Below are positions 1-64,000 of a stretch of 64,000 bases of DNA, piece after piece. The notes beneath the pieces were generated by a model. The model did not search any database, was not told the DNA's origin, and worked only from the letters and a program-made list of their open reading frames with translations. Positions within the stretch are counted from its first letter, which is position 1. Every line of letters begins with the position of its first letter. Both the position numbers and the translations under genes were made by a program. The DNA is from a virus. Taxonomy: Duplodnaviria > Heunggongvirae > Uroviricota > Caudoviricetes. Location of the stretch: IMG/VR virus record IMGVR_UViG_3300035184_001394, positions 1-64,000 of that record; one strand, given 5' to 3'.

Positions 1-728
1 ATCATGTTTGCATCAATACGTTCAGCAATACGTTCTTCAGCCATTTCCATTGTAATATACAGTACGTCCTTTCCGTACATCAGATGGTTTGCAGCCATAT
101 GACATTTAATTAACGACTTACCGCCACCAGTAGTTGCTAGTAATACTGTCATTGACTTGCGAGGTAGACCACCTTTGGTAATTGTATTAAGCAAGTCAAT
201 ATCAAAGGGAACTCGTTCTTCTTTCTTATGATAGAAATCGTATCGACCTTCGTATTCTTCTAGATAATCATGACCAACGCTCGAGTCAAAACTGATACCT
301 AGTGAGTCTTGTAAAAGTTTTGGTATTGAACCCTTACCTTCTTCAGTACCATCTTTAGAGCCTTCATCATCAGCATCTAGGATATTAATTGCTTTACGAA
401 TAGAGTTATAAAGATCTTTATTCTGGCAAAACTTTTCAGTTTCATCGAATAGAAATTGAGTATTTGTATCTTTATCAACTTTCAATTCACTGATAGAACT
501 CATTATTTCAGAATAAGATGTTTCGTTTAAGTCTTTACGATTATCAATCGAGATTCGCAGAGCCTCCAATGAAGGAGGCGCCTTATATTGTTCAACATAA
601 TCGCGATAAGAATCAAAGATTTTACGGTGTGTGTTATCATCAAAATATTCGTCTTTAATAAAAGGATATACTTTTGCGTAGTATTCGTTATTATAGACTA
701 AATTAGATAGTATCGTTGTTTCCATCAT
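1..728 (-). CDS. 41: replicative DNA helicase, T4 gp41 / DnaB family (N-terminal ~242 aa; 3' end lies beyond the window edge)
   Basis: Own minus-strand translation: MMETTILSNLVYNNEYYAKVYPFIKDEYF...LATTGGGKSLIKCHMAANHLMYGKDVLYITMEMAEERIAERIDANM. The Walker A and YI(S/T)MEMAEE..RIDAN blocks match T4 gp41 as recalled. Absent from the ORF track because it is open at the edge. The ATG at 726-728 overlaps the uvsX-C stop. Confidence 0.85.
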   Translation of the reverse strand, partial: MMETTILSNLVYNNEYYAKVYPFIKDEYFDDNTHRKIFDSYRDYVEQYKAPPSLEALRISIDNRKDLNETSYSEIMSSISELKVDKDTNTQFLFDETEKFCQNKDLYNSIRKAINILDADDEGSKDGTEEGKGSIPKLLQDSLGISFDSSVGHDYLEEYEGRYDFYHKKEERVPFDIDLLNTITKGGLPRKSMTVLLATTGGGKSLIKCHMAANHLMYGKDVLYITMEMAEERIAERIDANM

Positions 729-1245
729 CTTTCATTTTTCCTGGTATAGTCAATTTATATTTACGTTCGATAAAGTTGTTAAATGTTTCGTTTTTAACAA
801 GAGCTTCGAAGAATTTATCATCAGAACCTAAGTCTTTCTGTCTACGCTTAGGTTCAACAAGCTCACCAGTTTCTTGGTCAACAACATTATACCAGCCTTG
901 AGTGGCGCCTTTTGCTATATGTCCAGATTCAATAGCTAAGTCAAACAATGCTGACCACTTTTGAATACCAGAATCATACAATACAGTGAATGGTAGTTTT
1001 GCTTTTTCACGAACAAAACGAGATTTTTCGATATTGATTGTAAATTTAAATCCTGCTAAATCAGTACCATCTTTTTCTTGAGACTTACTAATAATAAAGA
1101 TTTGATTTGCTGAATAATAGATACCAGTATTGTGTGTTACTATACCATTTTTGAGTACATAATGTTGCTCATCATAATTTTCAGTTGCTATTGATAAATC
1201 ATAAACCGGTTTTCTACCAACCTGTTTAACGTTAACTATTTTCAT
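703..1245 (-). CDS. uvsX: UvsX recombinase, C-terminal fragment: 39-aa split-intein C half followed by the C-extein
   Basis: MKIVNVKQVGRKPVYDLSIATENYDEQHYVLKNGIVTHN|TGIYYSANQIFIISKSQEKDGTDLAGFKF... Intein blocks F/G end in HN+T. The extein is collinear with T4 UvsX ..GGTGPMYSADTVFIIGKRQIKDG.. There is an AAGGAA RBS before the ATG. Confidence 0.85.
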   Translation of the reverse strand: MKIVNVKQVGRKPVYDLSIATENYDEQHYVLKNGIVTHNTGIYYSANQIFIISKSQEKDGTDLAGFKFTINIEKSRFVREKAKLPFTVLYDSGIQKWSALFDLAIESGHIAKGATQGWYNVVDQETGELVEPKRRQKDLGSDDKFFEALVKNETFNNFIERKYKLTIPGKMKDDGNNDTI

Positions 1246-1574
1246 TTTGTTTCCTTATTTCATTAAGATATAGCTTTCTAGCTAGAGCAATTGTATCACT
1301 AAATAACAGTACAATCCATTCCAACAACTAAATCTTTAGCTTCAACCCATTCTTCGTTAACCAAGAATTTATGTTTATCTGAAACAGTTGCTTTAAATCC
1401 ATCTTCAAATTCAACTTCATAACATTCTGGATTGCCATCTTCAAGTGTATCAGGGTTCCAAACATGACTTACAACTTTATCACCGTTTAGAGTAATAACT
1501 TTTTCGCCAACATTGAAGTCTTCAACATTCTTAAGACCATCTGGTGTTTGAATTTCTGTGCCTTCAACTACGCA
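1129..1574 (-). mobile_element. naturally split mini-intein in uvsX (Int-N 1302-1574, 53-bp gap containing a stop and an RBS, Int-C 1129-1245); no endonuclease domain
   Basis: Cys1 sits after the extein GG, block B TxxH-like motif is present, and the terminal HN is followed by Thr+1. The insertion lies exactly inside the conserved UvsX GG|TG motif. The halves are 91 aa and 39 aa, similar in size to DnaE-type split inteins. Confidence 0.75.
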
Positions 1575-2204
1575 ACCACCAGATACAATATTCTTAGGAA
1601 ACATACCAATTTCTTGATAGATATGATTAACAGCTAAACAAGGAATGTTTCTTGTAGTTAGCTTTGGAGTTATGATGCGAAATAAAGATTTAAGTTGCTT
1701 AGCACGAGTCATATCAGCAGCTGAGTTATCTTTCATAGCATCGTCAACTTCTTTCTTAGAAGCTAAGTTACCGATAGAATCGATCATGATGAATACACGA
1801 TCTTTCTTATCAATCTGGTCTAATCGCTTAACGATATCAAATTTAAGCTGTTCAACATCTTCGATTGGAATATGTAGTACACGTGACGTATCAATATCAA
1901 AACTTTCTAAATAATCTGGTGTAATACCAAATTCTGAATCATACAACAAAGCAACACCATCTTTATATTTTTCAAGATATGCTTTCATACAATACAGTGA
2001 TAGTAGAGTTTTGAAACTTTTTGATGCACCAGCGACAACAGTTAGACCTGGGATTAAACCACCTTTAAGTGAACCACTAAAAGCGATATTCACAATTGGT
2101 AATTCAGTCTGAATTGGTTCTTTTTCGTCAAAGAAAGCAGATTTATTTACAACACCAGCTTGTTTGATTGAACCGGATTTTAACATTTTATCTAAAAGAC
2201 TCAT
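1299..2204 (-). CDS. uvsX: UvsX recombinase, N-terminal fragment: RecA-like core N-extein (210 aa) followed by a 91-aa split-intein N half
   Basis: RecA/UvsX core motifs present (VVAGASKSFKT P-loop-like, VFIMIDSIGNLASKKE). At ..KNIVSGG|CVVEGTEIQTPDG the Hint block A begins, with block B at TVSDKHKF. The ORF ends at TAG 1299-1301. Confidence 0.85.
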   Translation of the reverse strand: MSLLDKMLKSGSIKQAGVVNKSAFFDEKEPIQTELPIVNIAFSGSLKGGLIPGLTVVAGASKSFKTLLSLYCMKAYLEKYKDGVALLYDSEFGITPDYLESFDIDTSRVLHIPIEDVEQLKFDIVKRLDQIDKKDRVFIMIDSIGNLASKKEVDDAMKDNSAADMTRAKQLKSLFRIITPKLTTRNIPCLAVNHIYQEIGMFPKNIVSGGCVVEGTEIQTPDGLKNVEDFNVGEKVITLNGDKVVSHVWNPDTLEDGNPECYEVEFEDGFKATVSDKHKFLVNEEWVEAKDLVVGMDCTVI

Positions 2205-2483
2205 TTACAAATTATCTCCATTGTGTATTTTTTGTAACCTTTCTACAAAGGCATCAAGTTTTTCAGTGCGATTAGGCCAGAATATATAATCTTTTTCTGG
2301 ATTCGCTTTGAGATTTTTGATTAGTGGCATTATTGCTGCATAGAGCAATTCTGCTTTATTGTCGACAGTTTCTAGTTGAGCAGTGAGTTGTTCAGATTGC
2401 TTATTTGCAATCTGAACAACTTCCAATTCATCTTCGGAAACAGCATAAAAACCAAAATCTAATATTTCTTCAACGTTTTTCAT
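2205..2483 (-). CDS. hypothetical protein (92 aa)
   Basis: ORF track. Its stop abuts the uvsX ATG (2204/2205). No recognisable motif. Confidence 0.5.
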   Translation of the reverse strand: MKNVEEILDFGFYAVSEDELEVVQIANKQSEQLTAQLETVDNKAELLYAAIMPLIKNLKANPEKDYIFWPNRTEKLDAFVERLQKIHNGDNL

Positions 2484-2498
2484 TACTGTTTCCTATTA

Positions 2499-3419
2499 TT
2501 AACCGCGAGCTAGATCCTTGAAGATTGCCAAGTCGTCGTCGTCGTCAGAGTTCATTTCACCAGCTGATTTAGATTCTTCAATTGGAGCTGAATCGGCAAT
2601 ACCGCTTAAATCTAATTCATCGCTTCCGCCAACAGGTTCTTGTTCTGCAGTTTTACCGAAGTCTTTATTATCGGCTTCGTCAAGTGCAAGTACACGGAAC
2701 AATTTAGTCTTTAACTCAGCATAAGATTTAAACTTATTAGGGTCTAACAATGACTGAAGTGAATGTTGAGTTTTCCACAATTTTTCCATTTCATCATCAT
2801 CGTCGAAAACAGAAGTAGGATCGTCAAACTCAGACTTATCATAATTAGGGTAACCTTCAACTAAACGAATTTTTAGTCGGAAGTTAGCACCTTCCCAAAA
2901 ATCAAAAGGATTTACTGGTGATTCATCTTCAAAAGATGGGTTCATCAAATCATTCAGTTTATCAAAGATTTTTTTACCATACTGATAAAGAAATACTTTG
3001 CCCTCATTTTCTGGGTTAGCTGGATCTTTAACAACTAATACGTTTGAAATATACTTAAGACGTCGTTTCTGTTTACGAGCAAGTTCTTTGTCAGAATCAA
3101 TACCAGAATTCCACAGCTTAGAGTTATATTCTGATACTGGGTCGTCGACGTTTAAAGTTGTAAGAGAACTTTCGATGTACCATAAACCAGTTGGTCCTTG
3201 GAATCCATGGTCAAACGTGCGAACAAATGGTAGTTCTTCACCTTCAACAGCAGGTAAGAAACGGATAATTGAAAAACCGTTACCAACTTTATCGCGAGTT
3301 GGTTTCCAATACTTATCAGCATCTGGATCAGCATATGACTTTTTAGTGATTTTTTCAAGCTGAGAGTTAAGCTTGTCGAGGGATTTTGTACGGTTCTTTT
3401 TTAGTGATGCAAATGACAT
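2499..3419 (-). CDS. 32: single-stranded DNA-binding protein gp32
   Basis: [52 protein letters not shown] and an acidic C-terminal tail are collinear with T4 gp32 ([30 protein letters not shown]). Confidence 0.9.
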   Translation of the reverse strand: [306 protein letters not shown]

Positions 3420-3505
3420 ATTTAATATTCTCCTGAATATATGGCGTTTTATAGTTTAGTATAGCAATTTTTAATATAGCTTAGTATGCGTTGTTACCAA
3501 CGATA

Positions 3506-3513
3506 TATTTATA
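3506..3513 (-). promoter_or_regulatory. T4-type late promoter TATAAATA upstream of gene 32
   Basis: The minus strand reads TATAAATA about 90 nt upstream of the gene 32 ATG. This motif can occur by chance in AT-rich DNA. Confidence 0.4.
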
Positions 3514-3541
3514 ACAAGCTAGTTGTAAATTACAAATTTTT

Positions 3542-4150
3542 TTAAAAAAATTTATCTTTGACGATTTGTTTGAATCGTTGTTCATCGTATCGCAAGAAGG
3601 GTTTATACTTCTTGGATTTTATTATTATATCATAAAATATAATTTTGTCAACTACTTTTTCACTCCAATATGAATATATATTAGACATATGAGCTAACAT
3701 CGTAAATGTTTCAAGTGTTATCTTCTTTTGAAGCAATAATTTACCAATATGTGGATGTTGACCATTGTGTGATATAAAGTTAGATTGATAGTCATCTTTC
3801 AAATTACTCAAATCTGATTTGAAAACATGACCTAACGAATCTATCTTCTTTTTCCATTCAACATATATATTATAACCAGAATCATCCATAAGATCTCTTA
3901 TCCAAGCGTCTGGATTAACAACCATGTTAGCTAGTATCATATTCTCATAATCAGGTTTATTTGCAAGTTTTGCAAAAAAGTATGCGTCATTGCGAGTTCT
4001 AAAAGTTTCAAAGTTTGCTTTGACTTTGCCATTATATTTGTGAAAGTCGTAGCTTTTTGTAGTGAAATGTCTTTTATACGCAAGATATTTCACATAACTA
4101 TTGAAAGCAGTTTGGTTAATTAAATTCTGTGATGTCGATATCATCGTCAT
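3542..4150 (-). CDS. 59: helicase loader gp59
   Basis: YDFHKYNGKVKA..F.TRNDAYFFAKLANK and NPDAWIRDL resemble T4 gp59 (YDVIKYNW..RRDKYFFQKLSEK, NQDAWIGDI). The conserved 33-59-32 gene order is present. Confidence 0.75.
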   Translation of the reverse strand: MTMISTSQNLINQTAFNSYVKYLAYKRHFTTKSYDFHKYNGKVKANFETFRTRNDAYFFAKLANKPDYENMILANMVVNPDAWIRDLMDDSGYNIYVEWKKKIDSLGHVFKSDLSNLKDDYQSNFISHNGQHPHIGKLLLQKKITLETFTMLAHMSNIYSYWSEKVVDKIIFYDIIIKSKKYKPFLRYDEQRFKQIVKDKFF

Positions 4151-4352
4151 ATACCATCCTAAGATTTATAGCTTCACTTTTAACTTTTTCGCGCAACACA
4201 GCAGATTTTTTAACTACACTAGCAACAACTTCAATTTCGATGTTGTTCTTTTCCGAATATTCAACAAGAGCTTCGATGTAAGGAATTCCACTTGCTATCA
4301 TATGGGATATTTCATGATGTATTTTTTCTGGTGTTAATGCGATTACAGTCAT
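4116..4352 (-). CDS. 33: late transcription co-activator gp33-like (78 aa)
   Basis: Sits immediately upstream of and overlapping 59, as in T4. Small and acidic, with a hydrophobic/acidic C-terminus (DIDITEFN) compatible with a clamp-binding tail. Confidence 0.55.
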   Translation of the reverse strand: MTVIALTPEKIHHEISHMIASGIPYIEALVEYSEKNNIEIEVVASVVKKSAVLREKVKSEAINLRMVYDDDIDITEFN

Positions 4353-4399
4353 AATATCTCCTTAGTTGTTCAAATAAGCTTTTTCCTATTTGATGTGCT

Positions 4400-4428
4400 A
4401 TTATAACACAGTTATAAATAAATGTCAA
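4400..4428 (-). promoter_or_regulatory. early sigma70-type promoter
   Basis: Minus strand TTGACA-17 nt-TATAAT, upstream of gene 33. Confidence 0.75.
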
Positions 4429-4436
4429 CGTTTTAT

Positions 4437-5114
4437 TTAAATTTCTTCAAATAAAACGTTATTAATATATCTATCTTTAGCTTGTTCTGATATGCCCATA
4501 GCAAGTATAGATCTATGCAGGTGCTTATTCATCTTCTGATTTTCACAATATTTGTTAAGTTGAGTTTTAGTTGGTAAGGTAGTAATCATTTTAATATCAT
4601 TGCAAGAAGCCAAATAAGCCTTAATAAGGTTAGTAGATAAACAAATCAACTGTTCTAACTCATCACCATAAGTGATAGAACCAGCAGCAACCATGTTGTC
4701 TGAGAATATTTCAGTAGCCCATTCAGGTAAATCTCTTGGTTTATTCCATTTAATATCCTTAACAGACGCTTTAAACAGTTCGCATAATGGATGAACTTGA
4801 TCTTTTATAACAGGAGAAAAGTCAAAAAACGAACCACTTATTTTAGTTTTAGATGCAACTATATCAAAACCAAGAATAGGTAAGTTAACATTTTCTCTTG
4901 GAAATATATTGATATGTAGCAACCACATTCTACCATCGTTAATCGTTTTCAAATGACACTTTCTAATGTTATCACTACACCAGAAAGAATCAGTCCACCC
5001 ATCGAATTGCTGATCATGTTTTTCGTTTATAAACGGTTTTAAATGATTATTAAACGTTTCGCTAAGACTTGATGCAAATGTATCAAGTTTATCCCAGAGT
5101 GGATTGATATCCAT
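4437..5114 (-). CDS. ferredoxin-dependent bilin reductase, PcyA/PcyX-like
   Basis: IRKCHLKTINDGRMWLLHINIFPRENVNLPILGFDIVASKTKISGSFFDFSPV matches the FDBR core (PcyA: FRKMHLE...LHCVMFP...LPLFGCDIVAG...DLSP). Start overlaps the heme oxygenase stop. Confidence 0.75.
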   Translation of the reverse strand: MDINPLWDKLDTFASSLSETFNNHLKPFINEKHDQQFDGWTDSFWCSDNIRKCHLKTINDGRMWLLHINIFPRENVNLPILGFDIVASKTKISGSFFDFSPVIKDQVHPLCELFKASVKDIKWNKPRDLPEWATEIFSDNMVAAGSITYGDELEQLICLSTNLIKAYLASCNDIKMITTLPTKTQLNKYCENQKMNKHLHRSILAMGISEQAKDRYINNVLFEEI

Positions 5115-5689
5115 TATAGATCATCAACTTCAAAATCTTCACCTTCAAAATTATCAACTAATTCTAAAAATAATAGCTCTGCAAACTTAAAACAGACAAT
5201 AGCTTCTGGGGCCATATCATTATTTAACATACTACGAAGATCTGTGATCAACTGTTTGCGACCAGTAAACTCATACATTGTACCAGAACCAGGGACTCTC
5301 TTTTTGATTATTTGACCACCATGTAAATCACCAAAATGCCGAACGTACAGATGAGCTAATAGCTTATCATGTTCTCCTTTTGCGCTAAGCTCGGTTATAT
5401 GACTAATATATGAACTAACTGATTCGAGGTTTTCGGTTATTTCTTCAAGTCCATACTCATCTTCAAGTCCATGCATATCTTGCATTATATGAGAAGCTCG
5501 AAAAACAGTTTTAAGTTTTGACGGAATTGTCACTAACGACTCAAGTGCTTCATAAATCTCATACTGGGCCGAGAGATACTGGTAATATAGTAGTGGATTT
5601 ATTCTTCCGCCTAATAATATTTCAGCAAAATCTGAGCCTTCTATATTATTATGATTCTCTTTGGTCAGTTCTCTTAAGTTTAGTGTCAT
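5114..5689 (-). CDS. heme oxygenase
   Basis: N-terminal LRELTKENHNNIE (proximal His context) and HFGDLHGGQIIKK (HO signature GDLSGGQ). Confidence 0.85.
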   Translation of the reverse strand: MTLNLRELTKENHNNIEGSDFAEILLGGRINPLLYYQYLSAQYEIYEALESLVTIPSKLKTVFRASHIMQDMHGLEDEYGLEEITENLESVSSYISHITELSAKGEHDKLLAHLYVRHFGDLHGGQIIKKRVPGSGTMYEFTGRKQLITDLRSMLNNDMAPEAIVCFKFAELLFLELVDNFEGEDFEVDDL

Positions 5690-5784
5690 TGTTATTTCTA
5701 TTCCTATTTACAGTTGTATTTCATTGATAATAATCGCCATTTTTCTTTGCTTCACGTTTCCGATCAATCATAACTATAGATTTG

Positions 5785-6036
5785 TTAAACGTCCTCGCAT
5801 GCTTTGCGACTAAGTTTCTTGAGTTTGGTTTCTTTTGTTTTGTTGTATTCATCTTTAACACCTAATATAAAAAATATAACGTAAAAACACGATGGAATTG
5901 ATAAGATAACTTGTAATAATCCAGCTGCAGTATCAGTAGTTCGAACATAAGACGCTACTGATATTATTACAATTGCAACAATAAAAATTGAAAATCTAGT
6001 AACGTTAATGAATTTTGTTTTTCTTTCTGCAATCAT
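5785..6036 (-). CDS. small membrane protein (two predicted TM helices)
   Basis: Hydrophobic stretches FSIFIVAIVIISVASY and LLQVILSIPSCFYVIFFILG. Has its own early promoter. Confidence 0.5.
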   Translation of the reverse strand: MIAERKTKFINVTRFSIFIVAIVIISVASYVRTTDTAAGLLQVILSIPSCFYVIFFILGVKDEYNKTKETKLKKLSRKACEDV

Positions 6037-6067
6037 CTAAACTTTTCACTTTTATTATTAATATGTT

Positions 6068-6096
6068 ATTATAACACAACAAAAAGAAAATGTCAA
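6068..6096 (-). promoter_or_regulatory. early sigma70-type promoter
   Basis: Minus strand TTGACA-17-TATAAT. Confidence 0.75.
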
Positions 6097-6105
6097 CATT
6101 TATTT

Positions 6106-6285
6106 TTAGTAACCGCCACTCTTAAACCAACCCTTACCTTTCAATTGAAATCCGCCAGTAGAGGTGATAATCTTTTTCAAATCTCCAGCGCATTCTTCAC
6201 AGTTAGTCAATGCGTCATCTGACATACGCTGAACTGTGTCAATAACTTTTTTACATTTAATACATTCATATGTATATGTAGGCAA
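6106..6285 (-). CDS. FmdB-family zinc-ribbon protein (59 aa, TTG start)
   Basis: Own translation: (M)PTYTYECIKCKKVIDTVQRMSDDALTNCEECAGDLKKIITSTGGFQLKGKGWFKSGGY. Two CxxC pairs and the FmdB-like Y.Y.C..C start are present. GGAGG lies 7 nt upstream of the TTG. Just below the ORF-track length cut-off. Confidence 0.55.
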   Translation of the reverse strand: MPTYTYECIKCKKVIDTVQRMSDDALTNCEECAGDLKKIITSTGGFQLKGKGWFKSGGY

Positions 6286-6297
6286 ATGTCATCCTCC

Positions 6298-6552
6298 TTA
6301 GTAGATTGCTCGGATAAATTCATCGCTAACTAAGATGCACTTAACACCCTCTACTGTAACAGGTAATCCCTTAGCCCAATCAAGAGCAACTTTATTACCC
6401 TGTTCAATATCCTCAACCAATGAGCCAACTTCCAAGACTAACCCTGGTAATGCACCTGTTGTAACTCGCTGTGTTAAGATTATGCCACTTTCTGTCAACT
6501 TATCGTTTGTTTTTATTTCGGTTACTAGTACAAAATTCTTTAATGGTTTCAT
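6298..6552 (-). CDS. GroES-like co-chaperonin (Cpn10; functional analog of T4 gp31)
   Basis: MKPLKNFVLVTE...ESGIIL...G.VLEVG...GNKV.L layout is typical of Cpn10, at 84 aa. Confidence 0.7.
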   Translation of the reverse strand: MKPLKNFVLVTEIKTNDKLTESGIILTQRVTTGALPGLVLEVGSLVEDIEQGNKVALDWAKGLPVTVEGVKCILVSDEFIRAIY

Positions 6553-6577
6553 TATAATTTCTCTTTATTGTTGTTGT

Positions 6578-7189
6578 TTAATCAACTTTGGCTTTTTTCT
6601 TAGCTTCGCGTTTTTCTAATTTGCACGAACGTTTCTCTAGGCGCAGTAAAACTTCTTTACCATCCATCCACAAATCTTTATTATTAAGCATATCTTTGAT
6701 TTCTCTTTTTGTTAAAAAACCGCAGTAAACATCTCTTAATAATTTAGCTGACCAACAGCGTTCATGAATTATTTGACTATACATTTCTCCACCTTTACCA
6801 GAGGTTTTTCCAGCATAGTTGTGGAACATAAACATTGTATGACTAGATAATTCGAATACATCAGCACTCAAGAATATCATTGTTGCCGCTGACATACAAG
6901 CGCCTTCAACTGAAGCAATTACAGTAGCCCGACACTCGCGCAAAACTCGCATCATCTGTATAGCAGCAAGTAGATCACCACCACACGAGTTAATATGTAT
7001 ATGTACTGTATCAGCTTCACTGCAGTTTCTAATTATATTAAACCATTCGACGTAATATTCTGGAGTTTCTACTGGTCCTGATAAGTAAAAATCATGAACA
7101 ACATCAGTTGATCTGGAAGTAAAGAAATCCTTAGATTTGCTTGGCTGCAGTAAATCTAAGAAGTTATTATCAAATTTATTTTTTTTCAT
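6578..7189 (-). CDS. ClpP-like serine peptidase (S14 family)
   Basis: IHINSCGGDLLAAIQMMRVLRECRATVIASVEGACMSAATMIFLS...FMFHN matches the ClpP core (I.S.GG...a....D.m........v.t...G.AaSmg..l) with a candidate nucleophile Ser. Confidence 0.7.
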   Translation of the reverse strand: MKKNKFDNNFLDLLQPSKSKDFFTSRSTDVVHDFYLSGPVETPEYYVEWFNIIRNCSEADTVHIHINSCGGDLLAAIQMMRVLRECRATVIASVEGACMSAATMIFLSADVFELSSHTMFMFHNYAGKTSGKGGEMYSQIIHERCWSAKLLRDVYCGFLTKREIKDMLNNKDLWMDGKEVLLRLEKRSCKLEKREAKKKAKVD

Positions 7190-7206
7190 GTAGTTCCTTG
7201 TATCAA

Positions 7207-7485
7207 TTAAACTTTACGACGACAAGCTTTACCGCGGCCATCTTTAGCGTAAAATTCGTTTTTAGAATTTTCAATTGCTTCGGTTGTTTCGTATAAATCT
7301 TTTATTATTTGCTGGTCAGTTACTTGCTCACCATATTGATATGTAACGATGCCATTTCCTTGAGTCCTAAAAGCACATAGAGCTCTAAGAGAGCATTCTT
7401 TTGCGTAATTAATTGATTCTTGTGCGCTATTAAAATGTTCTTCGTTATTGTTACCGTTGTTTTTTATTACCCATACTTTATACAT
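7207..7485 (-). CDS. hypothetical protein (92 aa)
   Basis: ORF track; no motif recognised. Confidence 0.5.
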   Translation of the reverse strand: MYKVWVIKNNGNNNEEHFNSAQESINYAKECSLRALCAFRTQGNGIVTYQYGEQVTDQQIIKDLYETTEAIENSKNEFYAKDGRGKACRRKV

Positions 7486-7510
7486 GATATATTCCGTTTA
7501 TTTATGCAAT

Positions 7511-7675
7511 TTAAATGACACTATGTGCTGCTACTGAAGCAAATATCAATAACAGTATAAAACCAACTAAAAAGTACCAAGCAAATTTAAATATAAATAA
7601 GATAATGTTTAAAAATAATTTAACCAATAAGACCATTATTACTATAATTATAAAAAATAATACAAGAACTTCCAT
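7511..7675 (-). CDS. small hydrophobic protein (54 aa)
   Basis: Own translation MEVLVLFFIIIVIMVLLVKLFLNIILFIFKFAWYFLVGFILLLIFASVAAHSVI. Lies directly downstream of the early promoter at 7710-7738. Confidence 0.4.
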   Translation of the reverse strand: MEVLVLFFIIIVIMVLLVKLFLNIILFIFKFAWYFLVGFILLLIFASVAAHSVI

Positions 7676-7709
7676 CTAACTATTACTCCTTGATTTAACT
7701 TATGAGACT

Positions 7710-7738
7710 ATTATAACACCACTAAAAGAAAATGTCAA
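7710..7738 (-). promoter_or_regulatory. early sigma70-type promoter
   Basis: Minus strand TTGACA-17-TATAAT. Confidence 0.75.
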
Positions 7739-7741
7739 CTA

Positions 7742-8083
7742 TTATTTTAACAAAGATTCAAAACCTTGTTCTAAAGCAGCAGCTTCGATAATAGAGTTCA
7801 TTTCTAATTCAACTTCATCATATAAACATGATATATAACCGCTACTGTAGTTGCCATAATTGCGAGAAGGAATTCCGAATATTTTGGCAAATTGTGCTGC
7901 TCTATTACAAAGACCATTGTTATACAGGTCATAGTAACAATTTGATGCTTTGCGAAATTTCTCAAGCTTTTTGTTTTTACTACGTGGGTTATCAACACAA
8001 CCAGTAATTGGTATCAATTCGCAAAGCTCTTTTTGAGCTTTGTCATATTTTCCGTTATTGGCCCAATAAGTATTGTTGTTCAT
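7742..8083 (-). CDS. hypothetical protein (113 aa)
   Basis: ORF track; preceded by a conserved promoter/leader cassette. Confidence 0.55.
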   Translation of the reverse strand: MNNNTYWANNGKYDKAQKELCELIPITGCVDNPRSKNKKLEKFRKASNCYYDLYNNGLCNRAAQFAKIFGIPSRNYGNYSSGYISCLYDEVELEMNSIIEAAALEQGFESLLK

Positions 8084-8133
8084 AATTTAATTCCTAATTT
8101 AAGTTTTTTAAAGGTTTATCAATTTATGTAACT

Positions 8134-8162
8134 ATTATACTATAATCAAAGCGAAATGTCAA
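8134..8162 (-). promoter_or_regulatory. early sigma70-type promoter with conserved leader
   Basis: Minus strand TTGACA-17-TATAAT followed by AGTTACATAAATTGATAAACC. Confidence 0.75.
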
Positions 8163-8165
8163 CAG

Positions 8166-8393
8166 TTATATTGATACAAATTCGTATCTAATAAGAAGTG
8201 ACTCTACAACTAAGTAGAAAGCCCAAAACGGTATGGAAAAAGCAATGAGGGTTGACCAAAAGCCCTTAGCCAACACAATACCCCAAATCCATATGATGAA
8301 GAAAATTATTTTTACAAAAACGATTTTGTTTGTTCTCTTTGTTCTCATTATTATTGTTTTTCCTGTGTTGGATCTGCTGGTAAATTCGTCCAA
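8166..8393 (-). CDS. small membrane protein (75 aa)
   Basis: Two hydrophobic helices (IVFVKIIFFIIWIWGIVLA, LIAFSIPFWAFYLVV). Confidence 0.45.
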   Translation of the reverse strand: MDEFTSRSNTGKTIIMRTKRTNKIVFVKIIFFIIWIWGIVLAKGFWSTLIAFSIPFWAFYLVVESLLIRYEFVSI

Positions 8394-8659
8394 TATGAAA
8401 TATCAGACTTATAAAATTTGTTTCCATTTGTGTCTCGAAATGTGTGAGAGTTGCGGCAAAACTCTCCTCTTAATGTACCAATATGTTTACCGGCATAAAA
8501 GAGTATTGGAGTGTGAAACGGTGGTGTATTATCTTTAACACTCAGCCATTGTGTCTTTGTTAGTGATGCTATATACTTTTTCAATACTCTTATATCTTCA
8601 TACAAGTTATATATAGAATTGCGAGACATCTCGGGCGATGTCTCGCAATTCGAAATCAT
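8351..8659 (-). CDS. hypothetical protein, DUF551-like C-terminal region
   Basis: WLSVKDNTPPFHTPILFY...ISYWTNLP resembles the DUF551 pattern (W.s..d.lP...vLv). Assignment is weak. Confidence 0.4.
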   Translation of the reverse strand: MISNCETSPEMSRNSIYNLYEDIRVLKKYIASLTKTQWLSVKDNTPPFHTPILFYAGKHIGTLRGEFCRNSHTFRDTNGNKFYKSDISYWTNLPADPTQEKQ

Positions 8660-8729
8660 GTTCGTCTGACCAAAGTTTTAAATTATCCATTTTTAGTAAT
8701 CCACGCTGTTAATATATTAAACAAATGAC

Positions 8730-9023
8730 TCAAGAACAAATCACACCAATTGCACCGCCGAGTATTAAAATATGTTGAGCTTTCTTTCTTTTTATTTTTT
8801 CAGCGGCTGTTAATACTTTTCGTTTCGGTGGGAATAATTTTCTATCTTCAATATAAGCTAAAGATTCAGCTCTACTCATATTATATAATGCAGCAGCTTG
8901 TTTTTTTCGTTGTGAGTTTGAAATTTGAACAACTTCTACTTTTGCTTCTTCTAGATAATTTTTATGTTTATTTTGAGTCATAATTATAGTTCTCTGTTTG
9001 GTGTTGTTTTTGATGTTAGCCAT
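8730..9023 (-). CDS. hypothetical protein with C-terminal TM anchor
   Basis: ORF track. ATG overlaps the upstream stop (ATGGCTAA). C-terminal ILILGGAIGVICS. Confidence 0.45.
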   Translation of the reverse strand: MANIKNNTKQRTIIMTQNKHKNYLEEAKVEVVQISNSQRKKQAAALYNMSRAESLAYIEDRKLFPPKRKVLTAAEKIKRKKAQHILILGGAIGVICS

Positions 9024-9198
9024 AGATCAGAATCAATTTATAAAATTTGTAAGTAGTACTACATATCTCGATTGTGTCCGGACATTTTGCTAAAGCTCTC
9101 TCCTCGGATTTACCGCCTACTACTAAATCAGTGCGACGCCCTGCGGTTTTACTAGTATGTGTCGAGATAGATTTATAAACAGCCTTGAATGTCATCAT
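9016..9198 (-). CDS. hypothetical protein (60 aa)
   Basis: ORF track; lies directly downstream of a promoter/leader cassette. Confidence 0.4.
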   Translation of the reverse strand: MMTFKAVYKSISTHTSKTAGRRTDLVVGGKSEERALAKCPDTIEICSTTYKFYKLILIYG

Positions 9199-9228
9199 AA
9201 TATATTACCTTTATCAATTTATGTAACT

Positions 9229-9257
9229 ATTATACTAAAATCAAAGTAAAATGTCAA
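9229..9257 (-). promoter_or_regulatory. early sigma70-type promoter with conserved leader
   Basis: Minus strand TTGACA-17-TATAAT, then AGTTACATAAATTGATAAAGG. Confidence 0.75.
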
Positions 9258-9264
9258 CGTTTAA

Positions 9265-9753
9265 TTAAATTTCTTCAACAGTACAACCAAAGTATTTGTT
9301 TTGTGTAACTTTAATTATGTGATTCGATCTGTTCTCGTAGATAGCCCAGAGAGGGGTTTCATTAATAACACTATGATCTTTAATTTTATAAGCATAACTA
9401 TTTAAGATACCGTTCGCATATCTAATATTTTTTGTCATAACTTGCTTAAACATCCTTTCAGTATGAGTTTCAAATTCTTTGATAACTCCGGTTATCAAAC
9501 ACCACTTATGATAAAATACAGGACAATGAACGCCATAAGAAGGAATATCATTCAAATCAAGACCTACAGTATTATCTAAGTTATCAGTAAGAACTCTTGT
9601 TTTTCTGTGTATATCATCTTCATCACCACCGTGATGTTTAACATGTATTTTCACAAGTGACTGGTGAGTAGTTGCTTTTTTACTTCCGTCTCCCATTATG
9701 TTAGTACAAGAGTCCAAATAGTCTTTGATTAATGGTAGCATTTCATTATACAT
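9265..9753 (-). CDS. hypothetical protein (162 aa)
   Basis: ORF track; no motif recognised. Confidence 0.55.
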   Translation of the reverse strand: MYNEMLPLIKDYLDSCTNIMGDGSKKATTHQSLVKIHVKHHGGDEDDIHRKTRVLTDNLDNTVGLDLNDIPSYGVHCPVFYHKWCLITGVIKEFETHTERMFKQVMTKNIRYANGILNSYAYKIKDHSVINETPLWAIYENRSNHIIKVTQNKYFGCTVEEI

Positions 9754-9784
9754 AGTGTAGTTTCCTTTATTAATTTATGGAATT

Positions 9785-9813
9785 ATAATAATACAAATTA
9801 AAATAAATGTCAA
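9785..9813 (-). promoter_or_regulatory. early sigma70-type promoter
   Basis: Minus strand TTGACA-17-TATTAT. Confidence 0.55.
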
Positions 9814-9884
9814 AGCTTATTTTAGATTACAAACAAAAAAGGTTCTCGCAATTAAGGAGAACCTTTTAATTAGTTTATTTTATT

Positions 9885-10748
9885 TTAATTTGTGCGCATA
9901 TCCAATATCGGCATTCCGCCTTCACCAAGGATGGTATATGGCAATTGACCATTCCATTGTTGTGCTTCAGTTAAGTCGACAATAAGTGGATTACTTTTCA
10001 GTGCAGCAGCTTTTGCTTTAATAGCGGAAGCTTCAGCTTCACCTTTTAATCGAATTGAGTTCGCTTCAGCTTCAGCAACAAAGTTAATACCGTCAGCTTT
10101 TGCTTTTGCTATGTTAACACCCTGTTGAGCAACTAGTGCTTGCTTATCAAGATTGAATTGTTCAGCATCAGCTAAGTTTTTAGCAGTCTGTTTAGTTTCA
10201 ATTGATTGCAAGTACTTTGGTGGTAACGTAATATTCTCAATTTGAATGTTATCAACTTTGACTGGGAACGGAGTCATTTCTTCAATTAATAATGATTCAA
10301 TCAACATAATAGCAGAACTACGATCTTGTATTAACTTTTCCGCAGTAAACTTAGGAATAACATCCTTGGTAGCAGAACGGAATCGTGGATCTAATATTCG
10401 ATTTTCAAATTGTTGAAGGCCGCCGTATTGTTTAAATAATTCAAGCGCAGCAGTTTTGTCGACTGTCCAGTTAACAGACACCTTCACTGTGACTGGCATT
10501 TGTTCTGCAGTGCTTGAAGTCATTGCTTCTTCGTTTTTACGAGTACGGATTTCAATTTCTTCGACAGTATCTGCGAATGGTATTTTAAATCGCAAACCTG
10601 GGTTTTGTTGACTTTTTGCTTCAGAGAAGCGTTTAACGATTCCCACGTGTCCTTCAGATACAGTGTACCAGCTTGACCACAATAGAAGAAATATTAGTAG
10701 TCCAATGATAGATGCTACGATAGTTTTAATTGGTAATGTTTTTTGCAT
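9885..10748 (-). CDS. SPFH / band-7 (prohibitin/HflC-like) membrane protein
   Basis: N-terminal TM (IVASIIGLLIFLLLW), band-7 core (EGHVGIVKRFSEA...LRFKIPF...V.V.V.W.V) and an Ala-rich coiled C-terminus. Confidence 0.8.
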   Translation of the reverse strand: MQKTLPIKTIVASIIGLLIFLLLWSSWYTVSEGHVGIVKRFSEAKSQQNPGLRFKIPFADTVEEIEIRTRKNEEAMTSSTAEQMPVTVKVSVNWTVDKTAALELFKQYGGLQQFENRILDPRFRSATKDVIPKFTAEKLIQDRSSAIMLIESLLIEEMTPFPVKVDNIQIENITLPPKYLQSIETKQTAKNLADAEQFNLDKQALVAQQGVNIAKAKADGINFVAEAEANSIRLKGEAEASAIKAKAAALKSNPLIVDLTEAQQWNGQLPYTILGEGGMPILDMRTN

Positions 10749-10882
10749 TTAGTTTTTTCCTTTGGTTGTTATTATAAATTTAAGTTTGTTAATAGTTTGT
10801 TATATTTTGCATTTTCGAAAGAGTTTTTAAAATCTCCATATTTAAACGGGCTCTAATTTTATTCTAGAATCCGTGTATATCG

Positions 10883-10906
10883 ATGAGGGTGGAATTTCCA
10901 CCCTCA
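10883..10906 (-). terminator. GC-rich perfect palindrome (possible terminator or RNA-stability hairpin)
   Basis: ATGAGGGTGGAA/TTCCACCCTCAT lies 15 nt after the stop of ORF 10921-11238. There is no strong T-run. Confidence 0.35.
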
Positions 10907-10920
10907 TTGTCTATATTAAT

Positions 10921-11238
10921 TTAATAATTATAATCATAAAATTTTACAGGCTTTTCAGATAACAAGTAACGAGAGCCGCCAGCATCTTGCCATCTATCAT
11001 TTGCTTTGCTATATCTGATGCGGATAACTGAAGATTCAGTATCAGGTGTTATAAACCATCTTTGATCGTTTTGATTTGAACAATTCGCAGAGAACCCACC
11101 AACATGAAATTCCAATTTAAACGTTTCATCACGTACAGAATTCATTCTACGAATATCCATAGTTTTAGCAGAAACAGCACGAACAACTTCATAAGGAGTT
11201 ACGTCAGAGTAACCGTGACAATTTGCAAAATTATACAT
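10921..11238 (-). CDS. hypothetical protein (105 aa)
   Basis: ORF track; no motif recognised. Confidence 0.55.
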   Translation of the reverse strand: MYNFANCHGYSDVTPYEVVRAVSAKTMDIRRMNSVRDETFKLEFHVGGFSANCSNQNDQRWFITPDTESSVIRIRYSKANDRWQDAGGSRYLLSEKPVKFYDYNY

Positions 11239-11368
11239 AATTTATTTCCTAATTCAAGTTTTTTTAAAGGTTTATCAATTTATGTAACTATTATAATTTA
11301 TTTCCACATAATTTATTTCCTAATTCAAGTTTTTTTAAAGGTTTATCAATTTATGTAACTATTATAAT
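11236..11368 (-). repeat. 71-bp-period tandem duplication of a start codon + leader + -10 cassette (two identical 62-bp copies)
   Basis: 11236-11297 and 11307-11368 are both CATAATTTATTTCCTAATTCAAGTTTTTTTAAAGGTTTATCAATTTATGTAACTATTATAAT (plus-strand reading). Confidence 0.9.
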
Positions 11369-11389
11369 AAAATCAAAGCGAAATGTCAA
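11361..11389 (-). promoter_or_regulatory. early sigma70-type promoter
   Basis: Minus strand TTGACA-17-TATAAT. Only the distal repeat copy retains a -35 box. Confidence 0.7.
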
Positions 11390-11392
11390 CGT

Positions 11393-11581
11393 TTATTTTT
11401 TATTATGTGGAACGTTACTTTTTTCTAAACCGTTTTTCTTAAGCAGTAAAGCTACAGTTTCTCTCTCTGTACTAATTCCTATATCAAGAATATCTAAGAC
11501 TCTTATGTAACCATTTTGCTTTATTAATAAAGCAACTGATTTACCGCGAGTTAACGTTTGTAAGTTCCGTGCTTGTTTCAT
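11393..11581 (-). CDS. hypothetical protein (62 aa)
   Basis: ORF track; lies downstream of a promoter cassette. Confidence 0.45.
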   Translation of the reverse strand: MKQARNLQTLTRGKSVALLIKQNGYIRVLDILDIGISTERETVALLLKKNGLEKSNVPHNKK

Positions 11582-11610
11582 TTTTGATGCCTTTATTAAT
11601 TTATGTAACT

Positions 11611-11639
11611 ATTATAATAAAATCAAAGTAGAATGTCAA
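11611..11639 (-). promoter_or_regulatory. early sigma70-type promoter with conserved leader
   Basis: Minus strand TTGACA-17-TATAAT. Confidence 0.75.
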
Positions 11640-11652
11640 CGTTTATTTTAGT

Positions 11653-11826
11653 TTATTGAAAACCGTTTTTGTAAAAATCCGACCAGATTTCACTCTTTGT
11701 TCGAGTATCAGGTTTGTTCATTGCTGATACATGCTTAAGCTGTGGTGTGCAAGACTGACACCTCGGTTGTTCATACATGCACACAGTTCGTCGACATCCA
11801 GGGCATTCTCTTTCGTCATAACGCAT
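11653..11826 (-). CDS. small Cys-rich (zinc-ribbon-like) protein (57 aa)
   Basis: Own translation MRYDERECPGCRRTVCMYEQPRCQSCTPQLKHVSAMNKPDTRTKSEIWSDFYKNGFQ. CxxC...CxxC is present. Confidence 0.4.
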   Translation of the reverse strand: MRYDERECPGCRRTVCMYEQPRCQSCTPQLKHVSAMNKPDTRTKSEIWSDFYKNGFQ

Positions 11827-11840
11827 ATCGTTGTTCCTTA

Positions 11841-12314
11841 TTAAGTTTTAAAAGAATCTAACTCAGTTAGCTCTTCTGGTGAAATCCAATGTAGTATCTT
11901 TGTTGTATCTTTATTAGATGGAATCCACAGATTCTTGTCGCGAGACATTTTATATTTCTTATGGTCTAGTATTTTTACTATCGAACCACCATATTCATGA
12001 TCAAACATTGTAGGAGGATTTCGTATTACGCATATAAGATGATCACACGACTTAATAGTTTCGAATGCTTTACCTGTATATCCAATATGGAATCTAAAAC
12101 TTCTCTTCGTTACAAACCGAGTGCATGTTTTTATTTGAATTGTTTGCGGCAAGGCATCTTCAATATTTTCTGTAATTCTGGTATCCCAGGTACCATATTT
12201 ATCCGGATTACTCTCAACAATAAACTTGTTCTTTTCAAAAAAACTGTTTACTAATCTTTCGCCATACTCGCCTTGAGCTTCTTCTTCAGTTATAAAAATT
12301 GACCTATCAATCAT
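11841..12314 (-). CDS. hypothetical protein, possible PD-(D/E)xK nuclease fold
   Basis: E..(24)..WD..(17)..IQIKT spacing resembles a D...(E/Q)xK motif. Assignment is weak. Confidence 0.35.
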   Translation of the reverse strand: MIDRSIFITEEEAQGEYGERLVNSFFEKNKFIVESNPDKYGTWDTRITENIEDALPQTIQIKTCTRFVTKRSFRFHIGYTGKAFETIKSCDHLICVIRNPPTMFDHEYGGSIVKILDHKKYKMSRDKNLWIPSNKDTTKILHWISPEELTELDSFKT

Positions 12315-12531
12315 TTGATTCTATCGAGGAAAGTTGATTTATACTAAAAATTTTGTAAATATTGCGCAAGTAAGCTGTTTTCTTTTTATCAAACTCAATA
12401 AGCACACTGATTATAATATCTTGTTCAACTTCAGTTATTTTTACTGGAACGTCTTCCCAATTAGTATCAGCAGTGTTGCCGATTAACTCAAAATGACCTA
12501 GGTAAAAATCTTCTTCGTTTAATTCAACCAT
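12307..12531 (-). CDS. hypothetical protein (74 aa)
   Basis: ORF track; overlaps the downstream gene start by 8 nt. Confidence 0.45.
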   Translation of the reverse strand: MVELNEEDFYLGHFELIGNTADTNWEDVPVKITEVEQDIIISVLIEFDKKKTAYLRNIYKIFSINQLSSIESND

Positions 12532-12597
12532 AATTTATTTCCTGTATTAATTTAAGAGAGTATTGTATCACGTCCTTGTGATAATTCAAATTTTATT

Positions 12598-15138
12598 TTA
12601 GCAAAAGAATTCATCAAGCGTGTCGCGTTTTTCAGCAGACCAACCTATTGCTTCAACAATTGCTCGAACTGGTGCAAGAAATACTTTCTCGAATTGCAGA
12701 TCGTAATCTATGTACTTGTCTAAACCCAATTCTTGTGGTAACACGCCCGGGAACGATACAATATTTTCGCGTAATGGATTTGGAACTTTCAAATACAGAA
12801 CTTTAACTTTATCTCCACCAATTATATGTTGATACTGTTTAGCTAAACCAGAATCATCTATCATCTTATTATATAGCAAAGCACCACGAACATGGAATGG
12901 ACAACCCTTTTTGTATATTGATTTTTTATCAGAATATTTACCAATATTATCAGTACCTGACGTCTTAGCTACAGAGTGAGCAGGTAACGAATAAAACTCA
13001 GATTTGAAGTCGCTAATAAACTCTTGAACATCTTCTTCACTACCATTCATAATTACTTCGAAAGACTTTTTCATTTTATCGCGACAGACTTGAGGTGTCG
13101 AAGATCGAACAGATTCTAAACCAGTCACAGAGATTTTAGGTTTATCATAATGAACACCTTCACTGTTTAACGTATTCATGATATAACGCTTCTTAGCTAT
13201 AAACACTGATTTATCTGTAATCTTTTCGCGCTTCATTACCATAGCATTACGATAGGCGCCTAAGTCTTTTGCTAAATTAACATAACCATCTTCGATTACT
13301 TTTTCAATTTTAGTACCACAAATCTTATCAAGGAACTGTTCTCCTTCATCACGAGAAATATCAGTTGTACCAAAAGCAGCTTCTATTAATGGACCAAAGT
13401 CTACATATATAGAATCCGTATCAATATAAACAATATAATCTTTGGATGTTGACTTGAGTATTTTATTCAAGTATTCATTAACTGATTTTTCAGCACAACG
13501 AATTGCCAACTGGCCTGACGTAGTAATTGCTTCAGCCATATCATTAATATAATACAAGAAGTAGATATTTGCGACAGCACCGTAAAGGCTGTTCATGGCG
13601 ATCTTTATAGCCATTTGCTGGTTATGTAATTGACTGGCTTGTTTCTTAAGTTCTTTTAGTTTAACGGGATCTTTTTCTATTTCAACTAACTTTTCAACTT
13701 CAAGCATTTCTGTCTTAATAACTTTACGATTACCATAATAAGTTGCGATTATTTCAGGGATAACACCGAGTTTATTATTATCAAAACACGAGCCATTAGC
13801 ACCAACTGACATATCTTTATTATTATTCTTATATTCACGGTTTAAAACCATTTCTTGAGTAACATATTCGTGTTCGTGTGGAAGATATGTTTCTGGTGAC
13901 ATGTTAAATTGCATCATCAAATGCGGATACAGACTGTTTAAATCGAATGATACAATCCACGGATGCATCCCAACTTTGGGATCTTTAACAAAACCACCAA
14001 CAAGATTAGAGCGAATTCCAGGGCTACCTTTAACTGGAGGTACAATCTTATCTTTAATAAGTTTGCGGTAAATTGTACTTTCCCATATACCAACAGTACC
14101 AAATGCATCATTATAGTTTACACCACCTGAATAAGCAACAGTCATAACTAATGATAGTAAACCAGTTTCTTCTTCGAATCTTTGAATAAGTCGAGTATCT
14201 TGTAAGTTATAATCTAAATATAACTGTGGATTTTGTTCATACAAATCAGTAAGAGTACCATAAGCAGAATAATCTAATTTCTTTTCACCAAGTATGACGT
14301 GAGCAATATGATCAAGTTTAAATGATTCCTGAGGACCATACTTATAACCAAACTTTTTAAACGCATCCATGTAATCAATTATTGATATACCAGATATTGA
14401 ATAAGTTGATTGTTCTTTACCAAAGAATTCGCGAGATGTCTTTTTTATTGATCTCCAAGGAGAGAAGTCACGGGCTTTTTCTTCACCAAACAGTCGCATC
14501 ACTCGAGTTACAATATACATAATATCGAAGTATTCAACATTCCAACCGGTAACTACATCAGGATAATCAGCTTTCCATAAGTCGATAAAACGAGATAACA
14601 TTGCTACTTCACTTTCGAATTTAACAAAGACAATATCAGCTGGATCAATACCGGTTATAGTCTTAGTTTTATCGAAGTCTTTACGACCTAACAGAAAATA
14701 TTTGTTAGACTTAGAAGACTTGTATGATATAGAAGTTATTTCTTTATCAGCTTCTTCAATATTTGGATAGCCATCTGATATATCAACTTCAATATCGAAT
14801 GAGCATATGTTAACTAGTGAAATATCAAAAGTAATATCGTCAGGATATTCTTCTTGAATAAACTGAGATACATAGTTAGTGTTACCGTATATTTTGAAGT
14901 TACTCACTTCCTTATAAAGTGCAATAAATTCTTTAGCGTCTCCCATTGAATCAAACTTTTGTGGATTCAATCGCTTATCGCTATATAGTGATTTGTAATC
15001 TCCTTCTGATTTCTTAGTGTGTAAATAAAGTGTTGGACCAAATGGAACACGCTCTGAAAAACGTTCGCCATCTTTGTATCCGCGCCACAGCATATTATTG
15101 CCATATCTTTCAACTGATGTATAAAAATTATTACTCAT
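12598..15138 (-). CDS. 43: DNA polymerase gp43 (family B)
   Basis: Exo motifs FDIEV, GWNVEYFDIMY and YNLQDT. Pol motifs SFDLNSLYPHLM (DxxSLYP), KIAMNSLYGAV (KxxxNSxYG) and YIDTDSIYV (DTDS). Confidence 0.95.
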   Translation of the reverse strand: MSNNFYTSVERYGNNMLWRGYKDGERFSERVPFGPTLYLHTKKSEGDYKSLYSDKRLNPQKFDSMGDAKEFIALYKEVSNFKIYGNTNYVSQFIQEEYPDDITFDISLVNICSFDIEVDISDGYPNIEEADKEITSISYKSSKSNKYFLLGRKDFDKTKTITGIDPADIVFVKFESEVAMLSRFIDLWKADYPDVVTGWNVEYFDIMYIVTRVMRLFGEEKARDFSPWRSIKKTSREFFGKEQSTYSISGISIIDYMDAFKKFGYKYGPQESFKLDHIAHVILGEKKLDYSAYGTLTDLYEQNPQLYLDYNLQDTRLIQRFEEETGLLSLVMTVAYSGGVNYNDAFGTVGIWESTIYRKLIKDKIVPPVKGSPGIRSNLVGGFVKDPKVGMHPWIVSFDLNSLYPHLMMQFNMSPETYLPHEHEYVTQEMVLNREYKNNNKDMSVGANGSCFDNNKLGVIPEIIATYYGNRKVIKTEMLEVEKLVEIEKDPVKLKELKKQASQLHNQQMAIKIAMNSLYGAVANIYFLYYINDMAEAITTSGQLAIRCAEKSVNEYLNKILKSTSKDYIVYIDTDSIYVDFGPLIEAAFGTTDISRDEGEQFLDKICGTKIEKVIEDGYVNLAKDLGAYRNAMVMKREKITDKSVFIAKKRYIMNTLNSEGVHYDKPKISVTGLESVRSSTPQVCRDKMKKSFEVIMNGSEEDVQEFISDFKSEFYSLPAHSVAKTSGTDNIGKYSDKKSIYKKGCPFHVRGALLYNKMIDDSGLAKQYQHIIGGDKVKVLYLKVPNPLRENIVSFPGVLPQELGLDKYIDYDLQFEKVFLAPVRAIVEAIGWSAEKRDTLDEFFC

Positions 15139-15167
15139 TATATGCCTTTTTCATTATATTGTTTGCT

Positions 15168-15196
15168 ATTATATACAATCTAACTACAAATGTCAA
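15168..15196 (-). promoter_or_regulatory. early sigma70-type promoter
   Basis: Minus strand TTGACA-17-TATAAT upstream of gene 43. Confidence 0.75.
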
Positions 15197-15201
15197 CTAT
15201 T

Positions 15202-16914
15202 TTATAATACAACATCACTAAAATTTTTAATTTTTTGGAATTTAATATGAGCAGCAAATTTTTCAGCAAACTGATCACCTCGATGCGATATCACAAATAT
15301 GTTATCATCGCTGTTCACACTATGTAATGTCTCTATTAGATTTTCAATACCAACACCATCTAAAGCACCGTCTAGTGTTTCATCAAGAATCAACAAATTA
15401 GTAGATACAGAATTTCTTAATTTTGCAACTGATCTCCAAGATAACATTATAGCTAAAGTGATGCGAAGTTTCTCACCTTCAGAAAAAGAAGCATAAGAGA
15501 ATTTATCACGGAATCTTGATTTTATTATTTCGTTAAAGTTCTCGTCTAATTGGAAGTCTACGAATAAATCAAACTCAGCAAGATACTTATTAATCAATTT
15601 ATTCATGACAGGAATATACTGACTAATAATGCGAGCCTTAATGCCGCCATCTTTTAATATAGTACTCACAACGCCAAGTGTATTTTTAGCTTCAAGTAGT
15701 GAGTTATGTTCGCACTGTATACTAGATAAATGATCTTTAAGTTCAATAATACTGTTACTATCAACTTCTTTCATCTCTTTTTCAGCTGAATCTAAATCTT
15801 TCTTATAACTAGCGAGAGCATTCTTCCCTATTTTTATTTCTGAGCGACACTCCATTATTTCGACGTTGTTGCTTTTAATTAAATTTTCAATCGCAAGAAT
15901 TTCTTCTAATCGATCTTCAAATTGTCTAATCTTAACATCAATATCAATTAGCGCTTGCTGTATTTCGTCTCTCTTCTTATTCTTTTCTTGAATAACATCA
16001 ACTTTAAAATCGTGATCAATTCCCTGCTTGCATACAGGACAGTTATCGTTTTCATGATAAAAACTAAGATCTCTTGTAAAATTAAGGCTAACTTTTTCAA
16101 GGTCGCGTCGTATATTTCTGGCTTTATCAAATTTAGATTTGGCGTTCTTCTTATCTTCTATTTGAGAAGCGTATCCGTTAAACACTTGTTCAAAACCATC
16201 TATTTTTACATCACAATCTTTTATATGATCCAAATGACTACGCATTTTAGATCGTATTTTTTCGACTTCAGTTTTGCGTATTTTTTGAATTGATTTGTTG
16301 TGTTCTTTCGCTGATGTTATTTTATTTTCAGTTAAATCAAGTTGATATGCATTTTCGCTAATATCTAATTTGTTCTGACTGATGCGATCTTTAGCTAACA
16401 CATTCATAGTACTAAAAACTTGTATATCTAACAAATCTTCAATGATATCACGTCGCTGTGACGGAGACAATTCCATGAAGGGAACATATGTTGCACTACC
16501 TAATACAACTATTTGATTAAATGATTTGTAATTAATACCCAGAATGTTTTGCTCTAGATACGATTGATAATCGCGCGAAGCTGCATCTTGGTCGATCAGT
16601 TTACCGTTCTTAAAAATTTCAAATATTCCAGGTTTCATCCCACGTCTAATTAAATACTCTGCACCGGTTGCATTAAACTCAACTTCAACTAACATATCTT
16701 TGTCGTTGATTGAATTTATTAATTGAGCTTTGTTGACTTTTCTAAAAGCCTTTCCATATAGACCAAATACAATCGCGTCTAATATAGTACTTTTACCACT
16801 ACCATTGGCTCCACTAATTAGTGTCGAGTTACGACGATCTAAATCAATATGAGTAAAGACGTTTCCTGTTGATAATAAATTTTTATATCTAACTTTCTTA
16901 AAATGTATCCTCAT
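15202..16914 (-). CDS. 46: recombination endonuclease subunit gp46 (Rad50/SbcC-like ATPase)
   Basis: Walker A GANGSGKST, long coiled coil with a CPVC zinc hook (NCPVCKQG), signature SEGEKLR and Walker B LLILDE. Confidence 0.85.
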   Translation of the reverse strand: MRIHFKKVRYKNLLSTGNVFTHIDLDRRNSTLISGANGSGKSTILDAIVFGLYGKAFRKVNKAQLINSINDKDMLVEVEFNATGAEYLIRRGMKPGIFEIFKNGKLIDQDAASRDYQSYLEQNILGINYKSFNQIVVLGSATYVPFMELSPSQRRDIIEDLLDIQVFSTMNVLAKDRISQNKLDISENAYQLDLTENKITSAKEHNKSIQKIRKTEVEKIRSKMRSHLDHIKDCDVKIDGFEQVFNGYASQIEDKKNAKSKFDKARNIRRDLEKVSLNFTRDLSFYHENDNCPVCKQGIDHDFKVDVIQEKNKKRDEIQQALIDIDVKIRQFEDRLEEILAIENLIKSNNVEIMECRSEIKIGKNALASYKKDLDSAEKEMKEVDSNSIIELKDHLSSIQCEHNSLLEAKNTLGVVSTILKDGGIKARIISQYIPVMNKLINKYLAEFDLFVDFQLDENFNEIIKSRFRDKFSYASFSEGEKLRITLAIMLSWRSVAKLRNSVSTNLLILDETLDGALDGVGIENLIETLHSVNSDDNIFVISHRGDQFAEKFAAHIKFQKIKNFSDVVL

Positions 16915-17975
16915 GGTAAATTTATTGCCTCTAAATATAGCTCGTCCATAATAGACTTAACGGTACCTGTATCAACTGAAGTTTTAATAGAATCTATATA
17001 GTTGTGTAATATTTCTTTAGTATCTTTAGATTCATCAAGAATTTCATTAACACCGGTAGATTCAAAGTTTAAAGAATCATCAATAGATTTTACGTCAGCA
17101 GCTCCAGCTTCAGTTAATCTGTTCATAAACATATCATACAAGTATGCGTTTGTTCTATGCTTAACAATTACTTTAATAAAACAATTTTTTAACGGTGCTA
17201 AATCTAGGCTAGCAACATCATCAATATTCATGTCTCTATCGTCATAATCTATTTTATGGAATATGCGATTTGGATTTTCTACTTTAACCATAGAGCGACT
17301 TTCTGTATCAAATACATGAAATCCACGACTACATTCATAATCAGACCAATTCATCTCATAAGGTGCACCTAAGTACTCAATATTTCTATATCGCGATGGA
17401 TGATGGAAATGACCAGAAAATACGTTCTCAAAATTCTTAAATACTTTCATATCTAAACCATGAACACATAACGAACCTTTCATCATTTCAAAGCCTTTCA
17501 ATTCTAGATGACCCATAACTATATTAGCATCTGTATTTTCTATGCTAGTCATAACCTGTTCGAAATTTGTTTTTGTAATCCACGGTAACATTAAGAATTT
17601 AGTTGAACCTAAAACTAATTCAGTTGCTGCAGATTCATACATATTAAAATTAGGATATTCTCGCAATAGAAGATCCATCGAATTGACTTCGTTTGTGTTA
17701 GTATAGAATGTAGTATGATTACCAACAAGCGTGTGAAATTCTATTCCACGTTTAGCTAATTGACCAAAGAAGAAATCCTTAGAGCGCTTTAAACTTAAAT
17801 AATTGATATACTTTCTTCTATCAAATGTGTCACCAAGATCAAATACGACTTTAATATCATTTGCGTCTATATACGGAAAGAACTGCTCCATAAAGAATTG
17901 TTCTTGGTGATCAAGGAATACTTTACTGTCCCCTCTTGCACCGATATGTATATCAGTAACAATAGCTATTTTCAT
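16911..17975 (-). CDS. 47: recombination endonuclease subunit gp47 (Mre11/SbcD-like)
   Basis: Calcineurin-like phosphoesterase motifs DIHIG, GDTFDR, GNHT, GHLE and GHFHH. There is a 4-nt overlap with gene 46. Confidence 0.85.
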   Translation of the reverse strand: MKIAIVTDIHIGARGDSKVFLDHQEQFFMEQFFPYIDANDIKVVFDLGDTFDRRKYINYLSLKRSKDFFFGQLAKRGIEFHTLVGNHTTFYTNTNEVNSMDLLLREYPNFNMYESAATELVLGSTKFLMLPWITKTNFEQVMTSIENTDANIVMGHLELKGFEMMKGSLCVHGLDMKVFKNFENVFSGHFHHPSRYRNIEYLGAPYEMNWSDYECSRGFHVFDTESRSMVKVENPNRIFHKIDYDDRDMNIDDVASLDLAPLKNCFIKVIVKHRTNAYLYDMFMNRLTEAGAADVKSIDDSLNFESTGVNEILDESKDTKEILHNYIDSIKTSVDTGTVKSIMDELYLEAINLP

Positions 17976-18008
17976 TGTTTACCTCATTTATCTTGAATTT
18001 CATATGCT

Positions 18009-18037
18009 ATTATATAACAGTCAGTGACAAATGTCAA
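18009..18037 (-). promoter_or_regulatory. early sigma70-type promoter
   Basis: Minus strand TTGACA-17-TATAAT upstream of gene 47. Confidence 0.75.
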
Positions 18038-18058
18038 CGTTATATAATAATTTGTTTA

Positions 18059-18556
18059 TTAAACTACTTGAACTTTTTTTGAATATAACTTCTGTTCAAA
18101 ATCATTAACAAATTCGCTGATATATTCTGGTGGTTCGTTAAGTGTGACCTTAGCATCGCCAGCATCAATCATAGCTAATTCAGACATCATATGCTGAGAT
18201 GATTTAAAGCGGATATACATTTGCTTTTTCTCTTTTTGGATACGGCGTAGGAACGCAAACCAGATAATTTGCGTAAAGTACGCGAAAGGATTTTCCGATT
18301 TCTCTGAATTAAAGTTACACATATATTGTAAACAGTTCTCAACACCGTCAGATACCATATCTTCTTTATATGTGTAACCAGAGAAATTCGGTTTTGTTGC
18401 AAGTCGGGTAGCTATCAGCAATATGCATTTGCCAATATAATCTGGAACCCTTGGTTTAGGATCACTACACTCTTCTGCTTCTTTCACTTTATTGTTATAT
18501 TCAACAAGAGCTGCGAATAGATCTTTGTTATTTACATAATTTTTCTTTTTAGCCAT
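18059..18556 (-). CDS. 55: late sigma factor gp55
   Basis: MAKKKNYVNNKDLFAALVEY...NFSGYTYKEDMVSDGVE...NPFAYFTQIIWFAFLRRIQKEKK parallels T4 gp55 (YNYVNNKELLQAI...NFSGYTQSWKQEMIADGIE...[23 protein letters not shown]). I chose the internal ATG at 18556 rather than the track start at 18604. Confidence 0.85.
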   Translation of the reverse strand: MAKKKNYVNNKDLFAALVEYNNKVKEAEECSDPKPRVPDYIGKCILLIATRLATKPNFSGYTYKEDMVSDGVENCLQYMCNFNSEKSENPFAYFTQIIWFAFLRRIQKEKKQMYIRFKSSQHMMSELAMIDAGDAKVTLNEPPEYISEFVNDFEQKLYSKKVQVV

Positions 18557-18594
18557 TATATTTAAACCTACAGTTAATAATTTTAATAGCATAC

Positions 18595-18623
18595 ATTGTA
18601 CCACAGTTATTATTAAATGTCAA
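18595..18623 (-). promoter_or_regulatory. early sigma70-type promoter for gene 55
   Basis: Minus strand TTGACA-17-TACAAT. Confidence 0.65.
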
Positions 18624-18680
18624 CGTTTATTATATTTTAATTTATCTGAAATAGTTGTTGACATTTAATAATAACTGTGG
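18601..18680. repeat. 24-bp perfect inverted repeat (promoter -35 + spacer) with a 32-nt loop
   Basis: CCACAGTTATTATTAAATGTCAAC (18601-18624) is the exact reverse complement of GTTGACATTTAATAATAACTGTGG (18657-18680). Confidence 0.95.
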
Positions 18681-18686
18681 TATAAT
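18658..18686 (+). promoter_or_regulatory. consensus early promoter on the opposite strand, firing antisense into the uvsW 3' end
   Basis: Plus strand TTGACA-17-TATAAT. No credible plus-strand ORF lies downstream. Confidence 0.5.
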
Positions 18687-18721
18687 AGATGTATCATCGT
18701 TAGTAATAATACTAAAAGGCT

Positions 18722-20215
18722 TTAAATATCTATATTGTATATCTTTAATTCAAATTCTTCTTGACTATACATTTCAACTCTCTTCCTAAAATGTCTTAAA
18801 GTATAATTCTCTGAACTTTCTGTTCCAAGATTATCAGCAATATCGTATAGAGTTGCTTTGTCCGACCCGTTGCCTTTCCTGAGTGATCGACCAACAGATT
18901 GTAATACTTTAATCTCAGATTTAGAACCGGACGCAAATATAACATTATCAAGTCTGCGCAAGTTCACGCCAGTTGAGAATGTGCCGTATGAAGCAAGAAT
19001 ATTATGTTTCTTTTCAGGATCATTTTCAACTAAGTGCCTGATACGTTCACGTTCTTCACCACTCACACTACCATGAATAAAATGTAATACACGGCCTTCT
19101 TTCTGTAAAATTGGCTCTAATACTTTGCCATGCTTCTCGACTAAATCAAATAATATTAAATTGTTCTGACCTTCCAATGACCATAATAAGTTACGAATAA
19201 AGATATTACGTTTAGTATGATTATTTATGAATTCGCGTTCTGCCGGATATTTACGAGTTGGCTCTTTAATAGTTTTAAGAGCTGTTCTAAACTTTTTCTT
19301 TTCTTCCTTTGAATATTCAAGTACAATACCTTTGATTTTAAAGTCAGCAACCGTGCCATCGTCAATTAGATTCTTAGTAGTCACATATTTACGAGTAGAT
19401 CCAAATGAACCTTCTAATACAAGCCTATTAGTTTTAGACTCAGAAGATTTAAGCGTACCAGTGAATCCATGTCTATAACGACAATCAGTCATTTTTTCCA
19501 TAATCGTAGTCAAAGCTTTTGCTTGGAATAAATGGGCTTCATCGCCAAGTACAACACCAAACTGACTAAACCACTCTTTTGGCATTTTTTGTAATGATTG
19601 CCAAGTACTGATAACGATTGGAGCTCGAGTATTTTTCTCGACACCACCTTTAATTGTATAAATCAATTCAGACTTACAACCATAATCAACAAAATCACCC
19701 GCCATCTGGAATACTAACGAGACAGTCGGCACAATAATGAGTGTTCGTAATTGCTCAGTTTGGTAGTAATGTTGTTGCAATAGATATATAATTAATGATT
19801 TACCAGATGAAGTTGGAGATACGTTAAGCGAACGTCTATCTCTTATTGCATTAACAATATATTTGTTTTGATAATCTCTTGGTTGAAATTTAGACTTGAC
19901 TAGTTTAGCAATATCATATCCATAATCATCCGCGCATCTATCTTTATCTTGTAATTCAGACGGCAAATTAAGTTCGTATTCTCGAACCTCACAGAACTTT
20001 TTGAGATGGTTTAACAGTCCAACTAGAAGTAATGGCTTAAATGGAGAGTACATTCGTATAACACCATCCCACATCCGGGATTTGTATTTTGGTGAGAATT
20101 GATAGCCTTCTGGTTTGAAGGAGAAATAGTCAGAAAGTTCTTGCCGTACAGATGGATCAGCAGTCACTTTCATATTAACTTCATTTATATATTCGACATT
20201 AATTATGTCAGCCAT
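18722..20215 (-). CDS. uvsW: UvsW-like SF2 DNA/RNA helicase
   Basis: Motif I SPTSSGKS, motif II VVLGDEAH, motif III TGT and motif VI QSVGRSLR. Size (497 aa) and T4-like genomic context are consistent. Confidence 0.8.
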   Translation of the reverse strand: MADIINVEYINEVNMKVTADPSVRQELSDYFSFKPEGYQFSPKYKSRMWDGVIRMYSPFKPLLLVGLLNHLKKFCEVREYELNLPSELQDKDRCADDYGYDIAKLVKSKFQPRDYQNKYIVNAIRDRRSLNVSPTSSGKSLIIYLLQQHYYQTEQLRTLIIVPTVSLVFQMAGDFVDYGCKSELIYTIKGGVEKNTRAPIVISTWQSLQKMPKEWFSQFGVVLGDEAHLFQAKALTTIMEKMTDCRYRHGFTGTLKSSESKTNRLVLEGSFGSTRKYVTTKNLIDDGTVADFKIKGIVLEYSKEEKKKFRTALKTIKEPTRKYPAEREFINNHTKRNIFIRNLLWSLEGQNNLILFDLVEKHGKVLEPILQKEGRVLHFIHGSVSGEERERIRHLVENDPEKKHNILASYGTFSTGVNLRRLDNVIFASGSKSEIKVLQSVGRSLRKGNGSDKATLYDIADNLGTESSENYTLRHFRKRVEMYSQEEFELKIYNIDI

Positions 20216-20257
20216 GATATACCCAATATTATTTGTTATTGAATATATTTATAAAAA

Positions 20258-20389
20258 TTAATCGAAGTCGTATATGGCTATTGGGTACGGGTTTTTGTCA
20301 CACTCCCATTCACCATTTCCACGATATGTGAAGACAAATCTATCACCACACCAGAACCTTGTTACTGTTTCACCTATTGTTCGTTTCAT
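20258..20389 (-). CDS. possible small protein (43 aa)
   Basis: Own translation MKRTIGETVTRFWCGDRFVFTYRGNGEWECDKNPYPIAIYDFD. Fills the gap upstream of uvsW. Confidence 0.3.
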   Translation of the reverse strand: MKRTIGETVTRFWCGDRFVFTYRGNGEWECDKNPYPIAIYDFD

Positions 20390-20404
20390 AATATAATTCC
20401 TAAA

Positions 20405-20752
20405 TTAATTATCACTAGTAATTCCTAATAAAATATCAACAGCTTTAAATTCAGACTCATTGCAACGATCATTAAGTAGTTTAATCTTAGCATTAAGTTC
20501 TTCATTTGCATTATCTAGATCATATTTAAGTTCATCGATTAAATCGTGAAGTCTTTTTATTTCGCGTCTTTGCTCAATTGCGTTGCTGATGTCATCTAAT
20601 AGTCTAAGATTAGGAATTGTATTAACGTAGTCCCATTCGTCATCTTCGAGTAGCATATATCCATTTGAAGTATACATGTAATATAAGTTATCATCGCCAA
20701 CGTGAGTAGGACGCGTAATATGTTGGCTTAACTCTGTGTTTTTGTTATCCAT
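20405..20752 (-). CDS. hypothetical coiled-coil protein (~115 aa)
   Basis: ORF track, trimmed to the ATG at 20752, which overlaps the upstream stop by 8 nt. Has a heptad-like C-terminal half. Confidence 0.5.
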   Translation of the reverse strand: MDNKNTELSQHITRPTHVGDDNLYYMYTSNGYMLLEDDEWDYVNTIPNLRLLDDISNAIEQRREIKRLHDLIDELKYDLDNANEELNAKIKLLNDRCNESEFKAVDILLGITSDN

Positions 20753-21017
20753 TGCCTTTCTCCATAACATGTTGATACAAGAGTTTAAGATCACATAAAT
20801 CGTTTATATCTTCAATATCGTAACCCCATACAAGCGAGAAGTCTTCGATAAATTCTTCAAATGTTAACTCTGAATTGACTAGAGCATGCGGAACGATATC
20901 GCTTTTTGTGCAAAAATATCGATGTCTCTTAACTTTTACAGTAGCGTATGAAACAACTGTTTGACAGAATACGCTATCGTCAATAAATAATTGATTTATA
21001 TTCTCGGTAACTTTCAT
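20745..21017 (-). CDS. hypothetical protein (90 aa)
   Basis: ORF track. Confidence 0.5.
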   Translation of the reverse strand: MKVTENINQLFIDDSVFCQTVVSYATVKVKRHRYFCTKSDIVPHALVNSELTFEEFIEDFSLVWGYDIEDINDLCDLKLLYQHVMEKGNG

Positions 21018-21071
21018 AATTTAATTCCTTTATCAATTTATTAGACTATTATAATCAAATCAAAATGTTAA

Positions 21072-21659
21072 CTATTCAATATAGCGAACATCATCTGAAT
21101 CTACTACTAATATTTGCGGTACCAGGCCAGCAACATTAGTGTTAATTTTCCACAAACCATCGCTCTTAAGTGTATTTTTGTCAAGAATTGCAAAGAATGA
21201 TTCGCTATTCTCAGTATTACTACAATTTAACACTAATTGATTATGTGTTACTGCAGTAATAGTAATAAAGACATAATCATCGTAAATGTATCCGTGAAAT
21301 TCATCGCCTATTACAATTGGTACATCGAGATAATTACTAGTACTAACTTCTTTTTGGTATACAAATTTTGTTTTATTAATTTGACTAAAATAAACTGGTG
21401 TGTTATTTTTGCAGACTTCTATAGAAATACTATCTAATTTAATTCTGTCTTGACCACATCTTCTAAATTCTTCATTGTCTTTAATAACACTCACATTATA
21501 ACCCCAACCAACTTCCTGTATGACTAATGTACCATCTTGATTACTTAGAACTCTCCAGTCGATGGTTTGTGATTTTCTTGTAGTTTTTACTAAGGAATTT
21601 ACTTTTAGATCAATTTCCTTAGTTTTAATTACATCAACTTTAGTATTTCGTACGAACAT
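21072..21659 (-). CDS. hypothetical protein, paralog A (195 aa)
   Basis: MFVRNTKVDVIKTKEIDLK...VLSNQDGTLVIQEV...KFVYQKEV...SFFAILDKN...SDDVRYIE is collinear with ORF 22015-22611. Confidence 0.55.
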   Translation of the reverse strand: MFVRNTKVDVIKTKEIDLKVNSLVKTTRKSQTIDWRVLSNQDGTLVIQEVGWGYNVSVIKDNEEFRRCGQDRIKLDSISIEVCKNNTPVYFSQINKTKFVYQKEVSTSNYLDVPIVIGDEFHGYIYDDYVFITITAVTHNQLVLNCSNTENSESFFAILDKNTLKSDGLWKINTNVAGLVPQILVVDSDDVRYIE

Positions 21660-21689
21660 AATTTATTGCCTTTATCAATTTATGTAACT

Positions 21690-21718
21690 ATAATAAAATA
21701 ATGACAGCGAAATGTCAA
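21690..21718 (-). promoter_or_regulatory. early sigma70-type promoter
   Basis: Minus strand TTGACA-17-TATTAT. Confidence 0.6.
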
Positions 21719-21721
21719 CTA

Positions 21722-21994
21722 TTATTTTTTATTTCGCTGTACTTTTAATTCGTCTCTCAAAATGTCAACGCCTTGAATTTCATGAGCTGATGCTGGTCCG
21801 TCAACACCAGTCATGCATGCTACTAAACTGCATCTATGCTTATCTAGTTTATTTTTAAGATTGTCGATTTTCTTATCTTTTGCGTTTAATAAATTGCACA
21901 AGTCACTTAATTCAATTTCAACATCACCTAACATTATTCTGCTTTTTGATTCCATATCAGAATAACAAAACTTGTATACACATTCATATTTCAT
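21722..21994 (-). CDS. hypothetical protein (90 aa)
   Basis: ORF track. Confidence 0.5.
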   Translation of the reverse strand: MKYECVYKFCYSDMESKSRIMLGDVEIELSDLCNLLNAKDKKIDNLKNKLDKHRCSLVACMTGVDGPASAHEIQGVDILRDELKVQRNKK

Positions 21995-22014
21995 AATATA
22001 ATTACTTTATAAGG

Positions 22015-22611
22015 TTATACTGCTTCTGTGTAACGTATATCAGATGAATCTAAGTGTAATGTGTTACCATTTTCAAGGAAGATTTTCCAATCGCCGTCAG
22101 AGATAATAGAATCTTTGTCAAGAACTGCAAAGAATGATTTATCAGTATCATTATCGTGATAATTTAGTACTAATTGTTCATCTGAAACTGCACTAATAGT
22201 AACTGCAACATGATTTTCGTCATTATCGTCATTAAGGTACCCACTTAATTCGTCACCTGTTGTAATTCGGGCATCTTGGCGTACGTGAGTAATAACTTCT
22301 TTTTGGTATACAAATCTTGATTTAGAATAATCGCAACTAAAACAGATAGGAGTTGTATTTTGATCTATCTTTATAAAAATATCTAGAATTTCAGTTTTAT
22401 CTGTACCACATTCCATATAATTATTATGGTCTTGTATGACATTAACATTACTTAGACATTTAACTTCTTGAACAACTAACACACCACCATCATTACTCAG
22501 AACATGATAGTCAGCTTGCCTTTTATTAGAATTAATTGTAACTACAGTGTTAGACTTTAAAACAATTTCCTTAGTTTCAACTTTAGGAACTGCAACATTT
22601 CGTACAAACAT
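22015..22611 (-). CDS. hypothetical protein, paralog B (198 aa)
   Basis: MFVRNVAVPKVETKEIVLK...VLSNDGGVLVVQEV...RFVYQKEV...SFFAVLDKD...SSDIRYTE. Confidence 0.55.
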   Translation of the reverse strand: MFVRNVAVPKVETKEIVLKSNTVVTINSNKRQADYHVLSNDGGVLVVQEVKCLSNVNVIQDHNNYMECGTDKTEILDIFIKIDQNTTPICFSCDYSKSRFVYQKEVITHVRQDARITTGDELSGYLNDDNDENHVAVTISAVSDEQLVLNYHDNDTDKSFFAVLDKDSIISDGDWKIFLENGNTLHLDSSDIRYTEAV

Positions 22612-22641
22612 AATTTATTACCTTTATCAATTTATGAGAAT

Positions 22642-22670
22642 ATTACAACACATTCAAAGCTAAATGTCAA
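22642..22670 (-). promoter_or_regulatory. early sigma70-type promoter
   Basis: Minus strand TTGACA-17-TGTAAT. Confidence 0.55.
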
Positions 22671-22673
22671 CGA

Positions 22674-23111
22674 TTAATATTCCCCAGCCTGAAATTTCAT
22701 CACATCTATAATCGACTTAATTATAAAATTGCGAGAGTGTATGGTTTTAATAATATCCTCTAGATAATTAGCTCGAGCGGAATAATAGTCAACTTTTAAA
22801 CTTTTTGCTATGATATCTTTATCAGCTTGGATGTGCTTGTCGACATCGTTGCGTAAAACTTTGAGTTGGAATGGCTTCCAACTCATTTCATTTAAGGTCT
22901 CTTCAGCCATCGAACCATCATAGTATGATCGCTTCAGGTGTTCTAAAGTTCTATATTCAGCTTTGTGTTTTTTGACCCGTAGTACTTCATTGAAGTACAT
23001 GTTATAATATTTACTATGAAGCTTAGGTATATTTTTAGATTCACTAATCAGATTGTTTTCGTCAATAGTTGAATCTTTTGCCCATATCTCGCTTAGATCA
23101 TCAATACTCAT
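22674..23111 (-). CDS. uvsY: recombination mediator UvsY
   Basis: LHSKYYNMY...YYDGS...ARANYLEDIIKTIHSRNFIIKSIIDVMKFQAGEY parallels T4 UvsY (LYSKWLNKH...YYSGRG...ALDAIKSRGFAIKHIQDMRAFEAGK). Confidence 0.75.
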   Translation of the reverse strand: MSIDDLSEIWAKDSTIDENNLISESKNIPKLHSKYYNMYFNEVLRVKKHKAEYRTLEHLKRSYYDGSMAEETLNEMSWKPFQLKVLRNDVDKHIQADKDIIAKSLKVDYYSARANYLEDIIKTIHSRNFIIKSIIDVMKFQAGEY

Positions 23112-23139
23112 TATGTATCCTTTATCAATTTATGCGACT

Positions 23140-23168
23140 ATCATATCACAATCATTATGAAATGTCAA
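23140..23168 (-). promoter_or_regulatory. early sigma70-type promoter
   Basis: Minus strand TTGACA-17-TATGAT. Confidence 0.55.
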
Positions 23169-23171
23169 CAA

Positions 23172-23654
23172 TTATATTTTTTCTATTTTAAAATAATTAT
23201 ACTTGAAAGTTGCAGTTGCTTCTGGATATTCGATTGTTGTTGCAGTAACGTCTAGTTGAATATCAGATAAACTTATTGGAAAACAGTCAACGAAAGTAAT
23301 TCTTAAGTGTGGGTTTTTGTGACTATTCGTAATAAGGATAATTATGTCAGCTTTTTCAGTAAGTCCGTTTGGAAATTTACCATATTGAGAGCTTTCTTGT
23401 GGAGCACTTATTCCTATAAGCCAATTTGTTATTTCTAAATAATTGTCCATAGTCTCATTAACTATAAACGATAAAATTAGATCATCATATTCTAATCTAT
23501 CACCAACATTAAAAATATTACCAAGCGGAGAGCCAGTATTGATATTACCAGATGATATAGAAGGAATGTTTATTTTTTGAGTATTAAATTCAACATTAGG
23601 CAAACGATCAATCGATATAGAAAAACTCGCCGTTGATAAATAATTAGTATCCAT
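23172..23654 (-). CDS. tail-tube-fold structural protein (gp19/gp48/gp54 superfamily), 160 aa
   Basis: The layout F.I.I...P...F....a.iP......G.....GDR.eYDdl..sf.v.e......W.....FP..l.diqLD......e...tf.y mirrors T4 gp19 (163 aa) as recalled. Confidence 0.5.
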   Translation of the reverse strand: MDTNYLSTASFSISIDRLPNVEFNTQKINIPSISSGNINTGSPLGNIFNVGDRLEYDDLILSFIVNETMDNYLEITNWLIGISAPQESSQYGKFPNGLTEKADIIILITNSHKNPHLRITFVDCFPISLSDIQLDVTATTIEYPEATATFKYNYFKIEKI

Positions 23655-23692
23655 TTGTTTAACCTATAAAATATTAATGAAAGTAATACTCT

Positions 23693-23700
23693 TATTTATA
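23693..23700 (-). promoter_or_regulatory. T4-type late promoter TATAAATA
   Basis: Minus strand TATAAATA about 40 nt upstream of the ATG at 23654. Confidence 0.45.
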
Positions 23701-23721
23701 CAAGCTTCCAAGGAGTTCAAA

Positions 23722-23940
23722 ATGTCAGATTTAGTACACAACATAATAGATGATATCGAGTCAGAAATAAGCGAGATACAAATTATGTATCTCGATGGTT
23801 CTATATCTCTTGCTGAGCTTAACGATATGTGTGATTACCATACAGATTTAGAAAAGATTAATTTTAAGTTAGAAACGCGGAGTGATAAGGAATTGGCGGA
23901 GAAATTAATCACCGCCATACTTGAAGTTTACAATTTATAG
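23722..23940 (+). CDS. hypothetical acidic protein (72 aa)
   Basis: ORF track, trimmed to the ATG preceded by AAGGAG. A lone plus-strand ORF in a minus-strand block. Confidence 0.4.
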   Translation: MSDLVHNIIDDIESEISEIQIMYLDGSISLAELNDMCDYHTDLEKINFKLETRSDKELAEKLITAILEVYNL

Positions 23941-25299
23941 TTTATCAATATCTGTTGTGAATTGGTTACTAGGTGTTGTTGTTTTCCAGAATTTTAGTTC
24001 AGCTTGAGCTTCTTTAATTTCTTTTGCTAGGCTTTTAACCATTTCGTCTGTTAAGCTCATAATGTTAATACGAAGCAAACGTTCAGAATCATCGTTACAA
24101 AGCGGAATTAAAGCATTAATCATTTGGTCTACAACTTGAGCTTTTTTCTTATTCTTAAATACGATATTATCGTCTAATACAGCTTGGATAAAATTCATTT
24201 TGACATTTAACCATCTGGCTTTTTCTGATATGTCACTAATTTGTATATCGATACGTTTTTGTAAGATACCCAACCTAAAATCACAGAAGTCTTTAATAAG
24301 CTGTCGCGCATCATCGTATTCGCGCAACTTACCATTGTAGTCGATTACAGTCAAGTTTTCAGATATTGATTTAGTAAGTTTAAACTTTTGTAATATTTTC
24401 GCATCGTTCCAGCTTGACGCTGTATTTAGTTTTAATTTAACTTCAAAGCAAAAACCAGTCTTGTCGCATAAATCATCATAACCAACAATATCTCCATCAT
24501 CTTCCAGTTTGTCTAATACTTTAACATAAGACTCACGATCGAATCCATATGGTACTTCAGTAATAGCCAGTTGTGTTTTACTCTTCCTATTATAAAGACC
24601 ACACACATTATATTTGTTAGGTTCGTCGCCATTAACGACGGTGCCTTTAAAGTCTGGAAATTTAATTTTAGGTTGTCTTGTGATTTTACCCTTTGTTAAA
24701 TATTCTCTACATGCTTTAATAACACTATTAGGATCGCGGGGCACGACGTTTGTAGCGAAACCAGTTGCGATACCTTTGGTGCCATTCACGAGAACTAACG
24801 GAATAACTGGTAAATAGAATGACGGCGGTTCATGCTCAGGATCGTCGTGAACCGGAGCTAAATTGATGTCTTTAATATATTTGTTGAAATTATCGTGCAA
24901 CTTGGTGTAAACATATCTTGGAGCACCAGCTTCTTGTATTAAGCGAGTACCAAATGAACCACGACCTTCGATTAAACAAAGATTGTTATTCCACTCAGCT
25001 GCCATTAACACACCTGCACCTGCAGCAGAGGATTCTCCGTGGTTATAACCATAATCTGATATGATACCTGAAACAGCTGATACTTTCTTGAACGTAGATT
25101 TCGAATTCATAATAGATGAATATAGATAAAACCGCTGTACAGGTTTCATACCATCTATCATATTTGGAATAGCTCGTGACTCTACAGTATACATCGCGAA
25201 TGATTTCCATTCGTTAGCAGCAACTTTAGAAATTGGATACATATTGTCATTCGATACTACAGTATTATCGTCATTTGTAAAACTTGTTAAATCAACCAT
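23935..25299 (-). CDS. 52: DNA topoisomerase II medium subunit gp52 (GyrA-like cleavage core)
   Basis: RAIPNMIDGMKPVQRF (GyrA N-terminal signature) and ..GAPRYVYTKL (active-site Tyr context). 454 aa, close to T4 gp52. Confidence 0.85.
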   Translation of the reverse strand: MVDLTSFTNDDNTVVSNDNMYPISKVAANEWKSFAMYTVESRAIPNMIDGMKPVQRFYLYSSIMNSKSTFKKVSAVSGIISDYGYNHGESSAAGAGVLMAAEWNNNLCLIEGRGSFGTRLIQEAGAPRYVYTKLHDNFNKYIKDINLAPVHDDPEHEPPSFYLPVIPLVLVNGTKGIATGFATNVVPRDPNSVIKACREYLTKGKITRQPKIKFPDFKGTVVNGDEPNKYNVCGLYNRKSKTQLAITEVPYGFDRESYVKVLDKLEDDGDIVGYDDLCDKTGFCFEVKLKLNTASSWNDAKILQKFKLTKSISENLTVIDYNGKLREYDDARQLIKDFCDFRLGILQKRIDIQISDISEKARWLNVKMNFIQAVLDDNIVFKNKKKAQVVDQMINALIPLCNDDSERLLRINIMSLTDEMVKSLAKEIKEAQAELKFWKTTTPSNQFTTDIDKL

Positions 25300-25326
25300 A
25301 ATCTACCTTATTTAATTTATGATACT

Positions 25327-25355
25327 ATTATATCGCATTCATTATGAAATGTCAA
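25327..25355 (-). promoter_or_regulatory. early sigma70-type promoter
   Basis: Minus strand TTGACA-17-TATAAT upstream of gene 52. Confidence 0.75.
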
Positions 25356-25509
25356 CGTTTATTTTTGAATTATATAATGATGCAGCATAATCATCAAGCT
25401 GCTCAAATTTGATAATGTCTTCTTCATAAGCAAGCTGAGATTTAGCTAAACATTCGTCCCACAGTTTCCAATCGAGATTGTTTGTATCTTTATCAATTCG
25501 TTTAACCAT
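25342..25509 (-). CDS. hypothetical protein (55 aa)
   Basis: ORF track, trimmed to the ATG at 25509 with an AGGAA RBS. Confidence 0.4.
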   Translation of the reverse strand: MVKRIDKDTNNLDWKLWDECLAKSQLAYEEDIIKFEQLDDYAASLYNSKINVDIS

Positions 25510-25520
25510 AATATTATTCC

Positions 25521-25661
25521 TTACTGTAAATGTGTTGGATAAAATTCCCACTCTTGTCCGTCTGAGTCCTTTCTTTTCCACCCTACATGAATACCCTTAC
25601 TATCAAAAATAGGTTTGCAATCTGGTGGAGCCATTTGCTTTAACTCGTATGGTCTAGTCAT
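25521..25661 (-). CDS. hypothetical protein (46 aa)
   Basis: ORF track, trimmed to the ATG at 25661 with a GAGGAA RBS, 4 nt after the gene 39 stop. Confidence 0.35.
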   Translation of the reverse strand: MTRPYELKQMAPPDCKPIFDSKGIHVGWKRKDSDGQEWEFYPTHLQ

Positions 25662-25665
25662 AGTA

Positions 25666-27492
25666 TTATTCCTCGAACATAAACTCTTTACGTAATCCAG
25701 CATCTTTACCAAACATCATTTCAAAATATTTAGCATCATCAACAGTGACAGTATCGTATACAGGTTTGTTAATAATGGTATCATACTCTTGTTCGTTAAG
25801 ACTTCCCAAGCCTTTGATATACCTATGATACCAACTCTTAGATTCTGTTTTGAAATCATTTGCTTCCTCGTATGTATAGAACCACTTGACTTCGTTTTTA
25901 ATTGTTGAAATCATAATCGGTGTTCTTGTAATTTTAACTCTATGTTCAGTTAAAAGTCTTGGCCAGAATTTGTAGAAGAATGTAATAAGAAGTGGGCAAA
26001 TATGTCCAATTCCATCATGATCGGCGTCTGTTAGTATTGCAATATTTTTGTATGTCATATTGACAACACTATTTGGATCGTTTATATCAAGACCTAGTAT
26101 AGCTGTTAATTCGCTAAGTTCTTTATTCTTTAATACGTCAGCAGGTTTCATATCCCAAGTATTCATGATAACACCACGAAGAGGATAAGCACCGACTTTG
26201 TTTGCATCGCGTACTTTAAGTAAGAAACCCATTGCAGAATCGCCTTCTACAATCTTTAAAGTTGCATCAGATCTGTTTGCAGATATGTGTTTTGCAACTT
26301 TAATTTTCTTTAATTTCTTTTGAGCCATCGTTGCAGCTCGTCTATCAGCAGCTATTTTTTTAGCTAATTGAGCTTCAATTATAGGATCGATAATTTCTGG
26401 AGTATCCATGATTTTACGAGCATAATAAGCATGATCTTTAGCACTAGTAGTAGCAAAATGATTTCTTACATCAGACATAGAATTAGTTAGACGTTCTTTT
26501 GTTTGGCTGTCAAATTTTGGATTTGTAAAGTTACGAGCAAATAATACGAAAGTTATTCCAGCTTTAATAGTGGTTTTAACGACTTCTATTTTATGTTTTC
26601 TTTTGACTAATTTGACTAGCTCATCAACAACACCGTTCATCACATAATCTATGTATGTTCCGCCTTGTCTAGTATTCACTCCGTTTATATAACTTGTTGT
26701 CCGGAAACCATCTTCAGAAGGACCAAAGAAAAACGATAAATTATCATCTTTCTCAACAATATTATTATTACTAAACATTTCAGAATATTTCTTAAGGTTA
26801 CTAACTTTAATTCGTTTCTTATTGAATGAAAAAGCAATCTCAGGAAACGCCATTTGTAATCCAATTAATCGGTCTTCGATTAACTCAACAGTATCTAAGT
26901 CTTGTAAGTTGTCGACTTCAAACAAGCTAAAGTCTGCAGTAAAAGCAACTTCAGTTCCATTGCCTTCTTTTTGATATTCGCTGACTTTAAGTTCTTCACC
27001 ACCATCTTTACAATCAACTTCGATCATTTTTCCATTTGACCAAGTTCTTCCTAAAAATTTAGATGAAAGGAAATTAGTTGCAGAGGAACCAACTCCGTTG
27101 GTTCCTATAGTGACTCGATTGTCATCGAAACTTGTACCTGCATTGACTTTTGTCCAAGCAGCAACAGGTCTATAGATGTTAGCTCCCGTGACCTCGTCAT
27201 ATATCTCGTCTTGCGGTATACCTCTACCGTTATCAGAAACAGTTACAGAATCACCATCAACAGAAACATTAATTTTGTTTCCATATTTGAAGTTTGTTCT
27301 AATTGCCTCATCAATTGAATTATCAAGAATTTCATCAACCATTTTAGATAAAGCAGGAACATACAAAGTTTTTTTCCAAGTACCTAGAACAAATCTTTCG
27401 ACTTCTTCTTTAGAACTCGAACCCATATACATACCGATACGAGCACGAATGTGCTGCCGCGGTGTTAAAATCTTAAATTCTTCACTCATCAT
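25666..27492 (-). CDS. 39: DNA topoisomerase II large subunit (gp39, fused 39+60 type; GyrB-like)
   Basis: GHKL motifs DEILDNSIDEA, SDNGRGIP and GTNGVGSS. TOPRIM motifs EGDSA and LTDADHDG. At 608 aa it covers T4 gp39 plus gp60. Confidence 0.9.
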   Translation of the reverse strand: MMSEEFKILTPRQHIRARIGMYMGSSSKEEVERFVLGTWKKTLYVPALSKMVDEILDNSIDEAIRTNFKYGNKINVSVDGDSVTVSDNGRGIPQDEIYDEVTGANIYRPVAAWTKVNAGTSFDDNRVTIGTNGVGSSATNFLSSKFLGRTWSNGKMIEVDCKDGGEELKVSEYQKEGNGTEVAFTADFSLFEVDNLQDLDTVELIEDRLIGLQMAFPEIAFSFNKKRIKVSNLKKYSEMFSNNNIVEKDDNLSFFFGPSEDGFRTTSYINGVNTRQGGTYIDYVMNGVVDELVKLVKRKHKIEVVKTTIKAGITFVLFARNFTNPKFDSQTKERLTNSMSDVRNHFATTSAKDHAYYARKIMDTPEIIDPIIEAQLAKKIAADRRAATMAQKKLKKIKVAKHISANRSDATLKIVEGDSAMGFLLKVRDANKVGAYPLRGVIMNTWDMKPADVLKNKELSELTAILGLDINDPNSVVNMTYKNIAILTDADHDGIGHICPLLITFFYKFWPRLLTEHRVKITRTPIMISTIKNEVKWFYTYEEANDFKTESKSWYHRYIKGLGSLNEQEYDTIINKPVYDTVTVDDAKYFEMMFGKDAGLRKEFMFEE

Positions 27493-27517
27493 TTATCCTT
27501 TATCAGTTTATGTAACT

Positions 27518-27546
27518 ATTATATCATAGCGAGAACGAAATGTTAA
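27518..27546 (-). promoter_or_regulatory. early sigma70-type promoter
   Basis: Minus strand TTAACA-17-TATAAT with the conserved leader. Confidence 0.65.
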
Positions 27547-27644
27547 CGTTTATTTAAATATAATTTGTTATTAATCTTTTGACTGACATCTTATTATTTC
27601 AAATATATATTTATCGTCAGTTTCGTGATGTCCACCTGTGCTTC

Positions 27645-27908
27645 CTACCATTTCAATCGGCCCAGATGTACTATTATAAATTCTAAATTCTGACCCAACT
27701 TGCGATGCGCTAAATTCATATTGTGGATATATTCCAGTACATTTAATATATTTACCCTAACACCTTTCATTTTTGGATTTATAATATAGTGTTTTTTCTC
27801 ACTGAGATTATATTCTCTACAAAATACTTTTTGATAGTTAGTTATAATCTCGTTAAATGTACCTATAAATCCTACAGAACTTGGTTGCTTTATCATTTTA
27901 CTTCTCAT
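27645..27908 (-). CDS. hypothetical protein (87 aa as called; probably frame-disrupted, see findings)
   Basis: ORF track. The adjacent frame continues as a plausible 61-aa peptide down to 27571. Confidence 0.35.
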   Translation of the reverse strand: MRSKMIKQPSSVGFIGTFNEIITNYQKVFCREYNLSEKKHYIINPKMKGVRVNILNVLEYIHNMNLAHRKLGQNLEFIIVHLGRLKW

Positions 27909-27922
27909 TTTAAATAAAAATA

Positions 27923-28465
27923 TTACATATCCAACATTTTCTCAACTTGTTCAATAGTTTTGTTTAGACTTTCTTCATCATTAGTATCAATATAAACCAT
28001 TGCACCAGATTTGCGTTTCATTACTCTAATTTTAATTCCTGTTTTTGCATTGTGTAATTTTTTCTTGATTTCAGCACCCATCTCATCACTTGTTGTAATT
28101 ATAGCTCTTGTATCAGATTTAATATCTACTATTGGTTTAGGTTGTTTAGGAGCAAACGCAGCTGCGTTTGCTTTAGTCCATTTTTCTATTTGTGCTGCCA
28201 AATCAGCAAGTGTATTATCTTTACGTATAGTACCCATTGTTGAGTCAGTTTTACTGTTAACAAAGTCTGCATCATCTATATACGAAGTTTTCATTGCTTT
28301 TTTAGCATCATCACTTAATATTTTAATAAGTGCTTTTTTGATTTGTCTAGGATCAAATTGCAATGTTTGCCGTTGAACGTCTGGGTCAAGGCGACTTCTA
28401 TCCATTTTTATTAAAACTGAGTTTGGTTTAATTGATTCGTTTATGTAACTTTTAAATGATTTCAT
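27923..28465 (-). CDS. hypothetical protein (180 aa)
   Basis: ORF track; has its own early promoter. Confidence 0.55.
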   Translation of the reverse strand: MKSFKSYINESIKPNSVLIKMDRSRLDPDVQRQTLQFDPRQIKKALIKILSDDAKKAMKTSYIDDADFVNSKTDSTMGTIRKDNTLADLAAQIEKWTKANAAAFAPKQPKPIVDIKSDTRAIITTSDEMGAEIKKKLHNAKTGIKIRVMKRKSGAMVYIDTNDEESLNKTIEQVEKMLDM

Positions 28466-28487
28466 GTTTATTCCTTTTTATGAGTTT

Positions 28488-28516
28488 ATTATAAACTCGT
28501 TTAAATTAAATGTCAA
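28488..28516 (-). promoter_or_regulatory. early sigma70-type promoter
   Basis: Minus strand TTGACA-17-TATAAT. Confidence 0.75.
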
Positions 28517-28531
28517 TATTAAAAATATTTA

Positions 28532-28560
28532 TTTACATCGTTATTAAATTGTGTTATAAT
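28532..28560 (+). promoter_or_regulatory. early sigma70-type promoter (P1 of a tandem pair)
   Basis: TTTACA-17-TATAAT. Confidence 0.6.
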
Positions 28561-28594
28561 AAGTTTATCGGTTATTATTTATAACAATTATTTA

Positions 28595-28623
28595 TTGACA
28601 TTTAGTTAAAATATGTTATTATA
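28595..28623 (+). promoter_or_regulatory. early sigma70-type promoter (P2)
   Basis: TTGACA followed by TATTAT at 16 nt (or ATTATA at 17 nt). Confidence 0.55.
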
Positions 28624-28653
28624 GTATTATCAAATAAGTTAAGGAAATAAATT

Positions 28654-29007
28654 ATGAAAGTGCTTGATCTTAAAATAGATAGTTTGTATAAATTTAAATA
28701 TGATGAAAATATATTTAGATATGTTGGTTATAACTTGAGTGGTAATGGTGTCTGGCATCAGTTTACAAAAGATGTCAATCACGATGTTTGTGTTGAATTG
28801 TTAGATTCTGATATTGAGCTTATTGAACCATATTACGATAGTGTTTCAATTGGTACTAGAACTAGTACAAGAGAATATTTCGTATTCAAAAATGATCAGC
28901 AACATATGAAAAAAGAAAATCAAAACTTTGATACTTATATAAGCATGCATAAACCAAAGTGGCCTGTTCCTCGAAAAAATAAAAAAGCTCGATTTGCTAA
29001 AGGTTAA
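28654..29007 (+). CDS. hypothetical protein (117 aa)
   Basis: ORF track; AAGGAA RBS. Confidence 0.55.
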   Translation: MKVLDLKIDSLYKFKYDENIFRYVGYNLSGNGVWHQFTKDVNHDVCVELLDSDIELIEPYYDSVSIGTRTSTREYFVFKNDQQHMKKENQNFDTYISMHKPKWPVPRKNKKARFAKG

Positions 29008-29038
29008 ATTTAAAATTTTACTAACTGGGATTAAATAA

Positions 29039-29212
29039 ATGAATTATAAATTGGGATCTACTGTTCAAACAGGAGAAAAAATAAAAACATCTAAAGGATG
29101 GAGAAAAATCATAAGTGTGTTAGAGACGGGTGTAACTATTAAAGGTGATTTTATCTCATTTGGCGAAACTATATATGGATGGAAAGCAAAGCATATTGCT
29201 TCTAAGAAATAG
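29039..29212 (+). CDS. possible small protein (57 aa)
   Basis: Own translation MNYKLGSTVQTGEKIKTSKGWRKIISVLETGVTIKGDFISFGETIYGWKAKHIASKK. Confidence 0.35.
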   Translation: MNYKLGSTVQTGEKIKTSKGWRKIISVLETGVTIKGDFISFGETIYGWKAKHIASKK

Positions 29213-29226
29213 CATTATCTATTAAT

Positions 29227-29550
29227 TTACCATTTTTCTTTGTCAGCCCAATATGCGCCAGACATTTTACCTTTTTTTATATTCTTAGCGTGTCTGGCTT
29301 TGAATGATTTACGCTTTGCTTTCATATTATCAGATTCACCTTTTTTAGGTTCTCCTGCAGTTGAAGAACCTTGCTCACCAAAGCGTATTGTTTTGATTTT
29401 ATCGCCTTCTTTGGCTACAACAATATGACTCTTGGTTGGATGACTTGGTGTTTTCTTTGGTTTATTATAACCTTTTACTCCAGCCCTTTTTAATCGAGAA
29501 TCATTTTCTTCAGTGATGCATTCTGTAATAAATGCAGCGAAAGTTTTCAT
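29227..29550 (-). CDS. hypothetical basic protein (107 aa)
   Basis: ORF track. Lys/Arg-rich with a C-terminal ..SGAYWADKEKW. A late-type promoter lies upstream. Confidence 0.55.
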   Translation of the reverse strand: MKTFAAFITECITEENDSRLKRAGVKGYNKPKKTPSHPTKSHIVVAKEGDKIKTIRFGEQGSSTAGEPKKGESDNMKAKRKSFKARHAKNIKKGKMSGAYWADKEKW

Positions 29551-29599
29551 TTGTATTCCTTTGTATGTAATATTATATGTTCTTATTATACAGCTATCT

Positions 29600-29607
29600 T
29601 ATTTATA
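29600..29607 (-). promoter_or_regulatory. T4-type late promoter TATAAATA
   Basis: Minus strand TATAAATA about 50 nt upstream of the ATG at 29550. Confidence 0.4.
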
Positions 29608-29687
29608 ATAGTTAATATGTGTGATCTTTAAACACACTCATCGAAGCTTATAAATGTTAATAAAGTCTTATATGATTAAAATAAACG

Positions 29688-29716
29688 TTGACATTAACAT
29701 TCAACTGTTGTATAAT
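29688..29716 (+). promoter_or_regulatory. early sigma70-type promoter (distal of a tandem pair)
   Basis: AAATAAACG-TTGACA-17-TATAAT. Confidence 0.7.
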
Positions 29717-29788
29717 GGATATATAATCGATAATAATACTATATGTTTAAACGATGCAAGTAGGTACTTGATATAATTAAAATAAACG

Positions 29789-29816
29789 TTGACATTTATT
29801 TTTATTGTGTTATAAT
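29789..29816 (+). promoter_or_regulatory. early sigma70-type promoter (proximal)
   Basis: AAATAAACG-TTGACA-16-TATAAT. Confidence 0.7.
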
Positions 29817-29845
29817 AGTCTCGTAAATTTATTAGGAATTAACTC

Positions 29846-30589
29846 ATGCTTATTTTAAGTAAAACCCACGATTATTATGATTGCGTGTCGCAACACGGTA
29901 TCGACAAAACTATTATCTATAAGAGAAAAGATTCTGAAATAGAATTTAACTCAAATGAATTAAATTTTAAAATACATGATGTTTATCGAGATAGATGTTC
30001 TAGTGTATTAACTGTACGTTTATATTATATCTATTTTTGTGGTAAATTTTACCCAGGAGCTAAAATATCATGGTCACGCGACAGTCCATCTTTAGCAAAT
30101 AATTATAATATGAAAGATCCAGTTTATCATTGCTATTCAATGTATGAATACTTAGCTATCGTTGATCTATATAATAATACACATAATTATAATCAGTTTA
30201 AGATCTTAAAAGATTCAAAAAGAACTGCATATGTTAGCGCGCTTCGTTCACATAAAAAAATGAATTCATTCTTTTCTGATGAAGTAAAAATATCGCATGA
30301 TTTGATTCATAAAATTGGAACTCCAGTTGGCATGGTTGGTATGCGCATACCACGCCCTTTAAATAGTAATATTAAGTCAAATAACATTATTTTTTATAAA
30401 GACATAAATCTAAAGCAATTTGAGTTTTTTAGAGTTAAAGACACTTATATTGCGTTTAGTGAAATTGCTCAATTTATATCTGGTGTGCTTGGTGGTAACA
30501 GTCCACCTCTTATTGAAATAGAAGATAAACACAGAATCACTGGTCGCGGTTTTGACAATATGAGTTTTCGAAAACGCAAAGTAATATAA
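29846..30589 (+). CDS. hypothetical protein (247 aa)
   Basis: ORF track; no motif recognised. Confidence 0.55.
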   Translation: MLILSKTHDYYDCVSQHGIDKTIIYKRKDSEIEFNSNELNFKIHDVYRDRCSSVLTVRLYYIYFCGKFYPGAKISWSRDSPSLANNYNMKDPVYHCYSMYEYLAIVDLYNNTHNYNQFKILKDSKRTAYVSALRSHKKMNSFFSDEVKISHDLIHKIGTPVGMVGMRIPRPLNSNIKSNNIIFYKDINLKQFEFFRVKDTYIAFSEIAQFISGVLGGNSPPLIEIEDKHRITGRGFDNMSFRKRKVI

Positions 30590-30597
30590 AAAAATTA

Positions 30598-30626
30598 TTG
30601 ACACCCATTTTTTATTATATTACAGT
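30598..30626 (+). promoter_or_regulatory. early sigma70-type promoter
   Basis: TTGACA-17-TACAGT. Confidence 0.55.
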
Positions 30627-30669
30627 AGTCTTGTAAATTAATAAAACAACTTGAATTAGGAAATACACA

Positions 30670-30921
30670 ATGTTTAATTTTACACTAGGTAACGACAAGT
30701 TTTTAATAGAAATTAATTACATTTCAGGTATACAGAAGCGCTTTTGGGTATACAGTTTTAATATGAGTAATGGAAATGTAAATAATTGCAACTATGTCTC
30801 TGACTTAAACAGACCAATAGATATTTTTGCTGGTGATAAATACGAAAATAAAATAGAATCAATATATCAAATTGGTTATAAACGCGGCCTATTAAGTTTT
30901 TTAAAAGGGAAAAATAAATGA
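30670..30921 (+). CDS. hypothetical protein (83 aa)
   Basis: ORF track; ATGA overlap with the next gene. Confidence 0.45.
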   Translation: MFNFTLGNDKFLIEINYISGIQKRFWVYSFNMSNGNVNNCNYVSDLNRPIDIFAGDKYENKIESIYQIGYKRGLLSFLKGKNK

Positions 30922-31403
30922 GTAATGATTTAGTAAAAGACATTAGTGAAATGCACCAAAAGTTTGGTGTAAACGACTGGTTTGAAAAGAATAAACACGA
31001 CAAAGTATTAATGAAAGAATTCCTTAGATTCCGTATTAACATGTGTCTTGAAGAATTGCTTGAAACAGCAACTGCAGCCAACTTAGTGCTACATACTGAT
31101 ATTCAAGAAGGTCTAGTGTTTAAAGAATCTCAAAACAACGATTTGTGTATTGATTCTGAAGAAGTAGTAGATGGCTTAATCGATCTTTCTGTGTTCGCTA
31201 TTGGTACATTAGACGTGTTTAATGCTGATGCAAACAAAGCTTGGGATGCTGTATACGATGCGAATATGGTTAAAGAATCTGGTGTTAAACCTGGTCGCCC
31301 AAATAAATGGGGTCTTCCTGATATGATAAAACCGAAAATGGAAACACATGGCTACGACTGGGTAGCTCCATCTCATGAAGGTAATCACGGAGATTTTAAA
31401 TGA
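30918..31403 (+). CDS. MazG / PRA-PH-like all-alpha NTP pyrophosphohydrolase
   Basis: FRINMCLEELLE (EExxE-type metal site), VVDGLIDLSVFAIGT (second acidic helix), then ..VYDANMVK...GKP..KP..W..P tail as in MazG-like phage enzymes. Confidence 0.6.
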   Translation: MSNDLVKDISEMHQKFGVNDWFEKNKHDKVLMKEFLRFRINMCLEELLETATAANLVLHTDIQEGLVFKESQNNDLCIDSEEVVDGLIDLSVFAIGTLDVFNADANKAWDAVYDANMVKESGVKPGRPNKWGLPDMIKPKMETHGYDWVAPSHEGNHGDFK

Positions 31404-31600
31404 GAAAGGAAATTATAGAAACACTAAAATCTCATGCTATTGGCCATATCAATAAACATAAGATGAACGTCGAGATTTACCTCGCAAACCCAGTTGGTAT
31501 CGGTGAGCATTCAGACGTCATTGAAACTATTGAACTAGAACTTAAACAAATTGCAGAGTATCAAGATCAACTCGAAGTTTTAGAAAAATACTTTAGTTAA
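31400..31600 (+). CDS. hypothetical protein (66 aa)
   Basis: ORF track; ATGA overlap with the upstream gene. Confidence 0.45.
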   Translation: MRKEIIETLKSHAIGHINKHKMNVEIYLANPVGIGEHSDVIETIELELKQIAEYQDQLEVLEKYFS

Positions 31601-31609
31601 AAATAACAA

Positions 31610-31638
31610 TTGACATTCCTTTTATTTTAATATATAAT
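31610..31638 (+). promoter_or_regulatory. early sigma70-type promoter
   Basis: TTGACA-17-TATAAT. Confidence 0.75.
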
Positions 31639-31681
31639 AGTTGTATATTAATTTAGAAGGTTTTCTAGTACAGGAGTTTAA

Positions 31682-32101
31682 ATGAAATACGATAACGGTA
31701 AAACAGATTTATCATTGATACCACCAGAAGTCTTAGTTGACATTGCGTGTGTATTAGGCTTTGGTGCAAAGAAATATGGTAGGGATAATCACCGCTTTGA
31801 TGCTGGAGAAACTGAATGGAGTAGAGTATATGCTTCAGCCCAACGCCACTTGCATGATTTTTGGTCAGGTGAAGATTTTGACCCAGAATCTGGTCAGAAA
31901 CATATAACACACGCAATTACCCAATTGATTATTCTTGCAACTGCAATTAACGATGGCCATACGAATATGGATGACCGGTTTTTTACAAAATTAAAACAGT
32001 TAAGCACTACAGAAAAACCAAAACCCGACAGTCTCTTAGATACTAAAGCAACTAAACATGCACCCTATGTATATTTAAAGTCTCGGGAGATTATTGAATA
32101 A
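31682..32101 (+). CDS. dNTP diphosphohydrolase-like protein (KYDxGK...FGAxKYG family, MazZ-related N-terminal domain)
   Basis: MKYDNGKTDLSLIPPEVLVDIACVLGFGAKKYGRDN...SAQRHLHDFWSGEDFDPESGQKHITHAI matches the pattern I associate with the dATP/dGTP diphosphohydrolase N-terminal domain family. Confidence 0.5.
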   Translation: MKYDNGKTDLSLIPPEVLVDIACVLGFGAKKYGRDNHRFDAGETEWSRVYASAQRHLHDFWSGEDFDPESGQKHITHAITQLIILATAINDGHTNMDDRFFTKLKQLSTTEKPKPDSLLDTKATKHAPYVYLKSREIIE

Positions 32102-32850
32102 TGATAGTTGAAGATATACGTAAATACTTTAAAGAAGAACTTGCTGCAGAACGTTTCACTATTGATAAAACTGGTGCTAAAACGATCGAGTTGTTAGGTG
32201 CTAGCTTTATTGCTGATGAACCTGCTATTTTTGGTATTCCTAATCAAGAATATATTGATGCTGAAATAAAATGGTACAATAGTTGTTCTACTAATATTAA
32301 TACATTAGAAAAAATTTATGGTAAGAAACCAGCTGCGTGGGCTTACTCAGCAAATTCTTATGGCGAAATCAATTCGAATTATGGTCATCTTTTGTTTGAA
32401 CCAAAGTACTATAATCAATTTGAAAATGCTGTAAAAGAACTAATCAATAACCCTGATAGTAGACGTGCTCAACTAACATACACTAGACCTTCTGTATGGG
32501 TTGATTTTAACGAAAGCGGCAAAAACGATTTCATATGTACTTTAGGTCAACTGTTTTATATACGTGATAATAAATTACATATGGTAAGCATGATGCGAAG
32601 CAACGACTCTTGGGCTGGTTATCGCAATGATTATGCTTGGGCTAAATATCTTATGGAACTCGCTGTTAACGAATACAATGTTGGATGTGAAAATACTCCT
32701 ATTGCTATTGGTAATCTGTATTGGCAAGTAGCCAATATGCACATATATGAAAGAAATTTCTATTTAGTTGATTATTATTCAAAAACAGGTAAATTTCATA
32801 TTTCTAAACCCGACTATGCTGCAAAATATCCGAATAGTCAATATAATTAA
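32101..32850 (+). CDS. 42: deoxycytidylate 5-hydroxymethyltransferase (T4 gp42-like)
   Basis: Collinear with T4 gp42 as recalled: FTIDKTGAKTIELLGASFIADEP.IFG, GEINSNYG, NPDSRR, NDFICT (catalytic Cys), MRSNDSWAGYRNDYAW (Asp of RNDYAW = cytosine-specifying residue), HIYERNFYLVD, GKFHISKPDY. Confidence 0.85.
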   Translation: MIVEDIRKYFKEELAAERFTIDKTGAKTIELLGASFIADEPAIFGIPNQEYIDAEIKWYNSCSTNINTLEKIYGKKPAAWAYSANSYGEINSNYGHLLFEPKYYNQFENAVKELINNPDSRRAQLTYTRPSVWVDFNESGKNDFICTLGQLFYIRDNKLHMVSMMRSNDSWAGYRNDYAWAKYLMELAVNEYNVGCENTPIAIGNLYWQVANMHIYERNFYLVDYYSKTGKFHISKPDYAAKYPNSQYN

Positions 32851-32853
32851 CTG

Positions 32854-32882
32854 TTGACATTTCGGTTTAAGCTTGTTATAAT
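32854..32882 (+). promoter_or_regulatory. early sigma70-type promoter with conserved leader
   Basis: TTGACA-17-TATAAT then AGTTACATAAATTTATTAGG. Confidence 0.75.
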
Positions 32883-32911
32883 AGTTACATAAATTTATTA
32901 GGAAATATATT

Positions 32912-33364
32912 ATGTGTGATAAGTGGCATAAACGTTACCTTCATTTAGCAAAGAATATTGCTTCATGGAGCAGAGATCCTTCTCGTAAAATCGGAGCAGT
33001 TGCTATTGGTTCTAAAGGTCAGGTATTAGCTCAAGGTTTCAATGGATTCCCTCGGGGTATTCGAGATACTGAAGAAAGATATAATGACCGCGAGACTAAG
33101 TATAAATATGTCGTACACGCTGAAATGAACTGTATATATAACGCTACGTATAGTGGTGTTAGCCTTGATGGTAGTTCATTATATGTGCATGGTTTACCAG
33201 TTTGTTCTGAATGCGCTAAAGGTATTATTCAAACTGGAATCAAAGAAGTATTTTGGTCTGCTGATGAAGAAATACCAGTAAGATGGTGTGATGCTTATAA
33301 GATAACAAAGAATATGCTTCTAGAAGCTGGCATAAATATAACATATGTAAACATAGGAGAATAA
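32912..33364 (+). CDS. cd: dCMP deaminase
   Basis: Cytidine/deoxycytidylate deaminase zinc motifs VHAEMNCI and PCSECAKGI. Confidence 0.85.
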   Translation: MCDKWHKRYLHLAKNIASWSRDPSRKIGAVAIGSKGQVLAQGFNGFPRGIRDTEERYNDRETKYKYVVHAEMNCIYNATYSGVSLDGSSLYVHGLPVCSECAKGIIQTGIKEVFWSADEEIPVRWCDAYKITKNMLLEAGINITYVNIGE

Positions 33365-33367
33365 AAA

Positions 33368-33730
33368 TTGGAAGATGATTTATTACCAACAATAAGTGCG
33401 GTTATATTACTACCAGAGAGTAGATCTGACGTAACAAGATATGTGTTGATTGGAGATTTTAAATATGCTGGATTTGAAGTTCCAAGTGGGTTTGTGACTG
33501 ACGGTTTGACTATACCAAGGATATTTTGGAGCATACTACCACCCATTCACAGATACTTTCCTGCAGCCATAATTCATGATTATCTATTAACACAAGTATC
33601 TCGCGTAGAAGCTGACAGAGAGTTTAAGATTGTACTGAAAAAGCTAAATATATCTAGAGTGCGTAGATTTTTAATGGCTGCCGCAGTAAGATTATATTCA
33701 ACAATACTAAAAATATTAAATAAAAGTTGA
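33368..33730 (+). CDS. DUF1353-family protein (TTG start)
   Basis: FEVPSGFVTDGLTIPRIFW...AAIIHDYL...EADREF...R..MAAAVRLY fits the DUF1353 pattern. Confidence 0.6.
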   Translation: MEDDLLPTISAVILLPESRSDVTRYVLIGDFKYAGFEVPSGFVTDGLTIPRIFWSILPPIHRYFPAAIIHDYLLTQVSRVEADREFKIVLKKLNISRVRRFLMAAAVRLYSTILKILNKS

Positions 33731-33755
33731 CATTATAATCAACTTGTGATATAGT
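33727..33755 (+). promoter_or_regulatory. early sigma70-type promoter of the six-gene operon
   Basis: TTGACA-17-TATAGT. Followed by an atypical ~80-nt GC-containing leader rather than the standard leader. Confidence 0.65.
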
Positions 33756-33837
33756 AGTATCAATTAAACAACTGTGGGCTACTCTGCTTAAACCCAGCCA
33801 ATCCCACATTAATAAACTGAAATAATAGAGGAAGAAA

Positions 33838-35118
33838 ATGTCTAAAATTAATATCGCTATTGCCGGCGTCGGTAATTGCTCATCAGCACTTATTCAAGGT
33901 GTAGAATACTATAAAGAAAATCCAGAAGATACCATAGGTCTTATGTTTGAAGACATCGGTGGTTTTTCTGCTAAAAACTTTAATTTTGTTGTTGGATTTG
34001 ATGTCGATGCCCGTAAAGTTGGCCAACGATTAAATAACTCAATCTATGCTAAACCAAATTGTAACATGGAAGTATATCCTCCAAGTCATAATTTGACTTG
34101 TATAGCATCTAAATCGACAGTATACAGATCGCCAACATTTGATGGTATAGCACCTCACATGCACGATTTACATCCTGATATATCCTTCGTAGAAGATACA
34201 GAAACTCTGGCTATCACGGCTAATGAATACATTCAAATTCTTAAAGATAACAAAGTTGATGTATTACTTAACTATATGCCAGTTGGTTCTGAAACAGCAG
34301 CTCGTTGGCACATTGAAAATGCTATTCGCGCAGGTGTCCATATTGTTAACTGTATGCCAACATATATATCTACTAAAGATGCAATGGAACTTGAGAGACT
34401 TGCTATCGAACATGGCGTAACAGTTGTTGGTTCTGACATGCGTTCTGATTACGGCGCGTCACGTTTATCTGAGGTGTTACAAGGTTCAATTATGGATTCT
34501 GGATTGTTGGTTACTCAACACATCCAAGAAAACAAAGCTTGTGGAACTACTCAAGGTGATATGCGCCGTACTGGTCGTACTGCAAATACTGACTTCTTAA
34601 ACATGGCAACTAAAGATCGTTTAAAAAATAAACATATCTCTAAAGAAAATGTTTTAAATGGTCAAGCTGCTGTACGTGGTAAAGATATTGCTGGTCTTAC
34701 AATGTATGCTGGTCCGTCACTTACAGTTTTCCAAAAACCAGGTGATGAATACATTGGTTCAGATAATAAGATTGCTAATATTGATATGGTATTCTGGGGA
34801 TGGGCTGGGGCTCGCTATGAATTGACTGCTCGTTTATCTGTTCAAGATTCTCCTAATAGTGCTGGAATTGTATTTGATGCAGTTCGTTTTTGCAAAGTTG
34901 CTGCTGAGATGGGTATTGTTGGTTACTTACGTGGTCCATCGGCACACTCTCAAAAGACACCACCAACTCAGCTAAAAACTGCTGATTCAAAATTCGAATG
35001 CGAAGCATTAGCTCGTAGGATTTTAACTGATCTTACTCGTCCGCAACTCGCCGAAAATTACCCACAAGTTGAAGATTTGCTTTATACATTCCAAGCTGAT
35101 ACTTCAGATTACGAATAA
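33838..35118 (+). CDS. myo-inositol-1-phosphate synthase family enzyme (bacterial Ino1 type)
   Basis: INIAIAGVGNCSSALIQGVEYY, FVVGFDVDARKVG, VDVLLNYMPVGSE, TDFLNM, RLKNKHISK, LSVQDSPNSAGIVFDAVRFCKVA and KTPPTQL are collinear with actinobacterial Ino1 as recalled. Confidence 0.8.
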   Translation: MSKINIAIAGVGNCSSALIQGVEYYKENPEDTIGLMFEDIGGFSAKNFNFVVGFDVDARKVGQRLNNSIYAKPNCNMEVYPPSHNLTCIASKSTVYRSPTFDGIAPHMHDLHPDISFVEDTETLAITANEYIQILKDNKVDVLLNYMPVGSETAARWHIENAIRAGVHIVNCMPTYISTKDAMELERLAIEHGVTVVGSDMRSDYGASRLSEVLQGSIMDSGLLVTQHIQENKACGTTQGDMRRTGRTANTDFLNMATKDRLKNKHISKENVLNGQAAVRGKDIAGLTMYAGPSLTVFQKPGDEYIGSDNKIANIDMVFWGWAGARYELTARLSVQDSPNSAGIVFDAVRFCKVAAEMGIVGYLRGPSAHSQKTPPTQLKTADSKFECEALARRILTDLTRPQLAENYPQVEDLLYTFQADTSDYE

Positions 35119-35132
35119 AGGAAAAATATATT

Positions 35133-35510
35133 ATGAATACTTTTGATATTGATGGTGTGATTTATATGGGTAAAGACCATGACGGCGTTTACCCTGGGCC
35201 GAACGACTTGATTATTACTGGTCGTTCTATTGAAGAAAAACCAGAAACTATTAGGATGCTGCAGCAGAAAGGGATTAATAATAAAGTTTATTTTAATCCC
35301 TTACCATTTAAACAAAAGACCAGAGAAAGTTCTGGTCACCATAAAGCAGACATCATTTCAGCTCTTATTACATTAGGTTGTCCTATAGATATCCACTTTG
35401 AAGATGATCCAATACAAGCTGATATAATCAAAAAGGTTACATCAATTCACGTTGTATTATTAAACCACAACTTAACTGAAAAGGAGAATATGCGCCATGG
35501 GGGATACTGA
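35133..35510 (+). CDS. HAD-superfamily phosphatase (small, capless)
   Basis: Motif I FDIDGV, motif II IITGRS and motif IV HFEDDP. Confidence 0.55.
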   Translation: MNTFDIDGVIYMGKDHDGVYPGPNDLIITGRSIEEKPETIRMLQQKGINNKVYFNPLPFKQKTRESSGHHKADIISALITLGCPIDIHFEDDPIQADIIKKVTSIHVVLLNHNLTEKENMRHGGY

Positions 35511-36240
35511 AATGTATAAAGGCTATAAAATTAGAACAGGCCCGGGTATTGATCGTGATATGATTCGCGATTCACTAAAACATTATAGCCACTTCTCACT
35601 TGATAAAAAATCAGTAGTGCTTGATCTTGGTTCTAATATTGGTGGATTTACTAGGATGGCAAACGAAAAAGAAGTTAAACAATACATAGCAGTAGAACCA
35701 GATCCAGAAAATATGGAATTAACAACTGTTAATTCCATAGACGGAAGTAATAACTTATATTTGTTGGGTGTAGCCTCTATTTCTGAATCAGAACATTTAA
35801 CGTTTTTTCAATCTAATGCTGTAAGATCAAAATGCTCTGGAACTATTAATAGTAAAAGTCAAACAGCTACTAGAAAGAATGGCACTGCATACGATGTTGT
35901 TAATTATAATGTGTATGAACTGTTGGAAAAATATAAACCTACTCATGTCAAATGTGATATAGAAGGAGCAGAAATTGATTGGTTAGCTGATTGCGAAGGT
36001 ATATTTCCAGACTATATTCAGGAGTTGGCGTTTGAGTTGCATGGTAGAGCTGGTATAGTAGAACTCGAGCGATATTACGATAATATAATTGAACATTTTG
36101 AAATAGTTAGTTTTGTTCCATCTGTTGGGTTTAAAGGCAGTTTTAATAAAAAAGACGCTGTACTGTATGAAAAAGTTGGATATACAACAGAAGGTACTTT
36201 GTGGAGCATAGACTTATTCTTGCGTAGAAGAGTAAAATAA
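35497..36240 (+). CDS. FkbM-family SAM-dependent methyltransferase
   Basis: VVLDLGSNIGGFTRMA (motif I), AVEPDPENMELT and HVKCDIEGAEIDWL (FkbM signature iDvEG.E). An alternative start exists at 35512. Confidence 0.7.
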   Translation: MGDTEMYKGYKIRTGPGIDRDMIRDSLKHYSHFSLDKKSVVLDLGSNIGGFTRMANEKEVKQYIAVEPDPENMELTTVNSIDGSNNLYLLGVASISESEHLTFFQSNAVRSKCSGTINSKSQTATRKNGTAYDVVNYNVYELLEKYKPTHVKCDIEGAEIDWLADCEGIFPDYIQELAFELHGRAGIVELERYYDNIIEHFEIVSFVPSVGFKGSFNKKDAVLYEKVGYTTEGTLWSIDLFLRRRVK

Positions 36241-37406
36241 TGATTGATGGTACACATAAATCATACGAAGTACCTAAAGGATTTAAATCTGCTGACTCAA
36301 ATTATCCACTGGATAAATATTTTGATTTGTGCGACGTTGAGAAATTTCTTGACTTTAAATATTTTGTATGCGAAGTTAATAAGAGATCGGAATGGCAAAG
36401 GGGTCTTATTACAACATACGATTATAAAGAGTATGCTCTTAATCCAAATACAGAATACTTTCATCCGATGATTACATACGACGATCGTATGGTTTATATC
36501 GCTGAAAATATAGTAGGATTATCAAGCGACACTTTATCTCTACACAATAAGATTGGTAACACAATTATATCTCACTTCTATGGAGCTAGAGGTATTCACC
36601 AGATTGCCACTCGTAATAATGACGTTAAAACTGCTCATGTTGATTTTGAAAACTATTTTACTACTGACGAGCGCTCTCGTATACGAGAAAATTTAAAACT
36701 TTCAAAAATTGCTGGTTTGCCTATATATGGTTCTACTGAATTGCGTACTTCTCTCTGGGGTGCTGCAAACAAATATCAACAAAGCCGTTTTAATGTTACA
36801 ACCGAAGAAGAAAGAAAGCACCCTGGAAATATTATGGATTGGGTAGCTGGTTTATGCGAAGATGGAACTTTTGATCGTTTAATTAGTTGTAATTCTATTA
36901 AAGAAGCATTTAATGAACTCACTTCTAACGCTGGTATTGGAAGTTATTATGGATTCCATTGTGCTACTTCAAATTCAGTAAACCCTGAGTTGAACTGGAC
37001 TAATGATGATAACTTCGTTAAACCTGGACCTGGTGCTCAATATACTTTAAAGTTGATGTTTCCAAACGCAACAAATAAGTTAATTAACAGTGGCGATCTT
37101 GTTATATGGTTTAGACACAATCAAAAGTTCTTTGGTTTTGGCGATATTGAAATCCATGAATCTGCTCATAATATTTTAAATTTTGAAGGCAAAAAGATTC
37201 TTGAAAAAGATCAAACCGAAATGATGACTTATGGTTCTGAGGTTGCTATGTGCCAATATGGTATTTTTTGTAAGTTGCGCGAAGATAAAAAAGCTTGCGA
37301 TAGACGTAAAGTTGCCCGTATAGGAGATAGAAACATTGAAAAAATGCTAAATATGGCTGAGCAAGAACAAATTTCTCAAGCAGCATTTCAACAATTTTTT
37401 ACATGA
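36240..37406 (+). CDS. alpha-glutamyl/putrescinyl-thymine pyrophosphorylase (aGPT-Pplase)-like putative DNA base hypermodification protein
   Basis: NAGIGSYYGFHCATSNSVNPELNWTNDDNFVKPGPGAQYTL resembles the G.G.F.AYE...DL......D...W...GPGAQRG block I recall from this family. Based on memory only, so tentative. Confidence 0.4.
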   Translation: MIDGTHKSYEVPKGFKSADSNYPLDKYFDLCDVEKFLDFKYFVCEVNKRSEWQRGLITTYDYKEYALNPNTEYFHPMITYDDRMVYIAENIVGLSSDTLSLHNKIGNTIISHFYGARGIHQIATRNNDVKTAHVDFENYFTTDERSRIRENLKLSKIAGLPIYGSTELRTSLWGAANKYQQSRFNVTTEEERKHPGNIMDWVAGLCEDGTFDRLISCNSIKEAFNELTSNAGIGSYYGFHCATSNSVNPELNWTNDDNFVKPGPGAQYTLKLMFPNATNKLINSGDLVIWFRHNQKFFGFGDIEIHESAHNILNFEGKKILEKDQTEMMTYGSEVAMCQYGIFCKLREDKKACDRRKVARIGDRNIEKMLNMAEQEQISQAAFQQFFT

Positions 37407-37413
37407 GGTAAAT

Positions 37414-38517
37414 ATGAAAACAATTATAGCAGCACCATTCATCCCTATGTCGTTTCAGATAACGAGTCATAGGGCAGCACAAGGAATTATATATGCTGAT
37501 TTGCTTAAACACTATCACACAGACGATATTTCAGTAAGCTTATCTAGACCAAGCGTACAAGGTCCCGAAGCTAAAGAATCAAACAAAACAGAAGATTTTA
37601 ACGAATATGATAGATTATATATCTATCATGGTAATGATCGTAAAGCAGACGCTGGTGATCTAAACTTTTTTGGTGGAACTCGAAATTTCCCTCATGCTTA
37701 CAATATTAGAAATATTTCTAAATTTAAAGGTGAAGTTTATTCTATTGGATATGATATGCCTGATTATGCTACTATGTTAGAGCACAAGATTACTGGCCAT
37801 GAAAAGCGAGATGGTACACTTGACACAATGGTTCCTGAATTTCTCGAAGTTGATATTGATAATTTAAGAGCAATGCAAGAAAGAGCGATCACAATTATAC
37901 CACAACATCCTAGTTGGAGCGGTTTAGTGATCGGTGATAGTCATGCTATTTGTATGTATCGTGAAGGATATAATGTTAATTCAGTTCCGTTTAAAACTTT
38001 GTATGGAGCCTTAGAATTAGGCTTAAAAAGTTTCATAAATAAAAATGACATTAAGGATATTGAATGTTACTTTGGTAACATTGATATACGTCATCACATT
38101 TGTAGACAGGACGATCATAAACAAGCTATTAGAGATCTTGTTGATCGTTATGTCGACCAAGTCGATTCTTTGGATATGGAAAGTAAAGTGATCTATGAAC
38201 TATTACCTATCGAAAACGAACGCAGAAATCTTCCAAAAAGCGGATGGTATCTTGGTGAGAAATTTCATGGTACGTGGGCTGAGCGTAACGCAGCAAGACT
38301 TTACTTTAAAGAATACTCAATGAAAAGAGTTCAAGGAACGAGTGTTGAATTTCGTGAATGGCTCACTCCATCGTATTATAATGAATTAGGTGAACTTGAT
38401 TTTAAAGCTATGGAGCGACCAAAATCAGTTCATTTATCTCGTGAATACTATCCTCATTGGCAAGGACTTGAATACAATAAAATTAATAAAACAACAATTG
38501 AGGATTTTTTTCAATGA
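37414..38517 (+). CDS. two-domain protein: unknown N-terminal domain + SGNH/GDSL-hydrolase-like C-terminal domain
   Basis: GLVIGDSHAICMY (GDS block I) at residue ~170 and a later GNIDIRHH. The N-terminal 170 aa have no recognised motif. Confidence 0.35.
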   Translation: MKTIIAAPFIPMSFQITSHRAAQGIIYADLLKHYHTDDISVSLSRPSVQGPEAKESNKTEDFNEYDRLYIYHGNDRKADAGDLNFFGGTRNFPHAYNIRNISKFKGEVYSIGYDMPDYATMLEHKITGHEKRDGTLDTMVPEFLEVDIDNLRAMQERAITIIPQHPSWSGLVIGDSHAICMYREGYNVNSVPFKTLYGALELGLKSFINKNDIKDIECYFGNIDIRHHICRQDDHKQAIRDLVDRYVDQVDSLDMESKVIYELLPIENERRNLPKSGWYLGEKFHGTWAERNAARLYFKEYSMKRVQGTSVEFREWLTPSYYNELGELDFKAMERPKSVHLSREYYPHWQGLEYNKINKTTIEDFFQ

Positions 38518-39740
38518 AGCACGCAACGATCATACCACTTATAGGAGGCGAAGCACTAGCATCTACTGAAGTATTTGGAACTAAACCAGAATACATTTTG
38601 TCTTATAAAGGATTTGAAAACAATGAAAAACACTTACTAAACTATTGGAATAACGAAGTACCCTATCATGTACTTGACGATGAGAACAGTATTGCTCCTA
38701 AAAATATTAATGAGAAAGTTGATGTTATATCGAGTGTCTGTCCTTGTGCTGGATTAAGTCAATATCATTCTAAACACGGAGCTGAAAATCAAAATAACCA
38801 ATGGATGGAGAAAACAGCCAAGCATATTCTAGAAACCGTACAACCGAGTGTATTTTGGGGAGAAAATGCTCCTGCTCTTGTTGGTAAGATCGGTGAGTTT
38901 ATGTTAACTAAACTACGTAAAATTGGCCTCGATAATGGATACTCTATGGGTCTATATCTTACTAAGAATATTAAACATGGTATTCCACAATTTCGTAAAC
39001 GCACTTTCTATTTCTTCTGGAAGAAAAGCGAGTTTGGTGATACTGCACCAATGCTTAAATTTATTAACAAAGAACACACAAAAATTGAAGATGTAATTAT
39101 GAGCGCTACTGGTAGTACACAGTTAGAACCAATTAATTCTAAAATTCCAAGCAAAGACGATCCTTACTATAGATATCTTCTTGAAGTAATTCATGGTGGT
39201 ATTACGCATAGAGAATATTTTGAGTTATTAAAAACTAAAAATGTTCGAGGCAACGATGTAGAATCTATTATTATAAATTCAGGTCACGATTATATGATGG
39301 TTGGTGAATGGATGGAAAAAAATGGATACGACAGAGAAGTTCCAAAATGTGAACGAAAATATCATAAGCTAAAAGATGGTGGCAATATAATGCGACGTGG
39401 CACTATTATTCCTAAAGATTATATTGGAGCTTTTGTTGGTCATTATCCGACAGTTCTTACTCATCCATATGAAGATCGTTATATTAATTATCGCGAAGCA
39501 ATGACTATTATGGGATTACCACAAGATTACGAATTGTTAGACCCTAAAAAATCTGCTAATCATATTTGTCAGAATGTTCCATTACAAACTGCTAAAGATA
39601 TGGTGTTAGAAATTAAAGCTGTTTTCGAAGGAAAGCGCCAATTTTCTGATACTGATTTTTTATTACAATCTAACATAAACGAAACATCCAGAACTTTGAA
39701 TATACCAGATAAAGAGCAAAGTTTAGAATCATTTTTCTGA
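38514..39740 (+). CDS. DNA (cytosine-5) methyltransferase-fold enzyme
   Basis: Motif I-like IIPLIGGE, motif IV SSVCPCAGLSQ (PC dipeptide), motif VI GENAPAL, motif VIII IPQFRKRTFYF and motif X CQNVPLQTA. ATGA overlap with the upstream gene. Confidence 0.7.
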   Translation: MKHATIIPLIGGEALASTEVFGTKPEYILSYKGFENNEKHLLNYWNNEVPYHVLDDENSIAPKNINEKVDVISSVCPCAGLSQYHSKHGAENQNNQWMEKTAKHILETVQPSVFWGENAPALVGKIGEFMLTKLRKIGLDNGYSMGLYLTKNIKHGIPQFRKRTFYFFWKKSEFGDTAPMLKFINKEHTKIEDVIMSATGSTQLEPINSKIPSKDDPYYRYLLEVIHGGITHREYFELLKTKNVRGNDVESIIINSGHDYMMVGEWMEKNGYDREVPKCERKYHKLKDGGNIMRRGTIIPKDYIGAFVGHYPTVLTHPYEDRYINYREAMTIMGLPQDYELLDPKKSANHICQNVPLQTAKDMVLEIKAVFEGKRQFSDTDFLLQSNINETSRTLNIPDKEQSLESFF

Positions 39741-39748
39741 AATGATTG

Positions 39749-39777
39749 TTGACATTTAAACACAAACATGTTATAAT
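39749..39777 (+). promoter_or_regulatory. early sigma70-type promoter
   Basis: TTGACA-17-TATAAT. Confidence 0.75.
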
Positions 39778-39805
39778 ATGGAACATTAGTTAATTGGGGT
39801 AGTAA

Positions 39806-40438
39806 ATGAAAAAAGAATTATTAATAGATTTCGAAACATTAGGAATAAATCCTGAAAATTGCGTAGTACTCGACTGCTCGATTATTATCTTCGACAGAGA
39901 GAGATTCACATCTGATAAACCGTACACAGTAGCGGATATTACTGAAACTAAAACATTTAAAATATCTGTTACTGATCAGGTTAACAATTACAATTATGCT
40001 GTTGAAAACAGTGTTATTGAATTTTGGTCTAAACAAGATAAAGAAGTGCGAGCAAAAATTAAGCCGCTACCAACTGATCTTACTGTTAAGGAATTTACTG
40101 ATCAGTTTCTCAACTTAGTTTCTCAGCACAAAATTAGTTATTGGTGGTCTCGTGGAAACACGTTTGATCCACCTATTCTAACTAGAATTTTTGATGATCA
40201 AGGTAAGAAAAATGAATTAAATAAGAATTTAAAATATTGGGCAGTAAGAGATATGCGCACGTTTATTGACGCAAAACTCGATTTCCCGAAAGAAAATGGT
40301 TTTTCTCCTTTTGAAGATGAAGTAAAATGGGGGAAAATATTTAAAAAGCATGATAGCTCTTGGGATGTTTTAGCTGATGTTTTAAGATTACAAGCGATCG
40401 CGAGAGCCGAAGATGATTTGGAACAAGTGAAATTATGA
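39806..40438 (+). CDS. dexA: exonuclease A (DexA, DEDD 3'-5' exonuclease)
   Basis: LLIDFETLG (ExoI), EFWSKQDKEVRAKI, WWSRGNTFDPPIL, YWAVRDMRTFI and HDSSWDVLADV parallel T4 DexA (IIDFETMG, EWWKNQSPEARKNI, GMSFDFPIL, FWNQRDIRT, HDSIHDCAKD). Confidence 0.8.
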   Translation: MKKELLIDFETLGINPENCVVLDCSIIIFDRERFTSDKPYTVADITETKTFKISVTDQVNNYNYAVENSVIEFWSKQDKEVRAKIKPLPTDLTVKEFTDQFLNLVSQHKISYWWSRGNTFDPPILTRIFDDQGKKNELNKNLKYWAVRDMRTFIDAKLDFPKENGFSPFEDEVKWGKIFKKHDSSWDVLADVLRLQAIARAEDDLEQVKL

Positions 40439-41286
40439 AGATAGAAGCGACAATTGAACAATTAAGAGGAGCATCACTTTTTATTGGCGCACCAATGTAT
40501 GGAGGTAATTGCTCTGGTTTATTCACTAAATCTTGTACTGACTTATCTTCAATATGCGCGCTTAACGGAATTAAATTACAATACTATTTCTTATTCAACG
40601 AAAGTTTAGTTCAAAGAGCGCGAAATTACGTTACTGACGAATTTATGCGTTCTGGTTGTACTCATCTAATGTTTATAGACTCAGACATTGGTTTCGATGC
40701 TAGAGATGTTCTACACTTATTAAGCCTTCAGATATTAGATCCCAAGTATGATGTAATAACTGGACCTTATCCTAAGAAAACAATAGCTTGGGAAAAAGTT
40801 AGTAAAGCAGCTAAACTCGGCCATGGCGCAGAAAACCCCTTTGAATTAGAGAAATTTACAGCTGATTTCGTATTCAACCCAGAAGACAATAAAAATAGTT
40901 TTAATCTCGGTGAACCAATTAAAGTTAAAGAAGCAGGAACTGGTTTCATGTTAATTCCTCGCGTAACTCTTGAAAAATATCAAGAAGCTTATCCTGAAAT
41001 GAATTACAAACCAGACCACTTGCGATCTGAATCTTTTGACGGAGCTCGTAATATTACAGCATTTTTTGATTGTATTATAGACCCTAAGACGAAACGTTAT
41101 TTGTCTGAAGATTATTTCTTTTGTCATAAGACTCGTGAAGCTGGGATGAGTGTTTGGATGTGCCCTTGGATGCAAATCAACCATGTTGGTTCTTATATAT
41201 TTAGAGGCAATATGGCTGCGATTACTCAGTTGGGTGTTACTGCAACAGCAGACAATTCTGGTCAAAAGAAGAATTATAAAAAATAA
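40435..41286 (+). CDS. GT-A-fold glycosyltransferase-like protein
   Basis: Rossmann-like N-terminus (LFIGAPMYGG), NESLVQRARN and DxD motif THLMFIDSDIGF. ATGA overlap with dexA. Confidence 0.5.
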   Translation: MKIEATIEQLRGASLFIGAPMYGGNCSGLFTKSCTDLSSICALNGIKLQYYFLFNESLVQRARNYVTDEFMRSGCTHLMFIDSDIGFDARDVLHLLSLQILDPKYDVITGPYPKKTIAWEKVSKAAKLGHGAENPFELEKFTADFVFNPEDNKNSFNLGEPIKVKEAGTGFMLIPRVTLEKYQEAYPEMNYKPDHLRSESFDGARNITAFFDCIIDPKTKRYLSEDYFFCHKTREAGMSVWMCPWMQINHVGSYIFRGNMAAITQLGVTATADNSGQKKNYKK

Positions 41287-41302
41287 TTCATAAATAAAAA
41301 CG

Positions 41303-41331
41303 TTGACATGTACATAAATGTGTTATATAAT
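41303..41331 (+). promoter_or_regulatory. early sigma70-type promoter
   Basis: TTGACA-17-TATAAT upstream of gene 45. Confidence 0.75.
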
Positions 41332-41364
41332 ATCTAACTAATAAACAAATAGGAATACAATATC

Positions 41365-42027
41365 ATGAAATTTTCTGAAAGAACTATCACGATCCTTAAA
41401 AGTTTTTCTTCTATTAATAAGTCAATATTAATGCAAGAAGGTCAAACTATTAAAACGATTACTCCTGAAAAGACACTTATCGCAAGTGCCAATATTCCTG
41501 AGACAATTCCATCTCAAGCTTGCATATACGACTTATCAAGATTCTTGTCAATCTTGAGTTTGTATAGCGATCCGGATGTTAAGTTTAATGATACTCACTT
41601 TATTATATCGGAAGGTAAGCGCAGAACAAAATATATATATGCTGATGTTTCGATGATTCACACGCCACCAGCTAAAGAAATCAAGATTCCAACACAAGAC
41701 GTCGTTGTTGATGTTAAATGGGACGATCTTCAATCTGTTCTTAAGGCAGCTGGTGTTTTGCAGTTCTCTGAAGTTGCATTTGTCGGAGATGGCGACAAAT
41801 GTTATCTTAAAGCAATTGATAGTTCAACCGAAGGTGCAGACGATTATGGAGTTGAAATCGGCGAGACTGGCGACACGTTTAAGATTATAGTTAAAACAGA
41901 TAACCTTAAATTATTACCGCAAGATTACAGCGTTACTATTTGTGCTAAGGGTATATCTGAATTTAAAGGTAATGAAGTTACGTATTTCGTTGCTATTGAT
42001 TCTAAGTCAACTTACATTAAAGGATAA
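41365..42027 (+). CDS. 45: sliding clamp gp45
   Basis: MKFSERTITILKSFSSINKSILMQEGQ...ACIYDLSRFLSILSL parallels T4 gp45 (MKLSKDTTALLKNFATINSGIMLKSGQ...VAIYDLNGFLGILSL). 220 aa. Confidence 0.85.
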   Translation: MKFSERTITILKSFSSINKSILMQEGQTIKTITPEKTLIASANIPETIPSQACIYDLSRFLSILSLYSDPDVKFNDTHFIISEGKRRTKYIYADVSMIHTPPAKEIKIPTQDVVVDVKWDDLQSVLKAAGVLQFSEVAFVGDGDKCYLKAIDSSTEGADDYGVEIGETGDTFKIIVKTDNLKLLPQDYSVTICAKGISEFKGNEVTYFVAIDSKSTYIKG

Positions 42028-42035
42028 AAACTATT

Positions 42036-42278
42036 ATGGATGAACAACATCAAGAGCCGGTATCTGTATCTTTGGCTGATATCGCATCGTTAGTACAAAT
42101 CATCGACATAGTATCACTTCGTGGTGGAATTCAAGGCAACGAAATGGCCAATGTTGGTATGCTTCGCAACAAATTAGAGTTATTCTTAAAACAAAATGAC
42201 GTTAAAACTCAAGAAGATGCACAGCGCGAAGCTAAAGTTGATACTATCGGTCCAATGCGTTCTAAGCTAGTTAGTTAA
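42036..42278 (+). CDS. hypothetical protein (80 aa)
   Basis: ORF track; lies between genes 45 and 44. Confidence 0.45.
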   Translation: MDEQHQEPVSVSLADIASLVQIIDIVSLRGGIQGNEMANVGMLRNKLELFLKQNDVKTQEDAQREAKVDTIGPMRSKLVS

Positions 42279-42304
42279 TTAATATGATATAACTATATTT
42301 GACT

Positions 42305-42331
42305 GGGGAGTCATTCTCCCCTTTATTTTTT
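42305..42331 (+). terminator. rho-independent terminator
   Basis: GGGGAG-TCATT-CTCCCC followed by TTTATTTTTT. Confidence 0.7.
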
Positions 42332-42356
42332 ATTTTACTATGATGGGTACATTATT

Positions 42357-43310
42357 ATGACAATTACAACTAAATCAAACGAAGTATTGTGGGTTGAGCG
42401 ATATAGACCAACAGTTATTGCCGACACAATACTACCTCAAAAAACTAAAGATGTATTCAAAAAATTCGTTTCTGACAGCACTATTCCAAACTTATTACTG
42501 TCTGGAGGTCCAGGTTGCGGTAAGACTACAGTCGCAAAGGCAATGCTTGACGAATTGGGTTGTGACTATATCGTAAAGAATGGTTCACTAAACGTAAATA
42601 TCGATACTATCCGACATGATATATCAACATATGCATCATCTGTATCTCTTACTGGTGGTCGCAAGTATGTAATCTTTGATGAAGCAGATTACCTTAACGC
42701 AGCATCTGTTCAACCTGCACTTCGTAACTTTATTGAAGAATACTCAAGTAACTGTGGTTTTATCTTTACTTGTAACTTTAAAAATCGTATCATATCGCCA
42801 CTTCGTTCTCGTTTATCTGAAATCGACTTTTCTATTGAAAGTAAAGATAGACCTAAACTTGCTATGCAATTCTTTAAACGTGTTACTGCTATTCTTGAAC
42901 AAGAAAAAGTACCATTTGAAAAAGCAGTTGTTGCTAAGGTTATTGAAAAGCATTTCCCAGACTTCCGTCGCGTATTAACTGAACTTCAATCATACGCAGC
43001 TTCTGGTAAGATTGATGAAGGTATTTTCATTAATCTTAAGCAAGAATCTATTGATGCGTTGTTCAAATTTCTTAAGGAAAAGAACTTTACTCAAATGCGC
43101 AAATGGGTTGGAAACAACTCCGACCAAGATATGAATGAAATGTTTCGTAGAATATATGATCTTTCAACTGACAAGGTTGAATTCCGAAGCCAACCTGGCT
43201 TTGTAGTCACACTTGCTGATTATATGTATAAAGCTAATTTTGTTGCTGATTTAGAAGTTAACATGGTTGCTTTCCTTACTGAAGTTATGATTGAATGTGA
43301 GTTCAAATAA
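42357..43310 (+). CDS. 44: clamp loader large subunit gp44 (AAA+)
   Basis: W.ERYRP, Walker A GGPGCGKTT, Walker B VIFDEADYL and SRC-like SPLRSRL. Confidence 0.85.
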   Translation: MTITTKSNEVLWVERYRPTVIADTILPQKTKDVFKKFVSDSTIPNLLLSGGPGCGKTTVAKAMLDELGCDYIVKNGSLNVNIDTIRHDISTYASSVSLTGGRKYVIFDEADYLNAASVQPALRNFIEEYSSNCGFIFTCNFKNRIISPLRSRLSEIDFSIESKDRPKLAMQFFKRVTAILEQEKVPFEKAVVAKVIEKHFPDFRRVLTELQSYAASGKIDEGIFINLKQESIDALFKFLKEKNFTQMRKWVGNNSDQDMNEMFRRIYDLSTDKVEFRSQPGFVVTLADYMYKANFVADLEVNMVAFLTEVMIECEFK

Positions 43311-43501
43311 TGTTAAGCTTTGGTCGGTTAAAATGTTTTTATTGTAAAACGAAGGTTAAGAAAAAGCTTGTGTTTACTACAATAATCACGACAGCAGAAG
43401 GCGATCTTTCATTACAATTGTGCCCGTTGTGTGGTGAACAATTAGATGAAATACTTAAAGATATTGAACTAGTTAAAATGGAAAGAGAAAAAAATGGCTA
43501 A
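43310..43501 (+). CDS. small zinc-ribbon protein (63 aa)
   Basis: CFYCKTKV...CPLCGEQL. Overlaps both neighbours (TAATG with gene 44; 8 nt with gene 62). Confidence 0.45.
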   Translation: MLSFGRLKCFYCKTKVKKKLVFTTIITTAEGDLSLQLCPLCGEQLDEILKDIELVKMEREKNG

Positions 43502-43892
43502 AGAATTAACACCATTTGATTTTATGACAGCTGCGTCGTATTCGAAAGTTGACTTGATTGGAGATAATGAAAATCCAGATCATATAGAAAAATTGTATAG
43601 CCCATATATGGTTAATCGGGGTTTTTCAAATTTCCAAGATACAATTCTACACGCAAATGAAATGAATCAAAGACCTGCTTTATTCTATCGTGCTCAATTT
43701 GATTATTATCGTTCAGTGTTAAGGAAAGGCAAGAGGTTTTCTAAATGGGCAAAACCATCTAAAGATAAAGATTTAGATGCGATACAGCAAGTATATCAAT
43801 GTAGTAGAATAGTAGCACAACAATATTTTAAAGCACTATCTAAAGATGATATGAAGACAGTGCACAACAAACTGATAACGGGTGGAGCTTAA
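43494..43892 (+). CDS. 62: clamp loader small subunit gp62
   Basis: Positioned after gene 44. LRKGKRFSKWAKP parallels T4 gp62 PRGKRYGKWAKL. Confidence 0.65.
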   Translation: MAKELTPFDFMTAASYSKVDLIGDNENPDHIEKLYSPYMVNRGFSNFQDTILHANEMNQRPALFYRAQFDYYRSVLRKGKRFSKWAKPSKDKDLDAIQQVYQCSRIVAQQYFKALSKDDMKTVHNKLITGGA

Positions 43893-43896
43893 CTTA

Positions 43897-43904
43897 TTAT
43901 AAAT
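43897..43904 (+). promoter_or_regulatory. T4-type late promoter TATAAATA
   Basis: TATAAATA about 60 nt upstream of regA. Confidence 0.35.
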
Positions 43905-43963
43905 AATTTCATAGCTAACTTTGGCTTTATGAAAATAATAATAATAAAAGGTGAATATGTATT

Positions 43964-44368
43964 ATGAACTCAGAAGATATTTTTAAAGGGGTCGGTGTAG
44001 AGATAACTTTACCAACCGATGATAGTTTCTTAAAAATAAAGGAAACTCTAACTAGAATTGGTATATCAGCAAGAAAGGAAAAGAAATTATTTCAATCTTG
44101 TCATATACTTCATAAACAAGGTCGATATTCAATTCTTCATTTTAAAGAGTTGTTTGTATTAGACGGCAAAATTGATACATTCGCTACAGAAGATATGGCT
44201 CGTAGAAATACAATAGTCAATCTGCTAGATGAGTGGGAATTGCTTAAAATTGTTGATAAAGAACGAGCTTCAGCTCCCCGCGCATCACTAAATCAGGTTA
44301 AGATTATTTCTTATAAAGATAAAGCTGACTGGGAACTTTGTGTTAAATATAATATAGGTAAAAAATAG
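43964..44368 (+). CDS. regA: translational repressor RegA
   Basis: VEITLPTDDSFLKIKETLTRIGI...LFQSCHILHKQGRYSILHFKELF..DG parallels T4 RegA (IEITLKKPEDFLKVKETLTRMGI...LYQSCHILQKKGLYYIVHFKEML). Confidence 0.85.
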   Translation: MNSEDIFKGVGVEITLPTDDSFLKIKETLTRIGISARKEKKLFQSCHILHKQGRYSILHFKELFVLDGKIDTFATEDMARRNTIVNLLDEWELLKIVDKERASAPRASLNQVKIISYKDKADWELCVKYNIGKK

Positions 44369-44382
44369 GTGAGATGTTAATT

Positions 44383-44868
44383 ATGAATGAACTAAAGTTT
44401 TATAAAAATAAGGAATACGCGTATTCTCCTAAACTACATGAAGTGGATTCAATAGAGTTTGATATTCAAGCTGCATTTCAAATGGGCGATAAGATTAGAA
44501 CATACAATCCATGGAATAAAGAATGTTTAATACCAGTTAAAAATATTGGTGGAAAAGTTGGTTTTCAGTTACATCCAGAAAACCGTGCACAAGTACCGAC
44601 TGGTTTGATATTTGATATACCAGAAGGATACAGTCTAAAAATGTATATGAAACCCGAAGTTGCTCTTAAAAAAGGATTAGTCTTAGCGAATGGTACTACT
44701 ATTATAAGCTATGATCTTCATCGTAGACCAAATGATGAATTGTATATGGTATTATACAATGTTTCTGATAGCTTAGTTGTAGTAAACGAAGGCGAAATAC
44801 TTACAGCAATTTCCATGGAATTAGCCTGCGAATATTCTCTTTCAGAATCTGTTAAAGTACCAGTATAA
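44383..44868 (+). CDS. dUTPase-fold protein with divergent catalytic motifs
   Basis: QVPTGLIFDIPEGYSLKMYMKPEVALKKGLVLANG...LYNVSDSLVVVNEGEILTAI follows the trimeric dUTPase strand order. The RS and IDxDYxGE motifs are not conserved. Confidence 0.45.
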   Translation: MNELKFYKNKEYAYSPKLHEVDSIEFDIQAAFQMGDKIRTYNPWNKECLIPVKNIGGKVGFQLHPENRAQVPTGLIFDIPEGYSLKMYMKPEVALKKGLVLANGTTIISYDLHRRPNDELYMVLYNVSDSLVVVNEGEILTAISMELACEYSLSESVKVPV

Positions 44869-44907
44869 AAAAAGTTAAAAAAAGTTTTATACATCGAGTT
44901 TTTTGTG

Positions 44908-44915
44908 TATAAATA
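44908..44915 (+). promoter_or_regulatory. T4-type late promoter TATAAATA upstream of hsp20
   Basis: TATAAATA about 100 nt upstream of the ATG at 45014. Confidence 0.4.
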
Positions 44916-44990
44916 GAAATGTTAGCATGATGCCGAAAGGGTTTTGCTAACATAACAACAATGCTAGTTATAATTATAACAGCAAATTAA

Positions 44991-45008
44991 TCTTGCTCAA
45001 AGAGGAGA
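44991..45008 (+). promoter_or_regulatory. candidate ROSE-like RNA thermometer hairpin sequestering the hsp20 Shine-Dalgarno
   Basis: UCUUGCUC-AAA-GAGGAGA. UUGCU pairs with AGGAG leaving an internal G-G opposition. The ATG lies 6 nt downstream. Confidence 0.4.
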
Positions 45009-45013
45009 AAACA

Positions 45014-45481
45014 ATGAGAAATCTACAAGTTAACACTGATCACCTAAAACCATTCACCGTTGGATTTGATAACATACTAAATCGTTTATTTGAAAATGAA
45101 AATTGTGCAACACGAAGTACTGGGTTTCCACCCTACAACATCAGAAAGCGTTCAGACACAGAATTCCATATAGATCTAGCAGTAGCTGGCTTAGATATTA
45201 ATGATGTTGATATAGAAGTATCAGATGGTCAGTTAGTTGTGCGTTCAGCATTCGACGACAAAGCAAAAGTATTTAATGGTGAATTTATTCATCGCGGTAT
45301 TTCGTTTAAGAAATTTACGAGACCATTTACTCTTGCCGATGATATCGAAGTTACTGGTGCAAATTTGAAAAATGGATTGCTTACAATCGATTTAACTCGT
45401 ATAGTACCAGAAGAGAAAAAACCAAAGAAGATTACAATTGAATGTGGTTCGCCCAATGATAAACAGTTCTTGGCTGGTTGA
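45014..45481 (+). CDS. small heat-shock protein (Hsp20 / alpha-crystallin, IbpA-like)
   Basis: FPPYNIRK...FHIDLAVAGLDINDVDIEV.DGQLVVRS...FIHRGISFKKFTRPFTLADDIEV.GANLKNGLLTIDL. Confidence 0.85.
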   Translation: MRNLQVNTDHLKPFTVGFDNILNRLFENENCATRSTGFPPYNIRKRSDTEFHIDLAVAGLDINDVDIEVSDGQLVVRSAFDDKAKVFNGEFIHRGISFKKFTRPFTLADDIEVTGANLKNGLLTIDLTRIVPEEKKPKKITIECGSPNDKQFLAG

Positions 45482-45510
45482 ATAAAGAATATATTTAAAT
45501 AGTTATATAT

Positions 45511-45546
45511 AAGGAAACTCGATATTGAGTTTCCTTTTTAGTTTTT
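45511..45546 (+). terminator. rho-independent terminator
   Basis: AAGGAAACTC-GATATT-GAGTTTCCTT followed by TTTAGTTTTT. Confidence 0.7.
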
Positions 45547-45561
45547 AAAGATAGGAAAGTT

Positions 45562-45714
45562 ATGAAAATGTTAAAGATGTTAAATAAAAATGCGAAAGCT
45601 TGGTTAAATACTTGGTTTAAATACACTTGCCATACACAAATTATGGCTCCTTATCAAATTACGTGTAACGCAAATTCATTCATAAACAAAATAAAAACAG
45701 AAAAAGAGGCTTAA
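45562..45714 (+). CDS. possible small protein (50 aa)
   Basis: Own translation MKMLKMLNKNAKAWLNTWFKYTCHTQIMAPYQITCNANSFINKIKTEKEA; AGGAAAG RBS. Confidence 0.3.
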   Translation: MKMLKMLNKNAKAWLNTWFKYTCHTQIMAPYQITCNANSFINKIKTEKEA

Positions 45715-45848
45715 TAATAGTAATGGAAAAGTATAAGTTAAAGGTAGTGGTGAATTGTATATCAACAATGATATTAATAGTATCACTACCAATTTTTGTT
45801 ATTTTGCTACACATGTAATAGTTAGTGGTTGGGAAAACTCGGCCACTA

Positions 45849-47597
45849 TCATCCAGCCCAGTTTGGATCTAGCGAATTTCCACCGCCATGGCCAAATAAA
45901 ACTGATTGTGAATTACTATTAATATCACCTTCTTTTATATTAGTTGATCCTTCTAATTTATTATAAACATTAGTAACCCCACCTCCAACATTTTCTTTTA
46001 CGGTGTCAATAGTTTTAAGCTTATTATCTCCTTCTGTTTGTCTTTTAATTGATCTTCTAAGCCTAGCAACTTGCATTTTTGTTCTTCTGTTTTGTTTAGT
46101 CGTTACAGATCTAACTTCTTGTACAAGAGACACTTCGGGTATAAACGTTCCATCATCTACCGATGAAGCTAATTGCTCGAGTTTATTGAAACTATCTTCT
46201 AAAATTACTTTTTGCTCTTCTATTCGTTCTAATTCTGCTTTGCCGCTTGCTATTATTCCTTTATTACTACGACCGCCTGCCGTACTTTTTGATTTAGCAA
46301 GAGCTGCTTCTTCCTGAGCTAGAAGTTCATCGTTAATTTTATTAAGCTCGCTTCTAGCTTTTAATATTGCTTCACGTTTTTCTTTTTCTGTTTTTGCTAG
46401 AGATAAATCTGTGTTAACAAGATAAAAATTATTATCCATATCAGCAACCAATTTTGATCTACTTTTTTCAACTTCACCTTTTATATAATCGGCTGCAACA
46501 CCACCTAAAGTATAAACAGCGCCGCCAACAGCACCAACTAGCGCTCCAACTGGGCCAAACATTGCACCTATTGCTGCGCCTTTTAGAGCAGTTTCACCAA
46601 GATTGACGAGATTAAGTTCAGCTTCACCAATTTTAACAGCACTATTAATACTGTTTTTCTCAAAATTATCTCTAACCATATCAGCTGCAACATCAACTAC
46701 TATTGTTGCAACCGATGCAAGACCAACTCCACGAACAATTGATCCTTTTAATCCAAATGGCAGTTTTCCTGCACCTATAGGAGGTGTTGCTGTTGTAGGG
46801 CTTGCTGCTGTAGGAAGAGTGTTTGTCAATTTACCTAATCCGAGAGCTTTCAATACTGATCCACCGGCAGCAAACATATTTTTTACAAGTCCAGCTGCTA
46901 TTCCAATAGCACCACTGAGTAATTTAAAATTGTTTCTTAAACCAAGAACAACAACAGAACTTCCAACTAACCAAGTTAATGGATTTGTGATTATCTCTGA
47001 AAAACTTGATAAACTTTCACTCACTTTAAAAATCCAATCTTTGAATTTTGTTTCATATTCTGTGAACTTTCCACCGGTCATCTTGTTAACCATACCTTTT
47101 ATCAAGTTATAGCTAAAAAATACACCACCAGCTACTTTAGCAAACGTTTTAATGAAGTCAAATCCAGCTTTAGCACCACTTTTAAGTTTATCACCTAGCA
47201 CTGGTTTTGTTTTTTTAGGTTTTGTTTTTTCTGGTTTTGTTAGATCTTCTACGTCATCAATAGCTTGTCGTCTTTCTGCTGCTTCTTTATCTTGAATTTC
47301 AGTTAACTCAAGAGATTTAGCAAGTAAACTGGTTTGTTCAATTAAACTAGTTGATATAGTTTGAAATACATTGTCAAATTTACTCAGTTGTATTTTAACT
47401 TGTCTTATAGAATTTGGACTACTGTTTCGATTTAATAAACCTTCTGCCTTCAACCTATCTATAATAGCTTGTGTATCATCAGACACTCTAGCCTTTTTAG
47501 ATTTCTTTTCACTTTTTTGTGATGGTTGATCTTTCGCGCTTTTTTGTTGTCCGACTATACTCGGTAGTGTTTGATTTTTTTCTGGTTTATCAGCCAT
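45849..47597 (-). CDS. 29: baseplate hub / tail length tape-measure protein (gp29-like)
   Basis: 582 aa (T4 gp29 ~590). Coiled N- and C-terminal regions flank a Gly/Ala-rich hydrophobic core (GAAIGAMFGPVGALVGAVGGAVYTLGG). Lies in a baseplate hub gene context. Confidence 0.6.
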   Translation of the reverse strand: MADKPEKNQTLPSIVGQQKSAKDQPSQKSEKKSKKARVSDDTQAIIDRLKAEGLLNRNSSPNSIRQVKIQLSKFDNVFQTISTSLIEQTSLLAKSLELTEIQDKEAAERRQAIDDVEDLTKPEKTKPKKTKPVLGDKLKSGAKAGFDFIKTFAKVAGGVFFSYNLIKGMVNKMTGGKFTEYETKFKDWIFKVSESLSSFSEIITNPLTWLVGSSVVVLGLRNNFKLLSGAIGIAAGLVKNMFAAGGSVLKALGLGKLTNTLPTAASPTTATPPIGAGKLPFGLKGSIVRGVGLASVATIVVDVAADMVRDNFEKNSINSAVKIGEAELNLVNLGETALKGAAIGAMFGPVGALVGAVGGAVYTLGGVAADYIKGEVEKSRSKLVADMDNNFYLVNTDLSLAKTEKEKREAILKARSELNKINDELLAQEEAALAKSKSTAGGRSNKGIIASGKAELERIEEQKVILEDSFNKLEQLASSVDDGTFIPEVSLVQEVRSVTTKQNRRTKMQVARLRRSIKRQTEGDNKLKTIDTVKENVGGGVTNVYNKLEGSTNIKEGDINSNSQSVLFGHGGGNSLDPNWAG

Positions 47598-47599
47598 TT

Positions 47600-47770
47600 T
47601 TAATTTTCGCTCTTATCTTTTTGTTGTTCGAGATAGTTTACCAGCATTCCAAAATATAAGTCGCGTTCATATGGCAACATGTGTTCTATATCATGTATTG
47701 AGTATTTGTGGTGCTGAGCTAACGAAAATATCATTTGATAGTACGCAGATAAATCAATGTGGCTCAGCAC
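47600..47770 (-). CDS. small protein (56 aa, GTG start), possibly gp51-like hub assembly factor
   Basis: Own translation (M)LSHIDLSAYYQMIFSLAQHHKYSIHDIEHMLPYERDLYFGMLVNYLEQQKDKSEN. Packed between the upstream stop (TAGTG overlap) and the gene 29 ATG (2-nt gap). Confidence 0.35.
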   Translation of the reverse strand: MLSHIDLSAYYQMIFSLAQHHKYSIHDIEHMLPYERDLYFGMLVNYLEQQKDKSEN

Positions 47771-48471
47771 TAGATAAAAAAACTTCGCATTCCTTCTATA
47801 ATAAATGTTTTATCAACACCATCTTTATTTTTGTATTTTAATTCGTGTCTAACTTTTGGCATAGTCTCAAAGAATTCTTTTATTCCTTTAATGACGTCGC
47901 CCGTCATATTATCCATGAATTCATCAATCTGCTCATCGCTATATTCTTTAAAATCAAAAACTTCATCATTTGATACTAATTTGTCTAAACACGAAGTCAT
48001 AACAAAATAGTTAACAAGTGGATCATTTGGATCCATATCAATAATACTGGCAAACTCGTCTATTGTTGGGTATTTTAACATTATAGTGTATTCGTCATTG
48101 ATTTTTATTTTGTTTGTGTGGTTTTCATCTTTGCTTATTTGAACCTTATCTATATCAATAGACAATTCAATTGTTTCTTTTGTATCTGGATCTTTAATAG
48201 TAAATTCTAGAGAGTTATCAACAGATCTAGCACGTATAACTAAAATTATATATTCTAAGTCAAACATTGCAAATTTAGAAACATCCGAATCTAATAGACA
48301 GTTATTAACTATCTGTTTTGTCGCTAGTAATTCCTGTGTTGCATCATCTGACTCTTGTGCGACTAATAAGATCTTCTCTTCTTTTACTGTAAAAGGTCGA
48401 TACTTAATTTTCTCACCAGTTGAAGGTAAGATCATCTCTGATATTGGCAAATCGATTTTTGGTAACGACAT
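47770..48471 (-). CDS. baseplate hub subunit, gp26-like
   Basis: 233 aa. N-terminal ..LPSTGEKIKYRPFTVKEEKILL.. pattern, and position upstream of gene 29. Assignment is by context and weak recollection. Confidence 0.4.
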   Translation of the reverse strand: MSLPKIDLPISEMILPSTGEKIKYRPFTVKEEKILLVAQESDDATQELLATKQIVNNCLLDSDVSKFAMFDLEYIILVIRARSVDNSLEFTIKDPDTKETIELSIDIDKVQISKDENHTNKIKINDEYTIMLKYPTIDEFASIIDMDPNDPLVNYFVMTSCLDKLVSNDEVFDFKEYSDEQIDEFMDNMTGDVIKGIKEFFETMPKVRHELKYKNKDGVDKTFIIEGMRSFFI

Positions 48472-48485
48472 TATGTAAATCTCCT

Positions 48486-49274
48486 TTAGATTCTATTACT
48501 GATATTGTCAAATGAATTTCTTGTTCGCGATATTCTATTAATCGCATCTTGTATACTGTCGAATTTAACACCTTGGTCTATTGTTTGTTTTACTACTCCC
48601 GCAAATCCTGCAACTGCTCCTAATCTATCAAGTAGTCCATTTCCTCTACTGTTTCTAGCAGTTGGAGTTCCCGACTTTGTGCCTGAATAAGATATTTTGT
48701 CGTACACAAAGGCAACAGGCAGAGTAAGGAATGTATTATTATTAGCCCAACCCAAATCCAGATCACCAAGAGTTATAGGATATGCGTTGTGCAGTTTAAC
48801 TTCATAATATTTATTTTCAAAACATTCAGATGAATAATGTCGTATTGTTATATTTGTTGCGTATTCATCTTTATATCCAAACTCGTATGGTAATTTACCA
48901 TCAACTTCATTAAATGCACCAGCATCAGACGCACCATGATTAACTATCTTTTGGATCCAATTATGAAAATAGTTTAAAATATTATGATCAGAGTCGACCA
49001 TAAAAACAGCGCTAACTGGTTGATTAACAACCGACATTGGAAATACTGTCGTTAATTGACCAACAGCCTGGTATGGTATCGCGTTAATATTAACACCTGG
49101 GATGTTAGCTGTCATACAAAAGAAAGAAAATATTCTTGAATCTATTTTTGTACCTTTATCTAACTCAGTTACACCATCTTGTATAGGAGATATTATAATC
49201 TCAAAAAGTGACGACCTTGCCGGACCGCCTCTACTATCAATTTCAGATTTAAACCTACTGATGTCGAAAGCCAT
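48486..49274 (-). CDS. tail-tube-fold baseplate protein (gp54/gp48/gp3-like)
   Basis: N-terminal ..GGPARSSLFEIIISP.. (compare gp19 ARPNLFQVEISY), ..AYPITLGDLDLGW.. and a flexible C-terminal tail LLDRLGAVAGFAG like gp54. Confidence 0.45.
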   Translation of the reverse strand: MAFDISRFKSEIDSRGGPARSSLFEIIISPIQDGVTELDKGTKIDSRIFSFFCMTANIPGVNINAIPYQAVGQLTTVFPMSVVNQPVSAVFMVDSDHNILNYFHNWIQKIVNHGASDAGAFNEVDGKLPYEFGYKDEYATNITIRHYSSECFENKYYEVKLHNAYPITLGDLDLGWANNNTFLTLPVAFVYDKISYSGTKSGTPTARNSRGNGLLDRLGAVAGFAGVVKQTIDQGVKFDSIQDAINRISRTRNSFDNISNRI

Positions 49275-49279
49275 TTAAT

Positions 49280-49885
49280 TTACCTTTTATTAATAATTTT
49301 ACGTGAATCAGCGTAAACTTTTTGTTTAGATGCACCGATAAATTTACCAGCTGGTAGGAATAGAGCAATGTCCCATTCTGATGGTGTTATGTAAATAAAC
49401 CTTGATTTAATTTGTTTATTAAGGTAATGTTTAATACATGGCGCAAATTCTTTAAATTTAGCAGCTCCGTTTAATAAATCATAAGATATTTTTGCTCTAG
49501 TATTTTCGTCGTATCGATCATTAGTTACAGTCTTATATATTTCATCCATTAAAACTGCACGTAATTGTGGAGGCAAATAGTGCATATTAATTCCTAAAAA
49601 TCCACCTTTTGCTAGACTAATTGGAAATATTAATGGAAACGCATCATAGTAAGGTAACGTATCTTTGTGTTTAGCGACGTATGAAAACATATACATATTT
49701 CCGAACCTAATTTTAGATTCTGCACTTGACTTCTTTTCTTGCATTATTTTCTTTTGTACAATATCAGGACCTTTCTTTATTTTTCTGGCCTGATCGCGAT
49801 ACCAATTTCTGGCTTCGTCAGTTCTGGCTGGTACTTGTCCACCTCTTATACCTTTGAGTAATATGTTTGCAAATAAAGTAGCCAT
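49280..49885 (-). CDS. 2: DNA end protector protein gp2-like
   Basis: GNMYMFSYVAKHKDTLPYYDAFPLIFPI...GFLGINMHYLPPQLR matches the pattern I recall for T4-like gp2. Lies in a gene 4 - 2 neighbourhood as in T4. Confidence 0.5.
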   Translation of the reverse strand: MATLFANILLKGIRGGQVPARTDEARNWYRDQARKIKKGPDIVQKKIMQEKKSSAESKIRFGNMYMFSYVAKHKDTLPYYDAFPLIFPISLAKGGFLGINMHYLPPQLRAVLMDEIYKTVTNDRYDENTRAKISYDLLNGAAKFKEFAPCIKHYLNKQIKSRFIYITPSEWDIALFLPAGKFIGASKQKVYADSRKIINKR

Positions 49886-49996
49886 TTATTTAATTCCTAG
49901 TTCGTATTTTCTTTCAGTTACAGCTTTCTGCAACTTTACTTTATTTTTATAAGAATTATCAGTAGGTTCGTTACAATTAATACAACTATTATACAT
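49886..49996 (-). CDS. possible small protein (36 aa)
   Basis: Own translation MYNSCINCNEPTDNSYKNKVKLQKAVTERKYELGIK. TAATG overlap with the gene 4 stop, and it ends adjacent to the gene 2 ATG. Confidence 0.3.
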   Translation of the reverse strand: MYNSCINCNEPTDNSYKNKVKLQKAVTERKYELGIK

Positions 49997-50454
49997 TATT
50001 TAATTCCCAACTCTTTTTCAGTCATAATAATAAATTCCCAAGCTCGATCTTGACAATATATTCGAGCCGCTTTCCACTTAGCTTCATTAACACCATATGT
50101 TTTAACTTCATTCAGATATCTTCGTGATACTCTACCGGTAGGTGTAGAATTCTTTTTCTTTATGTTTGGTGGTAATGTTTGAGCATAAGGTTTAATTTCA
50201 ATCATTGTTGTAATCTTTCTACCATCTGGCATATTCTTGTGTACAACAACGTCAGGATAATATCTGTGCATCTTACCATCAATTGGAGATCTATAAGGAA
50301 CTATATGTTCTTCTGATGCCCACCAAATTACGTCATTATGCTTATCAACAAATCTAAAAAATTTTAGTTCCCACAGAGATCTATACGTGATCTTAGAATA
50401 ATCACCTTTATATTTGGCTGGGTTTGTCGGTCTAAATTTACCTCGATATGCCAA
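49996..50454 (-). CDS. 4: head completion protein gp4
   Basis: MAYRGKFRPTNPAKYKGD...ITYRSLWELKFF..VD....V.WW.SEE..VPY.SP.DGK.HRYYPD pattern is typical of T4-like gp4. 152 aa. Confidence 0.65.
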   Translation of the reverse strand: MAYRGKFRPTNPAKYKGDYSKITYRSLWELKFFRFVDKHNDVIWWASEEHIVPYRSPIDGKMHRYYPDVVVHKNMPDGRKITTMIEIKPYAQTLPPNIKKKNSTPTGRVSRRYLNEVKTYGVNEAKWKAARIYCQDRAWEFIIMTEKELGIK

Positions 50455-50470
50455 TTATATATTCCTTTTG

Positions 50471-50478
50471 TATAAATA
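50471..50478 (+). promoter_or_regulatory. T4-type late promoter TATAAATA (rightward baseplate operon)
   Basis: TATAAATA 55 nt upstream of the ATG at 50534. Confidence 0.5.
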
Positions 50479-50498
50479 ATAGTTAATAGTATATTGTT

Positions 50499-50506
50499 TA
50501 TTTATA
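50499..50506 (-). promoter_or_regulatory. T4-type late promoter TATAAATA (leftward gene 4 operon)
   Basis: Minus strand TATAAATA 45 nt upstream of the ATG at 50454. Confidence 0.5.
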
Positions 50507-50533
50507 CAATATTAGAAAATAACAGAGGCAAAT

Positions 50534-51496
50534 ATGGCATCTAATACATCAACTCGCCCGGAACGAGCGCGCAAAGCAAAAGAATTTAAGAATAGCAATA
50601 AGATACATTCTTTTCCTGCTAAGCCAATGCCACATTCTATGATGTTGACATTTAAAAAATATGATTACTCAAACTTATACAGTAAAATAAATACGACAAC
50701 TACAAGCAGTAACAATTCCGGCGTTCAAAAATCTGAAGAAGTAATAATAGAATTACCTTTCCCTACAAATTTATCAGATGTAACTTCTTTAAGAGTTGAA
50801 ACTTTTGGTCGATCGGCTGCATCTTCAGCTTTCGCTTCTAGTTTGTCTGGTGCACAGTCTGCAGGTACAAGCGGAAATGCAATGCTTGATAATGCATCAA
50901 CAGCAATTGGTAATATTGCTAAAGGAATACAGAAAACTGGTGTTTCAATAGTTGATCAATCTAATGCAGGTAGACAAGATATGGCAGCATTTCTGAGTCA
51001 GTCTGCTGCTAAATTATACAAAAATGATTTTTCGACAACATTAGATAGCGTTGTCGGTCGTGCGTCTAACCCGAAAGAAACTTTATCTTTTAATGGTGTT
51101 AATTTAAAATCATACACGTTTACTTGGAGATTATTTCCAAGTAATATACAAGATTCAGAATCTATTAAGAATATAGTAAAAACAATAAAATCTCAGATAT
51201 TACCATCAACTAGAGATTTTTTAGCATTTGAAAAGGTATTTTTAACTTATCCCAGTACAGTAGACATACAATTGCTTGGTGTTGATGAATCGCATTTCTT
51301 TAAATTTAAAACTTCAATGGTATCTAGTTTTAATGTTAATTACGGCTCCGGTGATGACATACCACTTATTTCTGGTGGAAAGCCAGCTCATGTGACAATA
51401 GATATAGGATTTTCTGAATTAGAAGCTCACACTGCCGGACACGAAGATAATCTAGATGAAGTTGTTAGTAGCAGTGATAGTGGAGGTCAAGGATAA
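50534..51496 (+). CDS. baseplate tail-tube cap / tube-fold protein (gp48-like)
   Basis: 320 aa. ..LSFNGVNLKSYTFTWRLFPSN..ES..I..IV..IK... and ..GKPAHVTIDIGFSELE pattern is typical of gp48/gp54-type tube-fold proteins. Assignment is tentative. Confidence 0.4.
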   Translation: MASNTSTRPERARKAKEFKNSNKIHSFPAKPMPHSMMLTFKKYDYSNLYSKINTTTTSSNNSGVQKSEEVIIELPFPTNLSDVTSLRVETFGRSAASSAFASSLSGAQSAGTSGNAMLDNASTAIGNIAKGIQKTGVSIVDQSNAGRQDMAAFLSQSAAKLYKNDFSTTLDSVVGRASNPKETLSFNGVNLKSYTFTWRLFPSNIQDSESIKNIVKTIKSQILPSTRDFLAFEKVFLTYPSTVDIQLLGVDESHFFKFKTSMVSSFNVNYGSGDDIPLISGGKPAHVTIDIGFSELEAHTAGHEDNLDEVVSSSDSGGQG

Positions 51497-51873
51497 TGAC
51501 TAAGTATTTTGAGAATTTTCCAACAATAGAATATAACGGTAGACGAGTTAAAGATATTACACGGCGAAATAACTTTGCTCGTAATATATCTAACAACCCA
51601 TATTTATTTATGCCTTACACTGTTAAACAAGGTGAAAGAGCAGAAGACATAGCTGAATTCTATTATGGTTCAGTTGATTATATTTGGTTGGTTTATTTAG
51701 CTAATAACATTATAGACCCTTATCATGAATGGCCATTTGATGAATATAATTTTAACCAATATATCATGAAAAAGTACGAAAAAGAATCCGGTGAAATTGG
51801 TGAAGATATTGTAGCTTGGACACAATCTGAAGAAAACGAAGAAAACGTACTTTATTATTACAGGGAGGTATAA
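51496..51873 (+). CDS. 53: baseplate wedge protein gp53-like, N-terminal LysM-like part
   Basis: YTVKQGERAEDIAEFYYGSVDYIWLVYLANNIIDPYHEWP parallels T4 gp53 YYIKGSPRPEELANAIYGNPQLYWVLLMCNDNYDPYYGW as recalled. Confidence 0.55.
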   Translation: MTKYFENFPTIEYNGRRVKDITRRNNFARNISNNPYLFMPYTVKQGERAEDIAEFYYGSVDYIWLVYLANNIIDPYHEWPFDEYNFNQYIMKKYEKESGEIGEDIVAWTQSEENEENVLYYYREV

Positions 51874-51876
51874 CTA

Positions 51877-52134
51877 ATGGCTGTTGATATAATCAAATTA
51901 ACACCAGAATCTTTTGAGACTATTTATTTGCGTGGCGAAGACCGTGTTATATTAAGAACAGAACAAGGCAGAAAGATTATAATTAAACGTATCATTCCGG
52001 AAGAATGGACTCCATATAGAATATACGACTTTGAACGGGCGTTAAACGATAATAAAAAAGAAATATTCTTATTTGATAGTAAGTACATTAACAAAATTTC
52101 TAAAGATTTTGTTAACAGTGTAAGAGATGACTAA
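51877..52134 (+). CDS. 53: gp53-like, C-terminal part (separate ORF in the same frame after a TAA stop)
   Basis: YRIYDFERALNDNKKEIFLFDSKYINKISKDFVNSVRD versus the T4 gp53 tail VDTYEAAVLENEKLRQIKIIAKSDINSFMNDLIRIME. GGAGG lies 8 nt before the ATG. Confidence 0.4.
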   Translation: MAVDIIKLTPESFETIYLRGEDRVILRTEQGRKIIIKRIIPEEWTPYRIYDFERALNDNKKEIFLFDSKYINKISKDFVNSVRDD

Positions 52135-53492
52135 TGGCTGAATTTAATCCATCAAACTGCCAAATATTAGAAGCGTCAATTAGGTCTCATGGCAAACCGA
52201 AAGGGACTAATATTAATGGAATGATCGGTAATATAAGCTTCACTCAATCAATTAATATGACTTCATGGATGGGATCTATTACTGTACATGACAACTCTGG
52301 ATTTTTAGAAAACTATCCATTGAGAGGTGAAGAGGAATTAATTCTAAAATTAAATAGTCTTGATTTAAATTACGAAATTGATTTAAATGCACAAATATAT
52401 AAAATAAATAACATGTCTACTACAGAAAATAACGATGGTGTAGTATATACTCTGCATTTTATGTCAAAGGCTAGTTACGCTGCTGGTACTCGCAGAATTA
52501 TTAAATCATTTAAAGATCAATCAGCTTCTGAAATAGTCGGTTCGTTATTTAAAGAGTATGTTTCAAACTATTCTCAACAAAAGAGAGTTGATGAAGAGTT
52601 ACCGTTTTCAACTAAAAAATATAATCTAATTGGTGACGATAACAGAGGTCGTCGATTATATATCCAACCAACAAACGGTTATCTTAGAGCAATAATACCA
52701 AATTACGGAACAAATCAGGCAATGCGATTTATTTCTTCTAAATCGTTTAGTGTCAACGCTCAATCAAGTTCTTATAGGTTTTTCGAAACATTTGAGGGTT
52801 ATTATTTTGTTACTGACGAGTTTTTAATTAAGAGTGCCATTAGTAATAACGACAAGGTAATTAATCTTTTTTATGACTCATTCGTAAGTTTAGACCCTAA
52901 AAAAATGTCTGATCAAATTAGAACAATAGAGACACTTTCTAATACGAAACGTGTTGATGTCGGATTTGATACTCATGGCGGTGGGTATGTGAATAAAGTA
53001 ATAGAAATAGATTATGTTCGCAGAAAGGTAAACGAAAACGTATTCGATTATACTAAAGACGCGAAATATATTGACACTACTGGAAATATACCAAAAATAT
53101 CATCTGATATACATTCTCCTGAGTTTATAAAAGACACATTTAATGAGGAAAACGCAAAAAGATTTTTGGTATTTAAAGATTATAGTCAAGAAGGTGATAT
53201 GGCTAGTAATTTAAGGGCTGATCAATATTATAGTGAAATAATATCAAGAAGAACATCTCAACAACATCATATGAGTAGTATAGAAATTAGTATTGGTTTA
53301 AAAGGTCGATTAGACATATCAGCTGGATCTATTATTAATATTAATGCCACTGGTTTTTCTGGTAGTAATGATAAAAAACCAAATAAACAGATATCTGGAA
53401 ATTACTTAGTTTATTCTGTAAGCCATGATATTAACAAAGATATATTGAAAACAAGTGCTAATTTAATTAAATACGACTGGAGTACTACATAA
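52134..53492 (+). CDS. baseplate hub protein (gp27-like)
   Basis: 452 aa, lying immediately upstream of and overlapping (ATAATG) the gp5-like spike. Assignment by context only. Confidence 0.4.
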   Translation: MAEFNPSNCQILEASIRSHGKPKGTNINGMIGNISFTQSINMTSWMGSITVHDNSGFLENYPLRGEEELILKLNSLDLNYEIDLNAQIYKINNMSTTENNDGVVYTLHFMSKASYAAGTRRIIKSFKDQSASEIVGSLFKEYVSNYSQQKRVDEELPFSTKKYNLIGDDNRGRRLYIQPTNGYLRAIIPNYGTNQAMRFISSKSFSVNAQSSSYRFFETFEGYYFVTDEFLIKSAISNNDKVINLFYDSFVSLDPKKMSDQIRTIETLSNTKRVDVGFDTHGGGYVNKVIEIDYVRRKVNENVFDYTKDAKYIDTTGNIPKISSDIHSPEFIKDTFNEENAKRFLVFKDYSQEGDMASNLRADQYYSEIISRRTSQQHHMSSIEISIGLKGRLDISAGSIININATGFSGSNDKKPNKQISGNYLVYSVSHDINKDILKTSANLIKYDWSTT

Positions 53493-54907
53493 TGATTGAA
53501 TCTGGAATTGGAATACGTAATCCACTTTTTTTTATGGGTGTTGTTGAGCGTAATGATGATCCAAGACTCGAAGGAAGAGTTCAAGTACGTGCGTTTAGTG
53601 TTCATGGAAAAAACCATCAAAACGAAGTACCTACCACTGATCTTCCGTGGGCTGTGTGTGTAGCTGGTAATTACAGTCCAAACAACCCACCACCAAAGCT
53701 AAATTCGTTTGTTTATGGAATGTTTTTAGATGGAAGAGATGCTCAGCACCCTCTTATACTTGGTTTAATACCAACACAATTTGCAGAAGTTATTGATCCA
53801 GCAAAAAATGGTTGGGGAGTAATACCCGATAAAGATGGTAATGTTTCAGCGCATGGTTCTTCTCCTAGGGATTTTGGTAGTCCACAGAATTCAAATCTAG
53901 CACGTGGCGAAAATCTTAATGATACATATATAGAATCGCAAGAATTAAATAGAGTATTAGGATCGAGGATTGCTGGTACAGATGAAACTTGGGACGAACC
54001 TCCTACGGCGTATGCTGCACAATATCCTTATAATAAAGTTGTTGAAACTGCTAAACATTCAGTAGAGATTGATGATACACCAGGTGCTGAAAGAATCATG
54101 ATTCATCATGATTCAGGTTCGTATATTCAAATGGATTCATCTGGCAGTGTATCATATAAATCAATGAAAGATACCTCAGATGTTCGTCTTGAAAATGAAA
54201 GTATATATGTTGGTGGAAAAAGTATTGTCCATATAAACGGCGACAGCCACGTATACGTACATGGAAATAAAACAGAAGAAGTTAACGGTGATTATCGTTT
54301 ATTAGTGAAAGGTAACGCCGAATTTGGCGTTGGTGGTCAAATGAACTTAAACGCTGGCGATCAGATTCAGGCTCGTGCTGCTGATATTAAATTAGATGCT
54401 AATGTATCAACACTAACAATTAAAGCAAAAAAGAATATTCATATCGGATCTGATGAAACAATATTAATGCACACAAATTTCATGAATCAAACAGCACTTC
54501 TCAATTTTGACACGTTTGTGGGTTTTGATTATAATTTAACATCAGGTAGAGATTGTATAACATCATCAAGTAATATATTTGCGACTGCCAATGGATCAAT
54601 GCCGAGTGAAACTATTGCTGGCAGTGTTGGTATTCATCTAAAAAGCTTAACAGCACCAATAAATTTAGATTCTAGTACAGTTGTAAGCATGAAAGCTCCA
54701 ACTGTTAATATGGATAGTGTAATTAATCTTGCAAGTGGGTTTAGTTCATCAGCAAGTGCAGCAATACAAATATTACCAACTTTTAAACCAAGTCCAGCTA
54801 TTATGCCTCAGCCACCAACAAAATCAACATCATTAACACAGCACAAGAAATCGGGTACTTCGTCAGTTAGCGGTTTAAGCGGCGTGTTTGATGATAAATT
54901 AAAATAG
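53492..54907 (+). CDS. 5: baseplate central spike gp5-like (OB-fold + beta-helix, no lysozyme domain)
   Basis: N-terminal FFMGVVERNDDPRLEGRVQVRAFSVHG...DLPWAVCV (gp5/VgrG OB domain). YPYNKVVETAKHSVEIDDTPGAERIMIHHDSGSYIQMD. Repetitive beta-helix VHINGDSHVYVHGNKTEEVNGDYRLLVKGNAEFGVGG. Confidence 0.7.
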   Translation: MIESGIGIRNPLFFMGVVERNDDPRLEGRVQVRAFSVHGKNHQNEVPTTDLPWAVCVAGNYSPNNPPPKLNSFVYGMFLDGRDAQHPLILGLIPTQFAEVIDPAKNGWGVIPDKDGNVSAHGSSPRDFGSPQNSNLARGENLNDTYIESQELNRVLGSRIAGTDETWDEPPTAYAAQYPYNKVVETAKHSVEIDDTPGAERIMIHHDSGSYIQMDSSGSVSYKSMKDTSDVRLENESIYVGGKSIVHINGDSHVYVHGNKTEEVNGDYRLLVKGNAEFGVGGQMNLNAGDQIQARAADIKLDANVSTLTIKAKKNIHIGSDETILMHTNFMNQTALLNFDTFVGFDYNLTSGRDCITSSSNIFATANGSMPSETIAGSVGIHLKSLTAPINLDSSTVVSMKAPTVNMDSVINLASGFSSSASAAIQILPTFKPSPAIMPQPPTKSTSLTQHKKSGTSSVSGLSGVFDDKLK

Positions 54908-54916
54908 GATAATAAG

Positions 54917-56491
54917 ATGGCTTCTACTTGCATAGACAAAAATGATCAAACAACAATTAATGGGTTGAGCGTAAGTTCTAGTCCAACTACTAATTCTAAT
55001 GGTGAATATACATTAAATCAAATAAGCTTGTTTGCAAAAGAACTTGCTGATAATATTGTAGCAGAAAAAGAATCTAACCCAATATTAATTGCTCAAAATA
55101 AGTATGGCGATTCTTTCTATAAATCTGTAAACTACACAAACAAAGAGTTTCTTGTTAACAAAGATTTAACTAAATATCCAAAATTACAAGAAAGATTAAA
55201 TCAAGGGCAAATTACACCAATTGAATTGGCCGACTTTCTCACTCTTTTTAATCTTACACCTAATGGCGTAATCGCAAAAGGTACATTATGGCCAGATAAT
55301 TTATTATTTGAACTTGAGCGATATTATGCTAATGATATTAAGTTTGGCTCTCTCGGTGGGATTTGCTCAATTTTTGAAAGTGTATTCGTGAATGTAGACG
55401 GATTTTTTAACGCAATTGGAGTGATTCAAGGTTTTATTAACGATGCATTCACATTCATAGCTAAAATAAAAAGTTACTCCAATAGTCCAGAAGATCGTGC
55501 TGTAGCTGCTGCTGAAGCAATTACAGTTCAAGAGTTAATAACGAAGATTGGAGAATTCATTAGCGATGAAGTAGATCAAATGCTTAAAGCTGTAAGTTTA
55601 ATGTTTGAAAATTTTAGTATTTCTGATATCATAGGTAATGTTAATCACAGAATTAAATTATCAACTATCAGAACTATAATGAAGTGCAAAGACGAAGCAT
55701 GCCTTTTGACATCTGAAGAAAACAAACAAACTATTAGAAATAAAATAAATGGATTGTTTAGTTACGCAGTAGGCTTATATGAAAATCCAGGCGTTGCCGA
55801 AATACAATTTCTAATTACACGAGTTTGCGCTCTTATTTCTAATGTTAGAGCATTATTACTAGATTTTAAATCCCCTATGGATCAATTTGAATTCAAATAT
55901 AAAAGAATATCAAATAGATTAAAAACAATTTCCAACATAACATCTTCAACTGCGATTAGAAATGGTGCCATAAGATTCTCAGAAGACGCCAAGTTAGAAA
56001 ATATAAATAGTATAAACACCAGCTGGGAAGATAACGGTGATGTTAGTTATACACCTACTGGTAAAAAAGCAAACAATGTGAAAGAACCAAATATACAAGA
56101 ATATTCAGACTTGCCATCATGCAGCGATGTTAGAAATGGAAAAGATTCAAGAATAGAAGTTGATAGTAATAGTTTTTGGGTTAAAGATTTTGGCATGGAA
56201 GGTTGGACCGGATTAGATTTTGATTTAAGAGTATATCTCATGAGATTTTCTGATTTAGTCGGTGTTAAACTTATTCTTAAAAGAGGATGGATAAGCCAAC
56301 AGTATAACTCAAAAATTGGTGGTGATCCGGATTCAATTTATATGAGTGGGAAGACAGTTAGTATTTCAACTGAAAATATTTTTTATCTTGATACAATACC
56401 AGACTATGCAATCAGAAGCGGTTTTAAATTTGTTAAAATAGACAAAGTTAATAATCTCATTCACTTAGATACAAGGCCACTAATCGGTTAA
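54917..56491 (+). CDS. baseplate-associated protein with degenerate peptidase-M15-like C-terminal domain
   Basis: The C-terminal ILKRGWISQQYNSKIGGDPDSIYMSGKTVSIS...LIHLDTRP resembles SGYRS..N...GG...S.H..G.A.D...HvD.R, but the first His and the Asp are replaced. Confidence 0.35.
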   Translation: MASTCIDKNDQTTINGLSVSSSPTTNSNGEYTLNQISLFAKELADNIVAEKESNPILIAQNKYGDSFYKSVNYTNKEFLVNKDLTKYPKLQERLNQGQITPIELADFLTLFNLTPNGVIAKGTLWPDNLLFELERYYANDIKFGSLGGICSIFESVFVNVDGFFNAIGVIQGFINDAFTFIAKIKSYSNSPEDRAVAAAEAITVQELITKIGEFISDEVDQMLKAVSLMFENFSISDIIGNVNHRIKLSTIRTIMKCKDEACLLTSEENKQTIRNKINGLFSYAVGLYENPGVAEIQFLITRVCALISNVRALLLDFKSPMDQFEFKYKRISNRLKTISNITSSTAIRNGAIRFSEDAKLENINSINTSWEDNGDVSYTPTGKKANNVKEPNIQEYSDLPSCSDVRNGKDSRIEVDSNSFWVKDFGMEGWTGLDFDLRVYLMRFSDLVGVKLILKRGWISQQYNSKIGGDPDSIYMSGKTVSISTENIFYLDTIPDYAIRSGFKFVKIDKVNNLIHLDTRPLIG

Positions 56492-56496
56492 CTAAT

Positions 56497-56913
56497 ATGA
56501 CTATAAACGTTTTTACAAATAGAAGCAAAACTCCAGATTTATTTTCAGACTTACGAAAAGATTTAGTATTGAGTCCGTTATCAGAAGATCTTGCTGTTCT
56601 CAAGAATGAGAACGCTGTGAAAGAATCAATTAAAAATCTGATATTAACAGATCGCGGTGAAAGGCTCATGCAACCATTTTTGGGTGGTGGCATAAGAGAA
56701 TTGCTTTTTGAAAACCTTATACCAAGAACAGTTAAATCAATAGAAAACCGAGTGAGAGATACAATTGAGTTGCATGAACCAAGATGTGAATTGATAGATG
56801 TATCGGTATCAGCTAACTTAGATGAAAATTCAGTTAGAGTTATAATACAATTTTACGTATCAAACGTCGATCAACCGACTTCTCTTGATATTATTTTAGA
56901 AAGGATAAGATAA
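56497..56913 (+). CDS. 25: baseplate wedge protein gp25 (GPW/gp25 family)
   Basis: 138 aa. ..AVKESIKNLILTDRGERLMQPFLGGGIRELLFEN...RVRDTIELHEPR..L..V.V pattern. Confidence 0.8.
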   Translation: MTINVFTNRSKTPDLFSDLRKDLVLSPLSEDLAVLKNENAVKESIKNLILTDRGERLMQPFLGGGIRELLFENLIPRTVKSIENRVRDTIELHEPRCELIDVSVSANLDENSVRVIIQFYVSNVDQPTSLDIILERIR

Positions 56914-56914
56914 G

Positions 56915-58732
56915 ATGACACAACCAACAACACCAATTGTAGAATTGGATTTTGAAGGTATAAAAGAACAGCTTAAAACGTTTTTGCAAGGTCAAACTCA
57001 GTTTAAAGATTATAATTTTGACGGTTCAAACTTGAGTGTCCTTCTTGATGTTCTTGCATATAACACTTTTCAAAATAACTTTTATACTAACATGGCAATT
57101 AATGAAATGTTTCTTGACTCTGCTCAGATTAAAAACTCAGTAGTTTCTCATGCAAAAGAATTAAACTATTTGCCACGATCAAGAAAATCAGCAAGAGCAA
57201 TTGTTCAATTAACAATAACTGATGTGACAGAAACAAATTCAACTATAGTAATACCAAAGTATAGTGAATTTACTACAAGGTATCAGGGCGATACATTTTC
57301 ATTTGTAACTAATAAGACATATATTGCACGAAAAACCGGCAAAGACGGCACGTTCACAACAGATAACATTGAGATATTCGAAGGTCAGATGCTAGCAACA
57401 TTTGAAAGAGAAGGTTATTTTATAGATGATGACGGTAAATTGCGCATTGCTATTACTAATGATACTGTTGATACTGATTCAATTGGTGTTTTCATAGACT
57501 CAGAACAAACTGATGATCAGAATCAATTTACATATGCTAGTGGTATTTTTGGAATCAAACCCGAAGATAAAGTATTCTATGTTGAACCATATTTTGATGA
57601 CAAATATTCAATTTATTTTGGTCGCAATGTTTTTGGCGTTCAACCAACCGAAGTTGAAGATGTTCGCGTACTATATCGTATTACAAGTGGAGCAGAAGCA
57701 AACGGGGCTGTTAAATTTGATGCGACGTTTATTAGTGGTGCATCGATTAGTGTTGCAACAATAACAAAAGCTTATGGTGGCGCTGAGCGTGAAGATTTAG
57801 CATCTATAAGATATTTTGCTCCAAAGTCGATTCAAATACAAGAAAGAGCGATTACAACAAGCGATTACGAAATATTATTGAAACAAGCTTTCCCGGAAAT
57901 TAGTGCTGTATCTGCATATAGTGGAGATCAGTTAGATCCTCCTCAATTTGGTAAAGTTGCTATAGCTGTTTATTTAAGAGATAATACCCAATTGATATCT
58001 ACTACAGTATCAAATGAATATCTTCAATTTCTAAGTGATCGAAGCCCATTAAGTGTTGAACCAATATTTGTTTCAACTGACTTTGTATATTCTGACCTAG
58101 ACATTAAAATATATTATACAACAAAGTTAACTGAAAAATCAGTTGATGAAATTGAAGCGCTCGCAAGAGCTGCAATACAGTCATATTCTGATGATAACCT
58201 AGAACAATTTAACAAGTCATTAAGACTATCTAAATTATCTTCTATTATTGATAATCTTGATCAATCTATACAGAGTAATAATATTGAAGCTTATCCAGTT
58301 ATTGAATATTCACCACCATTAAATGTTAAAGTAAATCCAACATTTAAGTTTGAAGCTGAATTGACTAAACCTTATCCATTCAAAGAATCAAATGGTTTTT
58401 CTGATTATAAACCAGCAATTAAGAGTGGCGTGTTTGATGTTGACGGTGTTTGTGTATTTCTACAAGATGATGGTATGGGTAATATTCAAATTGTTACTGA
58501 TGACGCAACAAATCCACAAGTTATAAATCCAGCTGCTGGAACAGTTGATTATGTTACTGGTACAGTAAGATTAGTAAAATTAACAGTTGAAGATTTTCCA
58601 AACTCGGCTATTAAAATTATAGCAAGAACAGTTAAAAACGATATCAAATCTCCACAAGGTAGAGTATTCATTTTAAGAGATGATGATGTTAAAATTAACG
58701 TAATAGTTGAAGATGAAAGATCTTCTCAATAA
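56915..58732 (+). CDS. 6: baseplate wedge protein gp6 (Baseplate_J family)
   Basis: LDFEGIKEQLKTFLQ...FDGSNLSVLLDVLAYNTFQNNFYTNMAINEMFLDSAQ...AKELNYLPRS.KSA is a typical gp6/J N-terminus. Follows gene 25. Confidence 0.8.
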   Translation: MTQPTTPIVELDFEGIKEQLKTFLQGQTQFKDYNFDGSNLSVLLDVLAYNTFQNNFYTNMAINEMFLDSAQIKNSVVSHAKELNYLPRSRKSARAIVQLTITDVTETNSTIVIPKYSEFTTRYQGDTFSFVTNKTYIARKTGKDGTFTTDNIEIFEGQMLATFEREGYFIDDDGKLRIAITNDTVDTDSIGVFIDSEQTDDQNQFTYASGIFGIKPEDKVFYVEPYFDDKYSIYFGRNVFGVQPTEVEDVRVLYRITSGAEANGAVKFDATFISGASISVATITKAYGGAEREDLASIRYFAPKSIQIQERAITTSDYEILLKQAFPEISAVSAYSGDQLDPPQFGKVAIAVYLRDNTQLISTTVSNEYLQFLSDRSPLSVEPIFVSTDFVYSDLDIKIYYTTKLTEKSVDEIEALARAAIQSYSDDNLEQFNKSLRLSKLSSIIDNLDQSIQSNNIEAYPVIEYSPPLNVKVNPTFKFEAELTKPYPFKESNGFSDYKPAIKSGVFDVDGVCVFLQDDGMGNIQIVTDDATNPQVINPAAGTVDYVTGTVRLVKLTVEDFPNSAIKIIARTVKNDIKSPQGRVFILRDDDVKINVIVEDERSSQ

Positions 58733-58744
58733 CAGGATAGTGTA

Positions 58745-60910
58745 ATGCAAATAGAAAAGAACATTGCGTTTCTGGTAAATCAGCAATTTCCTGCTATATA
58801 TCGCGAGAGTGGTCCAGAGCTAGTAAATTTAGTTGAAGAGTATTACAACTTTTTAGAAACAGATACGAAGCAAAGTAATTACGTTGGTAGGCGGTTGTTT
58901 GAATATAAAGATATAGCAACAACTGTTTCGAGTATGATAGTATTCTTTCAAAAGAAATATATGGCAGACTTGCCATTTAAAGAAGAGTCTGTTAGATTTA
59001 TATCAAGAAACATAATGGAATTGTATCGTCGCAAAGGAACAAAGGCAGGTATAGAATTATTTTTTAGTGCGTTTTATAACGAAGAAATTGATATATTTTA
59101 TCCGGCTATTAAAATGTTTAAACCATCTGATTCTAAATGGAAGACTGGTATATATTTGCAGATGTTTGTAAATTCAAATTTCTTCGAATCTAATTCTGGG
59201 TTATCATATAATTATAATGATTTGTTAGGTAGAAATATAAAAGGTACGTCGTCTAATGCTAAAGCAGTCGTCGACAAGATAAATTTTGTTGTATTGAATG
59301 GTATAAGCACTGCTATAATTTATATAGAAAAAGTTCAAGGAACTTTCAAGCGTTTTGACGATATCCAAACAAGCATATTAGGTGAAGTTGTTACGTTCGG
59401 CAGAGTAAACGGATCTTTAAGTTCTTTTTTAGTTGACGATGATTTCAACAGTACGTCTGGAAATTCGGTTGGCGATATATTCGATGTTCAGTCTGAATTT
59501 GGTTTTGGTGGTACTGCAATTGTAACAAAAGTATCAGAAGAATTTACAGGTGAAATTAATTATAAAGTAGAAGATGGCGGTTTTGGATACTCAATAGAAA
59601 ATACAAAATTAATAGTATCAGATCAAGTTATTGTATTAGATAATATAGATCTTAGCTTCGTTGTTGGTGAAACTTTGACTGATACTGTTGGTAACACTGG
59701 AACAGTCGTTGGTCAAAATACTAACATCGTTGGTGTTAAAATGATTGCTAATAATGATTTTAGTATTGCTGAAACAATAAGCACTGTTAACAGAACTATT
59801 AACATAGATTTAGATATTTCAGATGTAACAGTCAAAAATTTAACATCACCTGGTCCAATGTTTGCTGATACAGGTGATGCTAATAATGTTATAGTTGAAT
59901 CACTATCAAATCAAGAAGTGATTCAAATTATAACTGATATCATCGAACCATATATAGACGTAGATATTAACAGCCTAGATTACGGGCTTGATGCAAATAA
60001 CAACATGTCTGGAACTGCTGGACAAGTTAATCTCACAACGGTAATTCAAGACGCGTTTGATTTAACTCCTTTTACTATCGGAACAATTGATTCATTTGCT
60101 AACATAAACCCTGGAACTGGTTACGAAAATGATGCGTTTACTATTGCAGTTGACAGCGTAATTCACACGCTAGAACGATATAATCAAATAGTAACATTGT
60201 CTGAACCCTTAGATGCCGCAACGTTTGTAGTAGGTGAGATTATAACAGAAGAAACAACAGGTAAGACTGGAAAAGTTAGATCTGTTAACTCTCAAGACGG
60301 ATTTATTATAATAACTCCATTTTCATATTATGGATTCAGTGGTAGCTATAATGTACTAAAAGAAAATGCAGCGCCTGGCGATGTTAAAATAGTAGAAAGA
60401 GTCGATACAGATTATACATCTGAAGTACACGGTAATAACGCAAAAATAAAAAGTATAACTGAGTTTGCTGTTGGTGCCATTTCAGAAGTTGCAATTAGTG
60501 ACTCTGGATTTGGTTATGTTGATGAGTCAGAAGCTTTCCTATTAGATGGTAATAATAATATAGTAGTAAAAGGAATAATTGAGTCTGATACTCAAGGCAA
60601 AACAGCGGGTTTCTGGTCTTCACTTTCTTCTCACATAAACGGTTATAAGGAATCTGCGAACACTATATCATATTACGATTCTGGAATGAGAATACAAGAT
60701 AGCGATTATTATCAAGAATACTCATATGAAATAAAATCGACTATTGGTATTGAACGATACGAAACACTAGTAAGAGATAATGTACACTTAGCAGGTACTA
60801 AAATGTTTAGTAAATTCTCATACAAGAATAAAACTGGCGGTGGAAACAAACCACGATTTATAAGATTATTTAACGACCAAGGTACAGGTTCACCACTAGA
60901 AGTTGTATAA
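58745..60910 (+). CDS. baseplate wedge structural protein (gp7 position)
   Basis: 721 aa, immediately after gene 6. No motif recognised. Confidence 0.35.
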   Translation: MQIEKNIAFLVNQQFPAIYRESGPELVNLVEEYYNFLETDTKQSNYVGRRLFEYKDIATTVSSMIVFFQKKYMADLPFKEESVRFISRNIMELYRRKGTKAGIELFFSAFYNEEIDIFYPAIKMFKPSDSKWKTGIYLQMFVNSNFFESNSGLSYNYNDLLGRNIKGTSSNAKAVVDKINFVVLNGISTAIIYIEKVQGTFKRFDDIQTSILGEVVTFGRVNGSLSSFLVDDDFNSTSGNSVGDIFDVQSEFGFGGTAIVTKVSEEFTGEINYKVEDGGFGYSIENTKLIVSDQVIVLDNIDLSFVVGETLTDTVGNTGTVVGQNTNIVGVKMIANNDFSIAETISTVNRTINIDLDISDVTVKNLTSPGPMFADTGDANNVIVESLSNQEVIQIITDIIEPYIDVDINSLDYGLDANNNMSGTAGQVNLTTVIQDAFDLTPFTIGTIDSFANINPGTGYENDAFTIAVDSVIHTLERYNQIVTLSEPLDAATFVVGEIITEETTGKTGKVRSVNSQDGFIIITPFSYYGFSGSYNVLKENAAPGDVKIVERVDTDYTSEVHGNNAKIKSITEFAVGAISEVAISDSGFGYVDESEAFLLDGNNNIVVKGIIESDTQGKTAGFWSSLSSHINGYKESANTISYYDSGMRIQDSDYYQEYSYEIKSTIGIERYETLVRDNVHLAGTKMFSKFSYKNKTGGGNKPRFIRLFNDQGTGSPLEVV

Positions 60911-60944
60911 ATAAACAAAAATGTAATTGGAATTCGAGCGAATC

Positions 60945-62558
60945 ATGGCAGAAATATTAACAACTAATTTTAAAACTGATACTACTAAATTATTTACTGC
61001 GAGCGCGCTTAGTAGTGAATATTACCTGTTTGCTTCTAGTATAAATGCTACTGTATCAAATAATGGAATGCGATCAACAAACAACTTTCTAGAGAACACG
61101 TTGTTTGGTAAGAAAGTATTAAACGAAAATAAGTTATTTATGATTAAATATTATCCATGGCAAAGCGGCTTGGTTTATACTCAATACGACGACATAGAAG
61201 ATTTAGAAGATGTTAATTTCTATAGTGTTGTCGGACCAAACAGTAATGATACAGGTGATTATAGAGTATACAAATGTTTAAATAACAATTTTGGTGCAAA
61301 AGTTTCAAGTCCCCCAAATTATAGCGGAGTTACAGTAGATCAAATATATAGAACCGCTGATGGTTATGTTTGGAAGCACATGTATGCGTTAACTGAAATT
61401 GAATTTGACGCGTATAACGCTATCGGATATATTCCAATAATTGGCTCTTTTGATATTTCACCACAACATATAACCAACGGATCTCCGATATCAGACATAA
61501 TTGTGGAAAACATAGATTCTAATAATGGATATACTGTAGATACTGGAACTATAGAAACGGTATACGCCGCCGGTAGCGCTAAACAAGACGAAATGCAAAT
61601 GCGACCTACAACTGAGTTAAATCAAACATTAAATTATTATGTCGGCCAGAGTATCTATATAACAAATACTAGTGGTGTATCGTTTCTTTTTGAAGTTACA
61701 TATTATTCATACGGTGTTGGTGGTTTACCAGTTATTAGTGTAGATGTAACTAACGGAACACCAAACTCGCTTGGGATTCTTAGAGGAGCAACTTTTAGCT
61801 TCTTACCAAGAATAGAAATATTGGGTGACGGTACTGGTGCTCAGGCTGTACCTAACATATCAAACAGCAAAATAAATTCAATCAGTATACTAAATAGTGG
61901 TACTGGTTATAACAATTTATCAGTCAGAGTTGTTGATCCAGAATTTAACTTCGATCCTGAAAATGCTAACACTGTTGAGATAAGCGCTGAAGTAAGAGGA
62001 ATACTTGCACCAAAAGATGGTCATGCTTATAACTTATTAGAAGAATTTAAATGCAGACACATGTTATTATATGCATATATTACAGCGGATAATAACAATA
62101 ATATTGGTGCGACAAACACATATGGTACCGTGGGATTTGTGAAGAATCCAGAGTTTGCAAATACATCACCAGCTGTGTTTGATAATAGAATAGCAGTTAC
62201 TACAGACGATATTGGATCTGTATTAGTAAACACAATAATAACTCAAGTTGACAATAACAATAAAACTATTTTTTCCGGCAAAGTTCACGAAGTTAATCTA
62301 TCGACTAATACGATGTACATCGCTGAGCATTGCGGTCCATACCAAAATGTTGGCAATACAAGCATATCATTTAGTGAAGATTATCCATTTAGATCTGAAA
62401 CAGGTCAAACAATTAATATAAATACACCTATAAATACAAATGTAATAACACCAGAATACACACAAAGAACCGGTGAAGTATACTTTATGGAAGATTTCTT
62501 CCCACTGGATAGAAACATTTTATCAAGAGAAGAGTTTAAACTTGTTCTGGAATTTTAA
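60945..62558 (+). CDS. baseplate wedge structural protein (gp8 position)
   Basis: ORF track, trimmed to the ATG at 60945 (MAEILTTNF...). Assignment by context only. Confidence 0.35.
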   Translation: MAEILTTNFKTDTTKLFTASALSSEYYLFASSINATVSNNGMRSTNNFLENTLFGKKVLNENKLFMIKYYPWQSGLVYTQYDDIEDLEDVNFYSVVGPNSNDTGDYRVYKCLNNNFGAKVSSPPNYSGVTVDQIYRTADGYVWKHMYALTEIEFDAYNAIGYIPIIGSFDISPQHITNGSPISDIIVENIDSNNGYTVDTGTIETVYAAGSAKQDEMQMRPTTELNQTLNYYVGQSIYITNTSGVSFLFEVTYYSYGVGGLPVISVDVTNGTPNSLGILRGATFSFLPRIEILGDGTGAQAVPNISNSKINSISILNSGTGYNNLSVRVVDPEFNFDPENANTVEISAEVRGILAPKDGHAYNLLEEFKCRHMLLYAYITADNNNNIGATNTYGTVGFVKNPEFANTSPAVFDNRIAVTTDDIGSVLVNTIITQVDNNNKTIFSGKVHEVNLSTNTMYIAEHCGPYQNVGNTSISFSEDYPFRSETGQTININTPINTNVITPEYTQRTGEVYFMEDFFPLDRNILSREEFKLVLEF

Positions 62559-62572
62559 AGGAAGCAATCTAA

Positions 62573-64000
62573 ATGCCTATTAACACAGATCTTAATACTG
62601 CACCGTATTTCGACGATTTCGACATAGCAAATCAATATCATAAGATATTGTTCAAGCCTGGGTATGCAGTTCAAGCCCGTGAACTAACACAACTTCAGAC
62701 TATTTTGCAAAGTCAGATAGAGCAGTTTGGAGATAATATCTTTAAAGAAGGTAGCATAGTTAAAGGTTGTAACTTTACAACGCTAGGTGATTTGCAATTT
62801 GTTAAAGTTATTAATGATATTATACCAGCATCACCCGGTGATCCAACTGATATTTTATCATATGTAAGCAAGCGCGTAGTTGAACAAGTCGTAGGTGGAA
62901 ATGATATTGAAGTAGATTATGTGTATGAAATAGTTGGTACAACTTCTGGATTACGAGCAAGTATATTATCTTCTGCTCGTGGTTTTGAATCACGCCCACC
63001 AGATTTAAATACTTTTTACATAAACTATTTAACAACAAACGAAGACAACAATTATAAAGTCTTTCAAGGCGGCGAAGCTTTAACTATAAATTTGTATAAG
63101 TTTAAAGTGGGAACTACTGAAACAGCTTTCCCGCCTGAATTAGGAAAGGCAACAACGAGTGTAACACTATTTAATAATCCTACCGGTCATGCTTATGGAA
63201 TTCAATCTTCACCCGGAATAGTTTTTCAAAAAGGTCATTTCCTGTTCGCAGAAGAACAAACATTGGTGGTTGCAAAATATTCAAATTTACCTGATAGTGT
63301 TGCTGTTGGTTATACAGTACAAGAAAGACTTACTTCTGCACTAACTGATAATTCTTTGTATGATAATGCAAACGGTTCTAATAACGAAAATGCTCCTGGT
63401 GCTGATAGATTAAAATTACAACCTTTACTTACTGTTTTAAGTACTGGCGCTGCTGACTCAGATCCAACGTTCTTTGCTTTAATTAGGTATCAAAACGGAA
63501 ACGAAATTGCTTTGCGCGATGTATCGCAATATAATGTATTAGGCGAAGAACTTGCCAAGAGAACATTCGAAGAATCCGGTAATTACATTTTAAATGATTT
63601 CAAAATAAAGACAGATCGACGTGATAGTGTCGTCAAAGCGCTTGTTGGTACAGGTACTGCATATGTTAAAGGTTTTCGTGTTGAAAATACAGGCGAGCGT
63701 TCATATACGATAGATCAAATCACTGGTACCGAAATTCACAACAGTCAGCCAGTATCATTTAATTATGGATCATACGTTGATGTCGTATCTTATAATGGAC
63801 AGTTTGATATTGATGTTCCAACTCCGGTTCCATTACTAAACGCAAACACTGTTCAAATTGGTACAACTTACGTATCAAATTTAACACCAACTAAATTATT
63901 TTTACATGGTACTCGATTCGATGTCGGTGAAAGATTCGCAAACGTCGCCAAAATAGACGGACCATATGGTGAAGTTACTGTCGGTAATATATTAAAAGAC
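62573..64000 (+). CDS. structural protein with DUF4815-like N-terminus (partial; continues beyond the window)
   Basis: Own translation MPINTDLNTAPYFDDFDIANQYHKILFKPGYAVQARELTQLQTILQSQIEQFGDNIFKEGSIV... is open to the window end. This N-terminus is characteristic of a conserved myovirus baseplate/fibre-associated family. Confidence 0.6.
   Translation, partial: MPINTDLNTAPYFDDFDIANQYHKILFKPGYAVQARELTQLQTILQSQIEQFGDNIFKEGSIVKGCNFTTLGDLQFVKVINDIIPASPGDPTDILSYVSKRVVEQVVGGNDIEVDYVYEIVGTTSGLRASILSSARGFESRPPDLNTFYINYLTTNEDNNYKVFQGGEALTINLYKFKVGTTETAFPPELGKATTSVTLFNNPTGHAYGIQSSPGIVFQKGHFLFAEEQTLVVAKYSNLPDSVAVGYTVQERLTSALTDNSLYDNANGSNNENAPGADRLKLQPLLTVLSTGAADSDPTFFALIRYQNGNEIALRDVSQYNVLGEELAKRTFEESGNYILNDFKIKTDRRDSVVKALVGTGTAYVKGFRVENTGERSYTIDQITGTEIHNSQPVSFNYGSYVDVVSYNGQFDIDVPTPVPLLNANTVQIGTTYVSNLTPTKLFLHGTRFDVGERFANVAKIDGPYGEVTVGNILKD

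What the first reader, a model, noticed from the sequence alone, without database searches (positions are those of the whole stretch)
36240..37406. aGPT-Pplase-like protein in an hmC (not hmU) phage
Seen: ORF 36240-37406 contains ..NAGIGSYYGFHCATSNSVNPELNWTNDDNFVKPGPGAQYTLKLMF.. This resembles the G.G.F.AYE...DL..(n)..D...W...GPGAQRG core I recall from proteins annotated as putative DNA base hypermodification proteins (alpha-glutamyl/putrescinyl thymine pyrophosphorylase clades). Established: characterised members act on 5-hmdU-derived DNA together with a 5-hmdU DNA kinase. Here the hydroxymethylase carries the cytosine-specifying Asp (RNDYAW), so the substrate would be hmC, and no kinase is visible in the window. 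Either the enzyme acts on hmC by a different activation route, or the family assignment is wrong.
Basis: inference. Interest (0 to 1): 0.6.

Follow-up and report, generated by a model that had tools for sequence, protein, structure and literature searches.

The report
Kinase-less hydroxymethylcytosine DNA hypermodification cassette
A T4-like phage that makes hydroxymethylcytosine carries a relative of the enzymes that decorate hydroxymethyluracil in other phages, here locked into a widespread four-gene cassette with a sugar-alcohol (inositol-type) synthesis pair and no kinase, which points to an undescribed way of decorating cytosine in viral DNA.

Summary

The hmC context is also right. The neighbouring thymidylate-synthase homologue is a T4 gp42 orthologue (E 7e-71). 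All 24 such neighbours of homologues elsewhere carry the hm-dCMP-synthase signature.

No 5-hmU-type kinase was found in the window, near 80 related loci, or in 106 kb of Aeromonas phage 44RR2.8t.

Instead the gene sits in a conserved cassette:
- an inositol-phosphate-synthase-like gene;
- a small HAD phosphatase;
- the target;
- a two-domain protein (T4 β-glucosyltransferase-like N-domain plus SGNH acetyl-esterase fold);
- often an FkbM methyltransferase.

Fusions link the last three.

My best reading is inferred, not shown: a kinase-independent transfer of a free polyol onto the 5-methylene of hmC in DNA. I found no published description.

The parts
36240..37406 (+). The target: a 388-aa helix-hairpin-helix, DNA-glycosylase-like protein. 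It is a divergent branch of Pfam PF18723 (former aGPT-Pplase clade 1). Invariant features are the HhH hairpin G232-I-G234, P262-G-P-G265 and E334-x3-C338-Q339.
37414..38517 (+). A 367-aa two-domain partner protein. The N-terminal domain is related to the hmC-DNA-binding N-domain of T4 beta-glucosyltransferase. The C-terminal domain has the SGNH (GDSL) acetyl-esterase/acyltransferase fold, with GDS176H, G221-N222 and H340.
33838..35118 (+). A 426-aa myo-inositol-phosphate-synthase-like (cyclitol-phosphate synthase) protein. It is a core cassette member.
   Evidence: M. tuberculosis Ino1 (1GR0) E 2.7e-48; five-membered cyclitol-P synthase 6K96 E 2e-27. TIGR03450 scores 198 bits, far below the 638-bit equivalog cut-off. 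It is present next to the target homologue in 78/82 loci. The canonical DDxKS lysine is Arg in most phage copies.
35133..35510 (+). A 125-aa small HAD-type phosphatase with an N-terminal DxDGV motif. It is a core cassette member.
   Evidence: phrog_415 (phosphatase part of polynucleotide kinase), E 2.9e-6. The sequence shows the MNTFDIDGVIY motif directly. It is present in 78/82 loci.
35497..36240 (+). A 247-aa FkbM-family (O-)methyltransferase. It is an optional cassette member (about half of loci) and is sometimes fused to the target family.
   Evidence: PF05050 E 1.7e-6. TIGR01444 E 2e-15. Found in 38-40 loci. Fusions: P0054, P0071, P0361, P0395.
32101..32850 (+). A 249-aa dCMP hydroxymethylase, the T4 gp42 orthologue. 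It supplies the hm-dCMP that becomes hmC in DNA.
   Evidence: T4 deoxycytidylate hydroxymethylase (1B5E family) E 6.6e-71 over the full length, with RNDYAW aligned to T4 D179. It carries the L143D, D169 and N177D signature (diagnostic residues from PMC13326640).
30918..31403 (+). A 161-aa MazG-like nucleotide pyrophosphohydrolase. It is a candidate for clearing dCTP from the pool; that role is inferred.
   Evidence: phrog_671 E 3.7e-14; PRA-PH E 0.0016.
38514..39740 (+). A 408-aa C5-cytosine DNA methyltransferase-like protein. It is an accessory gene found only in the window's own sub-clade. Its role in an hmC phage is unexplained.
   Evidence: PF00145 E 5e-21. Present in 8-9 of the related loci, always just after the 367-aa gene.
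40435..41286 (+). A 283-aa protein of phrog_1574 with a faint GT-A-like signal. It is a sub-clade-specific accessory and a possible further tailoring enzyme.
   Evidence: phrog_1574 E 2.5e-58. Glyco_transf_21 E 0.012, which is not significant. Present in 7 loci.

Best explanation
SHOWN.
- The ORF encodes a helix-hairpin-helix, DNA-glycosylase-fold protein.
- It is a deep branch of Pfam PF18723, the former aGPT-Pplase clade 1.
- It keeps the Glu-x3-Cys pair that is the metal ligand and the C6-attacking nucleophile in the characterised clade-2 amino-acid/polyamine:DNA transferases.
- It lies in a T4-like phage with a genuine dCMP hydroxymethylase.
- It is one member of a conserved cassette: inositol-phosphate-synthase-like gene, small HAD phosphatase, the target, a two-domain beta-glucosyltransferase-N/SGNH protein, and sometimes an FkbM methyltransferase. 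The cassette contains no kinase.

INFERRED MECHANISM.
1. hm-dCTP is incorporated, so the DNA carries hmC.
2. The synthase and the phosphatase make a free cyclitol or polyol. In Aeromonas phages a vSGLT-type sugar symporter next to the fused enzyme imports one instead.
3. The target flips hmC out of the duplex. Cys338 adds to C6, the 5-CH2-O substituent leaves, and an exocyclic methylene forms.
4. A hydroxyl of the polyol attacks the methylene. This gives a 5-(polyol-O-methyl)cytosine ether, analogous to the O-linked serine transfer by ViI gp247.
5. FkbM then O-methylates the adduct in the cassettes that have it.
6. The SGNH partner binds the same hmC site through its BGT-like domain. It either pre-activates the hydroxyl as an acetyl/acyl ester, taking the place of the kinase, or acylates/deacylates the attached polyol.

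Which of the two roles the partner has is undecided. So is whether any activation of the hydroxyl is needed.
For: Family and fold:
- Pfam PF18723 47.3 bits.
- The A1 profile reaches full-length PF18723 proteins at E 1e-8 to 1e-11.
- hhalign aligns E334xxxC338 with clade-1 E265xxxC269. The same spacing occurs in clade 2 (E243/C247 in PaMx11 gp46; E222/C226 in phage 15599, PMC13458397). The Cys and Glu are essential in M6 gp51 and ViI gp247 (PMC8989533).
- The motif is present in 78/78 homologues and in the 24%-identical Aeromonas fusion.

hmC context:
- T4 gp42 orthologue, E 6.6e-71.
- 24/24 neighbouring TS homologues have D143, D169 and D177, while the dUMP-hydroxymethylase control PaMx11 gp51 has Asn.
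- 44RR2.8t has genes 42, 56 and 1 and no glucosyltransferases.

Cassette:
- Present in 73-78 of 82 loci.
- Fusions: SGNH367+target in Aeromonas ORF233c, FkbM+target+SGNH367 in P0361, FkbM+target in P0054/P0071.

A free polyol as co-substrate:
- A synthase plus a phosphatase, with no nucleotidyltransferase in the cassette.
- A vSGLT-like symporter (E 3e-103) sits adjacent in 44RR2.8t.

DNA as substrate:
- BGT-like N-domain in the partner.
- Lys-rich linker plus a small C-terminal domain that by eye resembles a DNA-binding winged helix (not searched) in some homologues.
- The cassette is embedded in replication and nucleotide-metabolism genes.

No kinase.
Against: - No member of PF18723 has a demonstrated activity, and M6 gp55 was dispensable in vitro (PMC8989533).
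- The match to PF18723 covers only profile positions 130-237. hhalign probability to clade 1 is only 26%. hhalign to gp46 alone finds nothing.
- I could not superpose the model on 8z2m, so the spatial equivalence of C338 and C247 is untested.
- The Thr that follows the Glu and helps bind the metal in clade 2 is Val here.
- The synthase-like protein is far below the equivalog cut-off and has Arg for a canonical Lys. The product may not be myo-inositol.
- Ralstonia phage RP13 has the synthase (73% identity) plus the HAD without the rest. That pair can therefore serve other purposes.
- The SGNH partner also occurs without the target, next to UDP-galactopyranose mutase and a GT-like gene in Aeromonas phage 25. 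This fits a tailoring role better than an activating one.
- The window is only part of a genome, so a kinase could lie outside it.
Confidence: 0.45

Rival explanations
1. The protein is a non-catalytic (or only auxiliary) base-flipping or recognition module for 5-hydroxymethylpyrimidines in DNA. It presents the 5-CH2OH group to whichever partner enzyme derivatises it. Here the partners would be the SGNH/BGT-like protein and the FkbM O-methyltransferase. The actual chemistry, including any polyol attachment, would be done by the partners.
For: PF18723 is found fused to very different hydroxyl-modifying enzymes:
- a 5-hmdU DNA kinase (P0426);
- a GT-B glycosyltransferase (P0505);
- FkbM methyltransferases (P0054, P0071, P0361);
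- the SGNH protein (Aeromonas ORF233c, P0361).

Pfam now names the family a 'helical domain' of the kinase. M6 gp55 was not needed for kinase or transferase steps in vitro (PMC8989533).
Against: - Glu-x3-Cys-Gln is invariant in 78/78 homologues and in the classical clade. So are about 55 other mostly polar positions. That is unusual for a mere binding module.
- The partner already has its own BGT-like DNA/hmC-binding domain.
- No other cassette member is a plausible transferase for an unactivated polyol.
Confidence: 0.25
2. This is the canonical route. A hydroxymethylpyrimidine DNA kinase encoded elsewhere in the genome, or a host kinase, phosphorylates hmC. The target then displaces phosphate, exactly as in hmU phages.
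For: All characterised relatives use 5-phosphomethyl-dU (PMC8989533, PMC11472151, PMC13458397). The window covers only 64 kb of a probably much larger T4-like genome. An uncharacterised P-loop protein exists in 44RR2.8t (ORF048c).
Against: - No Walker-A kinase is conserved within -8/+6 kb of the target homologue (same strand scanned) in the 82 loci compared (80 viral loci, jumbo-phage contig L003 and the window). In hmU systems the kinase is adjacent or fused.
- None was recognised in 106 kb of early regions of 44RR2.8t apart from gp1, tk and replication ATPases.
- ORF048c has Walker A plus B and no homologue in the window or the loci.
Confidence: 0.12
3. The protein is not a group transferase. 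It could be a DNA glycosylase-type enzyme (repair, anti-defence or defence), or a nucleotide-level hydrolase like the queuosine-salvage protein DUF2419, acting on hm-dCMP or a derivative rather than on DNA.
Against: - The best structural match and the only sequence-family match are the hypermodification enzymes.
- A glycosylase would destroy the phage's own hmC DNA.
- The tight cassette with a polyol supply and the fusions to a methyltransferase and an acyl-esterase-fold protein argue for biosynthesis.
Confidence: 0.08

Closest known systems
aGPT-Pplase clade 1 (Pfam PF18723, now 'HMUDK_hel'); examples are Pseudomonas phage M6 gp55 and PaMx11 gp50
   Same: - Scores above the Pfam gathering score.
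- Shares the HhH hairpin, the PGPGA loop, the Asp about 22 residues after the hairpin, and the E-x3-C motif in the C-terminal helix.
- Both are phage genes next to a thymidylate-synthase-family hydroxymethylase.
   Different: - Only the central third of the profile matches.
- About 16% identity, and about 50-90 residues longer.
- Associated with dCMP rather than dUMP hydroxymethylases.
- No kinase and no clade-2 paralogue nearby.
- The partners are a cyclitol-phosphate-synthase-like gene, a HAD, a BGT-N/SGNH protein and FkbM.
- The function of clade 1 itself is unknown.
Amino-acid/polyamine:DNA transferases (AADT, aGPT-Pplase clade 2, PF18724 'ADDT'): PaMx11 gp46/PUGT (8Z2M), M6 gp51, ViI gp247, PhiW-14 gp109, phage 15599 Pplase2
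   Same: - Same fold.
- Same Glu-x3-Cys spacing near the C-terminus.
- The proposed chemistry is the same: Cys addition at C6, exocyclic methylene, attack by a free small-molecule nucleophile. O-linked transfer has precedent in ViI gp247.
   Different: - No sequence-profile match.
- The substrate base would be hmC, not 5-phosphomethyl-dU.
- No kinase.
- The metal-binding Thr is replaced by Val.
- The inferred donor is a polyol rather than an amino acid or diamine.
T-even hmC glucosylation (T4 gp42 + alpha/beta-glucosyltransferases)
   Same: - The same precursor pathway (gp42 orthologue, T4-like replication genes).
- The partner protein's N-domain is related to the T4 BGT acceptor domain.
- The purpose is presumably the same: masking hmC from host nucleases.
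   Different: - No UDP-sugar-binding GT-B C-domain; an SGNH fold stands in its place.
- The BGT catalytic Asp100 position is not conserved.
- The cassette makes or imports a free, non-nucleotide-activated polyol.
- The cassette needs an HhH enzyme that T-even phages lack.
HhH-GPD DNA glycosylases and the queuosine-salvage hydrolase DUF2419
   Different: No sequence similarity. An invariant Cys/Glu pair replaces the glycosylase catalytic apparatus. The genomic context is biosynthetic.

Membership tests
Pfam PF18723 (HMUDK_hel = former aGPT-Pplase clade 1) | Score above the curated gathering threshold of the family HMM | tested here: met
   47.3 bits against a cut-off of 25, E 2.4e-12. All 120 listed homologues carry precomputed PF18723. 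The A1 profile hits full-length classical members (P0416, P0420, P0424) at E 1e-8 to 1e-11.
Pfam PF18723 (HMUDK_hel = former aGPT-Pplase clade 1) | Colinear match over the whole ~280-position domain | tested here: not met
   Only residues 187-296 match profile positions 130-237 of 281. hhalign extends this to the C-terminal E-x3-C helix (197-335 against 152-281), but the N-terminal about 185 residues are not aligned.
Pfam PF18723 (HMUDK_hel = former aGPT-Pplase clade 1) | Conserved motifs: HhH hairpin (LGDFMAYE), PGPGA loop, E-x3-C in the last long helix | tested here: met
   GIGSYYGFH, PGPGA and E334VAMC338 align with YLGDFMAYE, PGPGA and E265HTLC269. Present in 78/78 homologues.
Pfam PF18723 (HMUDK_hel = former aGPT-Pplase clade 1) | Genomic association with a 5-hmdU DNA kinase, a clade-2 paralogue and a dUMP hydroxymethylase | tested here: not met
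   There is no kinase and no PF18724 gene in the window or in the 82 loci compared. All 24 neighbouring TS homologues are of the cytosine type. The contrast is PaMx11 gp46-gp51.
AADT / aGPT-Pplase clade 2 (PF18724) | Match to the family HMM or to member sequences | tested here: not met
   No hit even at E<=10. A profile search of PDB sequences finds nothing. hhalign against PaMx11 gp46 gives probability 0.2%.
AADT / aGPT-Pplase clade 2 (PF18724) | Same three-dimensional fold | tested here: met
   [not shown]
AADT / aGPT-Pplase clade 2 (PF18724) | Catalytic Cys with a Glu four residues upstream, placed at the flipped-base pocket | tested here: inconclusive
   The sequence motif and its position (about 87% along the chain) match. 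Model coordinates could not be superposed on 8z2m with the tools available.
AADT / aGPT-Pplase clade 2 (PF18724) | Transfers a free nucleophile onto 5-phosphomethyl-dU in DNA | not testable with these tools
   This needs biochemistry.
HhH-GPD DNA glycosylase superfamily | Two alpha-helical domains with an HhH hairpin and a conserved Asp about 20 residues downstream | tested here: met
   [not shown]
T4-type dCMP hydroxymethylase (the neighbour at 32101-32850; this defines the 'hmC phage' claim) | Orthology to T4 gp42, Asp at the E. coli ThyA N177 position, acidic residue at L143, and Asp169 retained (not the 5-hydroxy-dCMP synthase variant) | tested here: met
   E 6.6e-71 over the full length against 1B5E-family chains, with RNDYAW aligned to T4 D179. 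DFIC and RSND motifs are present. Diagnostic residues are as given in PMC13326640.
SGNH/GDSL hydrolase-acyltransferase superfamily (the partner at 37414-38517) | SGNH fold with Ser (block I GDS), Gly, Asn (block III GxN) and His (block V) | tested here: met
   [not shown]
T4 beta-glucosyltransferase (N-terminal domain of the partner at 37414-38517) | Homology to the BGT N-domain, a UDP-glucose-binding C-domain, and the catalytic Asp100 | tested here: inconclusive
   The N-domain relation is supported by three weak but concordant tests. The C-domain is SGNH-like, not a UDP-sugar domain. The Asp100-equivalent column is not conserved. It is therefore related to BGT but is not a BGT.

The most novel reading that the evidence does not exclude
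A widespread, previously undescribed cytosine hypermodification. In it, 5-hmC in phage DNA is converted without any ATP-dependent kinase into a cyclitol or polyol ether (optionally O-methylated). The converting enzyme is a clade-1 aGPT-Pplase-type Cys enzyme. The BGT-N/SGNH partner replaces the kinase by transiently O-acylating the hydroxymethyl group.

If true, this would give clade 1 (PF18723) its first function. It would extend the Pplase chemistry from uracil to cytosine. It would also add a non-glycosidic sugar-alcohol adduct to the list of natural DNA bases.
Probability: 0.25. Interest if true: 0.85.

Novelty: new variant of a known kind. Interest (0 to 1): 0.7.

Why it matters
All biochemically known aGPT-Pplase/AADT pathways start from 5-hydroxymethyluracil and need a DNA kinase. 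Known hmC hypermodifications are made by nucleotide-sugar glycosyltransferases. This cassette combines the two worlds: an hmC precursor pathway, a Pplase-type enzyme, a free-polyol supply and no kinase.

It is not rare. There are 293 viral contigs in IMG/VR, 289 protein clusters, and cultured Aeromonas T4-like phages.

Three things would follow if the reading holds:
- it would give a first handle on the function of PF18723 (clade 1), which has been unexplained since 2013;
- it predicts a new natural DNA base, which would affect restriction and defence evasion and sequencing of environmental phage DNA;
- it could supply enzymes for selective derivatisation of 5-hmC.

The hypothesis is directly testable because phages 44RR2.8t, 31 and 25 are in culture.

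Tried and rejected
- Megablast of 12 kb around the gene against 50,697 phage records found no match. The phage is known only from metagenomes.
- Looking up the window's own protein returned DNA only for a 2.8-kb contig. The rest of the source genome could not be inspected.
- Sequence searches of the PDB with the target profile and with the partner profile found nothing meaningful. The HAD alone also found nothing.
- NCBIfam had no model for the target, the partner or the HAD.
- hhalign of the target family against PaMx11 gp46 alone failed, so the link to clade 2 rests on fold and motif only.
- I considered that the 358-aa gene beside the partner in Aeromonas phage 25 might be a cryptic Pplase. 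hhalign probability was 1.6%, so I rejected this.
- I considered that 44RR2.8t ORF048c might be the missing kinase. It has Walker A and B, no Pfam hit and no homologue in the window or the loci. I rejected it as a conserved component, but it is not excluded for that phage.
- I considered the 5-hydroxy-dCMP synthase alternative for the TS homologue. I rejected it because Asp169 is retained.
- The Iyer et al. 2013 paper that defined the clades is not held in the library. The identity 'PF18723 = clade 1' therefore rests on synteny and on my memory of the earlier Pfam name.
- Literature searches for inositol/cyclitol or SGNH in phage DNA hypermodification found nothing relevant.
Full report
**1. 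Observation.**
ORF 36240-37406 (+, 388 aa, ATG) exists and contains the quoted peptide. It is the eighth gene of a tightly packed plus-strand block from about 30.9 to 41.3 kb. Its start overlaps the stop of the upstream FkbM gene, and the next gene begins 8 nt after its stop.

The window is from a T4-like phage of about 33% G+C. It encodes the following:
- a family-B polymerase, gp46/gp47-like nuclease, UvsW, two-subunit topoisomerase II and a gp5-like hub;
- a clamp and clamp loader, read by eye from the ORF translations and the clamp loader's Walker-A motif;
- gp32, a RecA/UvsX-like protein and a T4 baseplate protein.

It has no close relative among 50,697 deposited phage genomes.

**2. What the protein is.**

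*Sequence family.* Against Pfam the only hit, even at E<=10, is PF18723 'HMUDK_hel' (47.3 bits, cut-off 25). The hit covers residues 187-296 and profile positions 130-237 of 281. Nothing named aGPT-Pplase appears, but this is a naming matter:
- PaMx11 gp46, the crystallised clade-2 enzyme, hits PF18724, now called 'ADDT'.
- PaMx11 gp50 lies next to the kinase gp49, where M6-like phages carry 'aGPT-Pplase1' (PMC9476957). It is a full-length PF18723 protein (E 5.6e-41).

*Homologues.* The target has 289 homologous 90%-identity clusters, all PF18723, and 293 viral contigs encode relatives. A profile of the family (A1) searched against 1.84 billion representatives finds 41 proteins at E<=1e-30. 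It then finds a tail of about 300-aa proteins at E 1e-8 to 1e-11 that are full-length classical PF18723 members. The target clade is therefore a deep, distinct branch of clade 1.

*Structure.* The AlphaFold model is confident (pLDDT 91.5, pTM 0.89) and all-helical.

*Catalytic motif.* In clade 2 the catalytic nucleophile is a Cys (C247 in gp46; C226 in phage 15599), with a metal-binding Glu four residues upstream (PMC8989533, PMC11472151, PMC13458397). The target has invariant E334-V-A-M-C338-Q339.
- hhalign of A1 against a classical clade-1 alignment (A3) aligns this with the invariant E265-H-T-L-C269 of clade 1. It also aligns the HhH hairpin and the PGPGA loop (E 7.4e-4, probability 26%).
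- The motif E[VI]xxCQ occurs in 78/78 homologues from viral contigs and in the 24%-identical Aeromonas protein.

I could not superpose coordinates, so the spatial equivalence is inferred from sequence position only.

**3. The substrate side: is this really an hmC phage?**
The TS homologue at 32101-32850 aligns end to end with T4 deoxycytidylate hydroxymethylase (E 6.6e-71). Its RNDYAW motif lies on T4 D179. It has:
- an acidic residue at the ThyA L143 position;
- Asp at N177;
- Asp169 retained, which excludes the recently described 5-hydroxy-dCMP synthases (PMC13326640).

I extracted the TS homologues that lie near target homologues in 24 other loci. All 24 have the same three-residue signature, whereas the dUMP hydroxymethylase of PaMx11 has Asn. 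The link to cytosine is therefore a property of the whole clade, not of this window alone.

**4. The kinase.**
The only Walker-A ORFs in the window are the clamp loader, the gp46-like ATPase and a gp41-like helicase fragment. I clustered the same-strand ORFs between 8 kb upstream and 6 kb downstream of the target homologue across 82 loci. No kinase family is conserved. The recurrent neighbours are PolB, ribonucleotide reductase, dUTPase/MazG-like proteins and small unknowns.

Aeromonas phage 44RR2.8t is a complete cultured genome with a homologue. In 106 kb of its early regions, the P-loop proteins are:
- gp46, gp41, Dda, gp1 dNMP kinase, thymidine kinase and nrdC.10;
- one unknown (ORF048c) with Walker A and B, no Pfam hit and no counterpart in the window or the loci.

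PaMx11 gp49 finds nothing there. By contrast, in hmU phages the kinase is adjacent or fused to PF18723 (P0426).

**5. The cassette.**
tblastn and clustering show that the target homologue is almost always accompanied by three other genes:
- an inositol-phosphate-synthase-like gene (78/82 loci);
- a small HAD phosphatase (78/82 loci);
- the 367-aa gene that follows the target in the window (73/82 loci; the missing cases are mostly truncated contigs).

An FkbM methyltransferase is present in about half of the loci. The same arrangement occurs in a 259-kb jumbo-phage contig.

Gene fusions tie three of the proteins together:
- FkbM + target (P0054, P0071);
- the 367-aa protein + target (Aeromonas phages 44RR2.8t and 31, ORF233c, 795 aa);
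- FkbM + target + the 367-aa protein in one 981-aa chain (P0361).

**6. The partners.**

Its N-terminal domain is related to the acceptor (hmC-DNA) domain of T4 beta-glucosyltransferase. Three tests agree:
- PF09198 is hit weakly by 17 of 34 family members, and no other family by more than one;
- hhalign against T4 BGT gives probability 71%, E 3.7e-5, including the shared NFFGG motif;
- in the Foldseek PDB search T4 BGT is the only other fold found with high probability, 0.92.

The BGT catalytic Asp100 column is not conserved.

*The synthase-like protein.* It is clearly homologous to M. tuberculosis Ino1 (E 2.7e-48) and to a five-membered cyclitol-phosphate synthase. It is far below the equivalog cut-off. 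It usually has Arg in place of the canonical DDxKS lysine. Its product is therefore best described as 'a cyclitol phosphate'.

*The HAD.* It resembles the phosphatase part of polynucleotide kinase.

*The Aeromonas variant.* In 44RR2.8t and its relatives the synthase and the HAD are absent. Instead the fused enzyme lies next to a sodium:sugar symporter closest to Vibrio vSGLT (E 3e-103). That phage has genes 42, 56 and 1 but no glucosyltransferase.

**7. Mechanism.**
Two independent ways of providing a free, non-nucleotide-activated polyol are linked to the same enzyme pair: synthesis plus dephosphorylation, or import. A free small-molecule nucleophile is exactly what Pplase-type enzymes use, and it is not what glycosyltransferases use.

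I therefore propose the following. The target flips hmC out of DNA and adds Cys338 to C6. The oxygen substituent on the 5-methylene is expelled. A polyol hydroxyl is captured, giving an ether. This is analogous to the O-linked serine transfer by ViI gp247 (PMC13458397). FkbM would then O-methylate the adduct.

*The leaving group is the open step.* The options are:
- (a) O-acylation of hmC by the BGT-N/SGNH partner, a functional replacement for the kinase;
- (b) direct loss of water from the C6 adduct. From my own knowledge, this has chemical precedent in the bisulfite conversion of 5-hmC to the methylenesulfonate, and in C5-methyltransferase-directed substitution of 5-hmC by thiols;
- (c) an unseen kinase.

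One observation speaks against (a). In Aeromonas phage 25 the partner occurs without the target, next to UDP-galactopyranose mutase and a GT-like gene. This suggests it may instead acylate or deacylate whatever is attached to hmC.

*Rivals.* The main rival is that PF18723 is a recognition or base-flipping module for partner enzymes. It is found fused to a kinase, a GT-B glycosyltransferase, FkbM and the SGNH protein, all of which are hydroxyl-modifying enzymes. M6 gp55 was dispensable in vitro. The invariance of Glu-x3-Cys argues for catalysis but does not prove it.

A glycosylase or nucleotide-level role is less likely. A canonical kinase encoded elsewhere is not excluded.

**8. Comparison and novelty.**
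The protein formally belongs to PF18723 but fails two things that typify that family: full-length colinearity, and association with a 5-hmU kinase, a clade-2 paralogue and a dUMP hydroxymethylase. It works most like clade-2 AADTs but is not a member of that family. I found no paper describing this cassette or any Pplase-type enzyme linked to hmC.

I rate it a new variant of a known kind. The fold, the probable chemistry and the biological purpose are known. New are the base (hmC), the absence of a kinase, the polyol supply and the BGT-N/SGNH partner.

Its second alternative, a wrong family, is rejected.

Noticed in passing
window 38514-39740 (+): A C5-cytosine DNA methyltransferase-like gene (PF00145, E 5e-21; PC and ENA motifs present). 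It overlaps the end of the SGNH-partner gene, in a phage that should replace C by hmC. It occurs only in the window's own sub-clade (8-9 loci). What it methylates, or whether it does other C6-covalent chemistry on hmC, is unexplained.
   Followed up: partly
window 31682-32101 (+) and 30918-31403 (+): A dATP/dGTP diphosphohydrolase N-domain protein (PF18909, E 1.9e-27) and a MazG-like pyrophosphohydrolase lie directly upstream of the dCMP hydroxymethylase. The purine-directed enzyme is unexpected beside a cytosine pathway. No PurZ-like gene was looked for.
   Followed up: no
window 1299-2204 (-) and 703-1245 (-): The RecA/UvsX-like gene ends in Hint/intein-splicing matches (residues 211-294). 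The recombinase therefore appears to be interrupted by an intein or split.
   Followed up: no
L002 10001-11032 (Crocinitomix algicola LYPF02000017.1): A 44%-identical bacterial homologue stands alone between an HTH gene and a phage-type integrase. It is near a PLD-helicase, a Schlafen/AlbA_2-HATPase gene and a NUDIX gene. This looks like a mobile or defence island, without the synthase, HAD or SGNH partners. An aGPT-Pplase+HTH architecture is listed as a predicted defence system in PMC13092281.
   Followed up: partly
L090 2776-6047 (Aeromonas phage 25, NC_008208 150841-154112): At the locus syntenic with 44RR2.8t ORF233c, phage 25 has a UDP-galactopyranose mutase (E 5e-54), a 358-aa GT-like protein and the SGNH-partner homologue, but no PF18723 gene. 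This suggests a galactofuranose-based hmC modification tailored by the same partner.
   Followed up: partly
L006 8992-10968 (Ralstonia phage RP13, LC554890): RP13 carries an inositol-phosphate-synthase-like gene 73% identical to the window's, and a HAD-like ORF about 300 nt downstream, but no target or SGNH-partner homologue. The synthase+HAD pair therefore seems to move as a module of its own. Stenotrophomonas Moby-like phages and Caulobacter phage Cr30 also have the synthase.
   Followed up: partly
P0505 (829 aa) and P0426 (616 aa): Classical PF18723 domains are fused to a GT-B glycosyltransferase (PF00534) and to a 5-hmdU DNA kinase domain (PF18748) respectively. The GT fusion is not mentioned in the papers I read.
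   Followed up: partly
L003 11442-13905 (259-kb metagenomic contig): Two RimK-family ATP-grasp alpha-L-glutamate ligases follow the cassette in a jumbo-phage contig. They could add amino acids to the modification or be unrelated.
   Followed up: no
L093 6130-7299 and L088 22273-23712 (Aeromonas phage 44RR2.8t): 44RR2.8t encodes a serine hydroxymethyltransferase, a likely methylene-THF supply for gp42. It also encodes an unknown 479-aa P-loop protein (ORF048c, Walker A and B) next to a DprA-like gene.
   Followed up: partly
P0046, P0052, P0065: Some target homologues carry a C-terminal extension: a lysine-rich linker followed by a small conserved domain (...GHNDVLSVVLERGGLGL..NWKESWAIMQEMV..G.L...GRKY). 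By eye it looks like a winged-helix DNA-binding domain. It was not searched.
   Followed up: no

Follow-up and report, generated by a model that had tools for sequence, protein, structure and literature searches.

A C5-cytosine methyltransferase-fold enzyme with altered cofactor-site motifs, linked to the hydroxymethylcytosine pathway of aquatic T4-like phages

The cytosine C5-methyltransferases typified by M.HhaI and M.HaeIII (PF00145) share with the phage enzyme described here their fold, the order of motifs IV, VI, VIII, IX and X, the catalytic cysteine, the ENV-type glutamate and the arginines of the RxR motif. The phage enzyme departs from them in having IPLIGG for FxGxG, PCA for PCQ and a glutamine for Asn304, in a sub-cutoff score to TIGR00675, in a clamp-type tail at its C terminus, and in being encoded by a genome predicted to lack unmodified cytosine. 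Another phage protein of this fold, CmoX, is a DNA cytosine C5-carboxymethyltransferase (PDB 8yf3; PMC12783734) that provides DNA with a C5 group other than methyl, a handle for hypermodification. The equivalent of M.HhaI Asn304, the residue facing the transferred group, determines its specificity; CmoX has Arg350 at that position and an SPPC motif, retains Phe25, Glu47 and Asp69 for Cx-SAM, and is encoded beside CmoA (PMC12783734). Although CmoX is among the Foldseek matches of the present enzyme, the latter has neither the arginine of a CmoX-type carboxymethyltransferase at the Asn304 position (Gln353 here, Arg350 in CmoX) nor the SPPC motif (CPC here), and none of the scanned ORFs of the window, i.e. 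the whole 64,000-nucleotide stretch of DNA that was analysed, matched CmoA.

Other described systems modify the C5 substituent by different routes. In metavirome clusters of C5-methyltransferase, TET and glycosyltransferase genes, hmC arises from 5mC after replication through a TET dioxygenase (PMC8256090). The family studied here similarly has a C5-methyltransferase-fold gene grouped with 5hmC glycosyltransferases, with decorated hmC as the expected end product, but differs in that hmC is supplied before replication, by a homolog of T4 gp42, so that no methylase step is needed to make it; no match to TET/JBP or a 2OG-oxygenase was found in the operon or among the other scanned ORFs of the window. 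In the amino-acid:DNA transferases, hmU in DNA is substituted by way of a cysteine that attacks C6 and an exocyclic methylene that then forms (PMC8989533). We propose these as a working analogy, in which an active-site cysteine would likewise attack C6 of a 5-(oxy)methyl pyrimidine and a nucleophile would be added to the resulting methylene, and a protein with the helical domain of an hmU kinase in the operon of the methylase-like gene recalls the hmU system. Their fold, however, is helix-hairpin-helix and glycosylase-like and their substrate is phosphorylated hmU, whereas no P-loop kinase was recognised here. One C5-methyltransferase has been found to form covalent complexes with 5hmC and to remove its hydroxymethyl group (PMC11347137). 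The T4 alpha-glucosyltransferase, an early, gp45-bound enzyme that modifies nascent hmC DNA (PMC13216743), has homologs directly upstream of the methylase-like gene in many related phages; unlike the methylase-like enzyme it acts on the hydroxyl group, with another fold and another chemistry.

The methylase-like gene and the supply of hydroxymethylcytosine

The gene is the last of a six-gene operon that follows a set of nucleotide-metabolism genes on the same strand:

30918-31403 and 31682-32101, + strand: two MazG-type NTP pyrophosphatases, candidate dCTPase function
32101..32850, + strand: dCMP hydroxymethylase, T4 gp42 homolog (E 6.6e-71 to PDB 1b49; L143D / D169 / N177D signature)
32912..33364, + strand: dCMP deaminase
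33727..33755, + strand: sigma-70-type promoter (11/12 match) preceding the operon
33838-35118, + strand: operon gene 1, inositol-3-phosphate-synthase-like (profile searches)
35133-35510, + strand: operon gene 2, HAD phosphatase-like (profile searches)
35497-36240, + strand: operon gene 3, FkbM methyltransferase (profile searches)
36240..37406, + strand: protein with the helical domain of 5-hmdU DNA kinase (PF18723, Pfam E 2.4e-12); C terminus AFQQFFT
37414..38517, + strand: N-terminal domain followed by a domain of SGNH/GDSL hydrolase-acyltransferase fold; C terminus TIEDFFQ
38514..39740, + strand: C5-cytosine methyltransferase-fold gene, 408 aa (PF00145, AlphaFold2 model, Foldseek)

The first-pass annotation, made from the letters of this DNA, had placed the methylase-like ORF at 38514-39740, and the ORF is indeed there, on the + strand, with a translation of 408 aa. 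It had also described an ATGA coupling to the preceding gene; the overlap with 37414..38517 exists, but we give it little functional weight because such overlaps are common in this window, with others at 32098-32101, 36237-36240 and 40435-40438. A GAGG lies about 9 nt 5' of the ATG, and the next perfect sigma-70-type promoter is found at 39749-39777. The first three genes of this early operon (33838..36240) differ from lineage to lineage, and the position directly upstream of the methylase-like gene, occupied here by the SGNH-fold protein, is held in other lineages by a homolog of the T4 alpha-glucosyltransferase. No P-loop was noticed when the sequence of the 36240..37406 protein was read by eye.

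The premise that this genome replaces cytosine with hmC finds genetic support in the gp42 homolog, as judged from its sequence. The residues diagnostic for a 5hm-dCMP synthase among TS homologs have been described (PMC13326640); the full signature (L143D/E, D169, N177D) is kept in the window and recurs in 133/133 related loci that could be scored. The gene is adjoined by the two MazG-type pyrophosphatases and the dCMP deaminase, and PF01503 is known to co-occur with TS homologs on modified-cytosine contigs (PMC8670742). A homolog of Endo IV is present in one relative (L005). The PF18723 neighbour had suggested an hmU pathway, which is ruled out by the Asp at the N177 position of the TS homolog and its approximately 50% identity to T4 gp42. 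A 5-hydroxycytosine pathway of the RB69 / RL38J1 type is likewise ruled out, Asp169 being kept in the window and in 133/133 related loci, and the sequence thus excludes both the 5-hydroxy-dCMP (D169N) and the dUMP (N177) alternatives for the TS homolog.

Fold, catalytic residues and the altered cofactor site

The resemblance of the 408-aa protein to C5-methyltransferases far exceeds chance. It passes the PF00145 threshold (E 5e-21, 75.9 bits against a cutoff of 22), and its AlphaFold2 model (mean pLDDT 94.5) has M.HhaI, M.HaeIII, DNMT1 and CmoX as best Foldseek matches, with probability 1.0 and target-normalised TM-scores of 0.63-0.71 to the M.HhaI and HaeIII chains. Alignment of the family with an M.HhaI-type profile by hhalign gives a probability of 99.7 and an E of 7e-26; the model, the Foldseek matches and the hhalign result all agree with the two-domain C5-methyltransferase fold and its Rossmann-like catalytic domain. 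The residue-level statements below derive from sequence alignments (HMMER, hhalign), and conservation is counted in an alignment (A2) of 103 diverse family members. All the motifs quoted in the first-pass annotation were found:

38532..38549, + strand: atypical motif I, I7-P8-L9-I10-G11-G12 (within IIPLIGGE, aa 6-13), aligned by hhalign to M.HhaI F18-A19-G20-L21-G22-G23
38739..38759, + strand: motif IV, CPCAGLS (aa 76-82); Cys78, predicted C6 nucleophile, in 102/103; C78/Ala79 aligned to M.HhaI C81/Q82
38862..38873, + strand: motif VI, ENAP (aa 117-120); Glu117, equivalent to M.HhaI Glu119, in 103/103
38988..39002, + strand: motif VIII, QFRKR (aa 159-163); Arg161 and Arg163, equivalent to M.HhaI Arg163 and Arg165, each in 103/103
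39570..39581, + strand: motif X, QNVP (aa 353-356); Gln353, in 101/103, aligned with M.HhaI Asn304 and CmoX Arg350 (HMMER, hhalign)

The Pro-Cys of motif IV, the ENV-type glutamate of motif VI and the RxR of motif VIII are thus all present, and P77-C78, E117-N118 and R161/R163 are invariant or nearly so among the 103 homologs.

The cofactor site, by contrast with M.HhaI, is rebuilt. Motif I had been called atypical, and so it proves throughout the family: instead of the FxGxG SAM-binding loop there is IPLIGG, in which I7, P8 and L9 take the places of F18, A19 and G20 and only the equivalents of G22 and G23 are retained (P8 in 103/103, L9 in 102/103, G11 in 103/103 and G12 in 101/103). To our knowledge, the first glycine of FxGxG (M.HhaI G20) is retained in the motif I of every known C5-methyltransferase. 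None of the Pfam, NCBIfam and PADLOC C5-methylase profiles aligns the motif I/II region, as all begin to match at or beyond residue 31-43, and TIGR00675 (NCBIfam) scores 39.5 bits, below its cutoff of 100.65. For motif II the reference is M.HhaI Glu40, the acidic residue that ends beta-2 and contacts the SAM ribose; in the present family beta-2 is followed by S30-Y31 and a variable position, and a conserved N37-[D/E]38 comes after an insertion of 4-6 residues, inside a predicted helix, the alignment being uncertain here. Motif IV reads PCA instead of PCQ, with Ala79 at the position of the canonical glutamine (M.HhaI Q82), and motif X reads C-Q-N-V-P instead of carrying the Gly-Asn whose asparagine (M.HhaI Asn304) adjoins the transferred methyl. 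The deviations fixed across the family (F18 to I/V, G20 to L, Q82 to A and N304 to Q) therefore cluster at the reactive and cofactor centre. On the alignments, an adenosine pocket could still be built from G11-G12, D55 (71/103), F34 and W97, so that the enzyme may yet use SAM. The family can be recognised by PL-GG, PC[A/S]GLS, ENAP, Q[N/G]VP and a C-terminal LExFF.

Genomic association and the C-terminal tail

Members of the family lie near a dCMP-specific TS homolog in four unrelated lineages, namely the aquatic T4-likes, S-TIM5, Pseudoalteromonas phage XG4 and Bacillus phage G, the last three being cultured phages, and in the aquatic T4-like clade the two co-occur at every informative locus. 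A smaller alignment (A4) served to find related loci; single distant proteins yielded one locus or none, and the contig of one distant member (P0171) is too short to be informative. The paradox of a C5-methyltransferase fold in an hmC genome is thus real and stronger than the first-pass annotation had it, being a conserved association across aquatic T4-like contigs, numbered in the hundreds, and three further lineages. Marine viromes rich in such contigs include Tara and IMG/VR samples. Across this large clade the methylase-like gene is a syntenic core gene of the replication/nucleotide module, and its target-recognition region is conserved. Homologs of the T4 alpha-glucosyltransferase are frequent neighbours (phrog_2888, E 2e-90), in many lineages directly upstream. 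The enzyme is constant and its hmC-decorating neighbours vary (alpha-glucosyltransferase, phrog_14998, SGNH protein); among the related loci, no gene that would supply a nucleophile is conserved with it. The family comprises at least 754 clusters at 50% identity; homologs occur in only 8/50,697 phage records, and two loci that bear the hydroxymethylase (L157 and L160) have no local methylase-like gene. The locus had no Megablast match in phage genomes, and neither the full-length protein nor its C-terminal 101 aa had a useful phmmer match among PDB sequences. Literature searches found no account of this C5-methyltransferase-like family, and the main text of MetaGPA (PMC8670742) never mentions methyltransferases. 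The linkage to TS homologs in four lineages, the polymerase-like tail described below and a motif I/II region missed by all Pfam, NCBIfam and PADLOC C5-methylase profiles are new here.

The C terminus of the enzyme resembles that of the phage's own DNA polymerase, and three features bear on this likeness:

39720..39737, + strand: putative gp45 sliding-clamp-binding tail, S-L-E-S-F-F, behind a lower-confidence linker
12598..15138, - strand: gp43 DNA polymerase, C terminus TLDEFFC, the reference T4-type clamp-binding tail of this phage
41365..42027, + strand: gp45 sliding clamp, the proposed docking partner (PF09116 on homologs; synteny with gp44 and gp62)

Over the final two blocks of the AlphaFold2 model the pLDDT declines, to 82 and 69. 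The tail is a short hydrophobic-acidic motif at the extreme C terminus, similar to that of gp43, which is how the tail motif of gp45 ligands has been defined (PMC2988020); the T4 alpha-glucosyltransferase binds gp45, and gp43, gp55 and gp33 use such tails (PMC13216743, PMC2988020). An LxxFF-like or xLF-like tail ends 70/103 family members against 10/84 background ORFs. The enzyme and polymerase tails pair in 23/23 distinct loci that hold both genes, and at a divergent locus (L164) the methylase-like tail co-varies with that of the polymerase. Two neighbouring operon proteins end in the same type of tail (TIEDFFQ at 37414..38517, AFQQFFT at 36240..37406). Because the pairing with the polymerase holds at all 23 loci, these sequences point to nascent phage DNA as the likely substrate. 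Host DNA, which had been offered as an alternative target, is accordingly disfavoured by a tail that matches the phage's polymerase and would lead the enzyme to replicating phage DNA.

Candidate activities of the enzyme

Taken together, the enzyme probably has an activity on the phage's own new DNA other than routine methylation. We tentatively favour a C5 enzyme tethered to the replisome, a dedicated part of the hmC module, that uses cysteine-C6 catalysis on hmC to exchange the C5 substituent and is not a routine anti-restriction methylase, while recognising that this falls short of being probable. The SLESFF tail would dock the enzyme onto the gp45 clamp and allow it to scan newly replicated phage DNA. 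With hmC as a building block of that DNA, the likeliest substrate would be 5-hydroxymethylcytosine itself or an O-activated derivative. Cys78 would attack C6 of a flipped cytosine-type base, assisted by Glu117, Arg161 and Arg163; the oxygen substituent would be expelled, and capture of the exocyclic 5-methylene intermediate so formed would leave another C5 substituent in place, a reaction on hmC parallel to that of the amino-acid:DNA transferases on phosphorylated hmU. The first-pass annotation had raised C6 chemistry with another C5 substituent as an option, and it remains in play at this qualified strength: by alignment it would fit the changes of G20 to L, Q82 to A and N304 to Q, and by analogy the precedents of CmoX and the hmU transferases; the C5-methyltransferase that forms covalent complexes with 5hmC and strips its hydroxymethyl group (PMC11347137) is a further chemical precedent. 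We know of no natural hmC derivative that arises by substitution at a 5-methylene. The enzyme may also be independent of its varying hmC-decorating neighbours, since no nucleophile-supplying gene is conserved with it, and this counts against exchange. Also counted against it are the T-even phages, which do without the enzyme, the 8/50,697 records, L157 and L160, and the possible adenosine pocket.

That replacement of cytosine is partial, with leftover cytosine methylated, was another early suggestion and is fully possible. A SAM-dependent C5-methyltransferase of low specificity, riding the clamp, would methylate cytosines that escaped replacement or that remain if replacement is partial, and all packaged cytosines would then be C5-substituted; we regard this as a serious contender, if a somewhat doubtful one. 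A protein with all the catalytic motifs of a C5-methyltransferase has a high prior of methylating cytosine, a clamp tail suits a maintenance-type scanner, and residues that may bind adenosine are kept; such an enzyme would also account for the link to pre-replicative dC modification and for its constancy beside varying hmC decorators, and an altered pocket could reject hmC and so avoid the covalent trapping of ordinary methyltransferases (PMC11347137). It fits poorly with a leucine at the first glycine of FxGxG (M.HhaI G20), a glutamine in place of Asn304 and a model that has no acidic residue ending beta-2, in a stretch where the alignment is uncertain; moreover, the two NTP pyrophosphatases beside the hydroxymethylase argue for efficient removal of dCTP, and T-even phages need no such enzyme. 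The source pipelines label the gene a site-specific DNA-cytosine methylase, and a passed Pfam threshold and an early position behind a sigma-70-type promoter agree with an ordinary orphan or host-directed enzyme, acting on host DNA or particular phage sites and unconnected to the hmC pathway. We nevertheless consider this unlikely, as the gene belongs to the syntenic core, with its target-recognition region conserved, and is not patchy in the manner of an accessory gene, is tied to dCMP-specific TS homologs in four lineages, and bears a polymerase-like tail that would direct the enzyme to phage replication forks, where fully hmC DNA offers an ordinary methylase no substrate.

Less probable again is a post-replicative hydroxymethylase that would convert residual cytosine in nascent DNA to hmC with a non-SAM one-carbon donor and feed the adjacent glycosyltransferases. 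The remodelled cofactor site, the clamp tail and the hmC glycosyltransferases next door would suit it, and C5-methyltransferases can reportedly add formaldehyde to cytosine in vitro (Liutkeviciute et al. 2009); against this, we know of no natural precedent for a hydroxymethylase of this kind, no folate-binding features were identified in the protein, and its product would be redundant with that of the always-present gp42 homolog. The reverse reaction is documented (PMC11347137). A Dnmt2-type RNA (tRNA) m5C methyltransferase, or a non-catalytic base-flipping or binding protein, seems to us the most improbable of these accounts. RNA-directed enzymes do occur among members of the fold, but the clamp-type tail points to DNA, and residues as strictly conserved as Cys78, Glu117, Arg161 and Arg163 speak for a catalytic role. 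As for tRNA as a target, no tRNA genes were found in the window.

Returning to exchange at the C5 position, we offer, about as tentatively as above, that the family is a natural hmC-DNA transferase which has abandoned plain methyl transfer and exchanges the C5 substituent of hmC, or of an activated ester of it, at the replication fork. The abundant marine T4-likes would then carry an undescribed cytosine hypermodification, in the lineage of this window perhaps derived from an inositol-type metabolite of the operon. If the enzyme does act on hmC, it would be the first natural substituent exchange on DNA by a C5-methyltransferase fold and the cytosine counterpart of thymidine hypermodification, and would mean that very abundant ocean phages contain an unknown base, with a bearing on evasion of restriction and CRISPR, on sequencing bias in viromes and on enzymatic tools for derivatising 5hmC. 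If it is instead a methylase that rides the clamp and mops up leftover cytosine, phages would have their own analogue of DNMT1-PCNA maintenance methylation, and hmC replacement would be policed after replication. Whichever holds, diagnostic sequence features and four independent genomic contexts now define the family.

An altered cofactor site in a C5-methyltransferase fold

The 408-residue ORF that the first-pass annotation had described as a C5-cytosine methyltransferase-fold enzyme was confirmed, and all of the motifs quoted for it (IIPLIGGE, CPCAGLS, ENAP, QFRKR and QNVP) were found within it.

38514-39740, + strand, MTase-like gene: Pfam PF00145, E 5e-21; AlphaFold2 model, mean pLDDT 94.5; structural matches to M.HhaI, M.HaeIII, DNMT1/MET1 and CmoX

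The model was built from 103 homologs, and its best structural matches, the last of them to a carboxymethyltransferase, each have a probability of 1.0. Together with the PF00145 match these bear out the proposed fold, and the likeness to C5-methyltransferases is not due to chance. A search of a 5.8-billion-sequence collection with a threshold of E <= 1e-3 returned 2,495 homologs, and at 50% identity the family has at least 754 cluster representatives; the members whose source was looked up derive from metagenome assemblies (JGI/IMG, ENA, Logan and Tara) and carry only automatic names. Conservation was scored over 103 members (29-75% identity), and equivalences were taken from a global profile-profile alignment to an M.HhaI-type profile, the M.HhaI reference sequence being 100% identical to the database copy. 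Invariant or nearly so are P8, L9, G11, G12, P77 and C78, E117, N118, A119, P120, Q159, R161 and R163, and Q353, N354, V355 and P356 in motif X. C78 corresponds to C81 of M.HhaI, E117 to E119, R161 to R163 and R163 to R165; the conserved residues and these equivalences indicate that the machinery for covalent C6 attack and for handling the cytosine ring is intact.

Three fixed, family-specific changes lie near the cofactor or the transferred group, affecting the first glycine of motif I, the glutamine after the catalytic cysteine (A79 for Q82) and Asn304 (Q353). The motif I already noted as atypical is indeed so: I7, P8, L9, G11 and G12 align with F18, A19, G20, G22 and G23, placing L9 at the first glycine. 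Matches to Pfam, NCBIfam and PADLOC profiles all start beyond residue 30, the NCBIfam TIGR00675 score of 39.5 bits falls short of the 100.65 cutoff, and, in a stretch of uncertain alignment, the acidic residue that should close beta-2 appears to be away from its canonical place. An adenosine-cofactor pocket could be formed from G11-G12, D55, F34 and W97 (M.HhaI L100). The protein is of the C5-methyltransferase fold, yet it fails two defining cofactor motifs. In CmoX the Asn304 position is changed to Arg for the use of carboxy-SAM (PMC12783734); the phage protein differs in having neither this Arg, nor the SPPC motif, nor a CmoA neighbor among the window ORFs scanned, which rules out its being a CmoX.

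Association with hydroxymethylcytosine synthesis

The window phage is T4-like (32.9% G+C), with gp43, gp46/47, UvsW, UvsY, topoisomerase II, gp32, gp59, gp45, gp44/62 and a split UvsX, and no close DNA relative was found among 50,697 deposited phage genomes. The split UvsX (703-2204, -) comprises ORF 1299-2204, with the RecA core and a Hint_2 match at aa 210-241, and a separate ORF for the C-terminal domain (703-1245, -); a remnant intein or a split gene may account for this. Heme oxygenase and ferredoxin-dependent bilin reductase genes (4437-5689, -) form an adjoining auxiliary metabolic pair.

The premise that this phage replaces C by hydroxymethylcytosine (hmC) is well supported genetically, by the hydroxymethylase and the genes beside it. 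The thymidylate synthase (TS) homolog at 32101-32850 (+) matches T4 dCMP hydroxymethylase, gp42 (E 6.6e-71), and is adjoined by two MazG-type NTP pyrophosphatases and a dCMP deaminase. Some gp42-like enzymes yield 5-hydroxy-dCMP and are recognized by an Asn where E. coli ThyA has D169 (2026 paper, PMC13326640); in the window enzyme the L143, D169 and N177 positions are all Asp, a hydroxymethylase signature present in 133/133 related loci with a scorable region. A matching domain network was reported by MetaGPA for modified-cytosine contigs (PMC8670742).

About 180 related loci were fetched. Wherever an MTase-bearing locus extends far enough upstream, it includes the hydroxymethylase, usually alongside the deaminase and a MazG-type gene; taking the hydroxymethylase as the starting point, the MTase-like gene lies 1.5-5 kb downstream in most loci and is absent locally from two with a different gene order. 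Downstream of it, most loci have a GT-A-like gene (phrog_1574) and gp45. The gene directly upstream differs by lineage, being a 367-residue partner in the window's lineage, a T4 alpha-glucosyltransferase homolog (phrog_2888, E 2e-90) in many others and phrog_14998 in the remainder. Shortly upstream of the hydroxymethylase, two related phage loci have 2OG-Fe(II) oxygenase-like ORFs (L083 5870-6451; L071 7322-8047).

The association is also seen outside the T4-like clade. In the annotated ThyA of cyanophage S-TIM5 (L001 5766-6602; JQ245707 140905-141741), Asp occupies the N177 position and Cys the L143 position; the enzyme is predicted to be dCMP-specific, so that S-TIM5 DNA probably carries a C5-modified cytosine. 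Pseudoalteromonas phage XG4 carries, 5 kb upstream, a TS homolog whose N177 position is likewise Asp. In a cluster of Bacillus jumbo phage G (L186/L187; JN638751 219303-234494), no more than 14 kb separates the homolog gp301 from gp319, gp317, gp306 and gp313; there gp319, annotated as thymidylate synthase, bears the full 5hm-dCMP-synthase signature, gp317 is a dCMP deaminase, gp309 a sugar nucleotidyltransferase, and gp306 and gp313 are annotated alpha-glucosyltransferases; glucosylated hmC is predicted for phage G DNA. An association that recurs in 4/4 lineages is not readily attributed to common ancestry by itself; it holds for the sampled loci, whose context is known.

Operon neighbors and polymerase-type tails

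A sigma-70-type promoter (11/12 match) at 33727, beyond which no perfect match occurs before a 12/12 site at 39749, precedes the six tightly packed genes of an early operon, which ends with the kinase-helical-domain gene, the partner gene (37414-38517, +) and the MTase-like gene.

33838-36240, + strand, inositol-3-phosphate-synthase-like (TIGR03450, E 1.6e-58), HAD phosphatase and FkbM methyltransferase genes, in operon order
36240-37406, + strand, kinase-helical-domain protein; match confined to the helical domain of 5-hmdU DNA kinase (PF18723)
29688, 29789, 31610, 32854, 39749 and 41303, + strand, perfect promoter sites (12/12 match)
28516, - strand, perfect promoter site (12/12 match)

Given the first three of these genes, the phage may synthesize a (methylated) cyclitol or an uncommon sugar, which could be meant for its DNA. 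No P-loop was noticed when the kinase-helical-domain protein was read by eye; this protein and the partner match separate stretches of one profile, PHROG 17781 (795 positions). In the model of the partner (pLDDT 91.3), the conserved half adopts an SGNH/GDSL hydrolase-acyltransferase fold and its GDSH and GN.D blocks are invariant, which rules out a beta-glucosyltransferase. Its ATGA overlap with the MTase-like gene is real, but we give it no functional weight because similar overlaps occur at several other junctions in the window. Across lineages the accessory genes vary, whereas the MTase-like gene is constant. The window's own GT-A-like protein (40435-41286, +; phrog_1574), with a DSD motif, adjoins gp45 and is a candidate further DNA glycosyltransferase. 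The seven perfect TTGACA-N16/17-TATAAT sites within 28488-41331 resemble early promoters of the T4 type; promoter-like sites as a whole are no more numerous than expected from shuffling.

The kinase-helical-domain protein (AFQQFFT), the partner (TIEDFFQ) and the MTase-like protein (SLESFF), three consecutive operon products, share a C-terminus of the [S/T]-[L/I]-E-x-F-F type with the window's own DNA polymerase (TLDEFFC). Short hydrophobic-acidic C-termini of just this kind attach T4-family polymerases, gp55 and gp33 to the gp45 clamp (PMC2988020), and gp45 is also bound by T4 alpha-glucosyltransferase (PMC13216743). Polymerase and MTase-like protein share their tail type in 23/23 distinct loci holding both genes, including a divergent locus where both carry a different, Phe-rich variant. 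An LxxFF-like or xLF-like C-terminus occurs in 70 of 103 family members versus 10 of 84 background ORFs, and in the MTase-like protein model confidence falls in the linker ahead of the tail. From these tails we infer an enzyme tethered to the clamp and active on replicating phage DNA, and the three tailed proteins resemble a toolbelt of DNA modifiers riding on the sliding clamp.

Candidate reactions

A clamp-bound enzyme fully equipped for C6 attack that meets nascent DNA with hmC in place of C would have two plausible jobs, both among the options raised in the first-pass annotation. Fold, residues, genomic context and tail motif are observed here; clamp binding, substrate and product are inferred from them. 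We tentatively favor action on hmC itself, with exchange of the C5 substituent: Cys78 would add to C6, the 5-CH2-O substituent would depart, as water or once activated by a neighboring enzyme, and a nucleophile would capture the exocyclic methylene. The same logic has been demonstrated for amino-acid:DNA transferases on phosphorylated hmU (PMC8989533), and related side reactions on 5hmC are already known for ordinary C5-methylases (PMC11347137). Acting on hmC would explain both the changes clustered at the reactive center and the family's company with hydroxymethylases. A SAM-dependent scanner methylating cytosines that escaped replacement, which we rate only slightly lower, accounts equally for the hydroxymethylase association and the tail and better for a constant enzyme among varying hmC decorators, but more poorly for the missing glycine in motif I.

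The annotation's remaining option, host DNA as target, is disfavored by the putative clamp tether, and an ordinary or host-directed methylase is unlikely. A post-replicative hydroxymethylase would be less likely again, and an RNA-directed or non-catalytic role appears the least probable; the tether would disfavor RNA, and the window has no tRNA gene. Unlike the C5-MT/TET clusters (PMC8256090), this locus has no TET gene among the window ORFs scanned and its predicted hmC is made before replication, which rules out membership in that group. A literature search yielded no account of C5-methylase-like proteins that form a family tied to hmC phages or bear clamp-binding tails; there is a realistic chance that the family performs new chemistry.

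Follow-up and report, generated by a model that had tools for sequence, protein, structure and literature searches.

A candidate ROSE-like RNA thermometer, apparently of bacterial origin, in the hsp20 leader of a marine T4-like phage

The role of hsp20 in phage infection is still guesswork. T4-like cyanophages have 25 core genes, of which hsp20 is one (PMC3037559). The question raised by the locus studied here is whether its leader could place Hsp20 synthesis under the control of temperature. We analysed a 64,000-nt stretch of viral DNA (hereafter the window), in which the hsp20 ATG at 45014 is preceded by a 93-nt leader (44921-45013). A reading made from the sequence alone (the sequence-only reading) had put this leader forward as a candidate ROSE-like RNA thermometer, through which the phage hsp20 may have kept, or acquired, temperature-dependent translational control. 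ROSE-like elements are defined as lying in the 5'UTR of a small heat-shock protein (sHsp) gene, forming two to four hairpins and holding the Shine-Dalgarno (SD) sequence in the 3' hairpin against U(U/C)GCU with a bulged G; the definition also includes a network of non-canonical pairs in the sensor helix, seen by NMR, heat melting of the SD hairpin and temperature-dependent translation (PMC3669281, PMC11182007).

The product of hsp20 was a clear Hsp20/alpha-crystallin protein (Pfam PF00011, E 4e-16; PHROG 432), and its top NCBIfam match was IbpA, at 107 bits and below the equivalog cut-off of 212. The clamp-loader genes gp44 and gp62 as well as regA, identified by Pfam and PHROG, lie nearby on the 5' side of hsp20, indicating that the window comes from a T4-like phage. 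Its gp44 was about 55% identical to gp44 of Stenotrophomonas phage vB_SmaS-DLP_6, OM43 phage Melnitz and cyanophages, and its Hsp20 was at most 44% identical to cultured-phage proteins; these identities place the phage in an uncultured marine clade near Kyanoviridae. When the region was compared with cultured phages by blastn, no match was obtained. The leader lies in the 145-nt gap between a dUTPase-like ORF and hsp20. With a late promoter motif on its 5' side and a terminator-like hairpin on its 3' side (terminator-like sites: two found, 0.3 expected in shuffles), hsp20 looks like a small transcription unit of its own, as judged by sequence.

The minimum-energy fold of 44916-45030 consisted of exactly three hairpins, H1, H2 and H3 (-24.1 kcal/mol, z = -2.88; Table 1), and only 3 of 200 shuffled sequences folded as well. 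The promoter motif, the three-hairpin layout and the ATG position given by the sequence-only reading were all exact on the sequence, and this fold agreed with them. The outer stem of H1 pairs GUUAGCA (44921-27) with UGCUAAC (44945-51). Its inner stem contains a U44928xU44944 mismatch followed by G44929.U44943, A44930-U44942 and U44931.G44941, and the top comprises a bulged G44932, the pairs C44933-G44940 and C44934-G44939, and a GAAA loop (44935-44938). The conserved core of H1 spans 44925-44947 and includes the stem, the bulged G44932, CC/GG and the GAAA tetraloop. In T4, the late promoter motif occupies positions -13 to -6 of the transcript; by this rule, the 5' end of the hsp20 transcript would be near 44921 and so coincide with the first nucleotide of H1.

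Table 1. Positions of the hsp20 leader elements and neighbouring features in the window.
Feature	Position	Strand	Evidence or context
dUTPase-like ORF	44374-44868		5' neighbour of hsp20
T4-type late promoter motif TATAAATA	44908..44915	+	sequence
Hairpin H1	44921..44951	+	fold, covariation, R2 model match
Hairpin H2, GCU[A]GUUAU-AAUU-AUAAC-AGC	44963..44983	+	folds
Hairpin H3, presumed sensor	44991..45008	+	fold, R2 model match
hsp20 coding sequence, IbpA-like, 155 aa	45014..45481	+	Pfam, PHROG, NCBIfam, protein alignment
Intrinsic-terminator-like hairpin, 11 pairs, with T run	45511..45546	+	3' of hsp20

In H3, the anti-SD strand UCUU[G]CUC pairs with the SD strand GAGGAGA (45002-08) across an AAA loop (44999-45001). 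The pairs are U44991-A45008, C44992-G45007, U44993-A45006, U44994.G45005, C44996-G45004, U44997-A45003 and C44998-G45002. The ROSE motif UUGCU (44993-97) thus lies opposite AGGAG (45003-07), as had been proposed. For the G-G opposition proposed along with it, the predicted minimum-energy fold differs in that it leaves G44995 as a single-nucleotide bulge across from the two G's of AGGAG and does not place it in a formal G-G pair. All features of the literature definition that can be read from a sequence (sHsp 5'UTR, two to four hairpins, SD against U(U/C)GCU, bulged G) were present in the leader, bearing out the resemblance to ROSE. The signature of a fourU thermometer was absent: no UUUU faced the SD in the window, where the anti-SD is UCUUGCUC.

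We scanned viral contigs three times, with the Hsp20 proteins of the window, Syn9 and HTVC008M, and added eight cultured phages. Among the scanned viral hsp20 loci with at least 75 nt upstream (180 loci), every one had the H1 core, and in every one an anti-SD:SD hairpin immediately preceded the hsp20 start codon. The anti-SD motif was U(U/C)GCU in 151 of these loci, UAGCU in 22 and CUGUCU in 7. A late motif resembling TATAAATA was located 3-6 nt 5' of H1 in 174 of the 180 loci, and in some phage loci a sigma-70-type early promoter lay just 5' of the late motif. The common plan was a late-type promoter, H1, an optional H2 and H3, and it was shared by cyanophages and by SAR11 and OM43 phages. 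Among cultured phages, Syn9, S-PM2, P-SSM2, P-TIM40, HTVC008M, Mosig, Melnitz and C48C1 followed it with two hairpins; their Hsp20 proteins were 28-43% identical to that of the window, and their inter-hairpin linkers had diverged. Cyanophage leaders contained a UUCG-looped H1 and CUCGCUU...AAGGAG, and the leaders of SAR11 and OM43 phages contained CUUUGCUU or UCUUGCUU. When 37 distinct leaders of the window's clade were folded separately, nearly always the same architecture was obtained. UAGCU, which falls beyond the strict motif, was present in 22 of 79 members of this clade. H2 was confined to the clade and was missing from loci L022, L025, L051 and L057 and from all cultured relatives. At the H2 position the hairpin was kept with its stems replaced (GAUGG/CCAUC, GAGGG/CCCUC, GAAGG/CCUUC, GUAGG/CCUAC and GGUG-UGC/GCC-ACC).

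Analysis of whole leaders with MAFFT and RNAalifold recovered H1 alone, because the SD region and H2 were misaligned, and was replaced by an analysis of register-anchored, N-padded segments. With the register set on the core, 89.7% of the H1 cells in 72 distinct sequences were paired, compared with 64.7% after shuffling, although the percentage is somewhat inflated since the register was picked partly by maximising pairs. Double changes occurred in 177 cells of these sequences, compared with 64 in the shuffles. The covariation score of H1 was 0.676 against 0.219 for shuffled sequences, and it was 0.05-0.13 when the partner strand was slid by 1-3 columns. The outer stems of relatives included GUAGGAU/GUCUUAC, UGCAUAU/GUAUGCG, GAAGCAU/GUGUUUC, GGUGAUC/GAUCAC and UAUAGGU/GCCUAU. 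These results show strong covariation of H1.

The covariation of H3 was weak (0.110, compared with 0.077 for shuffled sequences and 0.129 for the control slid by +2), because one of its strands is the ribosome-binding site and the SD cannot vary. In an alignment of 59 distinct sequences, from which the CUGUCU variant was excluded, the five core pairs of H3 were either invariant or switched between C-G and U.G, the anti-SD being invariant or changed on one side. The flanking pairs showed double changes from U-A to C-G, including the pair that closes the loop, C44998-G45002 in the window and its closest relative and U-A in other clades. Columns T6, G8, C9 and T10 were invariant, and the bulged G was present in all 59 distinct U(U/C/A)GCU-bearing sequences. 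Since H3 cannot covary much, the case for it is a conserved non-coding heptamer with an unpaired G. The pattern U(U/C)GCU - 3-10 nt - NGGAG - 4-10 nt - AUG occurred once in the 64-kb window, at hsp20, with 0.27 expected in shuffles, and 58 of its 65 matches in 418 kb of related loci were at the hsp20 start. A recurrent second match (L050:5073-5097) lay in coding DNA before a ligase-like gene and was dismissed as chance. For the window taken alone, three hairpins arising by chance in AT-rich intergenic DNA could be defended with its z of -2.9 and the 0.27 matches of so short a motif expected per window; however, the conservation at 180 of 180 related loci, the covariation and the model-level matches given below already refute this explanation, and its probability is negligible.

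The same comparisons bear on a function at the DNA level, in which CTYGCTTAA would serve as an operator, such as a Pho box, or CTAACA (44947) and the TATAAT (44969-74) in H2 would together form a sigma-70-type promoter. The homologous S-PM2d sequence ATTCAAACTCGCTTAAATA has been annotated as a putative Pho box, but the S-PM2d fragment did not bind PhoB and the gene was unresponsive to low phosphate (PMC10976474). Cyanobacterial Pho boxes are PyTTAAPyPy(T/A) repeats, and the window has no TTAA core in 44988-45002, where it reads TTGCTCAAAG. The leader does contain a 10/12 match to a sigma-70-like promoter; however, such matches numbered 3 in comparison with 5.3 expected in shuffles, and the TATAAT of H2 was not conserved in relatives. 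The compensatory changes in H1 and H2 indicate RNA structure, and the same leader is found in bacteria, which have different regulators. We therefore regard action at the DNA level as very improbable. The RNA leader accounts for the conserved sequence upstream of S-PM2 hsp20 that was once proposed as a Pho box and failed to bind PhoB (PMC10976474).

The sequence-only reading had called for a scan with the Rfam ROSE models. No ROSE-family match was found in the window at E <= 10, and none was found in 11 relatives at E <= 1. The controls performed as expected of such models: ROSE_2 scored 94.9 bits on a Salmonella ibpA leader (gathering score 65), and ROSE_3 scored 69.2 bits on a Pseudomonas ibpA leader taken from an unverified 'Pseudomonas phage Y7' record (gathering score 43). 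ROSE_3 also gave 34.1 bits (E 4.6e-4) with the Melnitz leader and 26.8 bits (E 0.033) with that of C48C1, both below the gathering score of 43. These matches arose because hairpin I of ROSE_3 (consensus ugCGgGAU-G-CCG-AAgU-CGG-GUCcCGca, with CUYGCU...AGGAG in hairpin II) shares the bulged-G, CC/GG core of the phage H1. Bacterial ibpA-like leaders scored 29-34 bits with ROSE (threshold 45) and 23-26 bits with ROSE_3 (threshold 43), all below threshold; the Rfam failure on the window is thus weak counter-evidence, because the models are narrow and bacterial ibpA-like leaders in which the ROSE motif and the H1 core are visible by eye also fall below the cut-off. A weak match to Rfam freshwater-2 (17 bits, gathering score 49.9) involved the SD and AUG alone and was rejected.

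We then used a model of our own, R2, trained on 17 leaders belonging to the same clade as the window, after removal of H2; the window itself was not among them (filters off, 83.5 kb; E-values rough). R2 matched the window at 44925-54 (24.6 bits, E 3.8e-4) and at 44963-45011 (E 5e-4), the next best match in the window having an E of 4. It also matched Melnitz (E 4e-8), Syn9 (E 0.004) and the Pseudomonas ROSE_3 element over its whole length (22.4 bits, E 0.0014). Model R1, which consisted mostly of near-identical cyanophage leaders, gave a non-significant E of 1.1 with the Pseudomonas element. The matches are thus reciprocal, ROSE_3 matching leaders of two cultured phages and the phage-clade model R2 matching the Pseudomonas ROSE_3 element, and the comparative data raise the likeness of the leader to ROSE to probable homology.

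The closest known system is the short ROSE-like element of Pseudomonas ibpA (ROSE_3, RF02523; Krajewski et al. 2013, PMC3669281), which is likewise the leader of an IbpA-type gene. Its 5' hairpin core GGAUGCCGAAGUCGGGUCC resembles GAUGCCGAAAGGGUU of the window in the stem, the bulged G, CC(G)/(C)GG and the small loop. Both elements have a short linker, after which a short 3' hairpin pairs U(U/C)GCU imperfectly with AGGAG, and in both the AUG lies outside the helix. The window differs from ROSE_3 in its longer H1, the extra H2 between the hairpins, a shorter and AU-rich sensor hairpin, and a phage late promoter in place of a sigma-32 promoter; compared with Pseudomonas, it also lacks the lower of the G-C clamps flanking the SD/anti-SD core, whereas the upper one is present (C44998-G45002). 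Classical ROSE elements (RF00435, Rhizobiales hspA; ROSE_2, RF01832, enterobacterial ibpA) precede sHsp genes as well and have three or four hairpins, the last pairing the SD with U(U/C)GCU and a bulged G; the window has three. However, the window has no detectable sequence or model similarity to them, its upstream hairpins differ, and the classical sensor hairpin is longer. The cyanobacterial hsp17-type thermometer (Synechocystis) also acts on a small heat-shock gene and comes from the host phylum of many of these phages, but it is described as a single short hairpin without U(U/C)GCU and without H1 (PMC3669281). The cyanophage leaders resembled those that precede ibpA-like genes in bacteria.

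When bacterial species were scanned, each represented by one genome, there were 47 Hsp20 relatives (36-50% identity), most of which had a ROSE motif 5' of the gene, often with the same H1 core. R2 found nine hsp20 leaders in bacterial genome bins at E < 0.002. In the Burkholderiaceae bin L237 and the Pseudomonas record L091, H1 was located behind a sigma-32-type promoter, CTTGAAA...CCCTATCT, and in phages it was located behind TATAAATA. Because the bacterial relatives carry the same leader behind sigma-32-type promoters, the leader was kept and the promoter swapped in the phage; of the two origins that the sequence-only reading had left side by side, the data are best resolved as acquisition together with the gene, followed by retention. 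Regulation by RegA, whose gene lies just upstream of hsp20 here and in S-PM2, was considered and provisionally set aside, because the leader also occurs beside ibpA-like genes in bacterial bins. Taken together, the comparisons make it likely that the 93-nt leader is a ROSE-like RNA thermometer with a predicted temperature response, apparently passed on by a bacterium, probably a proteobacterium, along with an ibpA-type gene.

An IbpA-type origin would also suit a different regulatory role. In gamma-proteobacteria, IbpA is known to repress its own synthesis via its own 5'UTR, and this requires Arg93 (PMC10474464). By analogy, the leader might be mainly an operator at which Hsp20 represses itself for as long as unfolded proteins do not titrate it away. 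Sensing of temperature would then be indirect, and such control could be layered on a thermometer. The phage proteins are IbpA-like, most relatives have Arg at the corresponding column (Melnitz, Mosig, HTVC008M, Syn9, S-PM2, P-TIM40, L010 and L050), and the highly conserved H1 core with its bulged G and CC/GG would suit a protein site. However, the window (GISFKKF, K99) and much of its clade have Lys at this column, and Arg93 of E. coli is not replaceable by Lys (PMC10474464). Self-repression is plausible for the majority of relatives, those with Arg; as the main function of the leader, we consider it improbable.

The SD of hsp20 was the second most occluded among the 23 SD-bearing genes of the window, and its unpaired fraction was predicted to climb with temperature, from 0.11 at 5 C via 0.28 at 37 C to 0.42 at 50 C. 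In the full-length partition-function folds of several relatives, the SD was mostly open at every temperature (L007, 0.79; L030, 0.91; L042, 0.98); these full-length accessibilities vary wildly among relatives and were given little weight. Nearest-neighbour calculations gave H3 a dG37 of -2.9 kcal/mol in the window and -1.2 kcal/mol in the clade consensus, compared with -7.7 kcal/mol in the Pseudomonas leader of L091 and -4.8 kcal/mol in Salmonella ibpA. Both bacterial ROSE hairpins compared are thus far more stable than H3, whose repression may therefore be slight. At 20 C, the calculated stability of the window's H3 was -5.8 kcal/mol, and, within an imperfect model, the stability of the phage sensor at ocean temperatures would be about that of the bacterial sensors at 30-37 C. 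'Melting points' of 62-79 C, calculated for isolated H3 from ensemble energies, were physiologically meaningless and were discarded.

These stabilities would also fit an inherited ROSE-like structure that acts constitutively, with H1 stabilising the late mRNA and H3 damping translation, and with no meaningful switch at ocean temperatures. H1 occupies precisely the predicted 5' end, a position from which stem-loops stabilise mRNAs (PMC3669281); H3 is weak, its predicted occlusion is inconsistent among relatives, and any weak hairpin melts gradually in silico. However, the anti-SD and its bulged G stayed nearly invariant while Hsp20 diverged to about 30% identity, and a damper could use any complement of the SD. 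The imperfect U(U/C)GCU/bulged-G geometry has, moreover, been tied to the heat sensitivity of ROSE (PMC11182007, PMC3669281). We consider a purely constitutive role unlikely.

The thermometer reading is consistent with what is known of Pseudomonas, where reporter assays, toeprinting and structure probing demonstrated that two-hairpin ROSE-like leaders act as thermometers. Regulation by these leaders needs no more than hairpin II, which melts from 25 to 42 C; hairpin I does not open and may have a stabilising effect on the transcript (PMC3669281). In the mechanism that we propose for the phage, late transcription from TATAAATA would begin at the first base of H1. H1, as a stable 5' hairpin, would probably protect the mRNA 5' end and aid the folding of the weak sensor, as proposed for Pseudomonas hairpin I, and H2 would be a clade-specific spacer hairpin. 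H3 would sequester the SD in the short imperfect helix UCUU[G]CUC:GAGGAGA and limit 30S binding at low temperature; warming would open it gradually, leading to more Hsp20 translation. The bacterial heat-shock promoter would have been replaced by phage promoters, and the leader would still restrain translation at low temperature.

A wider generalisation, which we put forward tentatively and hold to be somewhat short of an even chance, is that marine T4-like phages (Kyanoviridae and allies) have, as a core regulatory feature of the whole family, a ROSE-type thermometer set for low temperature. It would have been captured with a bacterial, probably proteobacterial, ibpA-type gene, placed under phage promoters (late ones and, in places, early ones), and retained in cyanobacterial phages as well. 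If this is true, late-phase chaperone synthesis would be matched to sea temperature, the weak AU-rich helix reaching at 10-20 C the stability that the two bacterial sensors compared above, enterobacterial and pseudomonad, have at 30-37 C.

Three phage RNA thermometers were counted in 2024, namely lambda cIII, SPbeta blyA and a gut-phage sigma-70 element (PMC11182007). Like the proposed element, they confer temperature-responsive translation initiation from a phage mRNA leader, but they differ in structural class, cIII using alternative structures and both others a fourU element, and they act on other genes; none of them is ROSE-like, chaperone-linked or family-wide. No report emerged from full-text literature searches for thermometers in connection with cyanophages, pelagiphages or T4-like phages, and in the literature we likewise found no report of a ROSE-like element in a phage or of a thermometer on a phage chaperone gene. 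If the thermometer reading is true, the leader would be the fourth phage RNA thermometer, the first of the ROSE class and the first that is widespread and environmentally relevant. It would also offer the first regulatory handle on phage hsp20, show that a regulatory RNA can enter a virus with its gene while the promoter is replaced, and provide a testable link between ocean temperature and phage gene expression. Compared with known ROSE elements, the new features of the phage leader are its phage promoter, the optional H2, the short AU-rich sensor and the UAGCU and CUGUCU variants of the anti-SD.

The hairpin that precedes ibpB in the ibpA-ibpB spacer of Salmonella resembled H1, the 5' hairpin of the phage hsp20 leader, as judged by its match to model R1, a covariance model dominated by near-identical cyanophage leaders (E 0.018). 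The Salmonella hairpin, AUGCUC-G-CC-GUCA-GG-GAGCAU, has the same stem, bulged G, CC/GG pairs and tetraloop as phage H1. Hairpins built to this plan may recur as a module in ibp leaders. Hsp20 relatives in genome bins of SAR324 and related bacteria (L206, L209–L216 and L251) carried the ROSE motif, as CCUUGCUU...AAGGAGG; their upstream hairpin was different and longer (CCACCUCCAAG...UUGGAGGU), and it included an SD-like GGAGG of its own.

The sequence ATTCAAACTCGCTTAAATA upstream of S-PM2 hsp20 has been published as a putative Pho box, to which PhoB failed to bind (PMC10976474). It coincides with the anti-SD arm and loop of H3, the presumed sensor hairpin. Pelagiphage-like contigs (L188–L195) retained H1 alongside a variant sensor with ACUGUCU opposite AGGAGGU, in which a G facing A (or a shifted bulge) replaced the UUGCU/bulged-G geometry.

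A sigma-70-type promoter close to consensus (TTGACA – 17 nt – TATAAT) was located directly 5' of the late promoter motif TATAAATA in many relatives; hsp20 would then have an early as well as a late transcript in these phages. The early transcript would carry a few additional 5' bases ahead of H1. No such TTGACA – 17 nt – TATAAT match was found upstream of the late motif in the window. A 10/12 sigma-70-like match (CTAACA – 16 nt – TATAAT) in the window overlapped the 3' arm of H1 and the middle hairpin H2; a transcript from it, if used, would be predicted to carry H3 as its only hairpin. Matches of this type were not enriched relative to shuffled sequences, and its TATAAT was not conserved among relatives.

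Positions of the features described
Feature	Position	Also in
H1-like hairpin, Salmonella	L089:1348-1382	
Sigma-70-type promoter upstream of leader	L003:2150-2205	L007, L014, L028, L032, L066, L068
Sigma-70-like match, window	44947-44974	
ATTCAAACTCGCTTAAATA, S-PM2	L086:541-580	
regA-hsp20, S-PM2	L086:7-993	
regA-hsp20, window	43964-45481	
manA RNA motif, P-SSM2	L087:1-121	

The gp44-gp62-regA-hsp20 neighbourhood appears to be syntenic. The translational repressor gene regA lay just upstream of hsp20 in both S-PM2 and the window, with a dUTPase-like ORF inserted between them in the window. In P-SSM2, a manA RNA motif, interrupted by the locus end, was strongly matched (95.2 bits against a gathering score of 55.2) about 450 nt upstream of hsp20, just upstream of purL.
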